From Candidatus Poribacteria bacterium (lineage in GTDB: Bacteria > Poribacteria > WGA-4E > WGA-3G), in contig CAXXLX010000001.1 of NCBI GenBank assembly GCA_963665235.2, positions 2,464,001 through 2,528,000 of the forward strand: DNA of 64,000 nucleotides, written 5' to 3'. Numbering within the stretch: the stretch's first letter is position 1; each line of letters opens with the position of its first letter. A program made the translations under genes and the position numbers. The notes below the pieces were generated by a model that searched no databases, was not told where the DNA came from, and was given only the letters and a program-made list of their open reading frames with translations. Positions 1 to 64,000 of this stretch are shown piece by piece.

Positions 1-1
1 C

Positions 2-259
2 CTTGGTTTTACGAAGACGATTGCAAAAGAGGTCGGTGCACGTGGCATTACCGTGAATGCTATTGCCCCAGGCTTTATTACGACCGACATGACGGCGCAA
101 ATACCGGAAAAGAATCAGCAACAACTTCTTGACCTGATTCCCTTACGGCATTTTGGTAGCCCAGAAGATGTGGCAGATGCTGTCTGCTTTTTAGCATCTG
201 ATGCCGCACGTTATATCACCGGTCAAACGTTTCAAGTTGACGGTGGGATGGTGATGTAA
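2..259 (+). CDS. fabG: 3-oxoacyl-ACP reductase, C-terminal part (truncated by window edge)
   Basis: LGFTKTIAKEVGARGITVNAIAPGFITTDMT...YITGQTFQVDGGM SDR C-terminus; upstream of acpP and fabF. Confidence 0.93.
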   Translation, partial: LGFTKTIAKEVGARGITVNAIAPGFITTDMTAQIPEKNQQQLLDLIPLRHFGSPEDVADAVCFLASDAARYITGQTFQVDGGMVM

Positions 260-370
260 CGGAGATAGTTGACGGAGCCACTCCGTCCTTATGAAATAGA
301 TGCGGGTGAACCCAGCAAAACGAATTGCTGTTGATTCAACCGCCTAGCTGAGAGGAGATTAAAATCAATT

Positions 371-616
371 ATGGCAACAACTCTGCAAGAAAATGAAGAA
401 CGACTTATTGAAATTATTTCTGACCAACTCGGTGTTGATGCTGATAGCGTAACACCCGATTCTTCTTTTATGGAAGACCTTGGGGCAGATTCATTGGATA
501 CCGTCGAATTGGTCATGGCACTTGAAGAAGAGTTTGAAATTGAAATACCGGACAGCGATGCTGAAAAGATTCAGACCGTTCAAGATGCCCTCAACTACTT
601 AGACGAACACGTATAG
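371..616 (+). CDS. acpP: Acyl carrier protein
   Basis: [20 protein letters not shown] phosphopantetheine motif; AGGAG RBS. Confidence 0.97.
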
Positions 617-704
617 GTTCGCATGTTCTGATAACTCCCAGGGGGCTGTAGCTACGTGCTATAAGCCCTCTTCACTCACTTTACTTGAAAAAAGGATTGG
701 TCTC

Positions 705-1943
705 GTGGAACGTGTAGTTATTACAGGAATCGGTGTTGTCAATGCAATTGGTAACACGAAGGAAGAATATTGGGATGCCCTCGCTAGCGGTAAAAACGGA
801 GTTGGCCCTTTAACGTATTTTGATGCCACCGATTACCGGACCCGGATTGCCGCTGAAGTTAAAAACTTTCAAGCGGAAAAATATCTCGATAGGAAAGCGG
901 TATCCCGTTTCCCACTTTTCATTCAGTATGCAATTGCCGCTGCTATGATGGCACATGAAGATTCAGGACTGGACCTGTCGAACGTAGACCCGTACCGGGC
1001 AGGTGTGCAAATTGGGGCGGGTGTTGGTGGTATCGGTGTGCTTGAAGAGAACGTGGCAATCCTTCTTGATAAGGGGCCTAAACGCGTCAGTCCATTTCTT
1101 GTGCCATTTATGATTATTAACATGGCATCGGGACAGGTGTCTATCCAATTTAACCTTAGGGGGCCAAATTCTGCTTCTGTTACGGCTTGTGCCTCTTCCA
1201 ACCATTCGGTGGGTGAATCATTTCGGTTGATTCAACGCGGGGATGTGGATGTAATGTTTACCGGTGGTGCTGAGTCTGCTATTACGCCTTCGGCTTTTGC
1301 GGGGTTCTGCTCAATGCGTGCGATGTCTGAGCGTAACGATGAACCCGAACGCGCCTCTCGTCCCTTCAACAAAGACCGTGATGGATTTGTAATGGGAGAT
1401 GGAGCTGGTATGCTTATCCTTGAATCGCTTGAGCATGCTAAAAAACGCGGGGCATATATTTATGCGGAGATAGTCGGTTTCGGCATGACTTCGGATGCAC
1501 ACGATATGGTGAGCCCGCCTGAAAACGGTGAAGGTGCAGCCAAAGCGATGGAATTCGCACTCAAGGACGCACAACTTCCGGTTGATGCTGTGGATTATAT
1601 CAGTGCACACGGAACTTCCACGCCCATCGGTGATGTCGCGGAAACGAATGCTATTAAATTGCTTTTCGCGGAACACGCCTACAAAATTCCGGTCAGTTCC
1701 ACGAAATCTATGGTCGGACATCTGCTCGGGGCAGCAGGGGCAGTAGAACTCATCGCCTGCCTTGGCGGAATGGAAAAAGGGTTTCTACCACCGACCCTCA
1801 ACTACGAGGTCCCAGATGAAGCATGCGATCTGGATTATGTGCCGAATGAGGCGCGTGAAGCAAAAATAGAGGTGGCACTCTCCAACGCATTCGGTTTTGG
1901 CGGACATAACACCTCTATCGCTATCCGAAAATTTTCCGGTTAA
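705..1943 (+). CDS. fabF: Beta-ketoacyl-ACP synthase II
   Basis: TACASS active Cys, [14 protein letters not shown] and SNAFGFGG motifs. Confidence 0.97.
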
Positions 1944-1951
1944 ATCACGGC

Positions 1952-2494
1952 ATGTCGGAGCATGCCTACTACTTTCTTGTGCATTTAGCGTACATCGGCT
2001 TTGGAAGCAACATCGGCGATAGGCTTTCGTCCATCCAGAAGGCCATCAATGCCTTATCACTAGTGGAGGAAATCGTGTTAAAAAAGATTTCCTCCCTTTA
2101 CAAAACTGCCCCGGTCGGATATGAAGCGCAGGCGGATTTCCTAAACGGGGTTGTTGCAATCGAAACAAGCCTTTCCCCTTACCCTCTGCTCCATACTTTA
2201 AAAGACATCGAAACTGCTGTTGGCAGAAAACACCGTGCCCGCTGGGGACCGAGAGAAATCGACCTAGATATCTTAATCTATGGAGACATATCCCTGCAAA
2301 CCTCGGACCTGACTATCCCGCATCCAGAGATGCATCTTCGCCATTTTGTGCTGGTACCGCTGATAGAAATTGCGCCGGCCCTTGTGCATCCTGTTTTCAA
2401 AGAGCCCATCCAAGTGCTACTCAGTCGCCTTGGAGAGGATAGGTCTGTTGTGAAAGCAGAAGATTCTGTTTTGTCGACTTGTCTTTCATGTTAA
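1952..2494 (+). CDS. folK: 2-amino-4-hydroxy-6-hydroxymethyldihydropteridine diphosphokinase (start may be GTG at 1979)
   Basis: [35 protein letters not shown]. Confidence 0.95.
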
Positions 2495-2733
2495 TCAAGG
2501 GGGGTTCAAAATCAAGATAGGCCCTGCCTACGCTCATACCCCAAATGTCGCCTGGGCACCTAATAAACGGTGGCGAGCTACATGATAGATTGATACATAA
2601 GTACAAAATGTTTGCACACCCTGAGAAAATAAAAAAGTTGCTATTATTATTCAAGCATGGTATAATCTTTAAAATATCACACGTTGACGCATGCATGAAA
2701 GTCAAAGGAATTTTACGGGATATAGGAAAAGAA

Positions 2734-3918
2734 ATGAACATTCATGAATACCAGGCAAAAGAAATTTTAGAATCCTTCGGGGTGAATACACTCCCCGGCG
2801 AAGTTGCTGGAACCACTGAAGAAGCGGAAGCTGTCGCGAGAAAAATCGATTGTGCTAGATATGTTGTCAAAGCGCAAATTCATGCAGGCGGACGCGGAAA
2901 AGGCGGCGGTGTCAAACTTGCAAACACTGTCGATGAAGTTAAACAGCATGCCGACACGATGCTCGGAATGCAGCTCGTGACACCGCAGACCGGCCCCGAA
3001 GGAAAACGCGTCAGAAAAGTCCTAATTGCTGAAGCCGTTGAGATACAGAAAGAGTTCTACCTCGCTATATTGCTTGACCGGGAAACATCAAAGCTCACTC
3101 TCATCGGCAGTGAAGAGGGGGGTGTCAATATCGAGGAGGTTGCAGCCCAAACGCCTGCAAAGATTATTCGGGCAAAGATTCATCCCGCCTTTGGGTTAAC
3201 CGAATTTCACGCCCGGGATTTCGCATACAAATTGATTACAGATACCCGTTACCGGACACTTATTCCGGATGCAACCGCGTTGATTATCTCGCTTTACAAC
3301 GCGTTTCTTGGATATGATTGTTCGCTGATAGAAATTAATCCGTTGGCAATTGTTGGTCAAGCGGATGCCTTAGAAATTGTTGCCCTTGATTCCAAAGTCA
3401 ATCTTGACGACAACGCCCTTTGGCTGCATCCCGATATTTCTGATATGCGTGACCCGCATGAAGAAGACCCTAGCGAATTAGAGGCGAGCGAATCCGGCTT
3501 AAGCTACATCCGCCTTGATGGTAATATCGGGTGTATGGTGAACGGCGCAGGATTGGCTATGGCAACGATGGATATTATCAAACAGAAAGGGGGCGAGCCG
3601 GCGAACTTTCTTGATGTTGGAGGTGGTGCATCCGTTGAAGCTGTCGCGCATGCCTTCCGGCTTATCCTTGCCGATGAAAACGTAAAGGCTGTGCTCGTCA
3701 ATATCTTCGGGGGCATTATGAAATGCGACACTATCGCTACCGGTATTGTTGAGGCAGCAAAGCAGGTTGCGCTCAACGTGCCCCTTGTTGTCCGGTTAGA
3801 GGGGACAAACGTGGAACTCGGAAAACGAATTATTTCGGAATCGGAGCTGAATCTCCAGTTAGCGGAGGGGCTTTCTGAGGCAGCTGAACTCGCGGTAACC
3901 GCAGCAAATACTGCATAA
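2734..3918 (+). CDS. sucC: Succinate--CoA ligase beta subunit
   Basis: MNIHEYQAK start, KAQIHAGGRGKGGGV, NGAGLAMATMD, NFLDVGGG. Confidence 0.97.
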   Translation: MNIHEYQAKEILESFGVNTLPGEVAGTTEEAEAVARKIDCARYVVKAQIHAGGRGKGGGVKLANTVDEVKQHADTMLGMQLVTPQTGPEGKRVRKVLIAEAVEIQKEFYLAILLDRETSKLTLIGSEEGGVNIEEVAAQTPAKIIRAKIHPAFGLTEFHARDFAYKLITDTRYRTLIPDATALIISLYNAFLGYDCSLIEINPLAIVGQADALEIVALDSKVNLDDNALWLHPDISDMRDPHEEDPSELEASESGLSYIRLDGNIGCMVNGAGLAMATMDIIKQKGGEPANFLDVGGGASVEAVAHAFRLILADENVKAVLVNIFGGIMKCDTIATGIVEAAKQVALNVPLVVRLEGTNVELGKRIISESELNLQLAEGLSEAAELAVTAANTA

Positions 3919-3940
3919 ATCTATTTTGTATACAAACAAT

Positions 3941-4942
3941 ATGAGAAACAATCGACGGCGAAGACGCACCACATCTGATGAGATAAATTTACCGCATCAA
4001 CAATACGACTTTGTGACGAGAAACCTGTTTTATGTCTTTCCTACAGATATGCTGGACCTCGCCATGAAGGGCAAGAATTACCAATTTGTCGAACATGTTG
4101 ACAGCGAATTAGTCTCTGTGGAAGCACGCACAATGGACATTTTGCTAAAGGTGTTGCTCGATGGAAAATATGTCTTAGTTCATTTTGAAATACAGACAGG
4201 CGATAGCGTGCACCCAAACATGGTAAGGCGGAATGTGGGGTATATCGGTAGATGCTATGAAAGATATGGGCTCCCTATTTACTCCTTTGTGATTTATCTC
4301 AATGAAGACGCAGGCAAAAAGGATGCGGGGGGGTATATCCAAGATGTGCCAGGACACCGTCTCATCGTTGAGTATAAGGTGATACGGCTGAGCCAGATTG
4401 ATGGTGAGGCGATACTTGAGACAAAGCAGCCCGGATTAATGCCGCTCACTCCGTTGATGCGCCCGCCTAAAGATATGTCAGCCTTGGAGTGGACGACTCG
4501 TTGTATTGAAGTGACGAAAACACTTGATATAGATGTGGACTTAAGGAATAATTTACTTGTGGAACAGTGGGTATTGAGCGGTTTGCGTCACGATCGGCAA
4601 TCGCTCCTAGATTCATTATCGGAGGATATTTTGAACAATTCATCTATTTACGACCTGATTATTGAACGTGGCGTGGAACGCGGTCGGCAAGAAGGCATTG
4701 AAGAGGGTCGGCAAGAAGGCATTGAAGAGGGCCGGCAGCTCGGTGCGAAAGAAAGCACTATTGAAAACATCCTCGGTTTACTCGACCGGCGTTTCAAAAT
4801 GGACACTGCGCCTGCTTTGACATCTCTGCTTGAACCGATTGATGATCTGCAACGTCTCCGTCAACTATTTTACGAAGCGTTAGACGTAGTGCATTTGGAG
4901 GATTTCATCCGAACGGTAACGGAAGGCAATGGGGCACAGTAA
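3941..4942 (+). CDS. Rpn/YhgA-like PD-(D/E)XK family protein with C-terminal EG-rich repeats
   Basis: RTMDILL...VHFEIQT nuclease-like core; GRQEGIEEGRQEGIEEG repeats; internal GGAGG+TTG at 4621-4633. Confidence 0.75.
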   Translation: MRNNRRRRRTTSDEINLPHQQYDFVTRNLFYVFPTDMLDLAMKGKNYQFVEHVDSELVSVEARTMDILLKVLLDGKYVLVHFEIQTGDSVHPNMVRRNVGYIGRCYERYGLPIYSFVIYLNEDAGKKDAGGYIQDVPGHRLIVEYKVIRLSQIDGEAILETKQPGLMPLTPLMRPPKDMSALEWTTRCIEVTKTLDIDVDLRNNLLVEQWVLSGLRHDRQSLLDSLSEDILNNSSIYDLIIERGVERGRQEGIEEGRQEGIEEGRQLGAKESTIENILGLLDRRFKMDTAPALTSLLEPIDDLQRLRQLFYEALDVVHLEDFIRTVTEGNGAQ

Positions 4943-4985
4943 TCCGAAAACCTAATTGATTAAGCGTTTCAAACACGAAAGAAAA

Positions 4986-6177
4986 ATGGCAAAACTACAA
5001 TTAACGGATATAAACGTAGCTGACAAACGGGTTCTCGTGCGCGTGGATTTTAACGTGCCACTGAAAGATGGTAAAATTACGGATGAAACCCGTATTACCG
5101 CTGCTTTGCCTACCCTGCTAGACCTCATTCACAGGGGGGCGAAAACCGTTCTCGTCACACATTTAGGCAGACCAACAGTTGGGGCATCTGCTGAACGCGA
5201 GGCTCTTTCTACTGCGCCAATTGCTATAGCACTTAGCCAAAAACTAGGCAAACGGGTCGCCCATGTTGACGATTGCATCGGTGAAACTGTGGAAAATGCT
5301 GTTGAGTCGTTGGAGAGTGGCGAAGTTTTGCTCCTTGAGAACGTCCGATTTTACGCTGAAGAGATAGATAACGACCCGGAGTTTGCAAAGCAGCTTGCGT
5401 CTCTCGCTGAAGTCTATGTCAACGATGCCTTCGGCACTGCACACCGTGCCCATGCTTCAACGGAAGGGAGTGACACATTACTTAACACCGTGCGTTGCGG
5501 GTTTGCTTATGGCACGCGAAATTCATTATCTCAGCATGACCCTTGAAAATCCTGAACGCCCATACGTAGCGATTCTTGGCGGTGCAAAAATATCGGATAA
5601 AATCACACTGATTGAGAAGCTATTAGGAAAAGTTGATACGTTGCTTATCGGTGGGGGTATGGCTTACACGTTCCTCTCTGCCATGGGCGTTGCTACTGGC
5701 AATTCGCTCGTTGAAACGGAGAAACTTGACGTAGCGGCATCCCTTATTGAGATGGAAGGTTTTTCAGATACCGTGCTCCTTCCGGCCGATCATGTTGTTG
5801 GGCGCGCGTTTGCACCTGATACTGAATTAAGGATTGTTGACGATGTGCATATCGCCGAAGGGTGGCAAGGATTGGATATCGGTCCCAAAACCGTCGCTGC
5901 CTTTAGTGAACAGCTCGCTTCCGCGAAAACGGTAGTGTGGAACGGTCCTTTAGGCGTTTACGAATTTGAAAAGTTTGCTCAAGGCACAATTGCGATTGCA
6001 AAACAGATTGCCGCCGCTGAAGCGACAAGCATTATCGGCGGCGGGGACTGCGTTGCAGCGATACAGCAGGCTGGTGTCGCCGATCGGATAACACATGTTT
6101 CCACTGGTGGCGGTGCATCATTAGAATTTTTAGAGGGTAAACCTTTGCCCGGAATTACGGCATTAACTGATAAATAG
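4986..6177 (+). CDS. pgk: Phosphoglycerate kinase, split by one extra base near 5467-5470 (probable assembly error)
   Basis: [30 protein letters not shown] in one frame, then [27 protein letters not shown] in the next. Confidence 0.93.
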
Positions 6178-6200
6178 CCAAAAACCGAAACGGTAAAAAT

Positions 6201-7642
6201 ATGTTTGATAAAATTACACCCCGTAGTGAAGACTACTCAAAATGGTATACGCAGGTCATCCAGCAAGCCGAGATGGCAGATTACGCACCTGTGCGCGGGT
6301 GCATGGTAGTGCGTCCTTACGGTTACGCGCTCTGGGAAAATGTTAAGGAGCAACTGGATACCCGCTTTAAAGAGACAGGACACCAGAACGCTGCCTTTCC
6401 GCTTTTCATTCCGATGAGTTTCATTGAGAAAGAGGCAGAACACGTCGAAGGTTTCAAACCTGAACTGGCGGTTGTCACCCACGGTGGCGGAAAGAAATTG
6501 GAGGAGCCGCTCGTTGTCCGTCCGACATCTGAAACGATTATCGGCTATATGTATAGTCGGTGGATTCAATCCTATCGTGATCTCCCCGTGCTTATCAATC
6601 AGTGGGCGAACGTGGTGCGATGGGAGTTGCGTCCCCGTCTTTTCCTCCGAACGATGGAGTTCTTCTGGCAAGAGGGGCACACCGCGCATGCAACACATGC
6701 GGAAGCGGAAGAAGAAACACTTCGCATCCTTGACATTTATACCGATTTTGCAGTCAATGAAGCGGCAATACCTGTCATCCCCGGACGCAAAAGTGAAAAC
6801 GAAAAGTTTCCCGGTGCCGTGACTTCCTATACCATTGAAGCGATGATGGGGGATAAACGCGCTGCCCAAGCAGGTACAACACACGACCTCGGGCAAAACT
6901 TCGCCAAAGCGTTTGATATCCAATACCTCGACGCGAATCAGAAACAGCAGCACTGTTGGACAACCAGTTGGGGGGTTAGTACACGGATGATCGGCGTGAT
7001 TATCATGGCGCATGGCGATGACCAAGGTTTAGTTCTGCCGCCACGACTTGCCCCCACACAACTTGTTATCGTGCCAATTGTTCCGAAAAACAGGGACGCA
7101 GCAAAACAGGCAGTCGAACAAACCGTTGCGGCAATTTGTGAAACTTTAGGCGACATCCGATACCATGTTGATGACCGATATGAGTATTCACCCGGTTGGC
7201 GTTTCAACGAATGGGAACTCAAAGGCGTGCCTCTGCGGATTGAGATTGGTCCACGCGATATTGAAAACGAACAGGTTGTCTTTGCCAGACGCGATATGCC
7301 CGGTAAGGATGGCAAAACGTTTGTGCCAATTGCCGAGGTTGCCGAGACAGCAACGCAGCTGCTCGACACAATTCAGGCGGATATGCTCAGACGAGCAACG
7401 GAATTCCGAGATGCAAACACTTTTGAACCGACAGATTACGACTCTTACGACTCCTTTAAGGCGTGTGTCGAGAAAGGGTTTGTACGCGCATGGTGGTGCG
7501 GAAATGCTGAATGTGAAGATAAGGTCAAAACGGATGTGCGACTATCCGATGTATTCCGATGGAGCAGCCCGGTGGCGATGGTGAGTGTATTGTCTGTGGG
7601 ACGCAAGCGGAAGAGCTTGCAATTTTTTCACGGGCATACTAA
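6201..7642 (+). CDS. proS: Proline--tRNA ligase (archaeal/eukaryote-like type), frameshifted near 7535
   Basis: RPTSET, RTMEFFWQEGHT, TSWGVSTR; expected C-terminus ATIRCIP...CIVCG...AIFSRAY* lies in another frame ending at 7642. Confidence 0.93.
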
Positions 7643-7701
7643 ATCAAAGACAATCGAAAATGTGGAAAACTAAATGACCCTGACCCCTGGTTTTAATATA
7701 A

Positions 7702-8004
7702 TACCATTTCTAATTGAAAATGTCTCTTTCTTGTAGCATAAACTTCCAGTTTGTGCGGTTCTTGTAGCATAAACTTCCAGTTTGTGCGATTCTTGTAGCA
7801 TAAACTTTTAGTTTGTGCGGTTCTTGTAGCATAAACTTCCAGTTTGTGCGATTCTTGTAGCATAAACTTTTAGTTTGTGCGGTTCTTGTAGCATAAACTT
7901 CCAGTTTGTGCGATTCTTGTAGCATAAACTTCCAGTTTGGGTCTTCCGTTCTCCGTTTCATTTCTAAACAACCGGTAATGATAGAATAATTAATAAAAAT
8001 GGTA
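7702..8004. mobile_element. MITE-like element (TACCATTT terminal inverted repeats) carrying 7 tandem 31-bp GTAG-REP hairpins
   Basis: Ends TACCATTTCTAATT...AATAAAAATGGTA; unit CTTGTAGCATAAACTTCCAGTTTGTGCGGTT from 7730 to ~7940; sister copies at 40337 and 48578. Confidence 0.85.
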
Positions 8005-8019
8005 TAAGAAGGACTCGAC

Positions 8020-10080
8020 ATGCGCTACACATCACAGCAAGATGATTGGTTAGTTCAACCCTTTTGCCAACCCGCTTCAATCCAAGAAACGGACAATCAG
8101 CTTATTCTTGAGAATGGGCTCATTCAGCGAAGGTTCGTCACCGCACCGAATTTCGCTACGGTGGATTATGCCAATCAAATTACGGAGAGCAGTCTGCTTC
8201 GTGGCATCAAACCGGAGGCAGTCCTGACAATTGATGGACAGGAATTTGAGGTGGGCGGTTTGAAAGGACAGCCCGACTACGCTTATCTTGATTCGGAGTG
8301 GATTGCGGACTTGACCAGTGACGAGAACGCGTTTCAATTTCGCGAATATCGAGTCGGTAAACCTGAACCCCCCTATCCATGGGTTCAAAGACGTTCTAAT
8401 ACATCGTCAGTCTATCCGCCAGAGGGTGTGACGCTGACGGTTGTGTTTTCATCGCCTCCATCCGCCGACTCGCTTCAGGTTTGTGTGCATTATGAACTAT
8501 ACCAAGGCATTCCCGTACTCGCCAAGTGGATTACTGTTCACAATGAGAGTCAAAAACCGATTCAACTGGATACCTTAAGCTGTGAAATTCTTGCTGTCAA
8601 CGAGCAGGAGAAACATCGGCTGCATGTTGAGAGCGATTATGCTTTCAGTGGTATGGAAACGACACAGTGGGGACCAGATGCGGATTACAAGACGCAGGTC
8701 GATTATCACTATCGGATGCCGCTGTTGATGACAAGCCGCTATCCACTCGGTCCGGGGGTATCCCTTCAACCGGGCGAGACCTTCAAGAGTTTTCGCACCT
8801 TTGAGATTCTGCATGATAGCGATGACCGCGAGCGAAAAGGGCTTGCACGTCGCAAGATGTATCGCACGGTTGCACCGCAGGTCACGGAAAATCCAATCCT
8901 CATGCACGTTCGGAGTGCTCAACCTGAGGCAGTCCGTTTGGCAATCGAGCAGTGCGCTGAGGTCGGATTTGAGATGGTGATTATGACCTTCGGGAGCGGT
9001 TTCAATGTTGAGAGCGAAGACCCGGAATATATCGCTACAATGAAGGAATTGGCAGATTATGCCCATCAAAAAGGTATTCAGCTCGGGGGGTATACGTTGA
9101 TGTGTGCTTCGCGAGGGGTGGGTGAAGACTTCAACTGTATTGACCCAGACACCGGGCAACCCGGCAGTAAGTTTGGACAGAGTGCTTGTCTTGCAAGCAG
9201 CTGGGCAGATGGTTATGTCCAACGCGTGCTGAATTTCATGGATGCAACCGGGATGGATGTCATAGAGACAGATGGCCCGTATCATGGCGATGTTTGTGCT
9301 TCAACAACGCACGCCCATCATAACAGCTTGGCGGATTCGCAGTTGCGGCAGTGGGAAACGTGTGTGAGTTTTTATCACGAGTGCCGAAAACGCGGTATCT
9401 ATATCAATTCGCCAGATTTGTATTACCTCAACGGTTCGAACAAATGCGGTATGGGGTATCGAGAAACGAATTTCAGTTTGCCTCGCGAGCGGCAAATTTT
9501 AATCGCCCGGCAGAATATCTACGATGCGACATTCGAAAAAACGCCGAGTATGGGATGGATGTTTGTCCCGTTGGTGGAATATCACGGCGGTGGACAAGCC
9601 GCAACATTTGAACCGCTTTGTGAACACCTCGATGACTATGAAGCACATCTTGCACAGAACTTCGGGAGTGGCGTGATTGCGTGCTATCGCGGGCCTCGCC
9701 TTTTTGACACGGAACAGACGAAGGTTGTTGTTAAGAAATGGGTTGACTTCTACAAAAAGTATCGCCCGATATTGGAGTCCGATCTGATTCACGTGCGTCG
9801 TCCAGATGGACGCGCTATCGATTGTGTGCTCCACGCGAACGCGCAAATCAATCCCTGCGGATTAGCGATGCTCTATAATTCTACGAATACGGTGCAACAG
9901 ACTACGCTGAAATTGCCGGTCTATTATACAGGCTTGTCTGAAACTGCTAAGATTCGTGAAAGAGAGGGAGAGCCCACACTGTACAAAATCGACCGAAATT
10001 ACAACATTGAGATTCCAATCAAGATGGAGGCGAAGAGCGTTAGCTATCTCGTTATTGAATCTACAGCAATTAGCAATTAG
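8020..10080 (+). CDS. Putative glycoside hydrolase (alpha-galactosidase/GH36-like)
   Basis: N-terminal beta-sandwich-like region (LENGLIQRRF, VHYELYQG..KWITVHN), then a barrel-like region with CLASSW and IETDG. Confidence 0.55.
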   Translation: MRYTSQQDDWLVQPFCQPASIQETDNQLILENGLIQRRFVTAPNFATVDYANQITESSLLRGIKPEAVLTIDGQEFEVGGLKGQPDYAYLDSEWIADLTSDENAFQFREYRVGKPEPPYPWVQRRSNTSSVYPPEGVTLTVVFSSPPSADSLQVCVHYELYQGIPVLAKWITVHNESQKPIQLDTLSCEILAVNEQEKHRLHVESDYAFSGMETTQWGPDADYKTQVDYHYRMPLLMTSRYPLGPGVSLQPGETFKSFRTFEILHDSDDRERKGLARRKMYRTVAPQVTENPILMHVRSAQPEAVRLAIEQCAEVGFEMVIMTFGSGFNVESEDPEYIATMKELADYAHQKGIQLGGYTLMCASRGVGEDFNCIDPDTGQPGSKFGQSACLASSWADGYVQRVLNFMDATGMDVIETDGPYHGDVCASTTHAHHNSLADSQLRQWETCVSFYHECRKRGIYINSPDLYYLNGSNKCGMGYRETNFSLPRERQILIARQNIYDATFEKTPSMGWMFVPLVEYHGGGQAATFEPLCEHLDDYEAHLAQNFGSGVIACYRGPRLFDTEQTKVVVKKWVDFYKKYRPILESDLIHVRRPDGRAIDCVLHANAQINPCGLAMLYNSTNTVQQTTLKLPVYYTGLSETAKIREREGEPTLYKIDRNYNIEIPIKMEAKSVSYLVIESTAISN

Positions 10081-10235
10081 CAATTAGCAATTGGCAAGAG
10101 TTTGTGATTCTAAACAAACTTCTGACGCGCGTCAGAGACCTCCTCCTCTTTCTCTTGTTATAGGTTTCCAACGGTTTCCAATAGCCAACAGCTCGTAGGG
10201 GTTGGGTTTCCCAACCCGCAAATAGCCAACAGTTT
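10065..10235. repeat. Heptamer-repeat (GCAATTA / TAGCCAA) flanked palindromic element containing a GTAG REP
   Basis: (GCAATTA)n GCAAGAG...CTCTTG; GTAGGGGTTGGGTTTCCCAACCC at ~10195; relatives at 24625-24758, 49763-49850, 50092-50192. Confidence 0.65.
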
Positions 10236-10257
10236 CCAACAGCATAAGGAGGTAAAA

Positions 10258-11034
10258 ATGAGAGGCATCCAGCTAAAGAGAGCAATTTTGGTGTGCGGAA
10301 TACTAATCTGCTTTAGTTTCATGAGCACGGTGCTAAGTTTCGCCAAACTCGATTCGGACGCAGCTTTGGGAATATGGTTTTTTAATGAAGGTAAAGACGG
10401 TACAGCAAAAGATTCCTCCAAAAATGGCAATGATGGCGAGATTGTCGATGCCCAATGGGTCGAAGGTAAATTCGGTCAGGCACTAAAGTTTGAGGGGGGT
10501 GCTCATGTTGCTGTCGGTGATTTTTCTGACTATACGGATAAAGTGTCGATTGTTGCTTTGATTAAGACTCCTGCAGCCCCCGCATGGTCTGACATCATCG
10601 TAGGGCCCTGCGGCGACGTTATCTTGACATTACAGAACAACAAATTAAATTTCGCTGGACAGTGCGCCCAACCGATTCCCCATAATACATGGTCTACAAC
10701 TTTGTTGAATGATGACAAGTGGCATTATATTGCGGGGACTTACGACGGTAAAACAGTGAAGGTCTATGTGGATGGTGAATTAGAGGCATCTAATGCTGCC
10801 GCTGGTGCATTTAAAACGGGGCCCAAGTATATCGGCTCAAGAGACGATAGGCAGGAGGCTTTCACAGGTCTCATTGATGAGCTCGCGTTTTTCAATGTCG
10901 CACTCTCGGATAATGATGTGAAGGCGATTGCAGAGAGTGGATTATCTATCGCTCTCGGTTTTGCAGCGGTTTCTCCGCAAGCAAAACTAACCACGGTTTG
11001 GGGGAAATTGAAAAGCGAAAAAGGAGCTCGCTAG
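10258..11034 (+). CDS. Secreted LamG (concanavalin A-like) domain protein
   Basis: Signal peptide; WHYIAGTYDGKTVKVYVDG; FTGLIDELAFFN; tail SPQAKLTTVWGKLK. Confidence 0.85.
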   Translation: MRGIQLKRAILVCGILICFSFMSTVLSFAKLDSDAALGIWFFNEGKDGTAKDSSKNGNDGEIVDAQWVEGKFGQALKFEGGAHVAVGDFSDYTDKVSIVALIKTPAAPAWSDIIVGPCGDVILTLQNNKLNFAGQCAQPIPHNTWSTTLLNDDKWHYIAGTYDGKTVKVYVDGELEASNAAAGAFKTGPKYIGSRDDRQEAFTGLIDELAFFNVALSDNDVKAIAESGLSIALGFAAVSPQAKLTTVWGKLKSEKGAR

Positions 11035-11046
11035 AGGCATAGGAAC

Positions 11047-12021
11047 ATGAGCATACTTGTAAACGAAAACACAAAGGTAATTGTTCAAGGTATCACCGGA
11101 CGCTCCGGACGTTTTCACACGGAACAGTGCGTCAATTACGGCACGCAAATTGTTGCCGGGGCTGTTCCCGGTAGAGGCGGCACTGATGTGAACGGCATTC
11201 CGGTGTTCGACACCGTAGCAGAGGCGGTCGCAGAAACAGGTGCAGACACATCGCTGATTTTCGTTCCTGCACGCTTTAATGCTGCGGACTCTATTATGGA
11301 AGCTGCCGATGCTGGTATTGAATTAATTGTCTGTATTTCTGAACATATCCCTGTGCTTGATATGGTGAAGGCGAAAGCGTTCCTTGATAGTACCGAGGTT
11401 ATCGTGAAACGTGTCCTTGCGAGTACGTGGCGGGAGTCGACAGCGTTACAAGGTAGTAGGTATTCTCCAGAGCCTGTACCCCCTATCGGTCGGAACAAGA
11501 CACGCTTAATCGGTCCGAACTGTCCCGGTATCATTACCCCCGGTGAGTGTAAAATCGGTGTGATGCCTGCGTTTGCGTATACCCCCGGTAATGTCGGCAT
11601 TGTCTCACGAAGCGGAACGCTAACTTATGAGGCTGCCTATCAGCTCAAACAGCTCGGCATCGGTCAATCTACTTGTGTCGGTATTGGCGGCGACCCCGTA
11701 ATCGGGACAAACTTCGTTGATATTCTGGAGCTTTTTGAGGAGGACGATGACACGCATGCCGTTGTCTTAATCGGTGAAATTGGCGGGACTGCTGAGGAAA
11801 AGGCTGCACAGTTTGTCAAGTACAAAATGACAAAACCGGTGGTCGGTTTTATCGCTGGACAGACCGCACCGCCCGGTAAACGGATGGGACACGCGGGGGC
11901 AATCATTACCGGCGGACAGGGCACAGCTGCAGATAAAATCCGCGCACTCAAGGAGGCTGGCATTGCTGTAGCGGACGACCTCACCGCCATCGGAAAAACC
12001 GTGGCAGAAGTCTTGTCCTGA
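11047..12021 (+). CDS. sucD: Succinate--CoA ligase alpha subunit with ~30-aa internal insertion
   Basis: [33 protein letters not shown] phospho-His motif. Confidence 0.96.
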
Positions 12022-12039
12022 TACCTGGGAGGGGGGCAC

Positions 12040-12654
12040 ATGGCATTTAGCGATTTTAAAGCAATCCCTGACGTTCAAGAGAGGTTTGGGATTAAACACG
12101 TTGATAATGACTTTATTGAGCTTGAGGACATTGCAGATACCCCTTCAGCACAATTTCGAGAGGAATTAGAATTTAGTCGGCAATACATTGATGTTTTTAT
12201 CTCCGAGGGGGCCCGGTGTGAAGCGATTATCTTCCCTATTTTGCGGGAGGTCTACAAAGGTTATGCTGACAAATGTGCCCTCTGGATAAAAAGACCGCTC
12301 ACCTACGACGAAACCTTGAGCGGCACGCCAGATTATTTTATCTCCACACGTTCCGACTTGGGCATGCTCGTCGTTGGGGTACCCCTGATAATGATGGTTG
12401 AGGCGAAGAAGAACGACTTTGAGCAGGGATGGGGGCAATGCCTCGCGGAATTGGTAGCCGCACAAAAAATAAGTGCCGATTCTGAGTCCCCTGTCTACGG
12501 AATTGTGAGCGATGGCACTCGGTGGCAATTCGGGTGCCTCCTCGGCGATGCCTTCACCCGAAACAGAACAAGTTTTAGCGTGGATGATTTGTCTATGCTC
12601 TTTCGCGCGATTCATGCTGTTTTCAAAGCTGCAAGCGAGGCGCCTAGGCAGTGA
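12040..12654 (+). CDS. Conserved hypothetical protein, restriction endonuclease-like fold
   Basis: LSGTPDY...MVEAKK...GQCLAELVAA...YGIVSDG..WQF pattern. Confidence 0.55.
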   Translation: MAFSDFKAIPDVQERFGIKHVDNDFIELEDIADTPSAQFREELEFSRQYIDVFISEGARCEAIIFPILREVYKGYADKCALWIKRPLTYDETLSGTPDYFISTRSDLGMLVVGVPLIMMVEAKKNDFEQGWGQCLAELVAAQKISADSESPVYGIVSDGTRWQFGCLLGDAFTRNRTSFSVDDLSMLFRAIHAVFKAASEAPRQ

Positions 12655-12669
12655 GAATATGAAATCTCT

Positions 12670-12740
12670 AGCGGGCGAGGTGACCTCGCCCCTATGATAG
12701 TTACGTTAACATGCGGCGGGCGAGGTGACCTCGCCCCTAC
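12670..12740 (-). repeat. Two tandem GTAG-type REP palindromes
   Basis: (G/A)TAGGGGCGAGGTCACCTCGCCC twice; related copies at ~19138-19162 and ~22462-22484. Confidence 0.7.
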
Positions 12741-12777
12741 GATATTACTGCGTTCCATCACCATTCGGAGACCTTCT

Positions 12778-13608
12778 GTGAAGAAAGACATCGGTTTCTT
12801 ACACGCGAAAAAACAGAAATGTGAACCTATCACCGTGCTAACCTGCTACGATTATCCCACCGCATGCATGCAGGATGAAGCTGGTATTGACATCGTTTTT
12901 GTTGGGGATAGCGTTGGGACAAATATCCTCGGTTATAAAAGCGAGATGGAGGTCACGATGGCGGATATGTTGCATCACCTCAAAGCAGTTCGCCGGGGTG
13001 TGACAAGCGCGTACCTTCTCGTTGATATGCCTTATGCCGCCGACCAGAACGGGAAGCAAGCCGTTGCAAATGCCAATCTTTTTTTAGACGCTGGGGCTGA
13101 TGGAGTTAAATTGGAGGGCGGGACAGAAAAAGTTCCCATTGTTACCGCGCTTACCGAGCAGGACATAGCGGTCTGCGCGCACATCGGACATAACCCGCAA
13201 ATCCACGGCACTAAAGCGACTACGCACGGCAAGACTTATGCGAAAGCGAAACAACTCATTGAAACCGCGTCAGCCCTTGAAGATGCGGGGGCAAAGCTCA
13301 TCGTGCTTGAGAAGATCACCGAAGAGGTGAGCCAAATCATTACCGACTCTCTATCAATTCCCACTATCGGCATTGGCGCAGGACGATTCTGTGACGGACA
13401 GGTGCTCGTTATCAACGATATACTGGGTATAGGGCCACCTTTCAAACACGCCAAACGTTATCAGGATTACAATCAACGGACCTTTGAGGCGATATGCCAA
13501 TATAAGCAGGAGGTAGAAAACGGGAGTTTTCCGACAGATGCGAACGTCGCACACATCGCCGCTGACAAGTTGGTGCGGGTTAAAAAGTGGTTGGAATCAG
13601 ATAGTTGA
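12778..13608 (+). CDS. panB: 3-methyl-2-oxobutanoate hydroxymethyltransferase
   Basis: LTCYD, VGDSVG, VDMPY, VKLEGG, IGIGAG..CDGQVLV..DILG. Confidence 0.95.
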   Translation: MKKDIGFLHAKKQKCEPITVLTCYDYPTACMQDEAGIDIVFVGDSVGTNILGYKSEMEVTMADMLHHLKAVRRGVTSAYLLVDMPYAADQNGKQAVANANLFLDAGADGVKLEGGTEKVPIVTALTEQDIAVCAHIGHNPQIHGTKATTHGKTYAKAKQLIETASALEDAGAKLIVLEKITEEVSQIITDSLSIPTIGIGAGRFCDGQVLVINDILGIGPPFKHAKRYQDYNQRTFEAICQYKQEVENGSFPTDANVAHIAADKLVRVKKWLESDS

Positions 13609-13615
13609 CATCCAT

Positions 13616-16600
13616 CTACTCGGTAATTGGCACAAAACTTGGATATTCTGGTGGAATGGAATTGTTCAACCTATCTAACATTTGGATGTAACGTTCTTTG
13701 TCGTTTGCATTCTTGCTTGCCTCAGCGATCTGTTTCCAAAAATAATCCAATGAAGAATTGGCAGATATGACACTTAAAGCATATTTGTAATTTCTTAATG
13801 CATCCTCATAGAGTTCATTCGCAATGGACGCATGTCCAAGTGTCATGACGTAGTAATAACTTGTCCCCGTATTCCCTTGTAACGCACGTTTCGCATATTT
13901 TAGTGCTGTTTCTGGAAAGAGTCCTTTTTCAAGGAGTTCTTCAGCAAACCGACGTTGGTAATGTGCCCTCTGCCCGTTGACCTCTTTCTGTCGAAGTTCC
14001 AACCACTTCGCGTTGGCAATTTCAGCTTTATCGGAATCACCCGTTTTATTGTAGAGGTCCCCTAAAATTTCGTACATGACCACACTCTCCTGCATTTTAG
14101 GTGCTATTTTTTCAAGAGTAGCAACGAGTTTGTGCGCTTGTCCTTCGTCAGCGTAAAGTTCATATATAGCCCAAATCAGTGAATTATGGGTATCTTGTCT
14201 GAAAGGTGCGTCTAATGCTCGCATATATACCGCTTCAGCATCAGCAATCAGGTTCTGTTTTATATATAAATTTGCCAATAGCATGTAGGGTGTGTCCACA
14301 TCAGGTCTAAGTTCAATCGCTTTTTCATAAGCTGCTTTTGACAATGCCAATTGTTCTGGTCCGATAGCTTTATAGACTGTTCGTGAATAAGGTTCAAGTT
14401 TTGCCTCCCCTATGAGTTTACCGTGGTGGTTAAAAGGCGAAGTATCGGAGATGCGTCCATCAGTCTCTTCGTCAAATTTCCAATAACCAATTAAACCGGG
14501 TTCATCCCCTTTGAGGTGTCTATTCATATCCGCGCGAATCTGTTGCTCAGTACGTGCAACGTTCCACAGACGCATCTCATCAATTTGTCCGACAAAAGAG
14601 GCATGCTCCCACCATTCTTCTTCATGAGAAGAGCCAATACGGAATGGAAGTGTGGTTTTACGTAGTGTCTTCGCCTGTTTAAAGTCATTTCTTCCAACTT
14701 CATAGCCGTTGATATAAAACTTCATGATGTTTTCTTTAGCATCAATGGTTCCCGCAACCTGGTACCATTTATTTTTTTCAATCGCATTTGGCGGCGACCA
14801 AATAAATTTTTGTCGTTTTCCGCCCGGGGATACATTAAAGATAAGTCTACCTTCATCAAACAACCAAAGCGTGAATTGACGATGCGAAATGTCCGGAAGC
14901 CGTTTGTCCCCTTTGAAGAACACCGCTGTATAGGTGTTTAGAAAATCTGTCGGTCTGATCCAAGCAGAAATCGTAACCTGCTCGGAGATATTATTAATGA
15001 GCTCGCTGTCCGTGATTTCCACGAAACTCCCATCTCCATCTAAGCTGAGTGCATTACTTTCAATTACTTTGTCTATCGGACGCTCCACTTTTTGAAACAG
15101 CTCACCTAACTTTAGGTACCACCGGATATTTTTAGATTGCCGGATATTTTTAGATTGCAGTTCGGTAAGTTTTTGATACTGCTTAATTGCTTGTTTAATT
15201 TGATCTGTGGCTTCATAACTTTCAGCAAGTTCCAAGATTGTGTTGGGCGCGTTAGGGTTCATCTCAACCCGTTTCAGTTGTTCCGGTATCCATTTTTCAT
15301 AGAGCTTTCCCTCTTTGGCGATTTCACGGATTGCCTTTTTTGCCCTATTTCGTGTGTCTAATCTGCTGGTTTTACTTGCCATTTCCTGATATACATCAAA
15401 AGCTTCTCCGTAACGTTTTGTTTGATGGTAGCTTTTAGCAAGTATTTCGCGCAAAGTCCCTTGAATCCCACTATCGTTATCATCTTTATCAATAGCGGAT
15501 TTGGCGAGTTCAATCGCTGGTTCGGACATCCCATTTTCAATACAGATTGTTGCGAGTCTGCCGAGAAACCACACATTATCTTTTTCGCTGTGGGATGCAA
15601 GTGCTCCTTTAGCCTGTTTGAGCATCTGTTTGGCTAGTTCAGGCTGTTTGTTTTTTTTCAATGCAGCCGCAGCATGATAGAGATAACGGACATCGTTAGA
15701 TTCTGTTTTGCCAAGGGCTTCGGACATTTCAGCAGATTTTTGATACTCCTTTTCATCCCAATAGATTTTTGCCAATATTCTGAGTGCCACCGGATTATCT
15801 CTGTTTTTTCCAAGTTTACCCTCATAATACCTTTTCAACGCTTCAAGTTTATCTTGACTTTTGAAAGCACTCATCAAAGTCAAAGTATCCCGGGCATTCT
15901 CTACATCGGACCTTGCTACAATTCCTGACGAAATAATATAGGCAGGTGCTTTATCATCTGTGTTGGAATTCACCTGCGTTTCGTAGGCATCTACGGCTGA
16001 TTCTATTTTCCCAAGTGCCACATACACCTTGAGCAATTCAGCAAAGATTCTTTCTGTCTGATAAGAATCAGTTGCCATGTCGCGTGCTCTCTTATAGGCA
16101 TCAAGTGCTCTTTCCAATTCACCGATTTTGTAAAAGTATTCGGCACGTGCTTTCTGCATCTCGAATGTGATTGTGCCATCATCTTCAGCTTTTTGTAGCT
16201 TCTCTTCCAGATTCCCATGATAGCGATAGAAACTGATCAGTTGTTGTTCAACATTCTGCCGCTCTGATGCTGATGTGGCTGATAGAATTGCCTTCTTCAA
16301 TGCGATTTCAGCAGCATCTATGTCCTCATTGAAAAAATGAAGTCTTGCAAGTTTGAGGTACGTTTGTTTATCACTGTGCCCCAATTCAATTGCTTTTTTA
16401 TAGTTGGCGATGGCTGCGGTTTCATTACCATCGGCTTCATATAGTCTTGCGAGTCGGACATAATGGACACCAACTTCCGGCTGCGTTTGAATGTATATCT
16501 GCGCGTGCTCAAGTGCCTCGTGGACTTTGCCAGCAGTTTGTAAACTGCTAACAAGCGCGTCTTGATATTCTATGTTTTCTGGGTCAGTTTCAAGCAGTTC

Positions 16601-16879
16601 ATGGTAGGTTTGTGCAGCTTTTTCGTGCTGATTTATGCGGATGTAAAGCGTTGCAAGTTGCACGCGAGATTCATCGTCTTCAGGTGCCGCTATCACAATG
16701 CGTTCGTAGATTTCTATTGCTTTTTCTATTTTGCCAAGTTTTACGAATTCTTGTGCCGCTGTGATGAATTCTTGTACCCCGCTATTTTCCGTGTCTTGTG
16801 CTTCAAGTCCTGCTATGAAAGCACCCGCTGTGATTAACATGAGCACGCCTAAGAAGAGAGACAATTTTGAGTGTGCCAT
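13616..16879 (-). CDS. Secreted TPR-repeat protein with embedded LamG domain
   Basis: Signal peptide; many A...Y.KA TPR units; internal WYQVAGT and FVGQIDEMRLWN. Confidence 0.85.
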   Translation of the reverse strand: MAHSKLSLFLGVLMLITAGAFIAGLEAQDTENSGVQEFITAAQEFVKLGKIEKAIEIYERIVIAAPEDDESRVQLATLYIRINQHEKAAQTYHELLETDPENIEYQDALVSSLQTAGKVHEALEHAQIYIQTQPEVGVHYVRLARLYEADGNETAAIANYKKAIELGHSDKQTYLKLARLHFFNEDIDAAEIALKKAILSATSASERQNVEQQLISFYRYHGNLEEKLQKAEDDGTITFEMQKARAEYFYKIGELERALDAYKRARDMATDSYQTERIFAELLKVYVALGKIESAVDAYETQVNSNTDDKAPAYIISSGIVARSDVENARDTLTLMSAFKSQDKLEALKRYYEGKLGKNRDNPVALRILAKIYWDEKEYQKSAEMSEALGKTESNDVRYLYHAAAALKKNKQPELAKQMLKQAKGALASHSEKDNVWFLGRLATICIENGMSEPAIELAKSAIDKDDNDSGIQGTLREILAKSYHQTKRYGEAFDVYQEMASKTSRLDTRNRAKKAIREIAKEGKLYEKWIPEQLKRVEMNPNAPNTILELAESYEATDQIKQAIKQYQKLTELQSKNIRQSKNIRWYLKLGELFQKVERPIDKVIESNALSLDGDGSFVEITDSELINNISEQVTISAWIRPTDFLNTYTAVFFKGDKRLPDISHRQFTLWLFDEGRLIFNVSPGGKRQKFIWSPPNAIEKNKWYQVAGTIDAKENIMKFYINGYEVGRNDFKQAKTLRKTTLPFRIGSSHEEEWWEHASFVGQIDEMRLWNVARTEQQIRADMNRHLKGDEPGLIGYWKFDEETDGRISDTSPFNHHGKLIGEAKLEPYSRTVYKAIGPEQLALSKAAYEKAIELRPDVDTPYMLLANLYIKQNLIADAEAVYMRALDAPFRQDTHNSLIWAIYELYADEGQAHKLVATLEKIAPKMQESVVMYEILGDLYNKTGDSDKAEIANAKWLELRQKEVNGQRAHYQRRFAEELLEKGLFPETALKYAKRALQGNTGTSYYYVMTLGHASIANELYEDALRNYKYALSVISANSSLDYFWKQIAEASKNANDKERYIQMLDRLNNSIPPEYPSFVPITE

Positions 16880-16892
16880 TGAGATATATTCC

Positions 16893-18950
16893 CTATTCCG
16901 GTATTTTGTTCATGGAAGAGATTTTATCCCAGTCCCACAAAAGTACAGTTCCATCTTTAGAACTACTTGCAAGCGTTTTGCCATCGTGAGAAAATCGGAG
17001 CGTTTCGATTTCATCTGAATGCCCGGGATAAGTAGCCAACCGCTCTGCTTTTTCCAGATGCCATAATTCAACTGCATAAATAGTATCATTTCTGTTCATT
17101 ACTAGTCTGTTCCCAGTAATGCCAACAAGGAGGGTTTTACTATCTGGGGAGAATGTTAAGGTATTCACCTTTGCCCACTTGAGTTGAATCAGATGCTCAG
17201 TAAGAATTGTACTGGGTTTTCGCCCGGTGTTAAGATTCCATAAATGGATTTCGGTGTGAGTGCCGATAGCAAGAATAGTGTTATCAGGTGAAAATGCCAA
17301 GCTCTGGGCACTTCCGATAGCAAGTGTCGCAAGTTTTTGACCTGTGTTTGCATTCCACACAAGGGTTTCGTTGAAATTTCCGCCTGTAGCTAGGAGCATA
17401 CTATCTGGTGAAAATGCTAACATCCTGTCACGAACCTTGGGAAAGCTCACGGTTTCACGTCCAGTACTCACCTCCCATAAACGTATTCCGCTAAAGGCTG
17501 TAGTTGTGGCGATTAGTCTGTTATTGGGAGTGAATGTTAGTGTATCCGGTCTAAATTTTACTTGGAGCGTGTCGATTTCGACTCTAGTGTTCAGATTCCA
17601 TAACCGAATTATATTAACATTTCCCCATCCGGCGGTGCGTCTCTCAACATGGTATCCGTTTCGTGCAGATACAATTGCAGCATGGGTTGGACTCATGTTA
17701 ACAAAGAGGGAGGCATCTGATGAAAGAGCCATTGCTTGGGTCAGCGCGATAGGTGCTACAGTAAATGAATTTAGTTTATCTCCAGTGTTGATATCCCATG
17801 TTTGGATTTTTCCATTAAAGGTCGCGGTGACACATAACTTGTTGTCCGGTGAGAACGCAACTGCCCGTGTGTCCATTATGTGTTCTGTAGCAATAATAGA
17901 CAATTCTTTACCTGTGTTTACGTTCCATAAGCGGATGGTACCATCTAGACTACCGCTTGCAAGTGTTTTCCCATCGGGTGCAAAGACGAGTGTATTGATA
18001 GTATGCGTATGCGCTTTAAGTGTAGTACGGAGTTGTCCTGTATGAGCATCCCACAAATGTATTGTTTTATCAATGTCACCACTTGCAAGGGTAGAATTAT
18101 CTTCAGTAAACGCTATGGCAGTAATCCATCCATTGTGTCCTTTGAGCGTAGCCCGTTCGGTGTGTGTGGCAGTATCCCACAATCGTACTATCCGCTTTCC
18201 ACCGCCAGTAGCAACGGTTTTGCCATCAGCTGAAAACGTCAGGGTCATAATTCCATGGCTGGCTCTGCGTTTCTCTTTATTTGCTTGCTTTAAAAATTGA
18301 AGAACAGATTTCGTTTTCCGAGTGAGAAAACCTTCTTGTTCGAGGGACTTTAGCGGCAATAAAGTAATTTTTCCATCTCGAGTAACACCAGCAAAGGTAC
18401 TATTATCTCTAGCACAAGCCAATGGACCGCCTACACCAGTACTTTCCTTTTGCAAAAGTCTTCTTCCGGTAGCAATCTCCCAGCGTATAAGGGTGTTTTC
18501 TTCAAGCCAATTGGCATGCAAGCCGATGAGGTTTTTCCCATCCTTTGAGAAGGTAAGGGCTACACCATCAATATTGGGATGAGAACGGAGAGTTTGAATG
18601 TTTTTACCTGTTTCCAGGTCCCACAACAGAATGACTGGACTGGAACACCCACTACTTGCAAGAATACGGCGGTCAGGGGAGAGCACTATATTGTCAACGC
18701 CACCGGGATGTGGCGTGAGTATATTCTTCACGTCTCCGGTGTTAACATCGTAAATCCAAACACCGATATCGGTACCTACGGCAAGCTGAGTCCCATCGGC
18801 CAAAAACTGCATTGTGGTAATTTTACCTTTACCGATGCGAGCTATGGCTCCGTTGGGTAAGTTAATTTGTGATTCCTGCTGCGCGTAGATAGGTGGCAGC
18901 AGCATCGAAACAGATAGGAACACAATACAAAACATTCGTTTTATCGCCAT
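16893..18950 (-). CDS. Secreted WD40-repeat beta-propeller protein
   Basis: Signal peptide; repeated GH...FSPDG..LASGS.DGTIRLW units. Confidence 0.9.
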   Translation of the reverse strand: MAIKRMFCIVFLSVSMLLPPIYAQQESQINLPNGAIARIGKGKITTMQFLADGTQLAVGTDIGVWIYDVNTGDVKNILTPHPGGVDNIVLSPDRRILASSGCSSPVILLWDLETGKNIQTLRSHPNIDGVALTFSKDGKNLIGLHANWLEENTLIRWEIATGRRLLQKESTGVGGPLACARDNSTFAGVTRDGKITLLPLKSLEQEGFLTRKTKSVLQFLKQANKEKRRASHGIMTLTFSADGKTVATGGGKRIVRLWDTATHTERATLKGHNGWITAIAFTEDNSTLASGDIDKTIHLWDAHTGQLRTTLKAHTHTINTLVFAPDGKTLASGSLDGTIRLWNVNTGKELSIIATEHIMDTRAVAFSPDNKLCVTATFNGKIQTWDINTGDKLNSFTVAPIALTQAMALSSDASLFVNMSPTHAAIVSARNGYHVERRTAGWGNVNIIRLWNLNTRVEIDTLQVKFRPDTLTFTPNNRLIATTTAFSGIRLWEVSTGRETVSFPKVRDRMLAFSPDSMLLATGGNFNETLVWNANTGQKLATLAIGSAQSLAFSPDNTILAIGTHTEIHLWNLNTGRKPSTILTEHLIQLKWAKVNTLTFSPDSKTLLVGITGNRLVMNRNDTIYAVELWHLEKAERLATYPGHSDEIETLRFSHDGKTLASSSKDGTVLLWDWDKISSMNKIPE

Positions 18951-19291
18951 TTGTTAGTTCTCCACAAGGTTGTAGGGGTTGGACATCTTCTTGTATGCTA
19001 ATTTTCGCAGCGTATTCAGGGAAAAGGATTTCGTAGCGTTTCAGTTAACTCCAAATCTCTATTGGCTCCCTATCAATATAGGACGGACGCAGCGCGTTGA
19101 TGAGTCGATAGGATAATAGGATTTAGAGGGAGACCTAGCGGGCGAGGGGACCTCGCCCCTACAATGCGGTTTCTGATGTTCAGTATATCATTAATCTTCG
19201 AGGAATGTCAAATTTTTTATGAAAAAATGCTGATTTTTACGGAATTCCGCCGCGCCAATGCGTAAACTTGTTTATGGGATTTTTCGACAGG

Positions 19292-20044
19292 TTATATGTC
19301 CAACGGCACCACGTCGGCATATACATAGGTGGGTGCGGATTCGGTGTGAATTTGATCATCGCTATCTTCGGAGGCCGACACAATAGCTCTTTGCACGATT
19401 CTGCCCGGTTTCGCGGCAATAGGCGAATGAAACATCGGGCCAGCAATGACACATGTATGGAACTCGCCATTTTCCCCAAGCGGGTCTACGCCATCGGGCA
19501 AATCGGCGATGAGGTCCGTATCAAACCAGCGTCCTGCTAAATCAGCGGGAACTTTGGTGGGATTGAGAGCGGTGACAATTGCACGCAAGCCGGATGCAAT
19601 CATCGTTTGCGCGAGCTGCGTTGTGTCCTCTCCCCAGACCGGAAAAATAGGTGTGAAGCCGGTGCCGCGCAGCTTCTCCTCTCGGTATTCACGGATGTCC
19701 TCAAGAAACAGATCACCGAATGCAAAATGGGAGGCGGTCATATCCGCTGGCAACGTTGCCACTTCTGCAAGAAACGCGCGCATCGCGGCTTCGTATATCT
19801 CATTAGAGCACGGGTACGGAATCGGTATCTGGTACAACGGCACACCGAGCTTTTCCGCTTGCTGTTTCAGCACCCAGCCGGGGGTGGAATGGATAGAAAC
19901 CCGGTCAAACGTCTCCGTGACGGTGGTAAAAATGCCGCGCACGTCGTATCGTTCCGGTTGTTGACGCAGTGTGTGAAGTGTCCACGCTGAATCTTTGCCT
20001 GAAGACCAGGAGACCAGAACTGGGGTGGGTGTTATGTTGTTCAT
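19292..20044 (-). CDS. Adenine nucleotide alpha-hydrolase, diphthamide-synthase-like PP-loop ATPase
   Basis: SWSSGKDS PP-loop, FGDLFLED, GENGEFHT. Confidence 0.85.
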   Translation of the reverse strand: MNNITPTPVLVSWSSGKDSAWTLHTLRQQPERYDVRGIFTTVTETFDRVSIHSTPGWVLKQQAEKLGVPLYQIPIPYPCSNEIYEAAMRAFLAEVATLPADMTASHFAFGDLFLEDIREYREEKLRGTGFTPIFPVWGEDTTQLAQTMIASGLRAIVTALNPTKVPADLAGRWFDTDLIADLPDGVDPLGENGEFHTCVIAGPMFHSPIAAKPGRIVQRAIVSASEDSDDQIHTESAPTYVYADVVPLDI

Positions 20045-20140
20045 CTCTTTTGCCGTGTTAGTACCATTGAGGTTTTACCGTGCATCAACTGCTCCGCGCG
20101 GACAACCTCAATGATACACTAAGGATAAAAGCAGAAAATC

Positions 20141-22339
20141 TTATTTCCGTATTAACATCTTGCGCGTAACGGTGAAATCGCCTGCGGTGAGGGTATAGAA
20201 ATACACGCCGCTTGCAACAGACTCACCGAGTGCGTTTTTGCCATCCCAATAGGCGGCACGGTTTCGACTGTGATAAATACCGGCACGTTGATGTCCTAAG
20301 TCTAAATCCCGCACGACGCGGCCGTTGATGTCATAAATCGTCAACTTTACGTCTGATGCTTTGGCCAGTTGGTAGGGTATCCAGGTCTCTGGGTTGAATG
20401 GGTTTGGATAGTTCGCTAAAAGTTCGGTCTCTTTAGGTGTTAGTGCTGCCAAGAGCTGCTCTAAAAAGAGAATACCCTGTTGAAAGGTTGCATCTGTCAA
20501 ATTTAGCTTCTGGGCTTGGGATAGCCACTGCTGTACATCCGATTTTCTAAACATGTTTTCATAGCGCGCCCAAGCTGCTGGTGCAGCAGCCTTATTACCC
20601 AATGCGCCTGCAACTAACACCAGATCCACAATATCAATAATCCCATCCTTATTGACATCTGCCGGATTGCGCGGACCAGGAACAGTAGACGTGATATTAT
20701 CCAAGATATCATACCAAGCACGTTGCTGACTACTAGATAAACCACCACTGCTATCTGCTGCTAAATCAAGTTCAAAATTTAAAATGCTAATCATAATCAG
20801 GTCGTCGATATCAATAACCCCATCCTTATTAACATCTCCTATTTCCATTATGTGTGTTACAGAACTTTTACCGAAACTTGCGGCGACGAGTGTCAAATCT
20901 AAAATGTCTACAACACCATCAAGGTTAACATCCTCTCGTAGTCGTGGCCCCCCAACAACCATTGAATTTACTTGATCAAAGTGGGGAAGGTGTTTACCAA
21001 CACTATTAACTATTCTTGAGCTGGACAAGGTTAGGGTTGATTCTTTGATAGCAATAAATTCAAATGTTAGGGTTGCAAGAGTGCCGTCACCGCTGCTGCT
21101 GTCATTAACAGAGGTCGCGCCAAGTAGAACTTCATTTCCATCGACAACTGGGGCCACAAAAAACGAATCGTCCGGTAAATAATCTCCGTTCGCACTTGAA
21201 ACATAGCGAAGTGCCGTTGTATCGAAAAGCACCTTAGCTTGAAAACCAGTGATGTCTTTACCTGAAGTAATATTGATGTTAAGAGTTAGCCTGTCTCCGA
21301 TAGCTGCGGCATCTATTGGTAATGCCGTGATGTTCACACGGGTAGCAGGTGCCTTCCACAATCGGATGGTTTTTTCAACACCTCGGATGGTTTTGTCAGA
21401 ACTCCCACTTGCCAGCATTGAACCATCCGGACTGAACGATACGCTCCTGACCCTATCCGTATGCCCCGTGAGTGTTCTGATGTGTTGTCCCGTAGTCGCA
21501 TCCCACAAGCGGATGGTTTTGTCAGAACTCCCACTTGCCAGCATTGAACCATCCGGACTGAACGATACGCTCCTGACCCTATCCGTATGCCCCGTGAGTG
21601 TTCTGATGTGTTGTCCCGTAGTCGCATCCCACAAGCGGATGGTTTTGTCAGAACTCCCACTTGCCAGCAGTGAACCATCCGGACTGAACGATACGCTCCT
21701 GACCCAATCCGTATGCCCCGTGAGTGTTCTGATGTGTTGTCCCGTAGTCGCATCCCACAAGCGGATGGTATTGTCAGAACTCCCACTTGCCAGCAGTGAA
21801 CCATCCGCCGGACTAAACGCTACGCTATTGACCCAATCCGTATGCCCCGTGAGTGTTCTGATGTGTTGTCCCGTAGTCGCATCCCACAAGCGGATGGTAT
21901 TGTCCCCACTCCCACTTGCCAGCAGTGAACCATCCGCCGGACTAAACGCTACGCTACTGACCCAATACGTATGTCCTGTGAGTGTTCTGATATGTTGACC
22001 CGTTGTCGCATCCCATAAGCGGATGGTGTCGTCCCCACTCCCACTTGCGAGCAGTGCCCCATCCGGACTAAACGCTACGCTCCAGACAGAAGCCGTATGT
22101 CCTGTGAGTGTTCTGATATGTTGACCCGTTGTCGCATCCCATAAGCGGATGGTGTCGTCCCCACTCCCACTTGCGAGCAGTGCCCCATCCGGACTAAACG
22201 CTACGCTCCAGACATAATCCGTATGCCCTTTAAGAGTCGTATAGGAAATCTCGTGGGCAAAGGTGTTGGGTAAATAGATCGTTAAAATCAGAAGTATCAT
22301 CAAAGAAATGGAAATTTGCGTTTTTTTCATTACAAACAT
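20141..22339 (-). CDS. Secreted WD40 + cohesin + dockerin/EF-hand-like + C-terminal sorting-type domain protein
   Basis: Seven near-identical WD40 units (126/129 bp); cohesin-like GFQAKVLFD...GDGTLATLTF; DVNxDG repeats; LANYPNPFNPETWIPY...ASGVYFY tail. Confidence 0.9.
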   Translation of the reverse strand: MFVMKKTQISISLMILLILTIYLPNTFAHEISYTTLKGHTDYVWSVAFSPDGALLASGSGDDTIRLWDATTGQHIRTLTGHTASVWSVAFSPDGALLASGSGDDTIRLWDATTGQHIRTLTGHTYWVSSVAFSPADGSLLASGSGDNTIRLWDATTGQHIRTLTGHTDWVNSVAFSPADGSLLASGSSDNTIRLWDATTGQHIRTLTGHTDWVRSVSFSPDGSLLASGSSDKTIRLWDATTGQHIRTLTGHTDRVRSVSFSPDGSMLASGSSDKTIRLWDATTGQHIRTLTGHTDRVRSVSFSPDGSMLASGSSDKTIRGVEKTIRLWKAPATRVNITALPIDAAAIGDRLTLNINITSGKDITGFQAKVLFDTTALRYVSSANGDYLPDDSFFVAPVVDGNEVLLGATSVNDSSSGDGTLATLTFEFIAIKESTLTLSSSRIVNSVGKHLPHFDQVNSMVVGGPRLREDVNLDGVVDILDLTLVAASFGKSSVTHIMEIGDVNKDGVIDIDDLIMISILNFELDLAADSSGGLSSSQQRAWYDILDNITSTVPGPRNPADVNKDGIIDIVDLVLVAGALGNKAAAPAAWARYENMFRKSDVQQWLSQAQKLNLTDATFQQGILFLEQLLAALTPKETELLANYPNPFNPETWIPYQLAKASDVKLTIYDINGRVVRDLDLGHQRAGIYHSRNRAAYWDGKNALGESVASGVYFYTLTAGDFTVTRKMLIRK

Positions 22340-22498
22340 TCTCCTTTTTGGATTTGTATTTTCGGTCTAACGGGTTTGCGTTCGATATTTTAACTCAAGT
22401 TGCCATAATGATAGCATGGTTTGAATCATAGGTCAAATAAAATTTGCGATTGGGTGGTAAAGTAGGGGCGGGGTTTCCCCGCCCGATTAGAAACCTCA

Positions 22499-23062
22499 CT
22501 ATAGTGCCAAAAAGTTTGCTAAAAGACTCTTCCCAGCAGCAGTCAAAATAGACTCCGGATGAAACTGAACTCCCCAGACAGGCAGTGTTTTATGCCGAAG
22601 TCCCATGATTTCGTCCTGAGCTGTCCATGCGGTAATTTCCAAGCAATCTGGCAATGTGTCTTTTTTCACAATGAGCGAATGATAACGCGTCGCTTCAAAA
22701 GGGTTATCCAAACCGTCGAAAAGTTCTGTGCCGTTATGCAGTATCATTGAGGTTTTACCGTGCATCAACCGCTCCGCACGGACAACCTCACCGCCAAACA
22801 CGTCCCCGATACACTGATGCCCGAGGCAGACCCCCAGAATTGGCACTTTTCCAGCGAAATGTTTTATGACATCGTTGGATATGCCCGCTTCCCGTGGCGT
22901 GCAGGGGCCGGGTGAAATAACGATGCGTTCGGGAGAAAGCGCGTCTAACGCCTCTATACCTATCTTTCGGCTGCGATGAATTTCTAATTCAGCGCCGAGC
23001 TCTCCCAAATACTGCACGAGGTTGTAGGTAAACGAGTCGTAGTTGTCAATCATCAAGACCAT
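22499..23062 (-). CDS. trpG: Anthranilate synthase component II / glutamine amidotransferase
   Basis: [28 protein letters not shown]; follows trpE. Confidence 0.92.
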
Positions 23063-23073
23063 CTTTTTGCCTC

Positions 23074-24612
23074 CTATAACAACAGGCCGTGTTCTGCCAT
23101 CTCAATAGCTCTGAGCACGGCACGTGCCTTATTCATGGTTTCATAATACTCATTTTCGGGTATGGAATCAGCAACGACACCTCCACCCGCTTGCACGTAA
23201 GCGATGCCATCTTTGATGACAGCCGTTCGAATGGTTATGGCTGTGTCGGCACTGCCAGAAAAACTGAAATAACCGACTGCCCCGCCATACGTACCCCGAC
23301 GTGTCGGCTCTAATTCGTCAATTATCTCCATTGCGCGGATTTTAGGTGCCCCAGAGAGTGTCCCTGCCGGTAAACAGGCACGCATAACATCAAAAGCGGA
23401 AACATTCTCGCGCAACCGTCCGATAACATGCGATACAATGTGCATCACATGTGAGAAACGTTCGATTATCATCAGCTCGGTTACCTCAACGGTCCGATAT
23501 TCACACACCCGGCCGAAGTCGTTTCGTCCTAAATCGACGAGCATGACGTGTTCTGCCCGTTCCTTCGGATCATTAATAAGTGTCTGTGCTAGTTCGTGGT
23601 CTTCCTCGGTTGTCTTACCGCGGGGACACGTGCCGGCTATTGGACGGTGCTGTGCAATTCCATCTTCTACCCGTACCATCATCTCTGGCGATGCACCCAC
23701 AATGTCAAAACCACCCAGCTTTAAATAGTACATATATGGGGAGGGGTTGACTACTCGCAATGCCCGATAAATATCAAACGAGTCAACGGATACCGGGCAG
23801 CTAAATCGCTGTGAAGGCACAACCTGTATGATGTCGCCTGCGGCGATGTATTCTTTGGCGCGCCGTACTGCGTCTTCGTAAGCGGGTTTTGTAAAATTTG
23901 ATTGTAGCACGCGTGAGGATTTAGACAGCTGTTCAACCCCCATGTTCTCACTATCTGTAGGATTGGTTTGTCGGGTTTCTCTATGTTCAACCCGACCTAC
24001 AAGATCGGGAAAAACCTTTAGTTTTTCGACCAATGCATCAATTTTCTCTATAGCCTCAGCGTAAGCTGCATTTACATCCCCGTCAATATGTGCATTAGCG
24101 ACAACTTTAATCTGATGATTTACATGATCGAAAATTAGAATTGTCTCTGTGAGCATGAAAAAGCAATCGGGGAGCTGCAGTTCATCTTCGGTCTCATCGG
24201 GCAGTTCTTCGACAAAGCGCACCATGTCGTAACTCATATAGCCGACTGCCCCGCCGTGGAACTGCGGTAACCCTTCAACTTCAACGGGGTGATATTTCTG
24301 CATCATGTCTTCAAGGACTTGCAGCGGGTCATCGCAGGTTAGTGAAACCTTCTCCCCTTTTGACAGATATTCGATTGTTACCTGATGTCCTTTGCTGTGA
24401 AAAAGCACAGAGGGTTGACTTCCGAGAAACGAGTAGCGAGCGACCGTTTCGCCGCCTTCAACGCTTTCTAGCAAGAACGCAAAGGTATCGGGCATTAATT
24501 TGTAAAAGGCGGACACCGGTGTCTCCATATCCGCCAAAATTGGGCGATAGACCGGTATCATGTTGCCTATTTTCGCTTTATCCTGAAATTCCTCCAACGT
24601 CGGATAATACAT
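23074..24612 (-). CDS. trpE: Anthranilate synthase component I
   Basis: FLLESVEG and NPSPYM Trp-feedback motifs, [21 protein letters not shown]. Confidence 0.95.
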
Positions 24613-24757
24613 GGATGTCTCCTTTGGCGATTAGCAATTGGCGATTAGCGATTAGCAATTGGCAAGAGAAAGAAGCCTCTGACGCGCATCAAAATTGTAG
24701 TCAGAATCACAAACTCTTGCTATTAGCCAATTGCCATTAGCCAACAGCCACTAGCCA

Positions 24758-25138
24758 TTAATACACTGCATCTGCTTCAAAAATTTTTTCACCTATAACA
24801 CGCGTTGCCGTTCCGTCGGGGGAGACTTCCCGAAAGAAGCAGGAACGGTAGCCGACATGACATGCTGCTACCTTCTGCTCAACCTTTATGAGCAGGGCAT
24901 CTCCATCGCAATCCACTGCGATAGATTTGACTGTCTGTGTATGCCCTGAAGTCTCCCCCTTTCGCCAGAGTTTTTGGCGGGAGCGGCTCCAGAAACAGAC
25001 ACGGCCGGTAGTCAGCGTCTCTTTTATCGCCTCCGTATTCATATAACCCAGCATCAACACTTCGTTATTTGTGTCGTCTTGGATTACTGCGGCGACTAAT
25101 CCATCGTTGTCATATTTTAGTTCGGATAAAATTTCCAT
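24758..25138 (-). CDS. hisI: Phosphoribosyl-AMP cyclohydrolase
   Basis: [35 protein letters not shown]. Confidence 0.96.
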
Positions 25139-25162
25139 GATTTCTCCTTAGGCTGTCATCTT

Positions 25163-25206
25163 AAAAACAGAAAACCTCATGCCACTGCGGGGTGTGCATA
25201 AGGTTT
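25163..25206 (-). terminator. Attenuator (3:4) intrinsic terminator upstream of hisI
   Basis: Minus strand AAACCTTATGC-loop-GCATGAGGTTT followed by TCTGTTTTT. Confidence 0.8.
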
Positions 25207-25245
25207 AAAGGTAACGTCAAAATCGGTATTGACAAATTCGCTTGC

Positions 25246-25338
25246 TTAGCGCGCACACTCCCCCTTATCGGAATTGGAATGCCACCAATGCCAATCGTGT
25301 CCATTTGTATTTAGAGCGGAATATGCAGCAAATAACAT
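25246..25338 (-). CDS. His/Trp-rich leader peptide MLFAAYSALNTNGHDWHWWHSNSDKGECAR
   Basis: Translated by hand; AAGGA RBS; codons CAC GAT TGG CAT TGG TGG CAT; followed by antiterminator/terminator stems. Confidence 0.85.
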   Translation of the reverse strand: MLFAAYSALNTNGHDWHWWHSNSDKGECAR

Positions 25339-25422
25339 CGTTTTTTCTTTCCTTATTTGAGATTCATTGTAATTACAAAATCTACCATAGCTCGCTGCAC
25401 TTATGCGGAATCTGAAGTTGAT

Positions 25423-25656
25423 TTATCGATGGGCCTCCATATACGCTCGAAGCACTGTATTCATCCGCGTGTAGTAATCTTGCCCTTGTGCTTTGAACCA
25501 TTCCAAGATTTCAGGTTCAATCTGAAGGTAATTTTCAGGAACAATCCGCCGAGCATTTTCCCAAAAATCATCGGATAGTTCAGGGATTTCTGACGTATCA
25601 ATTGCGTCCTCAGGCAAGTCCTCAATTTCAGAGAACCGTGTTTTTGACAGCTGCAT
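25423..25656 (-). CDS. brnA: BrnA-family antitoxin
   Basis: IDTSEIPEL...FW; ILEWFKAQG..Y.TRMN.VLR; overlaps brnT. Confidence 0.85.
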   Translation of the reverse strand: MQLSKTRFSEIEDLPEDAIDTSEIPELSDDFWENARRIVPENYLQIEPEILEWFKAQGQDYYTRMNTVLRAYMEAHR

Positions 25657-25930
25657 GGTATCTTCTCCTTTCTTTGAGGGTTGCTTTTCTGGCGGAGATA
25701 ATTTGTGTCTGCCCGTTCCTATTTGTGTGACAAACTACCAACACCGCGCCACCTCCAAGCGTTCCAATGGTAATCTCTCGAATCTCGGTTCGCTTGTGTT
25801 CATCGTAATAATCTCTGGGGTCGACTCTCGTGAAATGAACACTTTGAAAAATACGTATTGCTTCTTCAAATCGAATTCCATGCTTTTTGAGGTTCATTCG
25901 GTTTTTCTGCGTGTCCCACTCAAATTCCAT
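25628..25930 (-). CDS. brnT: BrnT-family toxin
   Basis: MEFEWD..KN..N.KKHGI.FEEA; IISARKAT..E. Confidence 0.9.
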   Translation of the reverse strand: MEFEWDTQKNRMNLKKHGIRFEEAIRIFQSVHFTRVDPRDYYDEHKRTEIREITIGTLGGGAVLVVCHTNRNGQTQIISARKATLKERRRYHAAVKNTVL

Positions 25931-26073
25931 TTCTATAACGCTATCCCGGTTCATTTATAGTAAAATCTGAAAACACGTTGCGTTGACAGTGCCAGGGAAA
26001 TTAACCACCCTGCCTCGATGTCGAGAGGAAAACCAAAGATTGAGGTCTCCAAATAATTGTAGACTTGACTGTA

Positions 26074-26148
26074 ATTATACCCTATTCCCAGGCGAATGTC
26101 AAATTTTTCAGAAAAAATTTGACAAAAAATGGGATAATGTGGTATAAT
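26074..26148. promoter_or_regulatory. Divergent sigma70 promoters for brnTA (-) and the B12 operon (+)
   Basis: Minus TTGACA-17-TATAAT at 26074-26102; plus TTGACA-18-TATAAT at 26119-26148. Confidence 0.7.
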
Positions 26149-26171
26149 TAACTTGTAAACAATTAAATAAA

Positions 26172-26362
26172 CGAACGGTTCAGGTGCCGGATTACGGAGA
26201 ATAGGGAAGAGCGGTGAGAATCCGCCACGGCCCCGCCACTGTGAACGATTAATGATTTCCATAAAAAACGGGAAATTTTTCGCTGGCAAAAACCACTGTC
26301 AAAAATTGAGATGGGAAGGTGCAAGCGGAGATGTTCAGAAGTCAGGAGACCTGCCTGAATCG
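26172..26362 (+). promoter_or_regulatory. Cobalamin riboswitch
   Basis: AGGTGCC...AATAGGGAA..CGGTGAGAATCCG..CGGCCCCGCCACTGTGA...CCACTG...GGGAAGG...AAGTCAGGAGACCTGCCT (B12 box). Confidence 0.93.
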
Positions 26363-26504
26363 TGTTTCACGCTTATGCTTTCGCGGGAAAGCGAGGAAAC
26401 AAAGCACAGCGAGCTCTTGTTAGGTTCAGATGTTCACAACGTGCTGTCTTGTCCCCTGTTTTCCATAGAAAGCAGGGGTTTCTTGTTTCATTACGGAGGT
26501 TTTA

Positions 26505-27782
26505 ATGAATACAATCTTTTTCCTACGGCGGCACTTCTTATGCACAAAACGTTCACGGTTTCACACGTTTCTATTGATAAGCACACTACTTTTTATGCTC
26601 CTGATGGGTTCTGCTTTCGGACAAACCGAGGTTCAGAACATAGCGGTTGTTGTAAATGCGCTGACGCATTTTGACTTGGGCATCACCACATCTCTCTCCA
26701 TTATAGATTTAGCAGAATCGGATGCAAAGCGGGCTGTTACGAACGATGTTGTCCCGCTCGGCAATGTGCCGAACGACCTTGTGATTCGTGGGCATCTTGC
26801 CTACGTAACCAACGCCTTTAGTGACAATATCCTGATTATCAACCTACAGCACCGAGAAATTGTCGACACGATAGCATTCCGTTCAGGCGCGAATCCCCAA
26901 AAACTCGCTTTTGTAAACGAGAACAAGATGTATGTCACCTGTGAGGGGGCCAATGAGGTGCATGTTGTAGATGTCGCTGCGAGACGTGTGACGAAGACGA
27001 TTATCGATATATTCAATAAACCTTTCGGTATCACGATTCTCAACGGGAAGGCGTACGTGACAAATTCTGCCTGGGAATATGATGTGGTGGAAAAGGCAGT
27101 CCGTTATCATCAGAGCAGTGTCACCGTAATTGATACGGTAACGGACACCGTCCTAAAGACAGTTCCGATGCCAACAAACGCCGGGGAGATTCTCAACGAT
27201 GGCGAGTCTACTGTTATTGTCAAAACAACAGGCGATTACAATCTCATTCCTGGAAACCTCGTTTTCATTGACTCGACGACTGATGAAATTGTCAAAACGG
27301 TGAAGCTGAGAATGACCCCAGGGTCTTTTGCAATCAATTCACAGAAACACCTATTTATTCAGGGAAGATTTCCAAGCCGAGGCCTCTTCATTTACGATGT
27401 AGTGGATATGAATTGGATTCGCGGGCTGTATACGCCAATCGTAGATGAGAATGATGGCTGGGGAATGACTTTTGCCCCAGATGACACTCTCTACATCGCT
27501 TATCCCGATTGGGGTGGAGGCGGTCAGGATGTCGTTCGTGTTCTGGGCACTGATGAAACATTCCACCAAACGTACCGGGTTGGGCATGGGGCTTCCATTG
27601 TGGCAATTGCACAACTCGTAATTCGGCCTGAGGATGTCAACGACGATGGGCTGGTTGACATAAGGGATTTAGTGATGATCAGTCAGAATCTCGGGCAAAG
27701 GGGGCAAGGAGTCCGTGGCGATGTTAATAAGGATGGCAAGGTTGATATTCTCGACCTAGTTCGTGTTGTTCAGCATTTCTAA
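26505..27782 (+). CDS. Secreted YncE/YVTN beta-propeller with C-terminal dockerin-like EF-hand pair
   Basis: Signal peptide; AYVTN, MYVTC, AYVTN repeats; EDVNDDG and GDVNKDG. Confidence 0.85.
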   Translation: MNTIFFLRRHFLCTKRSRFHTFLLISTLLFMLLMGSAFGQTEVQNIAVVVNALTHFDLGITTSLSIIDLAESDAKRAVTNDVVPLGNVPNDLVIRGHLAYVTNAFSDNILIINLQHREIVDTIAFRSGANPQKLAFVNENKMYVTCEGANEVHVVDVAARRVTKTIIDIFNKPFGITILNGKAYVTNSAWEYDVVEKAVRYHQSSVTVIDTVTDTVLKTVPMPTNAGEILNDGESTVIVKTTGDYNLIPGNLVFIDSTTDEIVKTVKLRMTPGSFAINSQKHLFIQGRFPSRGLFIYDVVDMNWIRGLYTPIVDENDGWGMTFAPDDTLYIAYPDWGGGGQDVVRVLGTDETFHQTYRVGHGASIVAIAQLVIRPEDVNDDGLVDIRDLVMISQNLGQRGQGVRGDVNKDGKVDILDLVRVVQHF

Positions 27783-27832
27783 CGCGGATGGTTTATGGAG
27801 TATCAGGGTTATTTCGTTTAAGGTTTTGGACT

Positions 27833-29816
27833 ATGCGTAAATGGGTCGTGCTCGGGAGCTCGCTCCTACTTTTAACGTTGCTCCTCACTGGGTGTACACC
27901 GAAGTCGGAAGATGCTTCCCTGGCATGGCAGATTACGTTTTTTCCGCTCGGTGCCAAGATACAGTTTGAGCAACGAATCGCCGGTGGCGCAGGTTTCAGC
28001 CTTTAGTGCCGATGGAACGTTGGTCGCTCAACTCAATTTTCCCACACCGCCGCGTCAGATAGAAGTGCTTTATTTTGAATGGCGCGAGGCGGAGGTGTAT
28101 AGATTTGAGGCGACCTTATCCACTGGACAGGTTCACGTCCAAAGTGTGACTGCGCCCCGTGAACCTCCCCGCGGCAGCATAGAACTTGCTATTCCTTACG
28201 GCGTAGCACAGAAGATAGAGGCGGTACATTCCGCCGCTGAACCCCTCACAAAGGCACTTGTCTTACAAGGAGGTGAAATGACAGCCACGGTCGTCGTCAC
28301 GAACGGAAATGCACCGAGTGCGTTTGAGGTAGAGCTCTGCCTCCCCTCAACGTTTTCCATTGTTCAGGTGCCTATAGGTTGGAAATCTGAAACAACTGGT
28401 GCCGAAACCTGTTTGTCTACGACTGGCACATTTCGGATTACCTCGGAGGTCTACTATCGTGAGTTCGTTCTAAAGATTCCTGTAGAAAACACAGTGCCGA
28501 ACGGTGTTCAGGACATGCCTGTTACAATTAGAGGGAGGGTTCGCTTTAAAACGGATGCAGGCGAGATATCCGAACAGACAACATCGGTAATGTTGAACAT
28601 GGCGACGATTTCGGAGATTGCCGGGCATCTCTCTATAGAATCTATTCAGATGCCTACGGATGCGGTGGGCATCGCTGCCCTTCAGCAGCGACCCGATACC
28701 ATCGTTATGTTACGGAAACCTACGGAGAATGTCTACTATCGTTGGTTGGAAAAATTTGGAATAAAACCCCGCACCTCCCAGATTGATGTGTTTGAGCCGA
28801 TAGCTCACCAGACAGTGCGGCTCCGTAATCGGAGCGAGGAGACTATCCATGTCGTTGTCTCTTCCATCAATCGAGACGCGAAGAGTGGCGAGCCTCTGCT
28901 GTTTCTTGCACCGCCGGACGCAGTTAGTGCGGGTACCGGACAGAGTGTCGCTTTCGCCAGCTTACCGGGTGAGACAGTGACAGCCATTCCTTTGCCTCTC
29001 TACCTTCATCCACAAGCAGCTAAGGCGGGAACATACCAGCGGGAGATTGAGGTAAAAGTCTGGGGAAGTAATGCCACAATTCTTCGGGAACAACGACCAC
29101 TCTATCTCATCGTCCCGAATAGACATGCGCTGTTTGTAAGTATGGTGGCTATTGTTGTCAGCGGTATCGGATTGGCAGTGCTTCTGTGGTTTCACCAACG
29201 ATTTTTTGCCCGTTGGACAACGAAACAACTTATCGTCATTGCACTCTTCGGTACAACGATTTTTGTAACAGTTGTCGTACCCTCAACACTGTTTTTGAAC
29301 CTCATCCGCGCACTTCTCGGCCCCTTTGCTGGGTTGTTGAGCGGACTGATTAACGAGACACTCTACTATGCGTTGCTGACCGCGTTGCTTATCTATATTA
29401 ACGGTGCCCCCAGCGGTACCCGGAAACAAAGACACAATAAATTGTGTGATGATGTGCCAAATATGCAAGGCGGTGTCATCCTACTTGTCTCTGCTGTCCG
29501 CTTACTTCTCGGCGGTGTCATGTTTGGCAGTTTCACGCCGATGGAAATTGTCTATACTGGGACAAGTGTCATCCTGCTTGAGACAGGATTCCTACTTGTT
29601 CGAAGGCGTGGTTTATTTGCATGGGCGTTCGTGCTCGCTATATGCGATGCAATCGCTGTATATGTTGAGTTCCAGCTCTCTATCCTGTTCTATCGTCTCT
29701 TTTTCGCCGATTGGTATATCGTCCTTCGAATTATAGTAGAGGGATTCACCTATACCTTTATCGGCGTACTTCTGGGGGCAAGGTTGGGACGTGGATTGTG
29801 GAAGGTGGCTGAATAG
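27833..29816 (+). CDS. Lipoprotein with large extracytoplasmic region and C-terminal multi-TM ECF S-component-like domain; frameshift near 27970
   Basis: MRKW...LLLTGC lipobox in one frame joins ESPVAQV... in the next; about 6-7 hydrophobic helices around and after RWTTKQLIVIALFG. Confidence 0.6.
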
Positions 29817-29874
29817 ACATGGATAACTTATGTTACGAAAACCTTAGGAGCGGGCTGCTTGCCCGAATATTGAA

Positions 29875-31530
29875 ATGAAAAAACATCAAATTTTTAGCAT
29901 CGTCTGCCTGCTTATCGCTTGGCATCTCAACGGGGCGGCAGCCGATATCGATGTCATTTGGGTTCGAGCAGGGGCAGTGCTTGAAATCCAGCAGGAACAC
30001 AACGTCGATAGTAAAATCAAAGTCGAAATGATGACTAATGGAACAGCACGTGAACTTGCTAAAACGCCAACAGTCCTGCGGATTGATGCTAAACGTGTCC
30101 TACTCCAATTTACATGGAAACCGAACCAACGTTATCAGTTTCGCCTAGAGAGGCATGTAACAGAGGCGACCTCGCCACTCAAACCGATGCCCTACTTAAT
30201 TCGTACGGTGCAACTGGATGGACTCTTATCGCTTTTGGAAAATCTCAGGCAGCCAGCGAAACCGACAACGGTCCTGTTTTCACCGGATGCGGAAAAACTT
30301 GCCATTGCAACCGACACCGGACACCTTGCAATTCTCCAACCGCTCACTGGCGAAATCCTTTGGAAAACCCGAATCTCCGAGGGCTATGTCAAATACATGG
30401 CATTTAGCACAGATAGCACTCGACTCTACATTGGCGAGCAGGCAGTGGATGGGTTTATCTATGCATACGACGTGTCGCAGTCTAAACCGACACGTCTCTG
30501 GAAATATCGCACAGCTGACGACATTGAAACCTCAACGCCGACTAATCCAGAAAACGTCTATGCCTGGATTAGCTACCCCGGTCCATCGTGCATGCGAACG
30601 CTAGCGAACGGTGACCTACTCGTTGCCAGCGTACACACATGGACTCAAAAGGACATATCGCATAGACAGTCTCAACTTTACCGGTTCAACGGGAAAACAG
30701 GCGAGCTCAGATGGAAATGGCCACGGGATGGGGCATTGCCGCGGATACTCCGTTGGTTTGACATCAGTGCTGATGGAAAAACACTCCCGCTTGTAACGGA
30801 TAAAAGCCGCCTGGGCAACGGAACGCTCTCTGTGCTCAATACTGAAACAGGAACAACACAGTGGCAGGCGAGTTTTGAACCGCTCACGCCATACTTTGAG
30901 GGTGTTAGTTTTTGGCGGGGAGTCAGTATATCACCGAATGGGAAGTTTATCAACATTACAGTGGATGATGGCCGTGCATACATCTTCGACGTGAATAAAC
31001 AGAAATCGATATGGCAGGACAATTTAACCACACCGCTTGAAATGGGTGGCATTCCAATCGTTGCAACTTCCGGCACGATAGGTGCAACGGATGCAGCCGC
31101 CCTCTTTGTAACAGGCGATACATATATTCCGTATCATCTCCAAAAGGGAGCACAACGGCCCTCGGCACTGCATCCAAACGGCATGACATTGTTTGCCTAT
31201 TCTTGGGAAGGGGAGAAAATATGGCAGTGGAAACTTGAGAATATGCCCCAAGGTTTACGAATTGATGGAAATGACCGATATGCTGTCCTTTCTGTCTCTA
31301 AAAAGAGCCGAAATCCGAATGAACACCTACACGGCGTTTCGGTATTTGACCTCACAGCGGCCGGCGGTGGCCTGTCGAAATATCTTTACACTTACCGCAC
31401 CGAGGGACAACTGCCCTATGATACGCTTGCTATCAGCGCGGATGGCAGTCTCATCGCTGTAGTTGAAATGCCGATTACGATGCCTGATAAGACCGTGCGC
31501 GGAAAAAATCGGGTGCATGTGCTATATTGA
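29875..31530 (+). CDS. Secreted PQQ-like/WD-type beta-propeller protein
   Basis: Signal peptide; repeated TG...W blade ends with FSPD/ISADG starts. Confidence 0.7.
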   Translation: MKKHQIFSIVCLLIAWHLNGAAADIDVIWVRAGAVLEIQQEHNVDSKIKVEMMTNGTARELAKTPTVLRIDAKRVLLQFTWKPNQRYQFRLERHVTEATSPLKPMPYLIRTVQLDGLLSLLENLRQPAKPTTVLFSPDAEKLAIATDTGHLAILQPLTGEILWKTRISEGYVKYMAFSTDSTRLYIGEQAVDGFIYAYDVSQSKPTRLWKYRTADDIETSTPTNPENVYAWISYPGPSCMRTLANGDLLVASVHTWTQKDISHRQSQLYRFNGKTGELRWKWPRDGALPRILRWFDISADGKTLPLVTDKSRLGNGTLSVLNTETGTTQWQASFEPLTPYFEGVSFWRGVSISPNGKFINITVDDGRAYIFDVNKQKSIWQDNLTTPLEMGGIPIVATSGTIGATDAAALFVTGDTYIPYHLQKGAQRPSALHPNGMTLFAYSWEGEKIWQWKLENMPQGLRIDGNDRYAVLSVSKKSRNPNEHLHGVSVFDLTAAGGGLSKYLYTYRTEGQLPYDTLAISADGSLIAVVEMPITMPDKTVRGKNRVHVLY

Positions 31531-31680
31531 TTTTTTGTAGCACAATCGATTACTTCATGCCCTGGCTTACGCAAAATTGCAGAATATCGCTTAATCCAGC
31601 TGTAGGAGCGATTTCAAAACGCGCCTACCAGAGAATTGCACAAGTCCTAATTCCCTGATCAATTGCCATTTTTTTATCTG

Positions 31681-33273
31681 CTATAGGTTGTTCGATGGGC
31701 GTTCTTGTACCACAGGAATAACGTAACTCCGAATCGTCAAGCCATCTATCGATTCTGTCTCTGTTCGCGGTTCCGTTACTGCGCGGTGATCGAACACGAC
31801 ATAGTACCCCTCCGTTACGCCTTCTATTGCCAGATACGCGGCGAGTTGCTGCTTGCCTTGGGTATAACCTCTTTCACTTCTCCAAACCTTTGTTTCAACG
31901 ATATATTTTTTTTCGTTGTGAAGAATGAGCAGATCCATCCTGCCACGTCCGGTTGGAACTTCCATATACATTGCCCCGTTCACGCTAACAACGAACTGAT
32001 GCAGGTAAGCAAAAAGGAGGTGTTGTCCGATGAATTCTTGTGGGGTTTCAGGGACCTGTAAGATCTTGAAACCAACGCGGGCAATAAAGTCGCGGAAGTT
32101 ATCCAGGAGCCGTTCCATCTGAATCTGTCCAATAGACATGAGATAATGAGATACATCTGTATCGTCAGGAAAGTAGTCGCGCTCCAACCCGTTGACTACC
32201 GGTTTGAAGGTTTGTAGAATGCAATACAGGTAAATTGGATTGGCAATCTTACACATCCGGTCAGTGCCTCTTGTAAGGACACCGTACGTTGCAAGTTCAT
32301 TAATAAGTTCATTGCGTAGGTTGAAAAGCACCCCTTCATCGTCCAACATGATTCGCATCAGAAGATTTTCAAAGCGGGAGTTTCGGCGGATGTTGGTGGT
32401 CAAATGTGTTAGGTTAGTGTTGTTTTCGTCCACAAGCTGGACATGTGCTGCTGAGAAGTGTGCCAACGTAATCGTTTCAGTTTTCGGAATGTCCAATTCC
32501 TCGGTAAGTATCTGCGCGAATCGGTTGACAAGAAACGGCTGTCCATCAGTCTGTTTATGGATAAATTCGATAACTTCCGGGGCGAAAGCCTGTCCGACCT
32601 CAGAGGTATATTGTCCAAATAACTCCTGCACTTGAGCGAGCGTAAAATTGGACAAAGCAAAATCATCATGGATATTGAACGGAGAAACAGAATGATCATA
32701 GTTGAGTTGCGCGATGCTCTTGACCCCAACAATGCCAAGGCTGTAAGGACACCGAGGGACAGTTCGAGAAATGTAGATGCGGCGGAGTGCATACAAGAAA
32801 TCATCCACGATTGCCGGAGGAATACCATCAAACTCATCAATAAGGATAACAACCTTCCGATTTTCTAACACTCTCGCCAATGTCCCGAAACCTCTGAGCA
32901 TTGATATATTGTCGGTTAGGGTTGTGTTCTCTAAAAAGTCTCTTAGTGCCTCGGAGGGCACTTCTCCACGTTTATGGTAAAGTTGCTCGATTTCCTCGCG
33001 AATATCTTCGGTAAGATTGCTATAAAAATCCGGCAATGTAAGGTTTTTATATGCCTCAAAATCTAAGTGGATAGGGATATAAATCGGATCCTCAGCGGCA
33101 AGGATGTCCATGGCAGCGTAGAAAAAAGTCGTCTTACCTGTCTGCCGCGGCGCGAAGATGACGATGTAACGGCCCTCTTTGACGCGCATAATGAACTCGG
33201 CAAGTTCTTCAGTGCGAGCGACGACGTAGTGCTGTTCAGAGTTCACAGGTCCCTGTGTGCCAAACCTTCTCAT
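31681..33273 (-). CDS. AAA-like ATPase with C-terminal PD-(D/E)XK nuclease-like domain
   Basis: APRQTGKTT Walker A, LIDEFD Walker B, GRGRMDLLI...IVETKVW, QLAAYL. Confidence 0.82.
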   Translation of the reverse strand: MRRFGTQGPVNSEQHYVVARTEELAEFIMRVKEGRYIVIFAPRQTGKTTFFYAAMDILAAEDPIYIPIHLDFEAYKNLTLPDFYSNLTEDIREEIEQLYHKRGEVPSEALRDFLENTTLTDNISMLRGFGTLARVLENRKVVILIDEFDGIPPAIVDDFLYALRRIYISRTVPRCPYSLGIVGVKSIAQLNYDHSVSPFNIHDDFALSNFTLAQVQELFGQYTSEVGQAFAPEVIEFIHKQTDGQPFLVNRFAQILTEELDIPKTETITLAHFSAAHVQLVDENNTNLTHLTTNIRRNSRFENLLMRIMLDDEGVLFNLRNELINELATYGVLTRGTDRMCKIANPIYLYCILQTFKPVVNGLERDYFPDDTDVSHYLMSIGQIQMERLLDNFRDFIARVGFKILQVPETPQEFIGQHLLFAYLHQFVVSVNGAMYMEVPTGRGRMDLLILHNEKKYIVETKVWRSERGYTQGKQQLAAYLAIEGVTEGYYVVFDHRAVTEPRTETESIDGLTIRSYVIPVVQERPSNNL

Positions 33274-33659
33274 GTCTGTTTTGCCTCATCTGTTGTGAGG
33301 AAAATGTCTGCGTTGCCACTTTCAGCACAAGCGAGGTGTAGGGCATCTAATCGCTCAAAACCAAATGCTTCAAGTTGTTCACTTCGCGCTATTTCTGCCT
33401 CACCAACCCAGATAATTCGATGTGCTAAAGATAACAACGTTTTGACCTTAGCGCGTTTGATAGGTTCCGTGATTCGGTCTATTTCATCAGCGTTGACACT
33501 GCTGGCAAGCCATTCCCAATAACCTATATCGAAATACTCAAGAATTATTTCAACAGCTTCGGCTTCACGGCGAACCCGAGTTTGTGTTTGGACATCAAAA
33601 GGGCGATTAAAACAACATGTATCGAAATAGATTTTCCTATTTTGTTGATAACTTTGCAC
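33270..33659 (-). CDS. PIN-domain (VapC-like) protein, short C-terminus
   Basis: IYFDTCCFNRPFD, DALHLACA, FLTTD. Confidence 0.8.
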   Translation of the reverse strand: MQSYQQNRKIYFDTCCFNRPFDVQTQTRVRREAEAVEIILEYFDIGYWEWLASSVNADEIDRITEPIKRAKVKTLLSLAHRIIWVGEAEIARSEQLEAFGFERLDALHLACAESGNADIFLTTDEAKQT

Positions 33660-33809
33660 ACGCTAATCTCTTAGTTTTTTGGAAATTCCTTTTCTATCAT
33701 ACCTGAGTTAAGGATACCATAAGGTTTATTGTGGTGTCAAGTCTTTTCAAAAAAGACAGTGGGAGAATTACAAGTCTCCCACATACCAACAAAAACACAA
33801 AGAGAATGT

Positions 33810-34619
33810 TTAGAGCCCTTGCAGGAGGGAAACCCATCGCTCCCACGCAGCTTTGGTAGCAGCTTTCTGTGCTTCGTTTGCGGACTCCGCCATACCGCGT
33901 CTCAAAAACGCATGACCAACCCCTTCATAGATAACAGGTTCATAAGTGACCTTTGCAGCATCCGCAGCAGCTTTGGTAGCATCGATTGTCGCATTGATGC
34001 GGTTATCGCTCTCCCCATAAAACCCGTAAACAGGGGCAGAAATTTTGGGTATATCCTCTACAGGCGGGGCAGAACCGTAAAATACGAAAGCACCCGCTAT
34101 CTCATCAGAATGAACAGCATAACTAAATGTCTGTCTGCCACCCCAGCAGAAACCTGAAACTGCCACCTTTCTATTCGTTGCGGGGAGGTCACTGACATAT
34201 TTCCGCACGGCATCCAGTGCTGTCATGACGCGTTCAGGTGATAATCCCCGGATAGCGCGGCGCACTGCATCACCGGAATCAAAACTCTCTGTTCCGCCAC
34301 CGTCGGGTCCCATGCCAGACAGGAGGTCCGGACAAATCGCAACAAAACCTTCAGCAGCAAGTCTGTCAGCGACGAGCCGCACCCAATCGGTTAGTCCAAA
34401 AATTTCGTGAATAACAATAATCGAAGTCGCCGGCTCCTTCACCTCCGGGTACACAATAAAGGCACTAACAGCATCCCCATCCGGAACAGAAATTTTAACC
34501 CATTCTCCATGGCGTGGCGATTTTTCAAGTTCATCTTTTATATTGTCAGCGGCCACATTGCCTACTAGCAAAAGACTCATAGCAAAAATGCTTAGCAGCG
34601 AGATATTGAATACTTTCAT
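33810..34619 (-). CDS. Secreted dienelactone hydrolase family protein
   Basis: IHEIFGL, GFCWGG nucleophile motif, GHAF. Confidence 0.9.
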   Translation of the reverse strand: MKVFNISLLSIFAMSLLLVGNVAADNIKDELEKSPRHGEWVKISVPDGDAVSAFIVYPEVKEPATSIIVIHEIFGLTDWVRLVADRLAAEGFVAICPDLLSGMGPDGGGTESFDSGDAVRRAIRGLSPERVMTALDAVRKYVSDLPATNRKVAVSGFCWGGRQTFSYAVHSDEIAGAFVFYGSAPPVEDIPKISAPVYGFYGESDNRINATIDATKAAADAAKVTYEPVIYEGVGHAFLRRGMAESANEAQKAATKAAWERWVSLLQGL

Positions 34620-34640
34620 GGTATGCTCCTTAGGTTGGAA

Positions 34641-35699
34641 TTACTTCTTCCCAGCTTTGTGAATGATGGAGTGCACCACCTTCTCCATTTCAGCAGGGGG
34701 CATCGCACCGAATAGATGAAAATGGACACCCGCGCTCGACCAGATGAACGCATGCGTTGAACCACGTTGGTGTTTATGCACATCTGTCCCGTTAAGTTTA
34801 ACAACACTCCCCCCACGACGCGTTGGTTTGCCAGTCGTTTCAAATATGTAAAGATCTAAGAGGCCATCTGTGTAAATTAGATTAGCTGCTGTTCGTTCCC
34901 TATCTTTGATGATACGAACATCCTGGAGTTGGAATCCTGGGGGCAGATAGTCGGGTTGGATGAGTTTGGTTTTGAGAATCTCTTCGGCTTTTTCCAGTGA
35001 AACAGATTGACTTCGCCGGGGTTCCGGTTTAATCTCCTCTTGAAAAGTTTGCCATTTGGTCTCCACGTTTTTGGGATTGAGGTTAATTCGGGTATAGACG
35101 AACATTTTTCGGAGTACGCCTTCCGCGTCAAAATCTTCCACCCGCATGATAACCCCGTTTTGCCGAGCGAAGTAGATATGTTTCGTAGGTCTGCCAGGAA
35201 ATTTGGGCTTAATTATGAGGAGGTCAGTTTCATAGCCCGCGATTTTTTCACCCCAAGGGCGTACCTCTAGGTCATAGTTTTTGGCAATCAGCTGAATTTC
35301 TTTTGTGGAAAATTGATTTCTGTGGCGATGCCATCTAAATTCTCTATTTCTGCGGCGGCCGTCTCTCTGCTCTTTTTCGCGCTCGTTGTTCTGAACAGAT
35401 GCCTTGCGCTCCCCGACAACGGATAAAACCTTCCGATAGGAATACTCCGCGCTTTTCCGAATGACAATCTCCTCCATCGTGCGTGCACCACGAGATGTAC
35501 TGGATGTCTTGAGGCGAACCCCAACGTAGCTGATATTCTGCTCCGCCTCCGCTATACGGTCAAGTGCACCAACATCAGCAAAGAGCCAATTCAATGTCGA
35601 GGAGGTTTTTTGAACATCCGGCGAAAAATATGGAGAACTAAATAACAAAAAAGCAATTAGGACTGAGAAGCAAAATAGTCTTAACAATTTCATTGACAT
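34641..35699 (-). CDS. MucB/RseB-like extracytoplasmic sigma regulator
   Basis: Signal/TM; EKIAG, PDYLPPGF and YTDGL motifs; follows anti-sigma. Confidence 0.7.
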   Translation of the reverse strand: MSMKLLRLFCFSVLIAFLLFSSPYFSPDVQKTSSTLNWLFADVGALDRIAEAEQNISYVGVRLKTSSTSRGARTMEEIVIRKSAEYSYRKVLSVVGERKASVQNNEREKEQRDGRRRNREFRWHRHRNQFSTKEIQLIAKNYDLEVRPWGEKIAGYETDLLIIKPKFPGRPTKHIYFARQNGVIMRVEDFDAEGVLRKMFVYTRINLNPKNVETKWQTFQEEIKPEPRRSQSVSLEKAEEILKTKLIQPDYLPPGFQLQDVRIIKDRERTAANLIYTDGLLDLYIFETTGKPTRRGGSVVKLNGTDVHKHQRGSTHAFIWSSAGVHFHLFGAMPPAEMEKVVHSIIHKAGKK

Positions 35700-35736
35700 A
35701 GGTTCACCTATTTTATGACTTCAACCGCCCAAGACA

Positions 35737-36267
35737 TTAGTCTCCTAAGTACAGGTTGAGGAACAGTTCTGTATCGTCTCCGATGTCCTCACCTTGAACT
35801 GGAGGACTGCTAACGGGTGTCACGACGTTTGATTTCAATGGGTTATCCGCGAGTTGTTCCATGTAAACTCCGAAGTAAAAATCGAGGGTTTCATCGGGTT
35901 GAGGGGCCGGTGAAGCATTGAAAAAGTACAAAAACGCGACGATAAGACAGAGCGTTGAAAAGGCAGTTGCACCGACAGTGAACGGACGAAATATCCACCG
36001 TCTGAAACCTGATAGAATTTGTTTCCGCGCAGTTGCCTCCTTTTCCCGAATCAATGCCAAAACAGCATTCTTCATAGGGGGCGCAGGATGTACAAGTCCA
36101 GCGATTCTCTGGCGGTTCTGCTTAAAATCGGACAGCATATCGGCACACCCCTGGCACTCCCGAAGGTGAGCGTCCACCTTCTGCCGCATTGCCGGGGACA
36201 ATTCATCATCCAGATATGCCGATAACTGTTTCTCAATACGTTGATGTTTCATATTTCTAAACCACAT
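35737..36267 (-). CDS. zf-HC2 zinc-binding anti-sigma factor
   Basis: LSAYLDDEL...HLRECQGC plus single TM. Confidence 0.88.
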   Translation of the reverse strand: MWFRNMKHQRIEKQLSAYLDDELSPAMRQKVDAHLRECQGCADMLSDFKQNRQRIAGLVHPAPPMKNAVLALIREKEATARKQILSGFRRWIFRPFTVGATAFSTLCLIVAFLYFFNASPAPQPDETLDFYFGVYMEQLADNPLKSNVVTPVSSPPVQGEDIGDDTELFLNLYLGD

Positions 36268-36288
36268 TTCATAAAAAATTGGAAAACT

Positions 36289-36906
36289 TTACCAATTGAC
36301 CCGTTTGAGTTCTTCTCTCAACGCTTTTCGGGCTTCATGTAACCGAGATTTGACGCGCCCGAGCGTGCAACCGAGGACTTCCGAAATTTCCGCGTAAGAG
36401 AGCTCCTGTAGCTCCCGTAGGATTAAGATAGTTCTATAGCTCTCCTTGAGTTTCGCAAGGGCTGCATGGACGATTTCTCTGCGCTCAGCACGTAATAGCT
36501 CCTGTTCGGGGGTTACCGTGTAAACTGGCACCCAAGGTTGCGAATCGTCAATCTCCATAGGTTCCGTTTTTCTGCGTTTGCGTTGGTCAATAAGATTGAG
36601 GCATTTATTTTTCGTGATTTGGTAAAGCCAAGTAGAAAATCGGGAGCGGAACTTAAATTGACCGATATTCTCCCAAACAGAGAGAAATACGTCTTGTGCA
36701 ATATCTTCGGCATCTTCGCGATGGCCGAGAAATCCGTAAGCGATGTTGTAAACCCAATGTTGGTACTGAACGACTAACGTTCCCATCGCCGCGGTGTCCC
36801 GCTGCTGGCAGCGCAAAACAAGTTCGCGCTCCTGCTGACTGTCGAAATCTTCTACCTGAGCAATATCCGAATAGGTTTCCATATTAGCAGTAAGGGTAAC
36901 AGACAT
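36289..36906 (-). CDS. ECF RNA polymerase sigma factor (RpoE/SigW-like)
   Basis: DAEDIAQDVF, FSTWLYQI, LSYAEISEVLG, VKSRLHEAR. Confidence 0.93.
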   Translation of the reverse strand: MSVTLTANMETYSDIAQVEDFDSQQERELVLRCQQRDTAAMGTLVVQYQHWVYNIAYGFLGHREDAEDIAQDVFLSVWENIGQFKFRSRFSTWLYQITKNKCLNLIDQRKRRKTEPMEIDDSQPWVPVYTVTPEQELLRAERREIVHAALAKLKESYRTILILRELQELSYAEISEVLGCTLGRVKSRLHEARKALREELKRVNW

Positions 36907-37010
36907 TTTTTCCTCCTGAGGTCCTGTGCATTTCGCTAGAAGGCATCCCTATCAGATGCTATGTATGAGATAGATACCAGAAATTTTGTTTTGTTTCGTT
37001 TTCAATTCTA

Positions 37011-37037
37011 TTAGACAGGAAACGAACAAAAAAGTTC
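37011..37037 (-). promoter_or_regulatory. Putative sigmaE-type autoregulatory promoter
   Basis: GAACTT-N16-TCTAA about 105 bp upstream of the ECF sigma gene. Confidence 0.65.
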
Positions 37038-37069
37038 ATTTTTTTCTGGAGATGTCTGTTAATTAATTT

Positions 37070-39544
37070 TCAATCCTTATTTAACCTGTTTTGCGTACCA
37101 GGGGTCATCTGCACACGTTGAAAATTACCGGTTGCATCCGGCCAGCGACCGATAGCACTATCTTTTTCCTGTTTTTCAAACGTAATCGCATCTAATACCT
37201 GATTGCCGCGAGAATCTACATCTACAAGCATGACCGTTTCACCACGGCTTGAGAGTTTGAAGTTCGCATGGAGCCCCTTTTCTGCTTTTCCATCCTCATC
37301 TAACCACACAATCAGATAACCGTGTGCTGGAATTGTCGTGTCTTTCGGAAATGCCCATTTTTTGGGGTTGTCCATTTTATCCGTAAGATACATTCCGTTG
37401 AGCAGCACCGGCTTATCTGTCCTGTTATGCAACTCAAGCCAATCCTCGTATTGCCCTTGTGGGTCAGCAATACTCTCGGTATTGACCGCCATAAGTTCGT
37501 TGATAACAACCGCCGTCGCTTCTGCTTGCGGCAGTGTGACTCGGTAATGAGCTGCCCCAAACGCTGCCCGTGCCGGCCAAAACGTTGTCGTACCGTGTGT
37601 CTTCACAGCACTTGCCTCGACATAGTAGTAAACGGTCGTCCCCGCTGGAAACGTTGGAACCTTACCGATAAATCCATCCCCATCTTTTGTCATCATCGCG
37701 TGTTTAAAAGCAGCGTGCCGGTCGGTCCCATAATACAACAGAAGTGCATCCGCGTCAACAGCTTTTTTCAACGTTACCTTAATGGCAACAGGTTGATTCG
37801 CCATCGGATTTTTGGGGGTAGAGACAGTGTCAATTGTCGGGGTCGGTTTGTTCAGTTCAGGATAAGTGCTTAGGTTTTCGCGTCTTTGGTCCACAAAATC
37901 CTTGAAACTCGGTGTCCTGCGTCCGCTGCTACTGCCGCTGCCACTTGCACTCGCCTGAAAGTCTTGATAGCTATAAAGTTTTTTACTGTCCCGCTTCACT
38001 TCAGCATCGATGTGTGCTTGGTAGTCGTTGATGATAGGCTTTAACACATCCCACCTAAGCCATTCATCCATGACGGTGCGGACATGTGCAAGATAGCGTG
38101 CTCTCCATTTCGGAATTCCGAGCAGGCGGCTAATGACCGGGCGCATTTCATTTTCGGTATGTGTCAGTGGCGACACCATGCCTGAGGTTAACTCCCCCCA
38201 CGACCAGCCACCGGGACCACCACCGCCAGGACCGCCACGACCCGCACGGCCAAATCTGAAAGTTTCGTTGTTATCGTGTGATATAAGGTGGAATCTGCGG
38301 TTGACATCTTGATAAATGGAAAAATCTCCCCCCTTGTGAATATAACTATCGTCATCCATGAAGACGTTTGAAACAGCAAGCTGCCACAAGGCACGGTCAA
38401 CGTTGAATACTGCTGGAAGCTTTTCCTCTAATTCCGAATCAGGGGTTGAACTGTCAAGCAGCTTGCACAGGGCAATGAGGTCTGCCCAAGGGTTCTCGAC
38501 ATTGCTCGTTTTGAGTTGGTAGGTGCGTTGATACGCCGCTACATCCTCCCCTGAATAGGTTAGCGCACCGCCTCTAGGACCGATTTTCCAACGAACACCA
38601 TCCCTTGTACCGAACCGCTCCGCCAGAAAATCTTTGTTATATTGCTGGAGGTTGATATAAACCCCCCAGTCTTCACCATTAATTACCACTTTAACAAAAT
38701 TGGTTTTCATGGCGGGAATATAGCTACGGGCAATCTGATTGTAGAGCACTTCCCGCAGGAAAGAGGCATCAACATGCCCATTGAGCAGGTTGAGCGTTTT
38801 ATAACCGTAAAGACGTTGACTGTCATCACCGTAGTCAATAGCGATATTAAACGACTTTTTCTCGGATTGTACAGTGAAATAGGAGGAGGTCCCCCGAAAT
38901 CGGACACCTATATCCGAATAAACTTTGCCATCAACAACTAATTCGGCGGGTACTTCAACATCTGTGCGATAGAAGGCGTTCAATTGGGCATACCAATCCT
39001 CATCGTGGAAACGGAGGTATAGAGTACGGAGCGTACCCGCGTCATATAGGTCAGGGGAATCAGCTGGGGCAGCAGCAAGACTCAACTTCACATCGTCCTG
39101 AATGTTCCCCGTCGGTGTACCTGCACGTAGGTCAGGTGAATAGGCATCCCCGCGGGCTGCAATTACCGCTTTCCGCTCGTCCCCTGTTAATTTTCCATCC
39201 TTATTCGTATCAAACTGTGCAACTAATTTTTCTGGCGGTCGAGGGCCACCTCTGCGCCTGCCAGCCCCCGGCGGATCTCCGCGAACGTCTCTGTTTCCAA
39301 CGCGACCCCCATGGGCCCTCTCAATCTCTTCTCGAGTCAGCTGTGTGCCTGTAAATGCCTCTAAACCTACGACGTGAAGCATGAGCTCATTCTCTTCCAA
39401 ACTCAATACGCCATTTCCATCAAGATCGAACCGCTTCTGCTCTTCTGAAAGTTTTGGCGATGTGTCATCCTCTTGAGCGTTTATATATGTTACGGAACTG
39501 ATGATTATCAACGCAATGAGTGCTATTCGTTTTATATATGTCAT
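37070..39544 (-). CDS. CotH kinase family protein with EF-hand-like motifs and C-terminal lamin-tail domain
   Basis: VRFRGTSS, KKSFNI, LREVL, HDNNETF; INELMA...DWLELHN; DLDGNG and DTNKDG. Confidence 0.85.
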   Translation of the reverse strand: MTYIKRIALIALIIISSVTYINAQEDDTSPKLSEEQKRFDLDGNGVLSLEENELMLHVVGLEAFTGTQLTREEIERAHGGRVGNRDVRGDPPGAGRRRGGPRPPEKLVAQFDTNKDGKLTGDERKAVIAARGDAYSPDLRAGTPTGNIQDDVKLSLAAAPADSPDLYDAGTLRTLYLRFHDEDWYAQLNAFYRTDVEVPAELVVDGKVYSDIGVRFRGTSSYFTVQSEKKSFNIAIDYGDDSQRLYGYKTLNLLNGHVDASFLREVLYNQIARSYIPAMKTNFVKVVINGEDWGVYINLQQYNKDFLAERFGTRDGVRWKIGPRGGALTYSGEDVAAYQRTYQLKTSNVENPWADLIALCKLLDSSTPDSELEEKLPAVFNVDRALWQLAVSNVFMDDDSYIHKGGDFSIYQDVNRRFHLISHDNNETFRFGRAGRGGPGGGGPGGWSWGELTSGMVSPLTHTENEMRPVISRLLGIPKWRARYLAHVRTVMDEWLRWDVLKPIINDYQAHIDAEVKRDSKKLYSYQDFQASASGSGSSSGRRTPSFKDFVDQRRENLSTYPELNKPTPTIDTVSTPKNPMANQPVAIKVTLKKAVDADALLLYYGTDRHAAFKHAMMTKDGDGFIGKVPTFPAGTTVYYYVEASAVKTHGTTTFWPARAAFGAAHYRVTLPQAEATAVVINELMAVNTESIADPQGQYEDWLELHNRTDKPVLLNGMYLTDKMDNPKKWAFPKDTTIPAHGYLIVWLDEDGKAEKGLHANFKLSSRGETVMLVDVDSRGNQVLDAITFEKQEKDSAIGRWPDATGNFQRVQMTPGTQNRLNKD

Positions 39545-39607
39545 CGTTTACTCCTTTGTTCGTATTTTCAGTTTAGACATTTTAAGGCGGAAAGAGGTTC
39601 GCATTTT

Positions 39608-40261
39608 TTACCGCTTATCCAATTTTACTTCAGTGATATTTGCGTTGTTCGAGAGTTCATTAAAGAATGAAAGCCACTCGTCAGGCTTTGCTAACTTCAC
39701 ACGGAATTGCACCTCAAGCACCCCCGATTTTTTTATTCGTTTGTCCAATAGCCGGTCATGAATCAAATATCTCTGGAAAATAGAACGATAAACGGTTTCG
39801 GAGGGTCGGTCAGTAGGGAGGCACAGTTCGAGACTAAATTCGTTATCCTTCGCAAAGCGTTGATTCCAATGATACATGCCGAGGATAATGATACCGATGA
39901 GAAAGGTCGCCAAAATTGCAACAGCGGGACTTCCAGCACCGACTGCCATCCCAACCGCCAAAGCGTAAAACACAAAACCGATATCGCGTGGATCTTGGAT
40001 GGCTGTCCGAAAACGAATTATCGACAACGCACCCACAAGACTAAACGCCCTAGCAATGCTATCACCGATAACAACCATCACCACCGAAATTAACATACAC
40101 AGTATGATAAGCGTATCGGTAAACGATTTTTGTGGACCTCTTGTGTGTGTCCACTGATAAATCAGAACAATAAAAACACCTAAAGCAAATGCAAGTATTA
40201 ACCGGAGCGCATTCGCACCAAGCATAACAAGTGAGGGTAACGTTAGAAAGTCTAATGACAA
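39608..40261 (-). CDS. DUF4956 family membrane protein
   Basis: IARAFSLVGALSIIRFRT..DPRDIGF.F..LAVGM..G. Confidence 0.85.
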   Translation of the reverse strand: MSLDFLTLPSLVMLGANALRLILAFALGVFIVLIYQWTHTRGPQKSFTDTLIILCMLISVVMVVIGDSIARAFSLVGALSIIRFRTAIQDPRDIGFVFYALAVGMAVGAGSPAVAILATFLIGIIILGMYHWNQRFAKDNEFSLELCLPTDRPSETVYRSIFQRYLIHDRLLDKRIKKSGVLEVQFRVKLAKPDEWLSFFNELSNNANITEVKLDKR

Positions 40262-40336
40262 AATATGTATTCCGTTAATTCCAGCAATGGCTATTAGAAA
40301 CCGTTGGCTGACTGCTAATTCTGGTAGATTATGTTA

Positions 40337-40613
40337 TACCATTTCTAATTGAAAATGTCTCTTTCTTGTAGCATAAACTTCCAGTTTGTGCTTTCTTGTA
40401 GCATAAACTTCCAGTTTGTGCTTTCTTGTAGCATAAACTTCCAGTTTGTGCTTTCTTGTAGCATAAACTTCCAGTTTGTGCTTTCTTGTAGCATAAACTT
40501 CCAGTTTGTGCTTTCTTGTAGTCTTGCTTTCTTGTAGCATAAACTTCCGTTTCTTCCGTTCTCCGTTTCATTTCTAACAACCGGTAATGATAGAATAATT
40601 AATAAAAATGGTA
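40337..40613. mobile_element. Second copy of REP-carrying MITE (5 full 30-bp units plus degenerate units)
   Basis: Same ends and body as 7702-8004. Confidence 0.85.
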
Positions 40614-40693
40614 TTACAAAGGTGGCAACTTAGGTTATTATACCAAGATTAGAAAAACTATACAAGAATTTGTGGCAAAATTGCAAAATTGTG

Positions 40694-42250
40694 TCATGCC
40701 TCCTCTTTACGGATGAGCGGTCCAATAAATATGGCGGAAAAAAGCAGAATTAAAAAAGCGTACGGGGCCGCTTCAGCGAACATCGCCTCCTCTGTGTAAT
40801 CATATACATTGAAGGCAAGCGTTTCGTAGCCCGGTGGTACTAAAAGCAGCATGAGCGGTAATTCCTTCATTGTCGCAAGGAAGACAAGTGCCATGGCGAT
40901 CAACATGCTGCGCTTAAGAAGCGGCAAGACGGTCCTGAGAAATGCCTGAATAGGGGAGCATCCGAGTGAACGGGCCGCCTCCTCCAAGTGTGGTGAAGCT
41001 TGATAGAGCGAACTTCGCACCGGCCCAACTGCTTCCGCCAAAAAGTGCAGGACACACGCATAGATTAGCGCAAGTACGGTCTGAGGACTTCCCAAAAAAA
41101 AGATAATTGATAGCGCAAAGGCAAGCGGCGGTATTGCATAAACGATATACGGAATACGCGCTAACATGTTCGAAAAACGGGAGGGATAACGCACACCAAT
41201 ATAGGCAAACGGCACCGCTAAAATCGCACAACATAACGCCGTTGGCACAGCAACCCCTACAGAACCGAGCAGCGATTCCAGAAGACCCTCTAACACCGAT
41301 ACCTCAAAACCTCTAAACATCCAGAGAAACACTGTCGCTGCTGGCACGCCGACACTTGCAAGAAATAGAACGCCCAAAAACAGATAACCCGCACCTTTCC
41401 AAGCCCGTAGTGACGTTAGTGCCCGAGCCCGGGAAGTACCGTGCCCGGCGCGATAAAGGGTTACCTTAGCTAACAAACGGGTTTCAAGGTAGAGAAGACA
41501 TCCTGTGAAGGTGAGAAGCATCAACGCAAGCCAGGAAGCATAGTTATGCTCAAAGGCAACCTTATATTCCGTATAAAGCGCGTAACTAAAGGTCTCATAA
41601 CGCATCAACGAAACAACACCGAAGTCGCCAAGCACATGTAAAACTATGAGCATGCCAGCTGCATAGAACGCGGGCCGAAGCTGTGGAAGTATGACCTGAA
41701 TGAAAACCTGCCACTGCCCACGGCCGAGGCTTCGCGCAGACTCCTCAAGACTGGGGTCAAGGCCCAGGAACGCTGCACGCAAATTGAGAAAAAGGTAGGG
41801 ACTCGTGTAAAAAGAGAGGGCAAGTAATGCCCCCCAATACCCGCTAAGGCGAGGAATGTTTTTCCCAAAAAATGCGGCAAGTATGCCGTTATTGCCGCCG
41901 AGTGCCAGCAACGCGTAGGCCATCACATACCCCGGAATGGCTAACGGTAAAGCGCATAAAACACTAAAAACCCGTTTACCTCGGAGGGTCGAACAGCTTG
42001 TCAACCATGCTGCCGGCGTTGCCAAACAGATAGTGAACACGAGAACACCGACCGCCAGCAGAAATGTGTTCAGGAGAAGCCTTGCATTTCGCCAGCGAAA
42101 TACTACTTCCACTAAGCTGGTGCTCTCTATAGCAAGTGCTTTAGCAATCAGATACCCTAATGGAATCAAGCCGCCGACGCTGACAAGCAGAGCGGGGATG
42201 AAGAAATACCATCGCTGCCCAACGTGAAAGAAGAGGCGTTGTCTATTGAT
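40694..42250 (-). CDS. Fe(III) ABC transporter permease (FbpB-like); start probably non-canonical at ~42250
   Basis: Two EAA loops (LEESARSLG, LEEAARSLG), many TMs; frame stays open 27-28 codons upstream of the TTG at 42169. Confidence 0.88.
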   Translation of the reverse strand: MNRQRLFFHVGQRWYFFIPALLVSVGGLIPLGYLIAKALAIESTSLVEVVFRWRNARLLLNTFLLAVGVLVFTICLATPAAWLTSCSTLRGKRVFSVLCALPLAIPGYVMAYALLALGGNNGILAAFFGKNIPRLSGYWGALLALSFYTSPYLFLNLRAAFLGLDPSLEESARSLGRGQWQVFIQVILPQLRPAFYAAGMLIVLHVLGDFGVVSLMRYETFSYALYTEYKVAFEHNYASWLALMLLTFTGCLLYLETRLLAKVTLYRAGHGTSRARALTSLRAWKGAGYLFLGVLFLASVGVPAATVFLWMFRGFEVSVLEGLLESLLGSVGVAVPTALCCAILAVPFAYIGVRYPSRFSNMLARIPYIVYAIPPLAFALSIIFFLGSPQTVLALIYACVLHFLAEAVGPVRSSLYQASPHLEEAARSLGCSPIQAFLRTVLPLLKRSMLIAMALVFLATMKELPLMLLLVPPGYETLAFNVYDYTEEAMFAEAAPYAFLILLFSAIFIGPLIRKEEA

Positions 42251-42331
42251 AATGCACCTCCACGCCGGAGCCTATAGTTTGTCCGCCGTGCTGAACGCAG
42301 AAAAACTCCACAAATGCCAGCCGACAATGCA

Positions 42332-43333
42332 CTAAATAATATCCGCGCGCCGAAGCAGCTTGAGCGTTCCTTCCACATCATCCATCTCATTTAAGTCAAA
42401 TGCTGGAACGATTTTAAGCAATTCCGCCAACGGCAACAAATTCGCATGTGGTTTCACACCTTCAATCACAGGGTATTCAAAAACCTCATTAACAAAGTAC
42501 TTTTGTGCTTCCGCTGTGAGGAGAAATTTGATGAACTTAAGTGCCATCTCCTTGTTATCGCTACTTTTCAATAATCCGATTCCTGCAACATTCACGAGAT
42601 TCCCCGGGTCTTTCGCTTTAAAGAGGGTCTGCGCCACCGGAAATTCTGCGTCCTTCTTTTTAAAACGGAAAAGATAGTAATGATTTGGCAAACCGAGGTC
42701 AATTTCACCGGCGGCGAGTGCTTCTATAATCGGTGTATTCTTTGGATAGACTTTCGCGCCGTTAGCTTTCATATCCCGCAGCCATTTTTCGGTGCGTTCC
42801 TCCCCGACCTGCTCACGCATAGCTGTGACAAACGCTTGGAATGAAGCGTTCGACGGTGCCCACCCGATTCTGTCGCGCCATGTCGGCTGCGTTAGTTCGA
42901 ACACACTTTTCGGCAGCTCCTCCATTTTAACCCGTTCCGGGGAATATGCAAGGACACGTGCCCGACCGCTCGTTGCGGCCCACAACCCTTCCGCATGCCG
43001 GAAAGCTTTCGGCACCTTTGTGAGTATTGCTTCCGGTAGTTTTTCAAATAACCCCGCTTTGCTAACAGCACCCAGCGCGCCAGCATCCTGTGCCCAAAAA
43101 AGTGATGCAGTGCTTTTGGCACCCTCGGTTCGGAGTTTCGCAGCTAACTGCATTGTATTGCCGTAACTCACCTTGACCTCAATACCGGTCGACTTTTCAA
43201 ACTTCTCAATAATCGGTTCAACGAGACTCTTACTCCGTCCGGAATAGAGCGTCATCGTCTCCGCGTGCCCCATCCCGATAAATGTGAATAGTAGCAAAAT
43301 AAGAATAAATAAAATCGGTCTGTTTTTAAACAT
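42332..43333 (-). CDS. Fe(III) ABC transporter substrate-binding protein (FbpA/FutA-like)
   Basis: Signal peptide, LYSGR, GRARVLAY, NHYY iron-binding tyrosines, FEYP. Confidence 0.9.
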   Translation of the reverse strand: MFKNRPILFILILLLFTFIGMGHAETMTLYSGRSKSLVEPIIEKFEKSTGIEVKVSYGNTMQLAAKLRTEGAKSTASLFWAQDAGALGAVSKAGLFEKLPEAILTKVPKAFRHAEGLWAATSGRARVLAYSPERVKMEELPKSVFELTQPTWRDRIGWAPSNASFQAFVTAMREQVGEERTEKWLRDMKANGAKVYPKNTPIIEALAAGEIDLGLPNHYYLFRFKKKDAEFPVAQTLFKAKDPGNLVNVAGIGLLKSSDNKEMALKFIKFLLTAEAQKYFVNEVFEYPVIEGVKPHANLLPLAELLKIVPAFDLNEMDDVEGTLKLLRRADII

Positions 43334-43364
43334 AACTGTTTCCTTTAAATAGTTGACTTTAACC

Positions 43365-44189
43365 CTATGTTGAGGTTTCATCTTCAGTTGGACGGGGTAT
43401 GTGAACCCAATGTCCACTTGGGTCATGTCCCCTTGCAATAACAGCCCGTTGGTTCCAATTGTTTGCTGCGTGCACATCGGGCGGCACGAATCGCATTGTC
43501 AACCCACACCGTCTCCGTGTTGAGGTGTTCGGCTTTGACCCGTGCAACAGCAAATCGGAGTGAAGAGACATCTGCCCAGCTTTCATCTCAAACGCAACAG
43601 GTGCACCGCCATATTGTGTAGGGTCATGGACCGTCTGATTTAGCACATTCTTTTCTTCAGCGGCACTGCGTTCAAATGCAATTTGTCCATGCAGATGTGA
43701 CTTCGGAATAACCATCATTGCACCGTTTTCGACAGTCGCATCGTCAATAGCGAGCCACACAGTGACAGTTTTGCTCGGCGACAGGGGCCAATAGGAGGCA
43801 TCCTGATGCCAACTCACCTGTTTCTCTTCACCGGGAAGCTTGCAGAAGTAATGTGTCCCCCAACATATAAGATTTTTCCCAAGCAGATCCTGTAAATAAT
43901 CTAGTATTCTCTCCTCCGTTATCAGGTCATGGACACCAGCACGGCGGGTGTGCCATCCGTTAATAGAATAGCTATTCATCCCCGCGGCAGTTGCCTCTTC
44001 CATTAGGCGGTCAAAATAGGCGCGGTGTTCCGCAATTTCTGATTCCGAAAAAACATATAGTGGAGAAATAAATCCGTTCTCATTGAAGTGTGCAATTTGG
44101 GCGCGCGTCAACGTCGATGGATTTTCGTTTTCAACAGGAAAAAACTGTAATTTTCGATTGAGTTCGGGCATTGCATCCGTAATTGCCAT
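43365..44189 (-). CDS. Phytanoyl-CoA dioxygenase (PhyH) family Fe(II)/2OG oxygenase
   Basis: WHQD, VWLAIDDA..ENGAM, HGS..N...RR. Confidence 0.9.
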   Translation of the reverse strand: MAITDAMPELNRKLQFFPVENENPSTLTRAQIAHFNENGFISPLYVFSESEIAEHRAYFDRLMEEATAAGMNSYSINGWHTRRAGVHDLITEERILDYLQDLLGKNLICWGTHYFCKLPGEEKQVSWHQDASYWPLSPSKTVTVWLAIDDATVENGAMMVIPKSHLHGQIAFERSAAEEKNVLNQTVHDPTQYGGAPVAFEMKAGQMSLHSDLLLHGSKPNTSTRRRCGLTMRFVPPDVHAANNWNQRAVIARGHDPSGHWVHIPRPTEDETST

Positions 44190-44449
44190 CGGAACGTCCT
44201 TTACATCAGGAATTTATATCATAAATTTTATAATACCAGATTTAGCAGCAGTTGTCAACTTAAGTTTTAAGGAGGGGTGTGTAAAGTTTTTGTACTATGA
44301 TAGAGGGAAGGATGGAAGATTGGAAGATTGGAAGGGGGGAAGGATGGATTTCGCGCGTGTGTTGTCTGAATTGCGGATTTATCGGATTTATCGGATTTTA
44401 AGATGCGTAACAATAGAAGGTTTGTGATTATGAGCTAGTGTGTTGTGTT

Positions 44450-44991
44450 TTCTATAAAGATACTGCCCCGCTGGGGCTAGGTTGTGTTGTGTTTTTGTGT
44501 TTTCTATAAAGATACCGCCCCGCTGGGGCTAGCTTGTCTGGCACTTGTGCTTCTATAAAGATACCGCCCCGCTGGGGCTAGCTTGTCTGGCACTTGTGCT
44601 TCTATAAAGATACCGCCCCGCTGGGGCTAGCTTGTCTGGCACTTGTGCTTCTATAAAGATACCGCCCCGCTGGGGCTAGGTTGTGTTGTGTTTTTGTGTT
44701 TTCTATAAAGATACCGCCCCGCTGGGGCTAGCTTGTCTGGCCCTTGTGCTTCTATGATACCGCCCCGCTGGGGCTAGCTTGTCTGGCACTTGTGCTTCTA
44801 TAAAGATACCGCCCCGCTGGGGCTAGGTTGTGTTGTGTTTTTGTGTTTTCTATAAAGATACCGCCCCGCTGGGGCTAGCTTGTCTGGCACTTGTGCTTCT
44901 ATAAAGATACCGCCCCGCTGGGGCTGGGGCTGGGGCTAGCTTGTGTTGTGTTTTTGTGTTTTCTATAAAGATACCGCCCCGCTGGGGCTAG
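44450..44991 (+). repeat. 11 copies of TTCTATAAAGATACCGCCCCGCTGGGGCTAG joined by two recurring linker types
   Basis: Linkers GTTGTGTTGTGTTTTTGTGTT or CTTGTCTGGCACTTGTGC recur, so this is not a CRISPR array. Confidence 0.88.
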
Positions 44992-45036
44992 CTTGTGTTT
45001 GTCTGGTGTTCACATTAAACATGTCGCCCCGATAGC

Positions 45037-45570
45037 TAGTCCCGTAGGGACTTGTGATATATCTATAGAAAGATGTTTCCCCCCCTAGTCCCGTATTGTC
45101 TGGCGTTCACATTAAACATGTCGCTCCGATACGCCTAGTCCCGTAGGGACGATATATTTATAGAAGCAGATGTTGACCCCTAAACATTAAACCGCTAGTC
45201 CCGTAGGGCGATATATTTATAGAAGCAGATGTTTCCCCAACCCCTAGTCCCGTATTGTCTGGCGTTCACATTAAACATGTCGCTCCCGATACGCACGCTA
45301 CCTAGTCCCGTAGGGACGATATATTTATAGAAGCAGATGTTTCGACAACCGCTAGTCCCGTAGGGACGATATATTTATAGAAGCAGATGTTTCAGAGACA
45401 ACCTTATGCTAGTCCCGTATTGTCTGGCGTTCATATGAAACAACCCGCTAGTCCCGTAGGGACGATATATTTATAGAAGCAGATGTTTCCCCAACCCCTA
45501 GTCCCGTATTGTCTGGCGTTCACATTAAACATGTCGCCCCGATAGTCCCGTAGGGACGATATATTTATAG
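45037..45570 (-). repeat. Mosaic array of CTAGTCCCGTAGGGACGATATATTTATAGAA (inverted variant of the same unit)
   Basis: Reverse complement TTCTATAAATATATCGTCCCTACGGGACTAG aligns with the left-array unit; full and half copies interleaved. Confidence 0.8.
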
Positions 45571-45839
45571 AGAAAACGGACATTTATTTTCAAACTCACG
45601 TTTAAGTACAAAAATTTTACACACCCTTGACTTCACAACTTTCTAATGATATACTAAACATTGGTATCCTCTCTTTTGAAAAAAGTTTATTTAGAAAGGA
45701 TACCATTTTTTTATTTCCCTGACAACAAGGCTTTGTACAAAAACTTTACACACCCCTTGTCAAAAAATAGAGTTGACAAATGCCTATATCTTTCGGTACA
45801 ATTAAGGTAAGACTATATTTTGACACATGGAGGCAAAAA

Positions 45840-46205
45840 ATGGCTGAAGAAAATGTTAACAACGAACTTACCGAAACAACAGATGAAGACTATACGGAAA
45901 GTGGGACTATCATCAACGTCGCTCAGATGCAGTCAATTGAAATTAACCAACGGTTCACTCGGGTTAAAATGGATAATGGCTGGATTATCCGGATGCTGGA
46001 ATCTGGACGCGTCACGGTCAACTTTATAACCAGTATGCGGAAATATGAGACAGCGTTAATGGTAGGTGATACGGTTGAACGCGATGGCGATGATCTTATC
46101 ATTAACCGCAACCAACCGGCTGATACCTATCGGGCCCAGCGGGGGACTTCACCGTTAGCACTAACCCGTGAGCAAACCGTGGGAGCAAAACCTGCGGACG
46201 AATAG
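45840..46205 (+). CDS. Hypothetical protein, acidic N-terminus
   Basis: GGAGG RBS before ATG at 45840; family not recognised. Confidence 0.7.
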   Translation: MAEENVNNELTETTDEDYTESGTIINVAQMQSIEINQRFTRVKMDNGWIIRMLESGRVTVNFITSMRKYETALMVGDTVERDGDDLIINRNQPADTYRAQRGTSPLALTREQTVGAKPADE

Positions 46206-46229
46206 CCGTAAAACCCAACACCATCTAAG

Positions 46230-46760
46230 GTGTCTAGGAGGGGGTGTGAGCCCATTTTAGAACGAATTTATAGGCTTATCTCCAGTTTAAAGGGTGGGAC
46301 GATGGTTCCAACGTCGGTCGTGCTGAGTCCGGAAAGTTATGCGGCAGTGCAGCACGAGAAACGCGAGGCAGAAAACGATGCATCGTTGAGCCTGTCACAT
46401 CTGCTTGCCCTACCTGTTTCAGTGCGTCCGGAGAATACGGATATAGTCGTTGTGAAAGAGCTGGTCCCGAACCCGTGCCCGGTCTGTCATCATCGGCTTA
46501 GGTTTCTCCGGGAGATGATAGAACATTTTGAGCACGATGAGACGAACTTAATTCGCTGTCCGCTGGGGCACCGTTATCCGGGGCAGATGAAAATTTACCA
46601 TCTAAACATTTTTCAGGCAGAAGAAAATCCAGAAACGGAAAAGAACATTACCACTTGTCCAGTATGTAGTGGTGAAAGTATTCAGTATTTGGGGCCGGCG
46701 GAGATGTTTTGTCTGGATTGTGATTGGGATAGCGGCATGGCGCCTCGTTATAAAGACTGA
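46230..46760 (+). CDS. Hypothetical Zn-ribbon protein
   Basis: CPVC...CPLGH and CPVC...CLDC motifs; start uncertain. Confidence 0.65.
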   Translation: MSRRGCEPILERIYRLISSLKGGTMVPTSVVLSPESYAAVQHEKREAENDASLSLSHLLALPVSVRPENTDIVVVKELVPNPCPVCHHRLRFLREMIEHFEHDETNLIRCPLGHRYPGQMKIYHLNIFQAEENPETEKNITTCPVCSGESIQYLGPAEMFCLDCDWDSGMAPRYKD

Positions 46761-46814
46761 GGTGCCATACCGTTCCGAAATGAGGCTGTGCTGTTCATTT
46801 GTGATTGATGGGAG

Positions 46815-48482
<1,668 letters not shown>

Positions 48483-48577
48483 CTATTTAAATTTATTTAT
48501 ATACGTAATTATAACATGCGCGAGGCATAAAGTCAACTTTTTTATCAGATTCTGTCTCTCTGAAATTTGCTATATAC

Positions 48578-48693
48578 TACCATTTTTATTAATTACTCTA
48601 TCATTACCGGTTGTTAGAAATGAAACGGAGAACGGAAGACCCAAACTGGAAGTTTATGCTACAAGAAAGAGACATTTTCAATTAGAAATGGTA
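48578..48693. mobile_element. Minimal 116-bp copy of the MITE with a single REP, inverted orientation
   Basis: Reverse complement of the 7702 and 40337 ends with one GTAGCATAAACTTCCAGTTTG unit. Confidence 0.85.
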
Positions 48694-49316
48694 TACAATG
48701 CGCGATTTGTGCTATACTATACTAAACTTTGGACAATTTTAGGGGTGGGTAACGTTCTGGTCAAAGGGATAGGTGGAAGGGTGGAGCGTGTGTTGTCAGA
48801 ATCGAGGATTATCGCGGAGGACACGGATTACGCGGATTTTAAGGTGTGTATGCGTCAAGGTTTTGGGATTAAGTGGTGTTGGTTTTTTTGTCTGAATGCA
48901 CGTCGCATTTGGGCGAATACGCCGCAAATCGCGGATTACACAGAGGACATAGAGAACGCGGAAAGAAGAGGGGTTTGGGTGAAATCTATAAACATATCGC
49001 CCCGATGAGGCTAGTTTGTGGGGTGGTTGCATTTTCTACAGAGCGGGGAGGTCGCGTGCACAGCACGCTCCTACAGAAGAGGGGTGTTGAACAAACGGCG
49101 AAAAATAGGGAGAAATAAAGACCCTCGCCCCAGATTATATTTTTTTCTGGAATATATATGAAAAAGCTGGTATAATACTCTGTAAGTAGTTTATTAAGGT
49201 TTATTTCAAAACCGAGGTAAGATTCTCAAACGATATAATCCCCCCCGGCAGGGCACGGTATTTTTAAAAACTGACCGACCCACCGAGGAATATCAATAAG
49301 GGAAGGAAATTTATCT

Positions 49317-49766
49317 ATGACAAATAATAAGGAGACACGCTCCGCGTTGTTCACTGTTCGAGATGGTGAGGACGCTCTAATTCGTCTCATATTCATTTTC
49401 TATTCAATATTAGGAGGGATCCTCCTCCATCAAAGAATACTTGAGGGGCGGACGTGGTCTGAGGCATTTTCCGTGATGCTAGAGCATGGCGGTGAAGCGT
49501 TGACCTGGGCTACAAGTCTCACCCTAACTATAGAAGGAGTTATGATTATGTTTTCACGTCTTCAAGACCATCGGGACAGACGGAAAAGACGCTTCGAGGA
49601 AGCACGAGCCGAAGGGATAACCCAAGGCAGAGCCGAAGGGATAACCCAAGGCAAAACCGAGGTTTACCAAGAAATCGCTGAATGGAATAAAAGGCGGCTT
49701 GACGCACAGGCACGCAATGAACCATTCACCGAACCGGTCCCCGAATCCCCCGACACTACTCATTAG
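49317..49766 (+). CDS. Hypothetical membrane protein with Rpn-like AEG-repeat C-terminal module
   Basis: Hydrophobic N-terminal segments; RAEGITQGRAEGITQG; internal GAAGGAG+ATG at 49533-49550. Confidence 0.65.
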   Translation: MTNNKETRSALFTVRDGEDALIRLIFIFYSILGGILLHQRILEGRTWSEAFSVMLEHGGEALTWATSLTLTIEGVMIMFSRLQDHRDRRKRRFEEARAEGITQGRAEGITQGKTEVYQEIAEWNKRRLDAQARNEPFTEPVPESPDTTH

Positions 49767-49858
49767 CGATTAGCAAATGGCGATTGGCAAGAAATATAAG
49801 AGACCTCTTTCTCTTGCTAATTGCCACCTGCCACCTGCCAAATGCCAAATAAGGAGGT

Positions 49859-50095
49859 ATGATTATGCTTTCACGTCTTAAAGATCACCGGGAGAGACGG
49901 AAAAGACGATTCGAGGAAGCAAGAGCTGAAGGCAGAGCCATAGGCAGAGCCCAAGTCATAGCCGAAGCGAAAGCCAAAGCGGAAGCCGAGATTTACCAAG
50001 AAATCGCTGAATGGAATAAAAGGCGGCTTGACGCACAAGCACGCAATGAACCATTCACCGAACCGCTCCCCGAACCCCCTGATACCACTCATTAG
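49859..50095 (+). CDS. Stand-alone duplicate of the C-terminal module of the preceding gene
   Basis: AAGGAGG RBS; near-identical to residues 76-149 of the upstream ORF. Confidence 0.7.
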   Translation: MIMLSRLKDHRERRKRRFEEARAEGRAIGRAQVIAEAKAKAEAEIYQEIAEWNKRRLDAQARNEPFTEPLPEPPDTTH

Positions 50096-50502
50096 CGATT
50101 AGCTATTGGCTATTGGCAGAGGTTTGTGAGGCTAAAAGCATATCTGAAGCACGGTAGAGACCTCCTCCACTTGCTAATTGCCAACTGCCAATTGTTATAC
50201 TAAACTTTGGACAATTTTAGGGGTGGGTAACGTTCTTGTCAGTGGTGTGGTTGCATTTTCTATAAACATATCGCCCCGATGGGGCTAGTTTGTGGTGTGG
50301 TTGCGTTTTCTATAAACATTCCGCCCCGATGGCGAAACCGCGCTTTTGCACATTGGAGGTTATTTTTCTCCTATTTGTCCTTGTGTGAGAAACATTGAGA
50401 AAAATCGGAAATGCTTTGAAAATCGGGCATCAGACTCACGGATATTGTCCAAACTATAGTATACTATACTTTGGATTTTAACACTATTTGGAGGAGAATT
50501 AC

Positions 50503-51474
50503 ATGACTGCTCATGAAAGAAAGTGGGATGGCACAATTGTCCGTTATCCCGACCCGGCGATTGAAGTGCTTGACCCACGATTCGCGAAATATAAAATTGG
50601 CAATTCTGTCGTTGAACGTTTGTGGACAGGCGCGCGCTGGTCGGAAGGGCCTGTCTGGTTTGGCGATGGCGGTTATCTGCTCTGGAGCGACATTCCAAAC
50701 AACAGGATTTTGAAGTGGGAGGAAGCTACGGGGGATGTCAGCGTCTATCGAACACCGTCAAACTATAGCAACGGCCACACACGCGACCGACAGGGTAGAC
50801 TCATCAGTTGTGAGCACGGCGCACGGCGGGTGACGCGAACCGAGTACGATGGAACTATCACTATACTGATGGACAGCTTCGAGGGTAAACCGCTCAATGC
50901 CCCAAACGATGTCGCTGTCCACCCCGATGGACATATCTGGTTCACTGACCCAGGATACGGCATTATGCTCAACTACGAAGGGCACATAGCGGCGTTTGAA
51001 CTGCCAACCTGTGTGTATCGCCTCAATCCCGACACCGGTGAAGCGAAGATTGCAACAGATGCACTTGAGAAACCGAACGGGCTCTGCTTCTCACCGGATT
51101 ACGAAAAGCTCTATATTGTGGATACGGGTGTCACGCATACGCCGGGGACACCTCGGCATATTTACGTCTATGATGTAGTGGATAACGCGCGTCTGAACAA
51201 CGAACAGGTATTCTGTGATATGGCACCTGGCATTGCCGATGGCATCCGATGTGATGTTGATGGAAATCTCTGGGCAAGCGCGGGCTGGGTCGGAGATGGT
51301 TACGATGGTGTGCATGTCTTCGCACCGGATGGAACATGCATCGGAAAAATCCATCTTCCCGAAATCTGTGCAAACCTCTGCTTCGGCGGCGTGAAACGGA
51401 ATAGGTTGTTTATGACTGGAAGCCAATCGCTCTATTCCGTTTATGTGGAAGCACAAGGGCTCCCGCTTTTCTAA
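50503..51474 (+). CDS. SMP-30/gluconolactonase family protein
   Basis: WSEGPVW, LNAPND, PNGLCFSPD, ADGIRCD. Confidence 0.92.
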   Translation: MTAHERKWDGTIVRYPDPAIEVLDPRFAKYKIGNSVVERLWTGARWSEGPVWFGDGGYLLWSDIPNNRILKWEEATGDVSVYRTPSNYSNGHTRDRQGRLISCEHGARRVTRTEYDGTITILMDSFEGKPLNAPNDVAVHPDGHIWFTDPGYGIMLNYEGHIAAFELPTCVYRLNPDTGEAKIATDALEKPNGLCFSPDYEKLYIVDTGVTHTPGTPRHIYVYDVVDNARLNNEQVFCDMAPGIADGIRCDVDGNLWASAGWVGDGYDGVHVFAPDGTCIGKIHLPEICANLCFGGVKRNRLFMTGSQSLYSVYVEAQGLPLF

Positions 51475-51938
51475 CTGCCGGGGCTCTGATAGGAGAAGGT
51501 TTGAATCACATCGTTCATCAGGAGCCTCTGGGCGATAGTCTCAAGCAGTTCAGCGTTTAAGACACCTGTGAGCCAATACTTATACCCTGTTTGGACGCGG
51601 TTGACACCTGTAACCCCCAAATCTTTTATGCCTTTGACGGTACTATCGCCGACTGCATCGGTGACACCGGGTTTGAATTGAACCTCCAATGCCCAGGTTT
51701 CTGTGGAGTCGCTTTGGCGGTCAAACGCGTAAGTTTGTGTAATTGGGTCGGCGAGGAGTTCAGCGGCGATTCTGTCGACAGTTTGTGCATCTAATGCGCC
51801 TTCAATCCAATAGAGCGTGGCTGTTCGCACGGAATCAACGCCACTGATACCGAGGTCAGCGATATCTTCAAGGATACTCTGCCCGACGGTATCGGGGACC
51901 TCGGGTTTATAGTAGACTTCAACTTTCCAATTTTTCAT
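51471..51938 (-). CDS. purS: Tandem PurS-like domain protein (FGAM synthase subunit)
   Basis: Two KP.V.D.VG...LL.D.I units. Confidence 0.7.
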   Translation of the reverse strand: MKNWKVEVYYKPEVPDTVGQSILEDIADLGISGVDSVRTATLYWIEGALDAQTVDRIAAELLADPITQTYAFDRQSDSTETWALEVQFKPGVTDAVGDSTVKGIKDLGVTGVNRVQTGYKYWLTGVLNAELLETIAQRLLMNDVIQTFSYQSPGS

Positions 51939-52030
51939 GGTTTTTCGGTTGCATCCCAGTTTTTTTTAAGGTATTCTATATTTGGGCAATTGCCAATCTG
52001 ACCTACAAGAAGGAGTTTCGTTTTAGTCAC

Positions 52031-52288
52031 ATGCCAACAGAAGAAGCCAGTCCCAAGACGCTTATGATTATTGTCTGCGTTATCGGTCTTATTTTCGCTA
52101 TTGTTATGGTTATTCTCTTTTTCAATGCTGCGCCGGCTCGTTCTAATATTGAGGTGCATCGGCAGTCACCGGAGGCGGATGCATGTCTGAAGTGCCATTT
52201 GATAGGTGACGAAAAATCGCCGACGATGCCACATCTTAATTTGGGTGGATGTAATCTCTGCCACGGGTTAGCCGAGGAATCGCGCTAG
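52031..52288 (+). CDS. Small membrane-anchored diheme c-type cytochrome
   Basis: One TM; CLKCH and CNLCH; additional H and M residues. Confidence 0.75.
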   Translation: MPTEEASPKTLMIIVCVIGLIFAIVMVILFFNAAPARSNIEVHRQSPEADACLKCHLIGDEKSPTMPHLNLGGCNLCHGLAEESR

Positions 52289-53152
52289 AACTGCCACCCA
52301 TGTTATCCCGTTTTCTGCTTCACGCGCGATGTGGACGCATTCCAATCCGTTATCTGCCAAAACTTCTTGAACCTGTTCACGTTCTGTCTCCAAAATTCCA
52401 GAAAAAATGACATGCCCTTCGGGGTGCAAACGTGAAGGACAGTGCGGAATGATAGGCAGAATTACCTTTGTCAAGATGTTTGCCACAATAAGATGGTATG
52501 TCCCTTGCAAGTTTTTGATACCGTCCCCCTGGAACAAATTGATTTGCTGCGCGACACTGTTCGTTCGGAAATTTGATTCAGCCACAGGGATTGCTGTCTG
52601 GTCCAGTTCAGTTGCATCGACTTGTGCAGCCCTTAACTTCATGGCAGCGATGGCGAGTATACCGGAACCGGTGCCGATATCTGCAACATGTTGATGCGGT
52701 TTCACGTTTTGTTCCAAGAGTTCCAGCGATAGCCGGGTTGTCGGATGATACCCGGTACCGAATGCCATTCCTGGGTCAAGTCGGATGAGTATGTCTTTCT
52801 CATCAGGTATTGTCCTATCCCACGTTGGCACGATAAGCAGATGTTTCCCGATGCGCTGCGGGGTAAAATTGGCTTTCCATGTTTCCGCCCACTCCTGCGA
52901 TTCAACCCGTTTTAAGTCAATTTCAGCGGGGTGTGCCTGAATTCCCCAAGTTGGCAGTTTTTCAAGAAAATCGCGTAATTTCTGAACCCTTGCGCCGATG
53001 CGGTCGTCTAGCGGATAATAGGCGATAAGCTGCGTTGTTGAATCTGGACTTTCTTTGACCTCAACGCCAACAGCACTCATCTCGAAAAGATAATTTGCCA
53101 CCGCTTCAGAGGCTGTGTAAGCTGTCGTTACGGTGATTTTTGCCCAGTTCAT
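52268..53152 (-). CDS. prmA: Ribosomal protein L11 methyltransferase
   Basis: LDPGMAFGTGYHPTT, DIGTGSGIL, VANIL; follows dnaJ. Confidence 0.95.
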   Translation of the reverse strand: MNWAKITVTTAYTASEAVANYLFEMSAVGVEVKESPDSTTQLIAYYPLDDRIGARVQKLRDFLEKLPTWGIQAHPAEIDLKRVESQEWAETWKANFTPQRIGKHLLIVPTWDRTIPDEKDILIRLDPGMAFGTGYHPTTRLSLELLEQNVKPHQHVADIGTGSGILAIAAMKLRAAQVDATELDQTAIPVAESNFRTNSVAQQINLFQGDGIKNLQGTYHLIVANILTKVILPIIPHCPSRLHPEGHVIFSGILETEREQVQEVLADNGLECVHIAREAENGITWVAVLARFLG

Positions 53153-53170
53153 GCTTATGAATACACCGCG

Positions 53171-54289
53171 TTATGTAGTGTTCTCGTCGTCTCTATTCTG
53201 AAAGAGTCTATCCCAAAAGCCGCTCTGTTCGGTTTTGACGGTTTCGCCGTAGAGTTCAGCGAAATGTCCCAAAGCTTTACGTTGCTGCTCGTTGAGGTGT
53301 GTTGGCGTTTCAATCGCGATTTGTACGACGAGGTCTCCGCGGCCGGGATGTTTGTAATGGGGAATCCCTTTGCCTGGGATATGTAGTTTTTCGCCGTATT
53401 GAGTTCCGGGGGGTATTTGCAATTTTTCTGGTCCTTCAATCCCCTCAATTTCGATTGTGCCGCCGAGTGCTGCTTGTACAAATGAGATTTTTGCGCCGGT
53501 GATTAGCTCATATTGTTCTCGACTGAAACGTTTGTCCGGCGTGACGTGCACGACTACGTGCAGGTCCCCGGCAGGTCCGCCGTTGTAACCTGCTTCCCCT
53601 TGCCCGCTCAATTTATATTGAGTGCCGTTATCGACACCTTTATCGACCTTGAGTTTAATTTCCCGTTTGACTCTAATTCTGCCTTGTCCTTTACAGCTGC
53701 GGCATGCGTCTTTAATAATTTCGCCTTCCCCGCGGCAGCGCGGACAGGTTCGGGACATCGTAAAAAAACCGTGGGTTTGGATGACCTGTCCTCGTCCGTG
53801 GCACTGTGGGCATATTGAAGTTGTCGTTCCTTTTTCTGCGCCACTTCCCTCACATTCGGTGCAGGCTTCAACGCGCGGGACCTCAAGTGTGACATCTTTT
53901 CCGTGGAAGACATCCTCTAGGGTAATCTCTAGATTGTATTGTAAGCTCCTGCCCTGTTTCGGTCTGCTTTTCGAGGGGCCGAATCCACCGAAAAGGTCGC
54001 CGAAGACTTCGGTGAAAATATCGTCTAGGTTTCCGCTAAATCCGAAGCCGCTGCTACTGCCTTCTAGGCCTGCATGGCCGAATTGGTCGTACCGTCGTCG
54101 CTTTTCAGGGGTCCGCAAGACTTCATAAGCTTCGGTTGCTTCTTTGAATTTTTCTTCGGATTCCTTATCATCGGGGTTTTTATCGGGATGATATTTTATT
54201 GCGAGTTTCCGATAAGCCTTCTTAATTTCCTCTTCATCGGCATCGCGTGCGACGTTCAGAATTTCATAATAATCTCGTTTTTGTGCCAT
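53171..54289 (-). CDS. dnaJ: Chaperone DnaJ
   Basis: J-domain HPD, G/F region, four CxxCxGxG repeats. Confidence 0.97.
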
Positions 54290-54323
54290 CTGTACTCCTA
54301 CCTACATTCGGTTTAGGGGCCGC

Positions 54324-55058
54324 TTAGTTATTCGGCTCGTTTTCTGTATCTTGCTGCTCGGTATTTGGAGAGGGTTCGGGTTCTTCAGCAGGGCCCTTGG
54401 AAACGACAACTTGCGCTGCTCGGATTAACCGTTCGTGCAAGAGATAGCCGCCCCGGAATTCTTCAACGACATCACCTTCCGGAACATCTGTCGATTCTGT
54501 GGCGAACACCGCCTCATGCTGATTCGGGTCAAACGTTTTACCTACCGCTTCAATGGACGTTAGTCCGTGGGTTTTGAGAATATCCAAAAGTTGTTTATTG
54601 ACCAGTTGTACGCCTTCGCTGAAGGTTGAAAAATCTGAAGCAGTCCTGTCCGAATCAGTTTGCCCATCAGCACTTTTAATTGCTGCCTCAAGGCTATCTA
54701 GCACAGGAATTAGGTTTTCAATTAAGTTTTCATTTGCGTATTTAAGTCGCTTTTGTGCTTCGCTTTCCACACGTTTTTTTGTGTTTTCAGCGTCGGCGGC
54801 GGTCCGTAACAGAAGTTCGCGTTCCGCTTCATATTGCTCCCGTTCAGCTTGTGCGACGGCTTCTATTTTTTCTGCAAATTCCGCCTTGAGTGCTTCAAGT
54901 TCCGCCTCAAGGGTTTCTACTGTCCGTTCCGCTTGTGCGTCGTCGGTACCTGTAGGTTCATCAATCGTGTTTTCGCTGTCATTTGTTTCGGGTTCGGGAG
55001 TCTCTTCCGTTTCTGTTTCTGTTTCTATTTCTATCGGTGTCTCTTTAACTTCATCCAT
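54324..55058 (-). CDS. grpE: Nucleotide exchange factor GrpE
   Basis: LIPVLDSLE, FDPNQHEAV, GY.LHERLIRAAQV.V. Confidence 0.95.
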   Translation of the reverse strand: MDEVKETPIEIETETETEETPEPETNDSENTIDEPTGTDDAQAERTVETLEAELEALKAEFAEKIEAVAQAEREQYEAERELLLRTAADAENTKKRVESEAQKRLKYANENLIENLIPVLDSLEAAIKSADGQTDSDRTASDFSTFSEGVQLVNKQLLDILKTHGLTSIEAVGKTFDPNQHEAVFATESTDVPEGDVVEEFRGGYLLHERLIRAAQVVVSKGPAEEPEPSPNTEQQDTENEPNN

Positions 55059-55096
55059 TTATAAATCACCTTTATCCTTTCGGTGTCCAGGGGCAT

Positions 55097-55861
55097 TTAC
55101 AAAACTGACCGTTTTTGGGTGTGAACAGCGTCAGCAAATTGCTTCATAAGTTCGAGGGAGCCGCGTTTTTCAAGCACGTTCCCTGTGACGATGAAGTCTG
55201 CGCCTGCGTTTACCTTTTGTGCTGCGATTTCGGGGGTCCGAATGCCGCCTCCAACAATCAGTGGTATACTAATTTGTGCTTTCACTGTGGAAATCAGTGC
55301 ATCCGGGATGGGCAGCTCCGCGCCGCTTCCTGCTTCCAGATAGACCAATTGCATGCCGAGGTATTCAGCGGCAAGGGCATGCATACTGGCAATATCCGGC
55401 TTATCGCGTGGGATAGGCGTTGTCCCGCTCATAAATTCCACCGATGTTCGGTTACCGCCTTCAATCAGCATATACCCTGTTGGAATAGGTTCAAGGGCAT
55501 AACGTTGTATCCACGGGGCAGCTTTCACCTGCTCGCCGATAAGATAGTTGGCGTTTCTGCCACTGATGAGGCTCATATAGAGTACTGCATCGGCATGTGG
55601 CGTGAGATGCATTGAATCACCGGGGAAGAGCACGAGAGGTAAGGATGTTTCTTGCTTCAATGTTTCCGCAATCGGGTGCAAATCGTTCGTCAAAAAGCTG
55701 CCCCCGAGCAAAATTGCATCTGCGCCAGCCCGCTCAATTTCGCGCGCGAGTTTTCCGCACTTCTCAACCTCACACTGCTCCGGGTCAATTAAGACGAAAT
55801 AGCCTGCACACTGTTTATCTAATATCTCATGGAAGTAATTAAAAACCCAATTTGATGTCAA
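55097..55861 (-). CDS. Geranylgeranylglyceryl/heptaprenylglyceryl phosphate synthase (group II-like)
   Basis: LIDPE, ILLGGS, LFPG, SLISGRN..YLIGEQV, YLEAGSGA, VGGGIR. Confidence 0.9.
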   Translation of the reverse strand: MTSNWVFNYFHEILDKQCAGYFVLIDPEQCEVEKCGKLAREIERAGADAILLGGSFLTNDLHPIAETLKQETSLPLVLFPGDSMHLTPHADAVLYMSLISGRNANYLIGEQVKAAPWIQRYALEPIPTGYMLIEGGNRTSVEFMSGTTPIPRDKPDIASMHALAAEYLGMQLVYLEAGSGAELPIPDALISTVKAQISIPLIVGGGIRTPEIAAQKVNAGADFIVTGNVLEKRGSLELMKQFADAVHTQKRSVL

Positions 55862-55945
55862 CCGTAAACGTCCCTATATTGGTTTATGAAAATTTTAACA
55901 ATTTTAACATATTTTTGACGGTTTGTCAAATTGATTTTTTTCTAT

Positions 55946-56580
55946 GGGGTGTGTAAAGTTCTTGTACTTATGTTAACGTGAGCTTGATAATAAATATCCG
56001 TTTGCTCTAAACCTTTTTCATCGCGAAAAAAGCGGTATACTTGTAGCATAAACTTCCTAGTTTGTGCTGTTTTTTGCTAAAACTACCACAGAACGCTCTA
56101 GGTCAAAACTTTTTTCAAACTTGCATTATGTTACATCTTTTTTGTCTGAATGCACGTCGCATTTGGGCGAGTACGCCGCAAATCGCGGATTATCGCGGAG
56201 GACACGGATTTCGCGGATTTTAAGCTGTGTATGCCTCGAGGTTTTGTGATTAAGAGGGGGTGTTTTTTCAGTAGTGACGGACAGTTGGGTTGTCCGATGC
56301 CTTTCAATTCTTCTTTATCACGCGAGCTTGATAATAAATGCCCGTTCGCGCCAAACGCTTTTCATGGTAAAAAAAAGCGGTATACTTGTAGCATAAACTT
56401 CCTAGTTTGTGCCGTCTTCGCTTGTAGCATAAACTTCCTAGTTTGTGCTGTCTTCGCTTGTAGCATAAACTTCCTAGTTTGTGCCGTCTTCGCTTGTAGC
56501 ATAAACTTCCTAGTTTGTGCCGTCTTTTGATAAAACTACCGCAGAACACCGCAGGTGAAAACTTTTTTCAAACTCACGTC
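55946..56580. repeat. Composite repeat: TIR end plus duplicated module with GTAG-REP units (1 + 4 copies)
   Basis: Starts GGGGTGTGTAAAGTTCTTGTACTT, matching the right end of 44273-45628; CTTGTAGCATAAACTTCCTAGTTTGTGC at 56040 and 56385-56520 (36-bp period). Confidence 0.7.
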
Positions 56581-56869
56581 TTTATACATAAAATTCTCTT
56601 TATACATAAAATTCTTCTAAAGTGAACGTGTTAGTCTACTGCCCGTGAAAATTTCTGAATGTATCACGAATTTTCATGGCTATAGATTCAATGGTTCCGA
56701 TATCAAGGGTCATTATATCAGTCTCTTCCAACTCAGTCCTGACGCTTTTTGACATCATGCCGTAGATGAAATTATGAGATGTGAACCAGTTATCTATTTC
56801 CATCTCAGGAATTTCGCGTTCAACTTCTACTACCCTCATCAAAATCTTCGGTGTGGAGACCCCGTTGCT

Positions 56870-57973
56870 TTAGCACGGGGAGGAAACACCGCTCCTATAT
56901 TGAAAGTTCAAGCGTGTGAGGACTTGAAAATCTGTGCGTTTCGCACCCGTTGTGAGGCGTTGACCTTCTAAGCTATAGATAGAAAACACCCCTTTTGCAT
57001 TAATACCCGTAATAGGATGTCCTCGGTGGGACCTCGGACGTGTGATCCCGTGTTTGCTGTGCTTTATCACCGTGTTTTTCACAAGTCCGTTGCCTAACAC
57101 AGTCCCGCCATATCTTGACCGTATTCCGCCCTTTGCTGGTTGTTCTCGGTGCAAGTTACGCCTTGCTACGGGTATCGGGGATATGCAAAACACGGCTGTA
57201 TTGTCGGGTTTGAGTGCCATCGCTTTCTTTGTGTCACCATTGACAACCGAATGTGCCATCACCCAACTATCAACGCAGTGTGCATAGAAGTCATCAGAGA
57301 GTTTGTCTTGGCTCTTCTCTAATCCTAATGCCTTCCTCCGCGCGGAAGTCCACCTGCCTTTATAGCAAAACACATTTCCAACGCCATAGCGTGCTATCAA
57401 CTCAGAGACAAACCAGCGTTTACCAACCTCCAACGGACTAAAAGCTGTGTTCCATCGCTTCTTACCCGGTTTTGTTCTTGCCTTGATGTCCTCCACACAG
57501 ATTTTTGTGACAGGATACAAGTCAGACAACCAATCCAGGATGCGGAGTTTCCAATCCCAACGGGCCCGGGTGCCTGCGGGGAGTTTCTGTCTGTTCGCAC
57601 CTTTGTTGGTGCGGTTCTTGCGGTTGGGACACTTCCGAGAACGTCCGAGGTCCCACCGAGGACATCCTCTCCCTCTGCGGAGTTCACGTCTTTTCTCAAC
57701 CTTCTTTCCAACTTTGTTATGTGCATCTGCCTGCACGTTCAGATACGTATGCGTCGCAGATTTGACGGTAAATCCCTCTTTCTTACTTCCAGGATCCACA
57801 CCGACAACAATGTCTTGTGTTTCTCTATCACTCGGTTCTTTGTTGAGACGGACACAATAGACACCGTTGTTCCAATAAGGTGTTGCTTCACCGCGTTTGA
57901 CAAGTTTCCTTGCACGTGCAGCATGCATCGGCATCAGCTGTTGTCCGTCGTTTGTTTTGACTGGCACAAACAT
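56870..57973 (-). CDS. isrB: IsrB RNA-guided nickase (PLMP/RRXRR + split RuvC, no HNH)
   Basis: QLMP..ARARKL; RuvC-I VGVDPG; Arg-rich helix; RuvC-II VEDI; RuvC-III HCVD; 367 aa with no HNH motif. Confidence 0.85.
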   Translation of the reverse strand: MFVPVKTNDGQQLMPMHAARARKLVKRGEATPYWNNGVYCVRLNKEPSDRETQDIVVGVDPGSKKEGFTVKSATHTYLNVQADAHNKVGKKVEKRRELRRGRGCPRWDLGRSRKCPNRKNRTNKGANRQKLPAGTRARWDWKLRILDWLSDLYPVTKICVEDIKARTKPGKKRWNTAFSPLEVGKRWFVSELIARYGVGNVFCYKGRWTSARRKALGLEKSQDKLSDDFYAHCVDSWVMAHSVVNGDTKKAMALKPDNTAVFCISPIPVARRNLHREQPAKGGIRSRYGGTVLGNGLVKNTVIKHSKHGITRPRSHRGHPITGINAKGVFSIYSLEGQRLTTGAKRTDFQVLTRLNFQYRSGVSSPC

Positions 57974-57984
57974 AAGTTTGTTTT

Positions 57985-58249
57985 CTCCTTACGGAAGTAA
58001 AACGGATGTGAGAGAAAACGGATGACCGTAGGTCATTTGTTTTCCCTCTTTCCTTCCGTCGGGTATATATTGCCCCATCCAGATCAGGGGTTCGTAGTGG
58101 AATCAGACTTGGGGAGCATCCGAAACATACTTTAGGCTGCCACACCCAGAACCCCCGATATATTACTGTAGAAAGTAGTTTAACTTGTGGATTGACTGCT
58201 TGGCAGGCAGTTCGCACAAGCCCCCACGCTTTAGCGGGGGGTTACTGAC
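57985..58249 (-). ncRNA. Putative omegaRNA scaffold (guide from the flank above 58249)
   Basis: About 270 nt non-coding region between the element end and isrB, containing GGATGCTCCCCAAGTC typical of IscB/IsrB leaders. Confidence 0.7.
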
Positions 58250-58596
58250 TCTAACCATGTATTCATCAAGTTTCATGGGTAGAGCCTGCATGAGTGTAAA
58301 GTGATAGCGTATGTATTTGATTTCGACTAATGACCAATCTATATCAAAACCTTTTGATTCTTCTTTCAAAACTTCTTCAAATTTTTCCTCAAACTTAACT
58401 TCCATGATTACCTCCCCTTATTCATTATTTTGCTGCTAACCCGCCTACTACGTGGACAGTTTTTACCGTGCAGCACTGGCATCCGTCGCCAGCAGTCGCG
58501 CTTAATTAACGCGATAATTTAATTTTACACTAGGAGTGTAACACATATTTTGCCACTTGTCAAGTGAAAATAGGTTCGCTCCACCCTTGCGCCGGG

Positions 58597-59677
58597 CTAA
58601 ACAGCGAGTGTTTGTATAGGGTGTTCAACGAGATGCGATAAAGAATATTCATCGGAACGCGGCTCATACTTACCATCGTAATCAGGAGCTGTCCAGGAAG
58701 TATGCCACTCCGTTGCACCATTTTGACCGACGTAAAGCGTGTTTCCAATAATTGCCCAGGCTGTTCCATCCGCTGCAAACTTAACGCTACTCGGGAGAAT
58801 CCGGCTGATAGAGGCTTTAGTGAGGTGCTTGTTTATTGGAGTCCACATCCTTCCGCCATCTTCTGAACGGCAGAGGTGTGCCTTCCCACCCCCTGGGACC
58901 ATTTTGCACCGCAGCAAGTAGGAGGTCAGGGTTTGTCGGATGCACGGCGATAGCAACGCCATAACGAAGCGGCAACCCTTCTACACGATGCTCCCACGAA
59001 TTTCCACGGTCAGTACTGATATAAACACCGCTGGCAGTGTTCGCATAAACGTTGTCATCCGCCGCAGGACACGTGGTAACCTGATGAACATCTTTATTTA
59101 GTTCCGGTGTGACAGGCTCCCACGAAACGCCTTCATCGGGGGAACGCATGATGCTTCCGACATGGACATCAGCGTAACAATAGCCATCTTGGGTTTTCGC
59201 AAGACTCCACACGGAGGGAGGACCACCCCACGGCGTGTACCACTCCTCCCGACAGGCTAATTCATCGAACGCAACGACCCGTTCTGCTGGACCCTCTCCC
59301 TCAGTGAAACGATAGAGATGTGCCCCCTGGTCGGTTCCGATGAGAAGTGTCAACGGCTCTTCGCGAATAAGCAGCAATGAGGCGATTGGTTCTTCTATGC
59401 CTGTTTCAATACGTTTATTATAATTTTCTTGATGAATTGTTATTGTTCCATTCCATAGCATGGCTGATACGGTTTCACTTGGGCCTTTTGCCAGAAGTAG
59501 GAGTTTTCCATCCAATAGCGGAACTACTACGGTTTGCTTTTCGGGTAGAACAGCCATTCCCCGGTGATTGCCTCTACCTCCCAGACACCGATGGTCTAGA
59601 ACAAAGTCAAGTTCGACAGGTTTACCACTCCCATCATCGTTAGCGGTATAGATACCGTTGTAAGTTGCAAAAAACAT
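58597..59677 (-). CDS. BNR/Asp-box repeat (sialidase-like) beta-propeller; frameshift near 58890
   Basis: RSPDEGVSW and STDRGNSW, then RSEDGGRMW in the next frame. Confidence 0.7.
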
Positions 59678-59879
59678 TATGTCCTCTCCTTTGTTGTGTA
59701 GTGGTTGAACGTTTTCGGACTGAATCGAATTTTTCAACCGTTTCTTGTTCCGTGTAGGTAGTCGTTGAAGAATCTCGGTCTACGTCATCCATGAGAAGAT
59801 AGGACTTACATCCCTCAAAATTGCCAGCAGGATAGAACAATTTTGCCATATTCTTGATGATTTGTCAAATTAATTTTTT

Positions 59880-60296
59880 CTATGGGGGTGTGTAAAGTTC
59901 TCCAAGTTTTGTGCCAATGGAGACAACACGGACAATTGCTGCATCCGTTGTCTCTTGCAAGATAGCTATCGCTTCTATTTTACTACCTACCGGAATATGG
60001 GTGCCAATGAGGCGATAGACCGGTGTGGGTTTTTTCGGTTTCCATCCGAGGGGTGCGAAAATGTTATTGTCAATAATCGTTTGAAAAAAGCGTTCCTCAT
60101 GGTCAATCGGTTTCGGTTTAAGGTGCGCATATGGTTTTTCGTTTCGTTTTACACCTATTTTGTGTTCAATTTTGGGAACTATATAGATTATTTCAGGTGT
60201 ATGTGTCTGAAATCTATGCAACATGGCGAGCACCAGAGCGAGACAGCAAAGCAGTATTATGCCAAGGAGGTAGATAGTTTTTAAAGCGCACCTCAT
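59880..60296 (-). CDS. Single-TM hypothetical protein (weakly GspC-like), ending inside a TIR-like sequence
   Basis: TM then NIFAP...YRLIGT; last codons ELYTPP derive from GGGGTGTGTAAAGTT. Confidence 0.5.
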   Translation of the reverse strand: MRCALKTIYLLGIILLCCLALVLAMLHRFQTHTPEIIYIVPKIEHKIGVKRNEKPYAHLKPKPIDHEERFFQTIIDNNIFAPLGWKPKKPTPVYRLIGTHIPVGSKIEAIAILQETTDAAIVRVVSIGTKLGELYTPP

Positions 60297-60366
60297 TCTC
60301 TTCCCTTCCCTGGAGATGTTGCAAGGTATTTTGGGTTTTCTTCTATGTCCGGCGGATAGTGAATCT

Positions 60367-60660
60367 CTAGGCAACCGCATAAGGATAACCGTGCAGTGTC
60401 TCCTGTAGGTCCCTGCCAAGTGGTACCCAACGGTGCGTTTCAACTTTTGGGAGCGTTCCATCCTGCACAATAGTCTTGGCGTGTGAATAATAAAGATAGG
60501 CATCGTTGGAGGCAAACTGTCCGGTAGGAATATTGGAAAGACCTTGTAGACGGAACTTGCCTCCAACGCTTAGAATTAGAAGGAGAAATATGAACACACC
60601 AAAATGTTTGGCAACACGGTAAAATTTCTCAATTTTTTCGTTTTTGTCGTGTGAGGTCAT
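60367..60660 (-). pseudogene. N-terminal fragment of an STT3/AglB-like GT-C membrane glycosyltransferase
   Basis: TM + DAYLYY...G.LP....RW.PLGRD; stops at 97 aa. Confidence 0.45.
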
Positions 60661-60696
60661 TTTTACGATATAGGTTTCACTATTCGGTTTTATTTA

Positions 60697-61005
60697 TCAA
60701 AAACGCTCTGGTAGTGGCGTATGCATGTAAGGGTCACCTGCCCTGGAACGCCACAAATTGATGCTGTAAACAACGTCGTTTTTTAGCAGCATTTCCTCAT
60801 ACATGTCCCATGTTGCATCCGGGGGCACCCCTCGCCGTTCAAGATACGCCGACCTTTCTGCGACGCTCAGGGTATCCCAATACACCCGCGTAGAAAACAA
60901 CCAAATGTGTTGGTTAAGCAGGGCATGTTCGTAGTCCGAAAAATCAACGAAAGCCCCGCCTAATTCAAGCAGGCATGTGAGGTATGTATTCTGAGGATAA
61001 ACCAC
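60697..61005 (-). CDS. Hypothetical protein, divergent partial paralog of the neighbouring gene
   Basis: YPQNTYLTCLLELGGAFVDFSDY resembles YSRAEWLQMLLDKGMHFENRDDY. Confidence 0.4.
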   Translation of the reverse strand: MVYPQNTYLTCLLELGGAFVDFSDYEHALLNQHIWLFSTRVYWDTLSVAERSAYLERRGVPPDATWDMYEEMLLKNDVVYSINLWRSRAGDPYMHTPLPERF

Positions 61006-61028
61006 ATCCGCCTACGCCATCTCATGCT

Positions 61029-62645
61029 TCAATTTGTGCCCTTTTCAGGAGGGGTTGTCTGTGGGGGAGTTGGTGGTGCTGCTCGCTCTGATTTTTCCGG
61101 TTTTTCTGGCGGGGGCTGTAGGCGTTTCAACCCCAAGTAGCGTTCTAGCTGTGCAGCGAGTGCCGGACTATCTTGCCTTATCCTGCGGAATCCCTCCTCA
61201 AATCCGTGTTGATACAAGGTGCCCAATGCCTTCTCAAGCCGTTCTGGGGTGAGTTGTTCCACAGGGTGTTCCGGCAGGAATTGTTTCCGAAATTGTCTTT
61301 CAAGTGCCTTCTCAATTTCCGCATCGGACATCGTTGCGAACTCTTCAAGTTGGCGGAGCTCATCCTGAAATCGCTCAAATTCGGATTTTGCTGCTTTGTG
61401 CGCAGCGGCGCGGACCGCGTCCACATCAAATTCACTACGCCAAGATTCAGCACCATCACCGCGAAACTGCCCATCCGGAAATGCTGTCTTTTCTTCAACT
61501 ATTTCCAGCATTTTTTCAAACATTTCCAACTCTTCCAATTCTTCCGCTCGTTGTGCATCGGTCATGTGGGCCCGAAGAAAGGCATCCCGATCAAAAGTAG
61601 GCGGCATTTCTGAAAGGATATTGTAATCGTTATCAACATAAATGATATTTACCCCTTCCGGATGAATACCTTCTTCGATGAGGGCTGCCTCCTGTTCATC
61701 TGTAAGCCGCGCCTTCTTACCCATTCCCCAGAACCTTGTTGCCGGCCCATCTCTGTTCACGTAGAGCGTGTTAGGCCACATAACTAGATATTTATCCGGA
61801 CGGTCATCAAAGAACTGAACCCCGCCTGCTGTTGGGTCTTCTGTTGTCACCTGTTTATAAATTTGCTGCTGCCAAATCTGCCGGTCGATGTAGGCGTTTT
61901 TATACGTTTCAAAATTGTCGGTTGGTGTAATACCCCCATTTCCTGTAGACCACCACTCTGGCTTTGACTCTGCATTAATAACCCATCCCCGGATGTGTAG
62001 CAACACTGTGTAATCATCGCGGTTTTCAAAATGCATGCCTTTATCTAGGAGCATCTGGAGCCACTCGGCGCGCGAATAATAAGCATCATAGGCACTCGTT
62101 GCAGGATACAATTCCACGTATTTTGCATCAAACGCTTCCATAAGGCCTTCGACAGTCTGTGGACCTTCATACCGTTTAGGGGGCTTGAAAATCGGGGATG
62201 TTACCCCGGGCAATAGGTGCCAGGGCGGTTTTCCTCCAACTGTTGGTATTTCATCTGTCAAAGGCTTAAACAGCTCCGCTATATTTTTCACACCTTCCCG
62301 AATCTTCGGGCGCTCTGCCTTAATCTCTGCAGGTGTCTTTAAAACATCATGTAGGACCTGTACTCCCAGCCAAGCTTCGGTTCTAGCATCAATCCACTCT
62401 TCCCACGTCTCCACTGTTTGTGTCCGTGAAGCTTCAAGTGCAGCTTGTGATGCAAGTGGGTGTAAGCGCAAGCGCGCGGCCTCTGTTTCTCCTGCTAAGG
62501 ATGGGAAAACGCGTTTCACCAAAGCGATGCGGGAATCGGAACGGATGATGTGAAAAAGCACGCCCCCAAGCACAAGCAAGAGCGGGATTATAATGAAGAA
62601 ATGTTTCCGTGTCATCAGTCTTTCTCCTTCGATTATGATGGGCAA
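61029..62645 (-). CDS. Membrane-anchored hypothetical protein with Pro-rich tail
   Basis: Long ORF, N-terminal TM, charged helical C-terminus; start may be 62615. Confidence 0.75.
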   Translation of the reverse strand: MPIIIEGERLMTRKHFFIIIPLLLVLGGVLFHIIRSDSRIALVKRVFPSLAGETEAARLRLHPLASQAALEASRTQTVETWEEWIDARTEAWLGVQVLHDVLKTPAEIKAERPKIREGVKNIAELFKPLTDEIPTVGGKPPWHLLPGVTSPIFKPPKRYEGPQTVEGLMEAFDAKYVELYPATSAYDAYYSRAEWLQMLLDKGMHFENRDDYTVLLHIRGWVINAESKPEWWSTGNGGITPTDNFETYKNAYIDRQIWQQQIYKQVTTEDPTAGGVQFFDDRPDKYLVMWPNTLYVNRDGPATRFWGMGKKARLTDEQEAALIEEGIHPEGVNIIYVDNDYNILSEMPPTFDRDAFLRAHMTDAQRAEELEELEMFEKMLEIVEEKTAFPDGQFRGDGAESWRSEFDVDAVRAAAHKAAKSEFERFQDELRQLEEFATMSDAEIEKALERQFRKQFLPEHPVEQLTPERLEKALGTLYQHGFEEGFRRIRQDSPALAAQLERYLGLKRLQPPPEKPEKSERAAPPTPPQTTPPEKGTN

Positions 62646-63174
62646 GCAGCGTTGATAGCATCAACGCTGCTCACTGATTTAATTATCGTACCCGTATTCG
62701 TATCCATCCACGGCTACCTTTAGTATACATGAAGTCAGGATTCCACGGCGGCACGTATTCTGCATATCCATCCGGATAGTCTTCCCTATTGCTTGTGTCA
62801 GAGACCTGCACGCCAGCAGCTATGGATTGTGTTCCAAACCAGAAATTCGTGCAAAACGAAGTTCGTGCGGGCGCGAAAATATCGCAGATTTCACATCCTG
62901 CGATAAGACCTTGTAAACAAGTAGAATAATTAACGAATATATAGGTGAGGGGGGGGGGTAGAAGTTAACTGAACGTAAATATGCAGACACATGCATCGTA
63001 CATGGGCACACGGTCGCTCACGTAACACGGGCGTGGGCGGTATCAATTTCTGGATTGCGGTCCCTACATGATGTCGGTTTTTCACTGTTAAATCCCCTAT
63101 TCTGTATCAGAAAATATGAGTGTGAAGTGTAATTTTCCGGTTTTGCTGCCAACTTTATACGGCTAACGTGGTCA

Positions 63175-63350
63175 TTTATACCCTAAGTTCCGGTGAATGT
63201 CAAGTTTTTTCAAAAAATTTCCGAAATTTCCCAGCTTTATAGACCAATTCTGTTAGATTATACACACGAATCCAATTTTTGTCAAGCTTTTTTTTCAAAT
63301 TTCATTAGATTATACACACGAATCCAATTTTTGTCAAGCTTTTTTTTCAA
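63175..63350 (-). promoter_or_regulatory. Three tandem sigma70 consensus promoters (two from a 52-bp duplication)
   Basis: TTGACA-17-TATAAT at 63257-63285 and 63309-63337; TTGACA-17-TATAAA at 63175-63203. Confidence 0.65.
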
Positions 63351-63516
63351 AAAATCAAATGCCGCGATATTCACCGCGTTTTGCAGAGACGACTGTCCCG
63401 CACCCAAAAATCAGCGCCTGATTTCCGGCAAGTTGAATCGGGAGAATTATCCAATCGGCGCGCATATTTGGCACAATTAAGCGACGCGCGCCGGATAGGT
63501 TAGTGGAGAAGTGAGA

Positions 63517-64000
63517 TTACAGCGCAAACGCCTTCTCATCGTCCAATTCCATCAGTGCGAACCAGGTGTTGATATCCGTGCGGTCCGGCGCGATTTTATT
63601 GCGTATTTTCGCCATCAGCGCCTTATGCTGTTCAGTCTCCGGCCCCAGGTGCGTCATCGTTTCATTAAACGCTTTGATGGCTGCTTCATGCTTTGGGTAA
63701 TGTGTTTTCAACCAGGCTTCAACGTCAGCATCGGTGGGCAATGTCTTCAGGGCTTCAGCGAACTCCGCAGCGGGTATACCGAGAAAGGAGAGTATCGCTC
63801 GGTCTATACCTGACCCCTCACCGTAAAAATATTCGCCTAACGTGCCGGCATTAAATGCTCTCCCCTTATCAATCAACCGGGCAATTTGAACCGTGCCGTA
63901 AACGTCGGTATTGTAAGGGCTTCGTGGGGCGTGACGTTGAAGGTCAACGATGCCGAAACTTAGCTCATCGTCCAGGTCTTGGAGTGCGACCCATGTCGTG
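63517..64000 (-). CDS. DUF5069-domain protein, C-terminal part (truncated by window edge)
   Basis: APRSPY...ARLIDKGRA...GTLGEY.Y...D..IL.FLGI; repeated TW.AL..LDDE. Confidence 0.7.
   Translation of the reverse strand, partial: TTWVALQDLDDELSFGIVDLQRHAPRSPYNTDVYGTVQIARLIDKGRAFNAGTLGEYFYGEGSGIDRAILSFLGIPAAEFAEALKTLPTDADVEAWLKTHYPKHEAAIKAFNETMTHLGPETEQHKALMAKIRNKIAPDRTDINTWFALMELDDEKAFAL

Follow-up and report, generated by a model that had tools for sequence, protein, structure and literature searches.

A putative ribosome-mediated attenuator with interleaved Trp and His codons ahead of hisI-trpE-trpG in Candidatus Poribacteria

Leader-peptide attenuation is a textbook mechanism. Multivalent attenuators are exemplified by thr (Thr plus Ile) and ilv (Ile, Leu, and Val), and to our knowledge the known multivalent leaders join amino acids of one branched pathway; the hisL leader, for its part, has a run of consecutive His codons. 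The attenuator surveys of Vitreschak 2004 and Lopatovskaya 2010 may describe an arrangement similar to the present one. A literature search returned no prior description of a leader peptide together with hisI and trpE, and the one paper that deals with His codons and Trp codons in leader peptides models the two operons separately. For leader-peptide attenuation in Poribacteria, the search yielded one unrelated review.

According to the respective reports, the M. tuberculosis ilvB1 leader ("LVVI") is a multivalent attenuator (PMC13236596), a stall at the adjacent Arg codon of the E. coli trp leader likewise prevents attenuation (PMC1183508), and S. lividans trpL1 carries 3 His among 18 residues ahead of a monocistronic trpE (PMC8079986). 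This last example shows that a Trp leader can contain His residues without necessarily sensing His.

The DNA analyzed here is a 64-kb stretch from Candidatus Poribacteria, referred to below as the window, in which a leader ORF, hisI, trpE, and trpG follow one another in this order on the minus strand. An earlier note on this DNA had proposed a candidate leader-peptide attenuator sensing both His and Trp before hisI-trpE-trpG. As to the attenuator itself, that proposal is borne out, as leader, terminator, and antiterminator recur in two other Poribacteria genomes and the peptide recurs in four database entries, and we are confident that a ribosome-mediated Trp attenuator is real. We also lean toward a fuller reading, in which hisI-trpE-trpG is under a classical ribosome-mediated transcription attenuator with Trp as the primary signal and His as a co-signal, the two forming an OR gate.

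Leader ORF, alternative stems, and downstream genes

The features of the locus are collected in Table 1. Translation of 25338-25246 gives MLFAAYSALNTNGHDWHWWHSNSDKGECAR, and the codon count agrees with the claim that three His and three Trp codons fall within seven positions: the codons at 25299-25279 comprise three CAY and three TGG, with the His codons of this core (25299-25297, 25290-25288, and 25281-25279) interspersed with the Trp codons. A cluster of this kind (at least three TGG plus at least three CAY per seven codons) occurs once in the 64-kb window, counting any frame on both strands, and was produced by none of 200 first-order Markov shuffles. His accounts for 2.3% of codons in the genes of the window, where CAT and CAC are used at 138:106. 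The leader ORF is probably translated. The AAGGA ribosome-binding site previously assigned to it is present at 25354-25350 but is not conserved in the related loci L001 and L002 (described below). The candidate extended −10 element is absent from the promoter scanner's list; in L002, a TTGACA lies 17 nt 5' of this element.

Table 1. Features of the leader-hisI-trpE-trpG locus (positions in the window)
Feature	Position	Strand	Description
Candidate extended −10 promoter element, TGgTAGATT	25379..25387	−	Predicted; aligns with TGgTATTAT in L001 and L002
AAGGA, possible leader-ORF ribosome-binding site	25350..25354	−	11 nt 5' of ATG
Leader ORF	25246..25338	−	30 codons plus stop; ATG 25338, TAA 25248-25246
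Region 1, GCAUAUUCC	25318..25326	−	Codons 5-7; conserved region 2 partner (anti-antiterminator)
Control codons 14-20, CAC GAU UGG CAU UGG UGG CAU	25279..25299	−	H D W H W W H
Inner hairpin, GAUUGG.A.UG / CA.U.CCAAUU	25272..25296	−	Across control codons; RNAalifold consensus
Region 2, GGGGGAGUGUGCG	25252..25264	−	Alternative partner of region 1 or region 3
Intrinsic terminator (regions 3:4)	25163..25206	−	Arms AAACCUUAUGC / GCAUGAGGUUU; U-rich tail UUUUCUGUUUUU
Region 3, UGCACACCCC	25189..25198	−	Antiterminator partner of region 2; overlaps terminator 5' arm
AAGGAG, hisI ribosome-binding site	25144..25149	−	Read off the sequence
hisI	24758..25138	−	Monofunctional phosphoribosyl-AMP cyclohydrolase, 126 aa; first gene past the putative attenuator
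hisI-trpE spacer	24613..24757	−	Long imperfect hairpin made of 7-nt tandem repeats
trpE	23074..24612	−	Anthranilate synthase component I; TIGR00564 585 bits versus cut-off of 517.7
trpG	22499..23062	−	Glutamine amidotransferase component II; TIGR00566 272 bits, above cut-off

Folding and recurrence in both related loci uphold the 3:4 terminator of the earlier note. The hairpin has an energy of −17.2 kcal/mol in the window and of −18.3 and −15.9 kcal/mol in the other two loci, with a U run after each; its 14 pairs are formed in 92.9% of cells across the three sequences, and in the window it ends 24 nt 5' of the hisI ATG. A simple terminator scanner overlooked this hairpin, in our reading because the scanner accepts loops of up to 8 nt and the loop here is longer. 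The proposed 2:3 antiterminator stands as well, with stem 2:3 forming in truncated transcripts of all three loci through seven invariant pairs. In the window, the fold of a transcript stopping short of region 4 joins GGG-A-GUGUGCG (25262-25252) to UGCACACCCC (25198-25189), and a second short antiterminator helix is preserved although its sequence differs in each genome (GGG/CCC, GAGG/CCUC, and CGGGG/UCCCG). Region 2 (GGAGUGUGC) lies just 5' of the leader stop codon; 3 nt separate the end of region 2 from the stop in the window and L001, and the stop of L002 is about 10 nt further on. Judged from its sequence, region 2 is an RNA element, because its nucleotides are kept even though L002 reads them in a different frame.

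The 1:2 stem had been placed at the last His codon, where GCAUUCC can indeed pair with GGAGUGU (duplex, −11.0 kcal/mol), but this stem lies outside the minimum free energy (MFE) structure, and the corresponding stems of L001 and L002 are weak and formed by other pairings (−8.5 and −8.7 kcal/mol). The conserved partner of region 2 is instead found at codons 5 to 7. The duplex of this region 1 with region 2 reaches −18.9 kcal/mol in the window and −15.0 and −15.2 kcal/mol in L001 and L002, keeps 8 of 8 pairs in all three sequences (3 pairs varying on one side), and appears in the RNAalifold consensus and in the MFE of every leader, where 1:2 is seen together with 3:4. Region 1 sits upstream of the control codons, so that a ribosome stalled there would leave it uncovered; its exclusion from region 2 by such a ribosome is therefore argued on steric grounds. 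Folding under a ribosome mask was left out of the evidence, as in L001 the 1:2 stem still paired around the footprint, an outcome judged sterically doubtful. The inner hairpin, whose 9 pairs are formed in 96.3% of cells and include 2 with changes on both sides, may serve as a pause or synchronizing hairpin.

For the structure as a whole, 95.7% of cells are paired in the three-sequence alignment, compared to 34 to 45% when the partners are slid by one to three columns. Stem covariation, named earlier as a check, found no statistical support in the three sequences: the pairs are mostly kept, but only 2 pairs changed on both sides, and 219 of 500 shuffles score at least as well.

These elements suggest the following sequence of events. 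Transcription would start about 35 nt 5' of the 30-codon leader ORF, and region 2 of the transcript would have two alternative partners, namely, region 1 (codons 5-7) and region 3 (GCACAC...CCC), the latter being also the terminator 5' arm. A fast ribosome would reach the stop codon and cover region 2, whereupon 3:4 would form and transcription would end near 25163. A ribosome stalled at codons 14 to 20 would leave region 2 free to pair with region 3 upon synthesis of the latter, giving read-through into hisI, trpE, and trpG, and with no ribosome, stem 1:2 would form and the terminator would act. Trp would be the primary signal, and a shortage of His would lead to the same read-through, making an OR gate that would suit an operon with a histidine gene first. 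Since the one to four His codons interleaved with the Trp codons, along with others nearer the leader start, share the control stretch with the Trp codons, low charged tRNA-His is expected to give read-through, and on this model read-through would probably rise upon His starvation. Co-sensing of His is mechanistically plausible and fits hisI as the first gene; the timing of the events and the response to either amino acid are those that we infer from the model.

Downstream, the expected one His and two Trp genes were identified by their profile scores. The hisI product scores 174 bits against NF000768 (cut-off, 126), with PF01502 as its sole Pfam domain; the trpE and trpG scores are given in Table 1. 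The three genes are likely cotranscribed. The spacer between hisI and trpE ranges from 145 to 296 nt across loci, and its hairpin in the window (−51 kcal/mol; z, −3.99) and the underlying repeats are conserved in neither L001 nor L002. On the minus strand of the spacer, the scanner listed no promoter-like or terminator-like site; given the length of the spacer and its variability, an internal promoter for trpEG may be located there.

Conservation in relatives and gene linkage in other phyla

A contig scan with TrpE as the query produced, among the 80 TrpE loci listed, two from Poribacteria genomes (L001 and L002), and both have the leader-hisI-trpE-trpG layout of the window together with the same three alternative stems. 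Their homologous leader ORFs are located at 4249-4344 (L001) and 4091-4192 (L002). In all three DNA loci, no other gene stands between the terminator and hisI; the copies in L001 and L002 occupy the same place and are 88% and 87% identical to that of the window, and trpG is again found 3' of trpE. The neighbors upstream of the leader differ, with BrnTA in the window, a sigma factor in L001, and a cobalamin riboswitch in L002. Relatives of TrpE named Candidatus Poribacteria comprise 120 proteins, which are 77 to 95% identical.

Four further leader peptides (P0121 to P0124) were recovered from protein databases, which brings the set to seven leaders. A representative-library peptide search returned three of these peptides, and a six-sequence alignment headed by a 52-aa database ORF returned four matches, one of which was new. 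Comparisons of DNA cover the three copies from the window, L001, and L002, and P0121 to P0124 were compared as peptides. L001, L002, and P0121 to P0124 share the leader ORF together with its start.

A check set in advance asked whether Trp codons are conserved and His codons are not, and its outcome falls in between. Among the seven leaders, which are mutually related and whose database members were found by query-profile similarity that favors conserved cores, the Trp positions of the core are kept in 7/7, 6/7, and 7/7 cases, and the four non-Trp core positions hold His in 3/7, 5/7, 6/7, and 4/7. Every leader has at least one core His (range, 1 to 4) and three to five His overall, for a total of 28 His in 218 leader residues and 18 His in the 28 non-Trp core cells. 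P0121 has a single core His, and the related pair L002 and P0123 has two core His each, at different positions. The H/W core and the S-N that follows it are conserved at the peptide level in all seven leaders; the remaining peptide varies freely, and the C terminus of the L002 leader shifts frame. As comparators, six Trp leaders that have a terminator before trpE and are without hisI (L024, L025, L033, L044, L069, and L079) contain 3 His in 147 residues, counted from Met or from the start closest to the Trp run. L034 and L049 were excluded from this set, as their small ORFs are rich in Trp but are not accompanied by a hairpin followed by a U run.

At the nucleotide level, the aligned His codons of the three DNA copies are identical, with no CAU/CAC interchange, a comparison of low power at three sequences. 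The codon 5' of the first Trp codon reads GAU, CAU, and CAU, and its AU pairs with the AU of an AAU codon. Pairing also links the codon that follows the third Trp codon to the first two bases of the second Trp codon, with joint changes (U-A, U-G, and C-G). In L001 and L002, His codon 7 is the CAC of region 1. Conservation at the codon rather than the RNA level was thus not seen in these copies, where synonymous His changes are absent and several His codons fall within conserved stems; for the same reasons, constraint at the RNA level can explain part of the His pattern, and the inner hairpin, which constrains several His codons in this way, is the chief reservation about His sensing.

The finding also highlights a linkage of hisI(E) with trpE that spans three phyla. 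Among the matches listed, 29 of the 80 TrpE loci have a hisI homolog immediately upstream of trpE and in the same orientation. At Thermoleophilia-type loci, a fused hisIE ORF reaches or overlaps the first in-frame trpE start in 16 of the 17 loci checked, and the fusion was confirmed with Pfam in three of them. Five Verrucomicrobia loci have a monofunctional hisI (Pfam on L067 only), followed by an ORF of about 175 aa resembling a membrane protein and then by trpE. A leader plus terminator before hisI was found in the Poribacteria loci alone among the TrpE loci listed, and none of the other hisI loci among these matches had a leader ORF with at least two Trp per seven residues just upstream of hisI. 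The few Trp-rich ORF matches in hisI loci of other phyla lay within hisI or in the hisI-trpE interval, or else were chance-like. No explanation of the three-phylum linkage was found in the searchable literature.

Competing explanations for the His codons

The chance that the His codons have been kept by selection for His sensing is, in our estimate, about even. The foremost alternative, which we regard as possible though rather doubtful, is an attenuator that senses Trp only. The His codons would then be by-products of RNA pairing (CA and AU strands facing UGG-rich sequence) or of duplication of a CAUUGG hexamer, and hisI would be a passenger, expressed by basal read-through or backed by another route or copy in the cell. 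Much of the conservation pattern is compatible with this account. The inner hairpin and region 1 explain the AU before the first Trp codon, the CA after the third, and the CAC of codon 7; changes in the second Trp codon are matched by changes in the codon that follows the third; the three DNA copies offer no synonymous His change; and the His positions vary where the Trp positions do not. As described in PMC8079986, S. lividans trpL1 likewise shows that a His-rich leader can precede a monocistronic trpE.

Other observations are harder to reconcile with sensing of Trp only. The first C of the CAU codons persists in 6/7 and 5/7 leaders despite being either unpaired, in the gap between the first and second Trp codons, or unneeded for pairing. 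The group to which the window belongs carries extra His, including a CAC two codons 5' of the first Trp codon that is outside the predicted stems, and Trp leaders without hisI have just 0 to 1 His. Even codons that arose as by-products in the control stretch would still sense their own tRNA, to judge from PMC1183508. The history in which a two-input OR gate was selected, with hisI placed behind a trp leader and His codons then recruited among the Trp codons, is offered as a tentative proposal, slightly short of an even bet.

It is very unlikely that the leader peptide works through its sequence rather than through tRNA charging, be it as a nascent arrest peptide responsive to a free ligand (Trp, for instance) or as a small peptide that acts in trans. 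The peptide-level conservation of the H/W core and S-N in seven leaders could be read in this way, and trans-acting trp leader peptides have been reported from Sinorhizobium (PMC7298713 and PMC6614838). However, the ORF, region 2 at the stop codon, the antiterminator, and the terminator have the geometry of charging-dependent attenuation, the codons for S-N lie in the CCAAU strand of the inner hairpin, and the remaining peptide is free to vary, with the C terminus of L002 changing frame. Least probable is an absence of regulation, in which the hairpin, which follows the brnA stop at a distance of about 215 nt and in the same orientation, would serve as terminator of the upstream BrnTA operon and the small ORF would be a chance frame, as L001 and L002 have the same ORF and stems behind different genes and no BrnTA, the H/W codon cluster appeared in none of the 200 shuffles, and four homologous peptides were predicted independently.

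Should the selected two-input OR gate prove true, with a shortage of either amino acid opening one operon that serves two unconnected pathways, it would be the first described cross-pathway multivalent attenuator. Its confirmation would mean that two separate pathways can be joined by the mere mixing of codons in one device, and that a compact natural two-input sensor can be built in about 180 nt. If the OR gate is true, the repeated occurrence of hisI(E) next to trpE in Actinomycetota-type, Verrucomicrobia, and Poribacteria genomes would point to a wider, unexplained coupling of His and Trp synthesis. With this locus, classical attenuation also reaches a phylum that is uncultured and mostly found with sponges and whose regulation can be read from sequence only.

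Comparison with described attenuators

The Rfam families Trp_leader (RF00513) and His_leader (RF00514) gave no match when positions 18000-30000 of the window were scanned with cmscan at E values up to 1, and Rfam scans of L001 and L002 at gathering scores also gave no Trp_leader or His_leader match. The element thus appears to work like these families but is not a member of them. A cobalamin riboswitch was the sole match in the cmscan of 18000-30000.

Like hisL (RF00514), the Poribacteria leader ORF has His codons before a histidine biosynthesis gene; in contrast to hisL, its three to five His codons are scattered, and hisI is the only gene of the pathway that would be controlled. The similarities to E. 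coli trpL (RF00513) are more extensive and include a short leader ORF in which Trp codons cluster, three stems (1:2, 2:3, and 3:4) that exclude one another, an intrinsic terminator before the first structural gene, and a ribosome at the stop codon blocking region 2. In E. coli, moreover, a neighboring non-Trp codon senses its own amino acid (PMC1183508). Unlike trpL, the Poribacteria leader is twice as long, has its control codons downstream of region 1 rather than within it, possesses an extra conserved hairpin across the control codons, interleaves His with Trp, and has hisI rather than trpE as the first gene under its presumed control.

In S. meliloti trpL-trpE(G) and S. lividans trpL1-trpE, as in the operon described here, a Trp leader and terminator control the anthranilate synthase step only, with the other trp genes elsewhere (PMC6614838 and PMC8079986); those units are without a his gene. 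The S. lividans trpL1 leader shares with ours the presence of His residues, but according to PMC8079986, the Streptomyces His are not interleaved with the Trp run, and the leader is leaderless and 18 residues long. Similar in logic are the thr, ilv, and ilvB1 leaders, in which codons for several amino acids are likewise mixed and a shortage of any one leads to read-through. The amino acids sensed by those leaders belong to one connected pathway, and the enzymes of the operon serve all of them, whereas the Poribacteria leader would join two separate pathways, each served by different genes of the operon.

The leader ORF and its predicted operon

A 30-codon leader ORF precedes hisI, trpE, and trpG, and codons 14 to 20 form its core of control codons. 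When every frame of both strands was searched for seven-codon windows with at least three TGG and at least three CAY codons, a single such cluster was detected in the 64-kb window and none in 200 Markov shuffles; among the genes of the window, His and Trp codons make up 2.3% and 1.4%, respectively. The ORF, its codons, and the gene matches confirmed an earlier note that had described a His/Trp-rich leader ahead of these three genes.

The best 120 TrpE relatives listed share 77 to 95% identity, and all named ones are Candidatus Poribacteria. A genome scan with TrpE listed 80 loci, two of which (L001 and L002) are from Poribacteria. Both carry hisI, trpE, and trpG in the window's order (hisI identity 88% and 87%, respectively) with a small ORF containing a Trp/His core ahead of hisI. 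Since the genes upstream of the leader in L001 and L002 are unlike those of the window, the element belongs with hisI-trpE-trpG and not with its upstream neighbors. Searched against 1.84 billion representatives, a profile built from the peptides of these three leaders returned three predicted peptides (E 4e-12 to 2e-6), and a second search with six leaders as the query returned one more.

The hisI-trpE spacer of the window folds into a long, imperfect hairpin of 7-nt tandem repeats and shows no conservation in L001 or L002. A scan of its minus strand listed neither promoter-like nor terminator-like sites, and we infer that hisI is cotranscribed with trpEG in the window. Similar heptamer arrays elsewhere in the window (10 matches versus 0.09 expected) may represent a dispersed intergenic repeat family. 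Located 3' of trpG is a gap of 160 nt that contains a promoter-like site, followed by an unrelated WD40/T9SS gene that separates trpG from a PF01902 gene; the latter comes after trpG in L001 and L002, where it may share its transcription unit, and is present twice in L002. A BrnT/BrnA pair upstream of the leader is missing at the matching place in L002 and thus looks like an insertion. In both the window and L002, a cobalamin riboswitch is the divergent neighbor of the leader region. The phosphoglycerate kinase of the window is split into two overlapping ORFs, which is a frameshift or sequencing error.

Coordinates of features in the window and in related or comparison loci
Feature	Location	Strand	Remarks
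Leader ORF	ATG 25338, TAA 25248-25246	minus	Product MLFAAYSALNTNGHDWHWWHSNSDKGECAR
Codons 14-20	25299-25279	minus	CAC GAU UGG CAU UGG UGG CAU
Inner hairpin	25296-25272		Conserved (RNAalifold)
Terminator	25206-25163	minus	AAACCUUAUGC...GCAUGAGGUUU, tail UUUUCUGUUUUU; -17.2 kcal/mol
hisI	First gene after terminator	minus	Monofunctional, 126 aa; NF000768, 174 bits (cut-off 126); PF01502 only
hisI-trpE spacer	24613-24757	minus	145 nt; hairpin -51 kcal/mol, z -3.99
trpE	Second gene, after hisI	minus	TIGR00564, 585 bits (cut-off 517.7)
trpG	Third gene, after trpE	minus	
WD40/T9SS-tail gene	20141-22339		
PF01902 gene	19292-20044	minus	Diphthamide-synthase-like ATP pyrophosphatase
PF01902 gene, L001	7519-8307		
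PF01902 genes, L002	7024-8542		Two copies
BrnT toxin/BrnA antitoxin	25423-25954	minus	Between cobalamin riboswitch and leader
Promoter	26102-26074		Perfect TTGACA-17-TATAAT; precedes BrnT/BrnA
Cobalamin riboswitch	26165-26372	plus	RF00174, 99.5 bits; precedes dockerin gene
Cobalamin riboswitch, L002	3699-3931	minus	RF00174, 90.7 bits
Dockerin-domain protein gene	26505-27782		
Heptamer arrays	10066-10097, 49773-49831, 50171-50188		
Phosphoglycerate kinase	4956-6177	plus	ORFs 4956-5546 (Pfam PGK 1-164) and 5383-6177 (153-379)
Trp leader, L024	4688-4888		Strong terminator before trpE (also the five below)
Trp leader, L025	4782-4892		
Trp leader, L033	4725-4898		
Trp leader, L044	4752-4901		
Trp leader, L069	2585-2686		Two terminator-like hairpins in succession
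Trp leader, L079	4788-4859		Two terminator-like hairpins in succession

Alternative stems and proposed mechanism

The full-length minimum free energy (MFE) structure is the same in the window, L001, and L002: region 1 pairs with region 2, and regions 3 and 4 form the terminator, which in the window ends 24 nt before the hisI ATG. Region 1 lies early in the ORF (GCAUAUUCC, codons 5 to 7, in the window; CGCACUCC in L001; CACACUCC in L002), and region 2, GGAGUGUG[C], immediately precedes the leader stop codon. The earlier note had instead drawn the 1:2 stem with GCAUUCC at the last His codon; that pairing reaches -11.0 kcal/mol versus -18.9 kcal/mol for the upstream region 1, is missing from the MFE structure, and has weak, differently paired counterparts in L001 and L002 (-8.5 and -8.7). 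With the transcript cut before region 4, region 2 switches to GCACAC of region 3 in all three leaders folded, gaining a second short helix of different sequence in each genome (GGG/CCC, GAGG/CCUC, and CGGGG/UCCCG). Region 2 is nucleotide-identical in the three loci despite a different frame in L002, and is therefore an RNA element.

In the three-sequence alignment, all eight pairs of stem 1:2 are kept, with one-sided changes in three, as are all seven of the 2:3 core, which are invariant; 92.9% of terminator cells are paired. For the whole structure the value is 95.7%, versus 34 to 45% with partners slid, and a shuffle control for covariation was not significant (219/500). Overall, these three sequences show conservation of the stems but not covariation.

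RNAalifold also returned an inner hairpin across the control codons, (G/C)AUUGG.A.(U/C)G ... C(A/G).U.CCAAU(U/G), with nine pairs, 96.3% of cells paired, and both sides changed in two pairs across the three sequences. It joins the Ser-Asn codons to the first Trp codon and the codon preceding it, and the opening bases of the second Trp codon to those of the codon after the third; in L002, a UGG-to-CGG change is accompanied by a matching change of CAU to CGG. This may be a putative pause or synchronizing hairpin.

Judged from its anatomy, the element has the geometry of a classical attenuator. Region 2, which in both the window and L001 extends to 3 nt before the stop codon, would be covered by a ribosome located there (in L002 it would be covered in part), so that 3:4 forms and transcription ends at ~25163. 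A ribosome delayed at codons 14 to 20 would leave region 2 available for pairing with region 3, opening the operon, while in the absence of translation 1:2 would form and lead to termination. A difference from the E. coli trp attenuator is that the control codons come after the conserved region 1. A stalled ribosome would thus leave region 1 uncovered, and keeping it from region 2 would depend on the ribosome sitting between them. We consider a Trp attenuator very likely.

Histidine codons in the core

Cores were compared across seven leaders, each written as the two residues preceding the first Trp and then W, x, W, W, x: HDWHWWH in the window, NHWHWWC in L001, NHWHRWR in L002, and, in the database peptides, NYWHWWR (P0121), HHWHWWH (P0122 and P0124), and IHWRWWH (P0123), with the start Met of P0122 to P0124 taken from the alignment. 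In favor of the previously proposed sensing of His alongside Trp, Trp is kept at its three positions in 7/7, 6/7, and 7/7 leaders and His at the other four in 3/7, 5/7, 6/7, and 4/7. Against it, the peptide matches were found by similarity, which biases toward conserved cores, and the seven leaders represent one lineage.

Further evidence for His sensing is that no leader lacks a core His and that each contains three to five His in total, which add up to 28 of 218 residues versus the 2.3% background; the close pair L002 and P0123 have two core His apiece at different positions. hisI comes first behind the terminator in all three DNA loci. Where a clear Trp attenuator precedes trpE and hisI is absent (L024, L025, L033, L044, L069, and L079; L034 and L049 were left out as they have no terminator), the six leaders together contain 3 His in 147 residues. 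These six belong to MAGs of Binataceae-type, Smithella/Syntrophales, and other origin. Ribosome stalling at an Arg codon adjoining the Trp codons likewise prevents attenuation in E. coli (PMC1183508), so any codon in the control stretch should report its tRNA.

Other observations speak against His sensing. Aligned His codons are identical in the three DNA copies, though genome CAT:CAC is 138:106. Immediately ahead of the first Trp, the three copies read GAU, CAU, and CAU, with the AU paired in a stem; the codon that follows the third Trp covaries with the second Trp codon; and in both L001 and L002, the CAC of region 1 supplies the His at codon 7. In Streptomyces lividans, the trpL1 leader has 3 His in 18 residues ahead of a monocistronic trpE (PMC8079986). 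We predict that read-through probably does rise upon His starvation; whether the His codons were selected for that response is evenly balanced.

his-trp linkage and comparison with known systems

Of the 80 TrpE loci listed, 29 have a hisI homologue immediately upstream of trpE and in the same orientation: 2 from Poribacteria, 5 from Verrucomicrobia, and 22 others, 20 of them titled Solirubrobacterales, Thermoleophilia, Actinomycetota, or Actinomycetes and 2 "uncultured bacterium." The 27 outside Poribacteria (L007, L014-L017, L019, L028-L030, L032, L036, L038, L042, L043, L048, L051, L054, L056-L058, L061, L062, L065-L067, L070, and L072) have no leader ORF with at least two Trp in seven residues directly upstream of hisI. 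In the Verrucomicrobia loci, an ORF of ~175 aa resembling a membrane protein separates hisI and trpE; in one of them, L067, the ORF immediately upstream of hisI resembles, by eye, the hisF C terminus. Among 17 Actinomycetota-type loci checked, 16 have a hisI ORF that reaches the first in-frame start of trpE or overlaps it, and Pfam confirmed fused hisIE in all three scanned of those 16. Thus, hisI-trpE linkage is widespread, and within the 80 listed loci a leader and terminator ahead of hisI is a Poribacteria feature. No explanation for the recurrent linkage was found.

The element matches neither Trp_leader nor His_leader of Rfam in the window, L001, or L002. The full-text literature searched yielded no account combining hisI, trpE, and a leader peptide and none of attenuation in Poribacteria. 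As read from its sequence, the Poribacteria element would share its working mode with the E. coli trp attenuator and with the trpL-trpE(G) units described in Sinorhizobium and Streptomyces. The multivalent thr and ilv leaders respond to amino acids of one pathway. The same applies to the multivalent "LVVI" leader of Mtb ilvB1 (PMC13236596). The Poribacteria leader, if dual, would join two separate pathways, unlike known multivalent leaders.

Follow-up and report, generated by a model that had tools for sequence, protein, structure and literature searches.

A 24-bp insert present twice, in opposite orientations, in an isrB gene of Poribacteria looks like a copy-and-paste scar common to sister gene copies

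Elements of the IS200/IS605 type, such as IS608, need a hairpin at each end together with cleavage sites, which takes tens of nucleotides in all. The small dispersed repeats (SDR) of cyanobacteria, which Elhai et al. are said to have described in 2008, are reportedly mobile-looking sequences of about 21-27 nt, much smaller than MITEs, and occur in many copies, mostly in intergenic DNA or nested in other repeats. Closer still are the REPs and the short Rickettsia palindromic elements (RPE-4 and RPE-6; the CGTC- and GTAG-tagged REPs), units of 20-40 bp that lie in open reading frames and are read there as extra residues. Intragenic REPs stand at times twice in one ORF and at times at about the same site in related genes, and the CGTC REPs have stems of 8-9 bp starting with A/T pairs, loops of 4-5 nt and a CCA tail (PMC3733652). 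A short insert can also arise by copying alone, since template switching between inverted sequences is a well-documented mutational route; the cases described mostly perfect pre-existing imperfect repeats that are a few to tens of bases apart (PMC7202029, PMC8604942).

How does the present locus compare with them? The sequence analysed, hereafter the window, is a stretch of 64,000 nt from a contig of a Candidatus Poribacteria genome. An ORF of 367 aa on its minus strand (56870..57973) is intact although it holds two copies of the 24-mer AGGATGTCCTCGGTGGGACCTCGG. In the whole window this 24-mer has just two occurrences, 57014-57037 (+) and 57645-57668 (-); a scan that allowed 3 mismatches gave only these two, with no match in any of 100 shuffles, and one that allowed 6 added no others. 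Together with the adjoining ACGT the copies form a 28-nt inverted repeat, 100% complementary, with arms 599 nt apart. Copy 1 fills what we call site 1 (57645..57668, minus strand); the sense strand of the gene reads it as GCPRWDLG, residues 103-110, at the end of the Arg-rich bridge helix. Copy 2 fills site 2 (57014..57037, plus strand) antisense to the gene, which reads the reverse complement as PRSHRGHP, residues 313-320, in the C-terminal domain. Each insert is exactly 24 nt long, with a placement that is ambiguous by one base, and no target duplication is visible at either. Thus the window scan agrees with the original prediction that an identical 24-bp element stands twice, in opposite orientations, in isrB, each time at ACGT, as an exact 28-bp inverted repeat, and direct reading bears out that both are in frame, give these two peptides and are without target duplication. 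The ORF is still open, for 24 nt is a whole number of codons and none of them is a stop. That it is open in both orientations, which had been remarked upon, is true and unremarkable: 13.7% of the 24-mers of the window are open in all six frames, as are 837 of 1858 GC-matched ones (45%), so that six-frame openness was rejected as a sign of design.

Set beside the described systems, the pair has likenesses to each and differences from each. The string CGTC is found here as in the CGTC REPs, but only across the junction (ACGT and then C), where it overlaps the stem; unlike in those REPs, the stem of the 24-mer is of 4+3 bp with a 2x2 mismatch and the tail reads ...ATCCT. REP and RPE families are multi-copy, genome-wide and mostly extragenic, whereas copies of the 24-mer are known only from one gene family of one genome, and no many-copy intergenic distribution such as that of the SDRs was seen for it in the sequences searched. 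With the IS200/IS605 elements and PATE, which are moved by Y1/HUH transposases, it shares the lack of a target duplication and, in the two window copies, a position beside one and the same tetranucleotide, and its host element is of that family; unlike PATE, it offers one weak hairpin in 24-28 nt, with no room for two ends and no subterminal hairpin at both of them. Like a template-switch (quasipalindrome) mutation, the insert is an exact reverse complement of nearby DNA, starts at a palindromic ACGT and leaves a perfect inverted repeat; unlike the described cases, 24 nt would have been copied over a distance of 599 nt, with a return homology of 1 nt. The twin inserts are a real but modest oddity, unusual in being limited to a single transposon gene family in a single genome and in standing as an inverted pair in one gene.

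RRXRR (PF14239) is the sole Pfam family that matches the 367-aa ORF (E 4.8e-26). Among solved structures the ORF is closest to the IsrB chain 8dmb_P (E 4.4e-22); its match to IscB chains is limited to the N-terminal part. The features of the IsrB class are present, namely an N-terminal PLMP/RRXRR region and a split RuvC, without an HNH domain. Upstream of the ORF a putative omega-RNA scaffold (58063..58249, minus strand) matches HEARO RF02033 weakly (27.1 bits, E 0.0062, under the gathering score of 83); the corresponding DNA ahead of isrB in related loci shows 70-86% identity to it. The Pfam match, the best solved relative and this omega-RNA-like stretch together indicate that the host gene is isrB. 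It is the only isrB copy that tblastn finds in the window. The gene with the twin inserts is a transposon-borne nuclease gene of a sponge-symbiont bacterium, and a literature search found no paper on IsrB together with Poribacteria.

Are the two stretches really insertions? A homologue search returned 3382 proteins at E<=1e-5 among 6231 candidates. In the best 120 of these 3382 the relatives of the window IsrB are mostly 342 aa long; the few named proteins in that set are all 'Candidatus Poribacteria'. After a second search the total came to 190 IsrB cluster representatives, among which insert 1 is found only in P0001, the window's own protein, and P0002, and insert 2 only in P0001, P0007 and P0031; the same carriers were seen in a 27-protein alignment and in the best 120. 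The clusters P0001, P0007 and P0031 have 5-7 members. No other rare internal insertion of at least 4 residues appears in either set of homologues, and insert 1 faces a gap in the alignment with the solved IsrB 8dmb_P. At the DNA level, 535 pattern matches gave 501 relatives, of which the best 80 were kept as the set of isrB loci from Poribacteria; 67 of these yielded a CDS, and 13 loci without an ORF holding both marker motifs were left out. Insert 1 is present in 0/67 of these CDS and insert 2 in 0/66 that have the site 2 region. Empty alleles and 8-aa gaps in the homologues, which it had been proposed to look for, exist, the residues being not native to the family; the alignment likewise confirms that removal of the inserts restores RRGR|RSRK and GITR|ITG. 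Judged from these comparisons, both 24-bp stretches are true 8-codon insertions.

A trivial origin, as an assembly, adapter or polishing artefact, should be considered, for the window has at least one likely assembly indel error, pgk being split by a 1-nt frameshift near 5470-5500. Such an artefact is scarcely credible for the inserts. Insert 1 recurs in P0002 on an independent contig of 36.5 kb, insert 2 recurs in two other paralogue clusters, both are in frame, and there is no vector-like match among plasmids or phages.

Is the 24-mer then a mobile element? The original prediction saw in it a hairpin-ended, target-specific element mobilised by an HUH enzyme. Put in full, a 24-bp REP-like micro-transposon would be moved as single-stranded DNA by a Y1 transposase (RAYT or IS200 type) to ACGT without duplication, and would have landed repeatedly in isrB, which is multicopy and dispensable. 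Two identical, precisely bounded inserts at unrelated sites, both at ACGT and neither with a duplication, fit this well, as does the presence/absence polymorphism among homologues, and a 4-nt flank would be held in common by chance only about once in 256. The genome is rich in other small repeat families. REPs of 20-40 bp in ORFs, at times two per ORF, are already in print (PMC3733652); they give the idea a precedent and also soften the earlier statement that the element is far smaller than MITEs or RPEs. On balance, however, we regard the micro-transposon as possible but unlikely, for reasons that concern its target, its enzyme, its hairpin and its distribution.

As to the target, the ACGT belongs to the gene. 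At copy 1 (57641..57644) it is native, consisting of the last base of an AGA codon and CGT, and at copy 2 (57038..57041) it is likewise the last base of an ACA codon and CGT. The empty junction reads ACGT in 30/67 homologous CDS at site 1 and in 3/66 at site 2, which places ACGT in the gene sequence, outside the insert. The Arg codon at site 2 is conserved, with R in 176 and K in 10 of the 186 non-carriers. The gene has 6 ACGT sites, of which 2 are occupied, and the surroundings of sites 1 and 2 have nothing in common beyond ACGT; a target of four nucleotides cannot account for the filling of one and the same site in 3/3 paralogue clusters.

As to the enzyme, the isrB gene rides on an IS200/IS605-like insertion sequence without tnpA (56840..58249, minus strand). 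Its similarity to other copies runs from GTCAGTAAC at 58249 down to within a conserved TGATGA (56836-56841). The 3' end was placed by in-frame reconstruction of the small host ORF that the IS interrupts, for which L010 supplied an uninterrupted homologue. This placement, with an uncertainty of about 2 nt, would have the IS end within TGATGA, with ATGA as flank. This boundary motif on the minus strand (56836..56841), the IS target or TAM region, is TGATGA in 21/22 aligned copies and TGACGA in 1/22. Direct reading of the sequence gives a subterminal hairpin at the omega-RNA end (58222..58243) and another at the other end (56862..56882), which overlaps the final isrB codons. Hairpin ends of IS200/IS605 type suggest that a Y1 transposase is probably active in the lineage, in favour of the micro-transposon. 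The conserved TGATGA boundary, on the other hand, means that the resident transposition machinery is not aimed at ACGT, where a micro-element would have had to go. Neither Pfam, among 52 ORFs of the window (chosen from 93 of at least 110 aa, the remainder being overlapping antisense frames), nor a crude motif scan of the window and the 80 loci found a Y1/HUH transposase.

As to the hairpin, the fold that had been predicted, GTCC..GGT...ACC..GGAC, was indeed returned, at -3.6 to -6.2 kcal/mol in four 40-nt contexts, but its stability is no more than chance: the z-scores are +0.52 to -0.57, and an equally stable or more stable fold was reached by 54-137 of 200 shuffles. The hairpin was therefore rejected, on energy, as a sign of an HUH substrate, and the 24-mer is not a stable imperfect palindrome of 20-40 bp as a REP is.

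As to the distribution, the dispersed, extragenic copies that mark REPs were not found, with 0 copies outside isrB in the window, the 80 loci and genome_contigs. No piece of the 28-mer of at least 12 nt recurs elsewhere in the window. Its 62.6 kb of non-isrB sequence set a loose limit to the copy number, at most some 200 per 4.36 Mb. The relatives, which it had been proposed to search for the 24-mer, gave no further copy: over the 691,021 bases of the 80 related isrB loci no match is closer than 7 mismatches, a level that a reversed-pattern control also reaches, and a 17-mer core has 0 matches at up to 3 mismatches. A 20-mer core has 0 exact matches in genome_contigs, a collection of 185,579 species genomes that does not include the source genome, in which a mobile element of low copy number is thus possible, and plasmid and phage collections gave chance-level matches only (E 8-9). 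The 24-mer was also considered as a fragment of the IS ends, of the omega-RNA or of neighbouring repeats, and this was rejected, there being no common 12-mer or longer and no near match in the 80 loci. With no copy outside isrB in the sequences searched, a weak hairpin, no Y1 gene in the window or the 80 loci and the signs of homologous transfer set out below, the HUH mechanism is unsupported. Its boldest form makes the 24-mer the smallest bacterial transposable unit, a one-hairpin, stop-free sequence that inserts beside ACGT, in frame and without duplication, as a hyperparasite of transposon nuclease genes, whose inverted copies build a 28-bp repeat able to flip or silence isrB; this we hold to be distinctly unlikely.

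What else could have put the same 24 bp into several genes? The carriers of insert 2, P0001, P0007 and P0031, all lie on one contig of 4,364,704 bp and so in one genome, and neither homologue list holds an isrB cluster of this contig without the insert. A profile of their C-terminal parts was run against longer proteins (7999 candidates scored, 1249 at E<=1e-10); the three carriers came out at 282, 277 and 271 bits, well ahead of the following protein with 236. Overall identity among them is 66-73%, and 65-90% over the 20 residues on each side of the insert, while the 8 inserted residues are identical in 3/3. Since the insert is, at the protein level, unchanged where flanks and paralogues have diverged, it is younger than the paralogues. 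The residue after insert 2 is Ile in 3/3 carriers; at the same position the 186 non-carriers have Leu in 164, Ile in 20, all of the distinct ISGF subfamily, and Val in 2. P0001 and P0031 share in addition a rare Ile at -3 (10/186) and a rare Thr at +2 (3/186), and are each other's best match over the 20 residues after the insert (0.90). The paralogues are mosaic; between P0001 and P0007, for instance, identity falls from 0.91 in the N-terminal part to 0.65 in the middle and rises again to 0.85 at the end. One site filled in three diverged paralogues of the same genome, together with the common flanking Ile, points to homologous transfer and not to repeated transposition; the common Ile and the rare flank residues thus also tell against the micro-transposon.

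The same pattern, one site filled in three paralogues that belong to one genome, is also compatible with a site-specific or homing element, and the inserts are precise and of fixed length. A larger element might have entered these isrB sites repeatedly and left 24 bp behind on its removal, as an excision footprint or homing scar. This is very improbable. No larger occupant was found at either site in 190 proteins and 67 CDS, the halves of the 24-mer are not inverted copies of one another as the ends of a terminal-inverted-repeat element would be, and ACGT is all that sites 1 and 2 have in common. Footprints are, besides, unusual for bacterial elements.

Templated spread among the isrB paralogues is the most likely of the readings: a single indel would have spread among them by gene conversion, and an inverted copy would then have been made by template switching at ACGT. 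We give this full sequence of events about an even chance of being right. The 24-mer looks like a copy-and-paste scar common to sister gene copies, not a free-moving mini-transposon. In a first step, 24 bp would have entered the C-terminal-domain site, after ...ACA CGT, once and in one isrB copy. In a second, which the protein data suggest, gene conversion may have carried the insert and at least the next codon into isrB paralogues of the same genome. In a third, a nascent strand that ended during replication in the ACGT of site 1 may have changed template: it would have taken up the complementary strand at the palindromic ACGT that site 2 offers 599 nt away, copied 24 nt backwards and then returned. 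The result would be the second, inverted copy and, with it, the perfect inverted repeat of 28 bp. The spread would have been confined to paralogues of isrB and would have relied on copying by homology or microhomology, not on transposition.

The inserted DNA is the reverse complement of nearby sequence, as such a switch would make it. Where the strand would have entered, the microhomology is ACGT, 4 nt long, or 5 nt if in the donor a native C came next; at the return it is 1 nt. A distance of 599 nt is within the size of a bacterial Okazaki fragment. The weak points are also here, since a return junction of 1 nt is short and 599 nt is long for such an event, and the scheme takes the first 24 bp as given. 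For the conversion step, P0007 is the difficult case. At the protein level I(-3), I(+1) and T(+2) are shared by P0001 and P0031, whereas P0007 shares only I(+1), and the immediate flanks of P0007 are not unusually close to those of the other carriers (rank 47-72 on the side that precedes the insert, rank 45-57 on the side that follows), so that its conversion tract would need to be very short. The Ile at +1 could also have another source, the entry of 24 nt between the C and the TT of a CTT codon; CTT is the codon at that position in 33/66 empty homologues.

P0002 adds a further view of the process. It is a protein of 332 aa from a contig of 36.5 kb separate from that of the window, is 97% identical to the window's protein and retains insert 1. 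Its last 21 residues correspond to what the window gene encodes in frame +1 once site 2 is emptied computationally (18/21 identical, no gaps), and they are preceded by VRGPTE, which is the +1-frame reading of 'GT' and the first 16 nt of the element. On this comparison site 2 of P0002 appears to be empty, and a partial copy that shifts the frame appears to lie 19 nt upstream of it, behind another CAC. That partial copy seems to include two bases of the native site-2 flank (GT), that is, donor flank. While 2/2 window copies stand beside a native ACGT without duplication, the partial copy, as far as the protein tells, stands where the native sequence has none. A partial copy that brings donor flank along would be the mark of a templated, misaligned copy and not of a discrete transposed unit, and it speaks against the micro-transposon to that extent. 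With insert 1 present and site 2 empty, either the donor in cis was lost or the donor was a paralogue; the order of events that P0002 implies is thus another weak point of templated spread.

A different kind of explanation for the spread is selection on the protein. The 8-residue loops might be functional in IsrB, for example by altering contacts with the TAM or the RNA, and might have been kept and spread as helpful. With both inserts in place the ORF is intact, no invariant column of the family is lost in the 27-protein alignment, the Asp, Glu and His of the nuclease motifs included, and the peptide is unchanged in 3 paralogues. An AlphaFold model of the window IsrB, made from a 27-row alignment and with a mean pLDDT of 67, predicts a loop that joins strands 309-314 and 330-333 and holds insert 2; insert 1 lies in a low-confidence stretch directly after helix 88-101. 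We nevertheless find selection improbable as the cause. Both 'loops' are one DNA sequence read on opposite strands, which is a signature at the level of DNA and not of protein; site 1 breaks the end of the conserved Arg-rich helix; the copy in P0002 causes a frameshift; and the model has low pLDDT values at either site (about 33-62). In the protein the inserts are predicted to form two loops of 8 residues, one where the bridge helix ends and one within the C-terminal domain.

If templated copying is true, the locus is a natural example of a short indel homogenised across diverged IS copies, and of an inverted templated insertion that makes a long perfect inverted repeat in a coding gene. It would also mean that an RNA-guided nuclease of the IscB/IsrB line can keep its frame open with additions of 8 residues at the bridge helix and in the C-terminal domain, which is useful for engineering. 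If instead the mobile-element reading is true, the 24-mer would be an in-frame transposable unit of very small size, with transposon genes as its target. Under either reading the consequences for the organism are probably slight.

The inverted repeat itself may have consequences for the transcript and for the DNA. In the predicted fold of the isrB mRNA (-245.1 kcal/mol, z -5.1 against 20 shuffles) the two arms pair in both the minimum-energy and the centroid structures, and a 28-bp long-range duplex is predicted in the mRNA as well as in a single-stranded transposition intermediate. The repeat is also a predicted substrate for inversion of the 599-bp segment between its arms. Arm-to-arm inversion was considered as a switch for protein variation and rejected, since the frame, read on from insert 1 into the inverted segment, would be open for about 82 codons only (ORF 57042..57287, plus strand); it would be at most an off switch.

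The isrB elements are amplified to a high degree in Poribacteria. In the species-genome collection 501 relatives were found, and among the best 80 of them, 15 loci come from a single chromosome, OZ244616.1. A crude motif scan of these 80 loci found no IS200-type transposase motif near isrB (0/80). P0002, an IsrB protein encoded on a 36,530-bp contig, is nearly the same as that of the window (97% identity). It retains insert 1, the 24-bp element at the first site, and its second site appears to be empty; judging from the protein sequence, the reading frame is probably shifted by an incomplete copy of the element that lies 19 nt upstream of this empty site 2. P0002 is possibly an intermediate or a decay product.

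The isrB insertion sequence itself breaks a small ORF, whose parts are seen at 58250-58405 and 56636-56839. The homologue in L010, a related Poribacteria isrB locus, is uninterrupted (7050-7420) and about 120 aa long; the small ORF has no Pfam match at E<=1e-4.

Several other repeat families are present in the window. The 30-36-nt unit CTTGTAGCATAAACTTCC(T)AGTTTGTGC... forms a dispersed family of tandem arrays, at 7697-7975, 40331-40551, 48570-48695, 56040-56136 and 56385-56526, all of them intergenic. The arrays are found in both orientations, and the distance of one from the isrB insertion sequence is about 300 nt. A unit of about 49 nt that contains the hairpin GCCCCGCTGGGGC makes up the arrays at 44410-44996, 48952-49019 and 50226-50343, its 32-nt core occurring in 14 copies, and these arrays are adjoined by a second family, CTAGTCCCGTAGGGACGATATATTTATAGAAG..., at 45036-45586. 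Both are REP-like repeats, and their sequence has no relation to the 24-mer. Short runs of the heptamers AGCAATT / AGCGATT (10065-10100, 24619-24668, 49758-49793 and 50087-50122) are followed by a common tail of about 50 nt, and resemble the heptamer repeats of cyanobacteria.

Among the coding regions, large WD40 and TPR/laminin-G repeat proteins are encoded at 16893-18950, 20141-22339 and 13616-16879, and the WD40 gene at 20141-22339 carries tandem DNA repeats of 126-129 nt at 21301-22236. The phosphoglycerate kinase gene (4956-6177) does not read through as one frame: its two ORFs, 4956..5546 and 5383..6177, overlap, and the frame shifts by 1 nt near 5470-5500, beside a GGG run; this is likely an indel error of the assembly, the alternative being a pseudogene.
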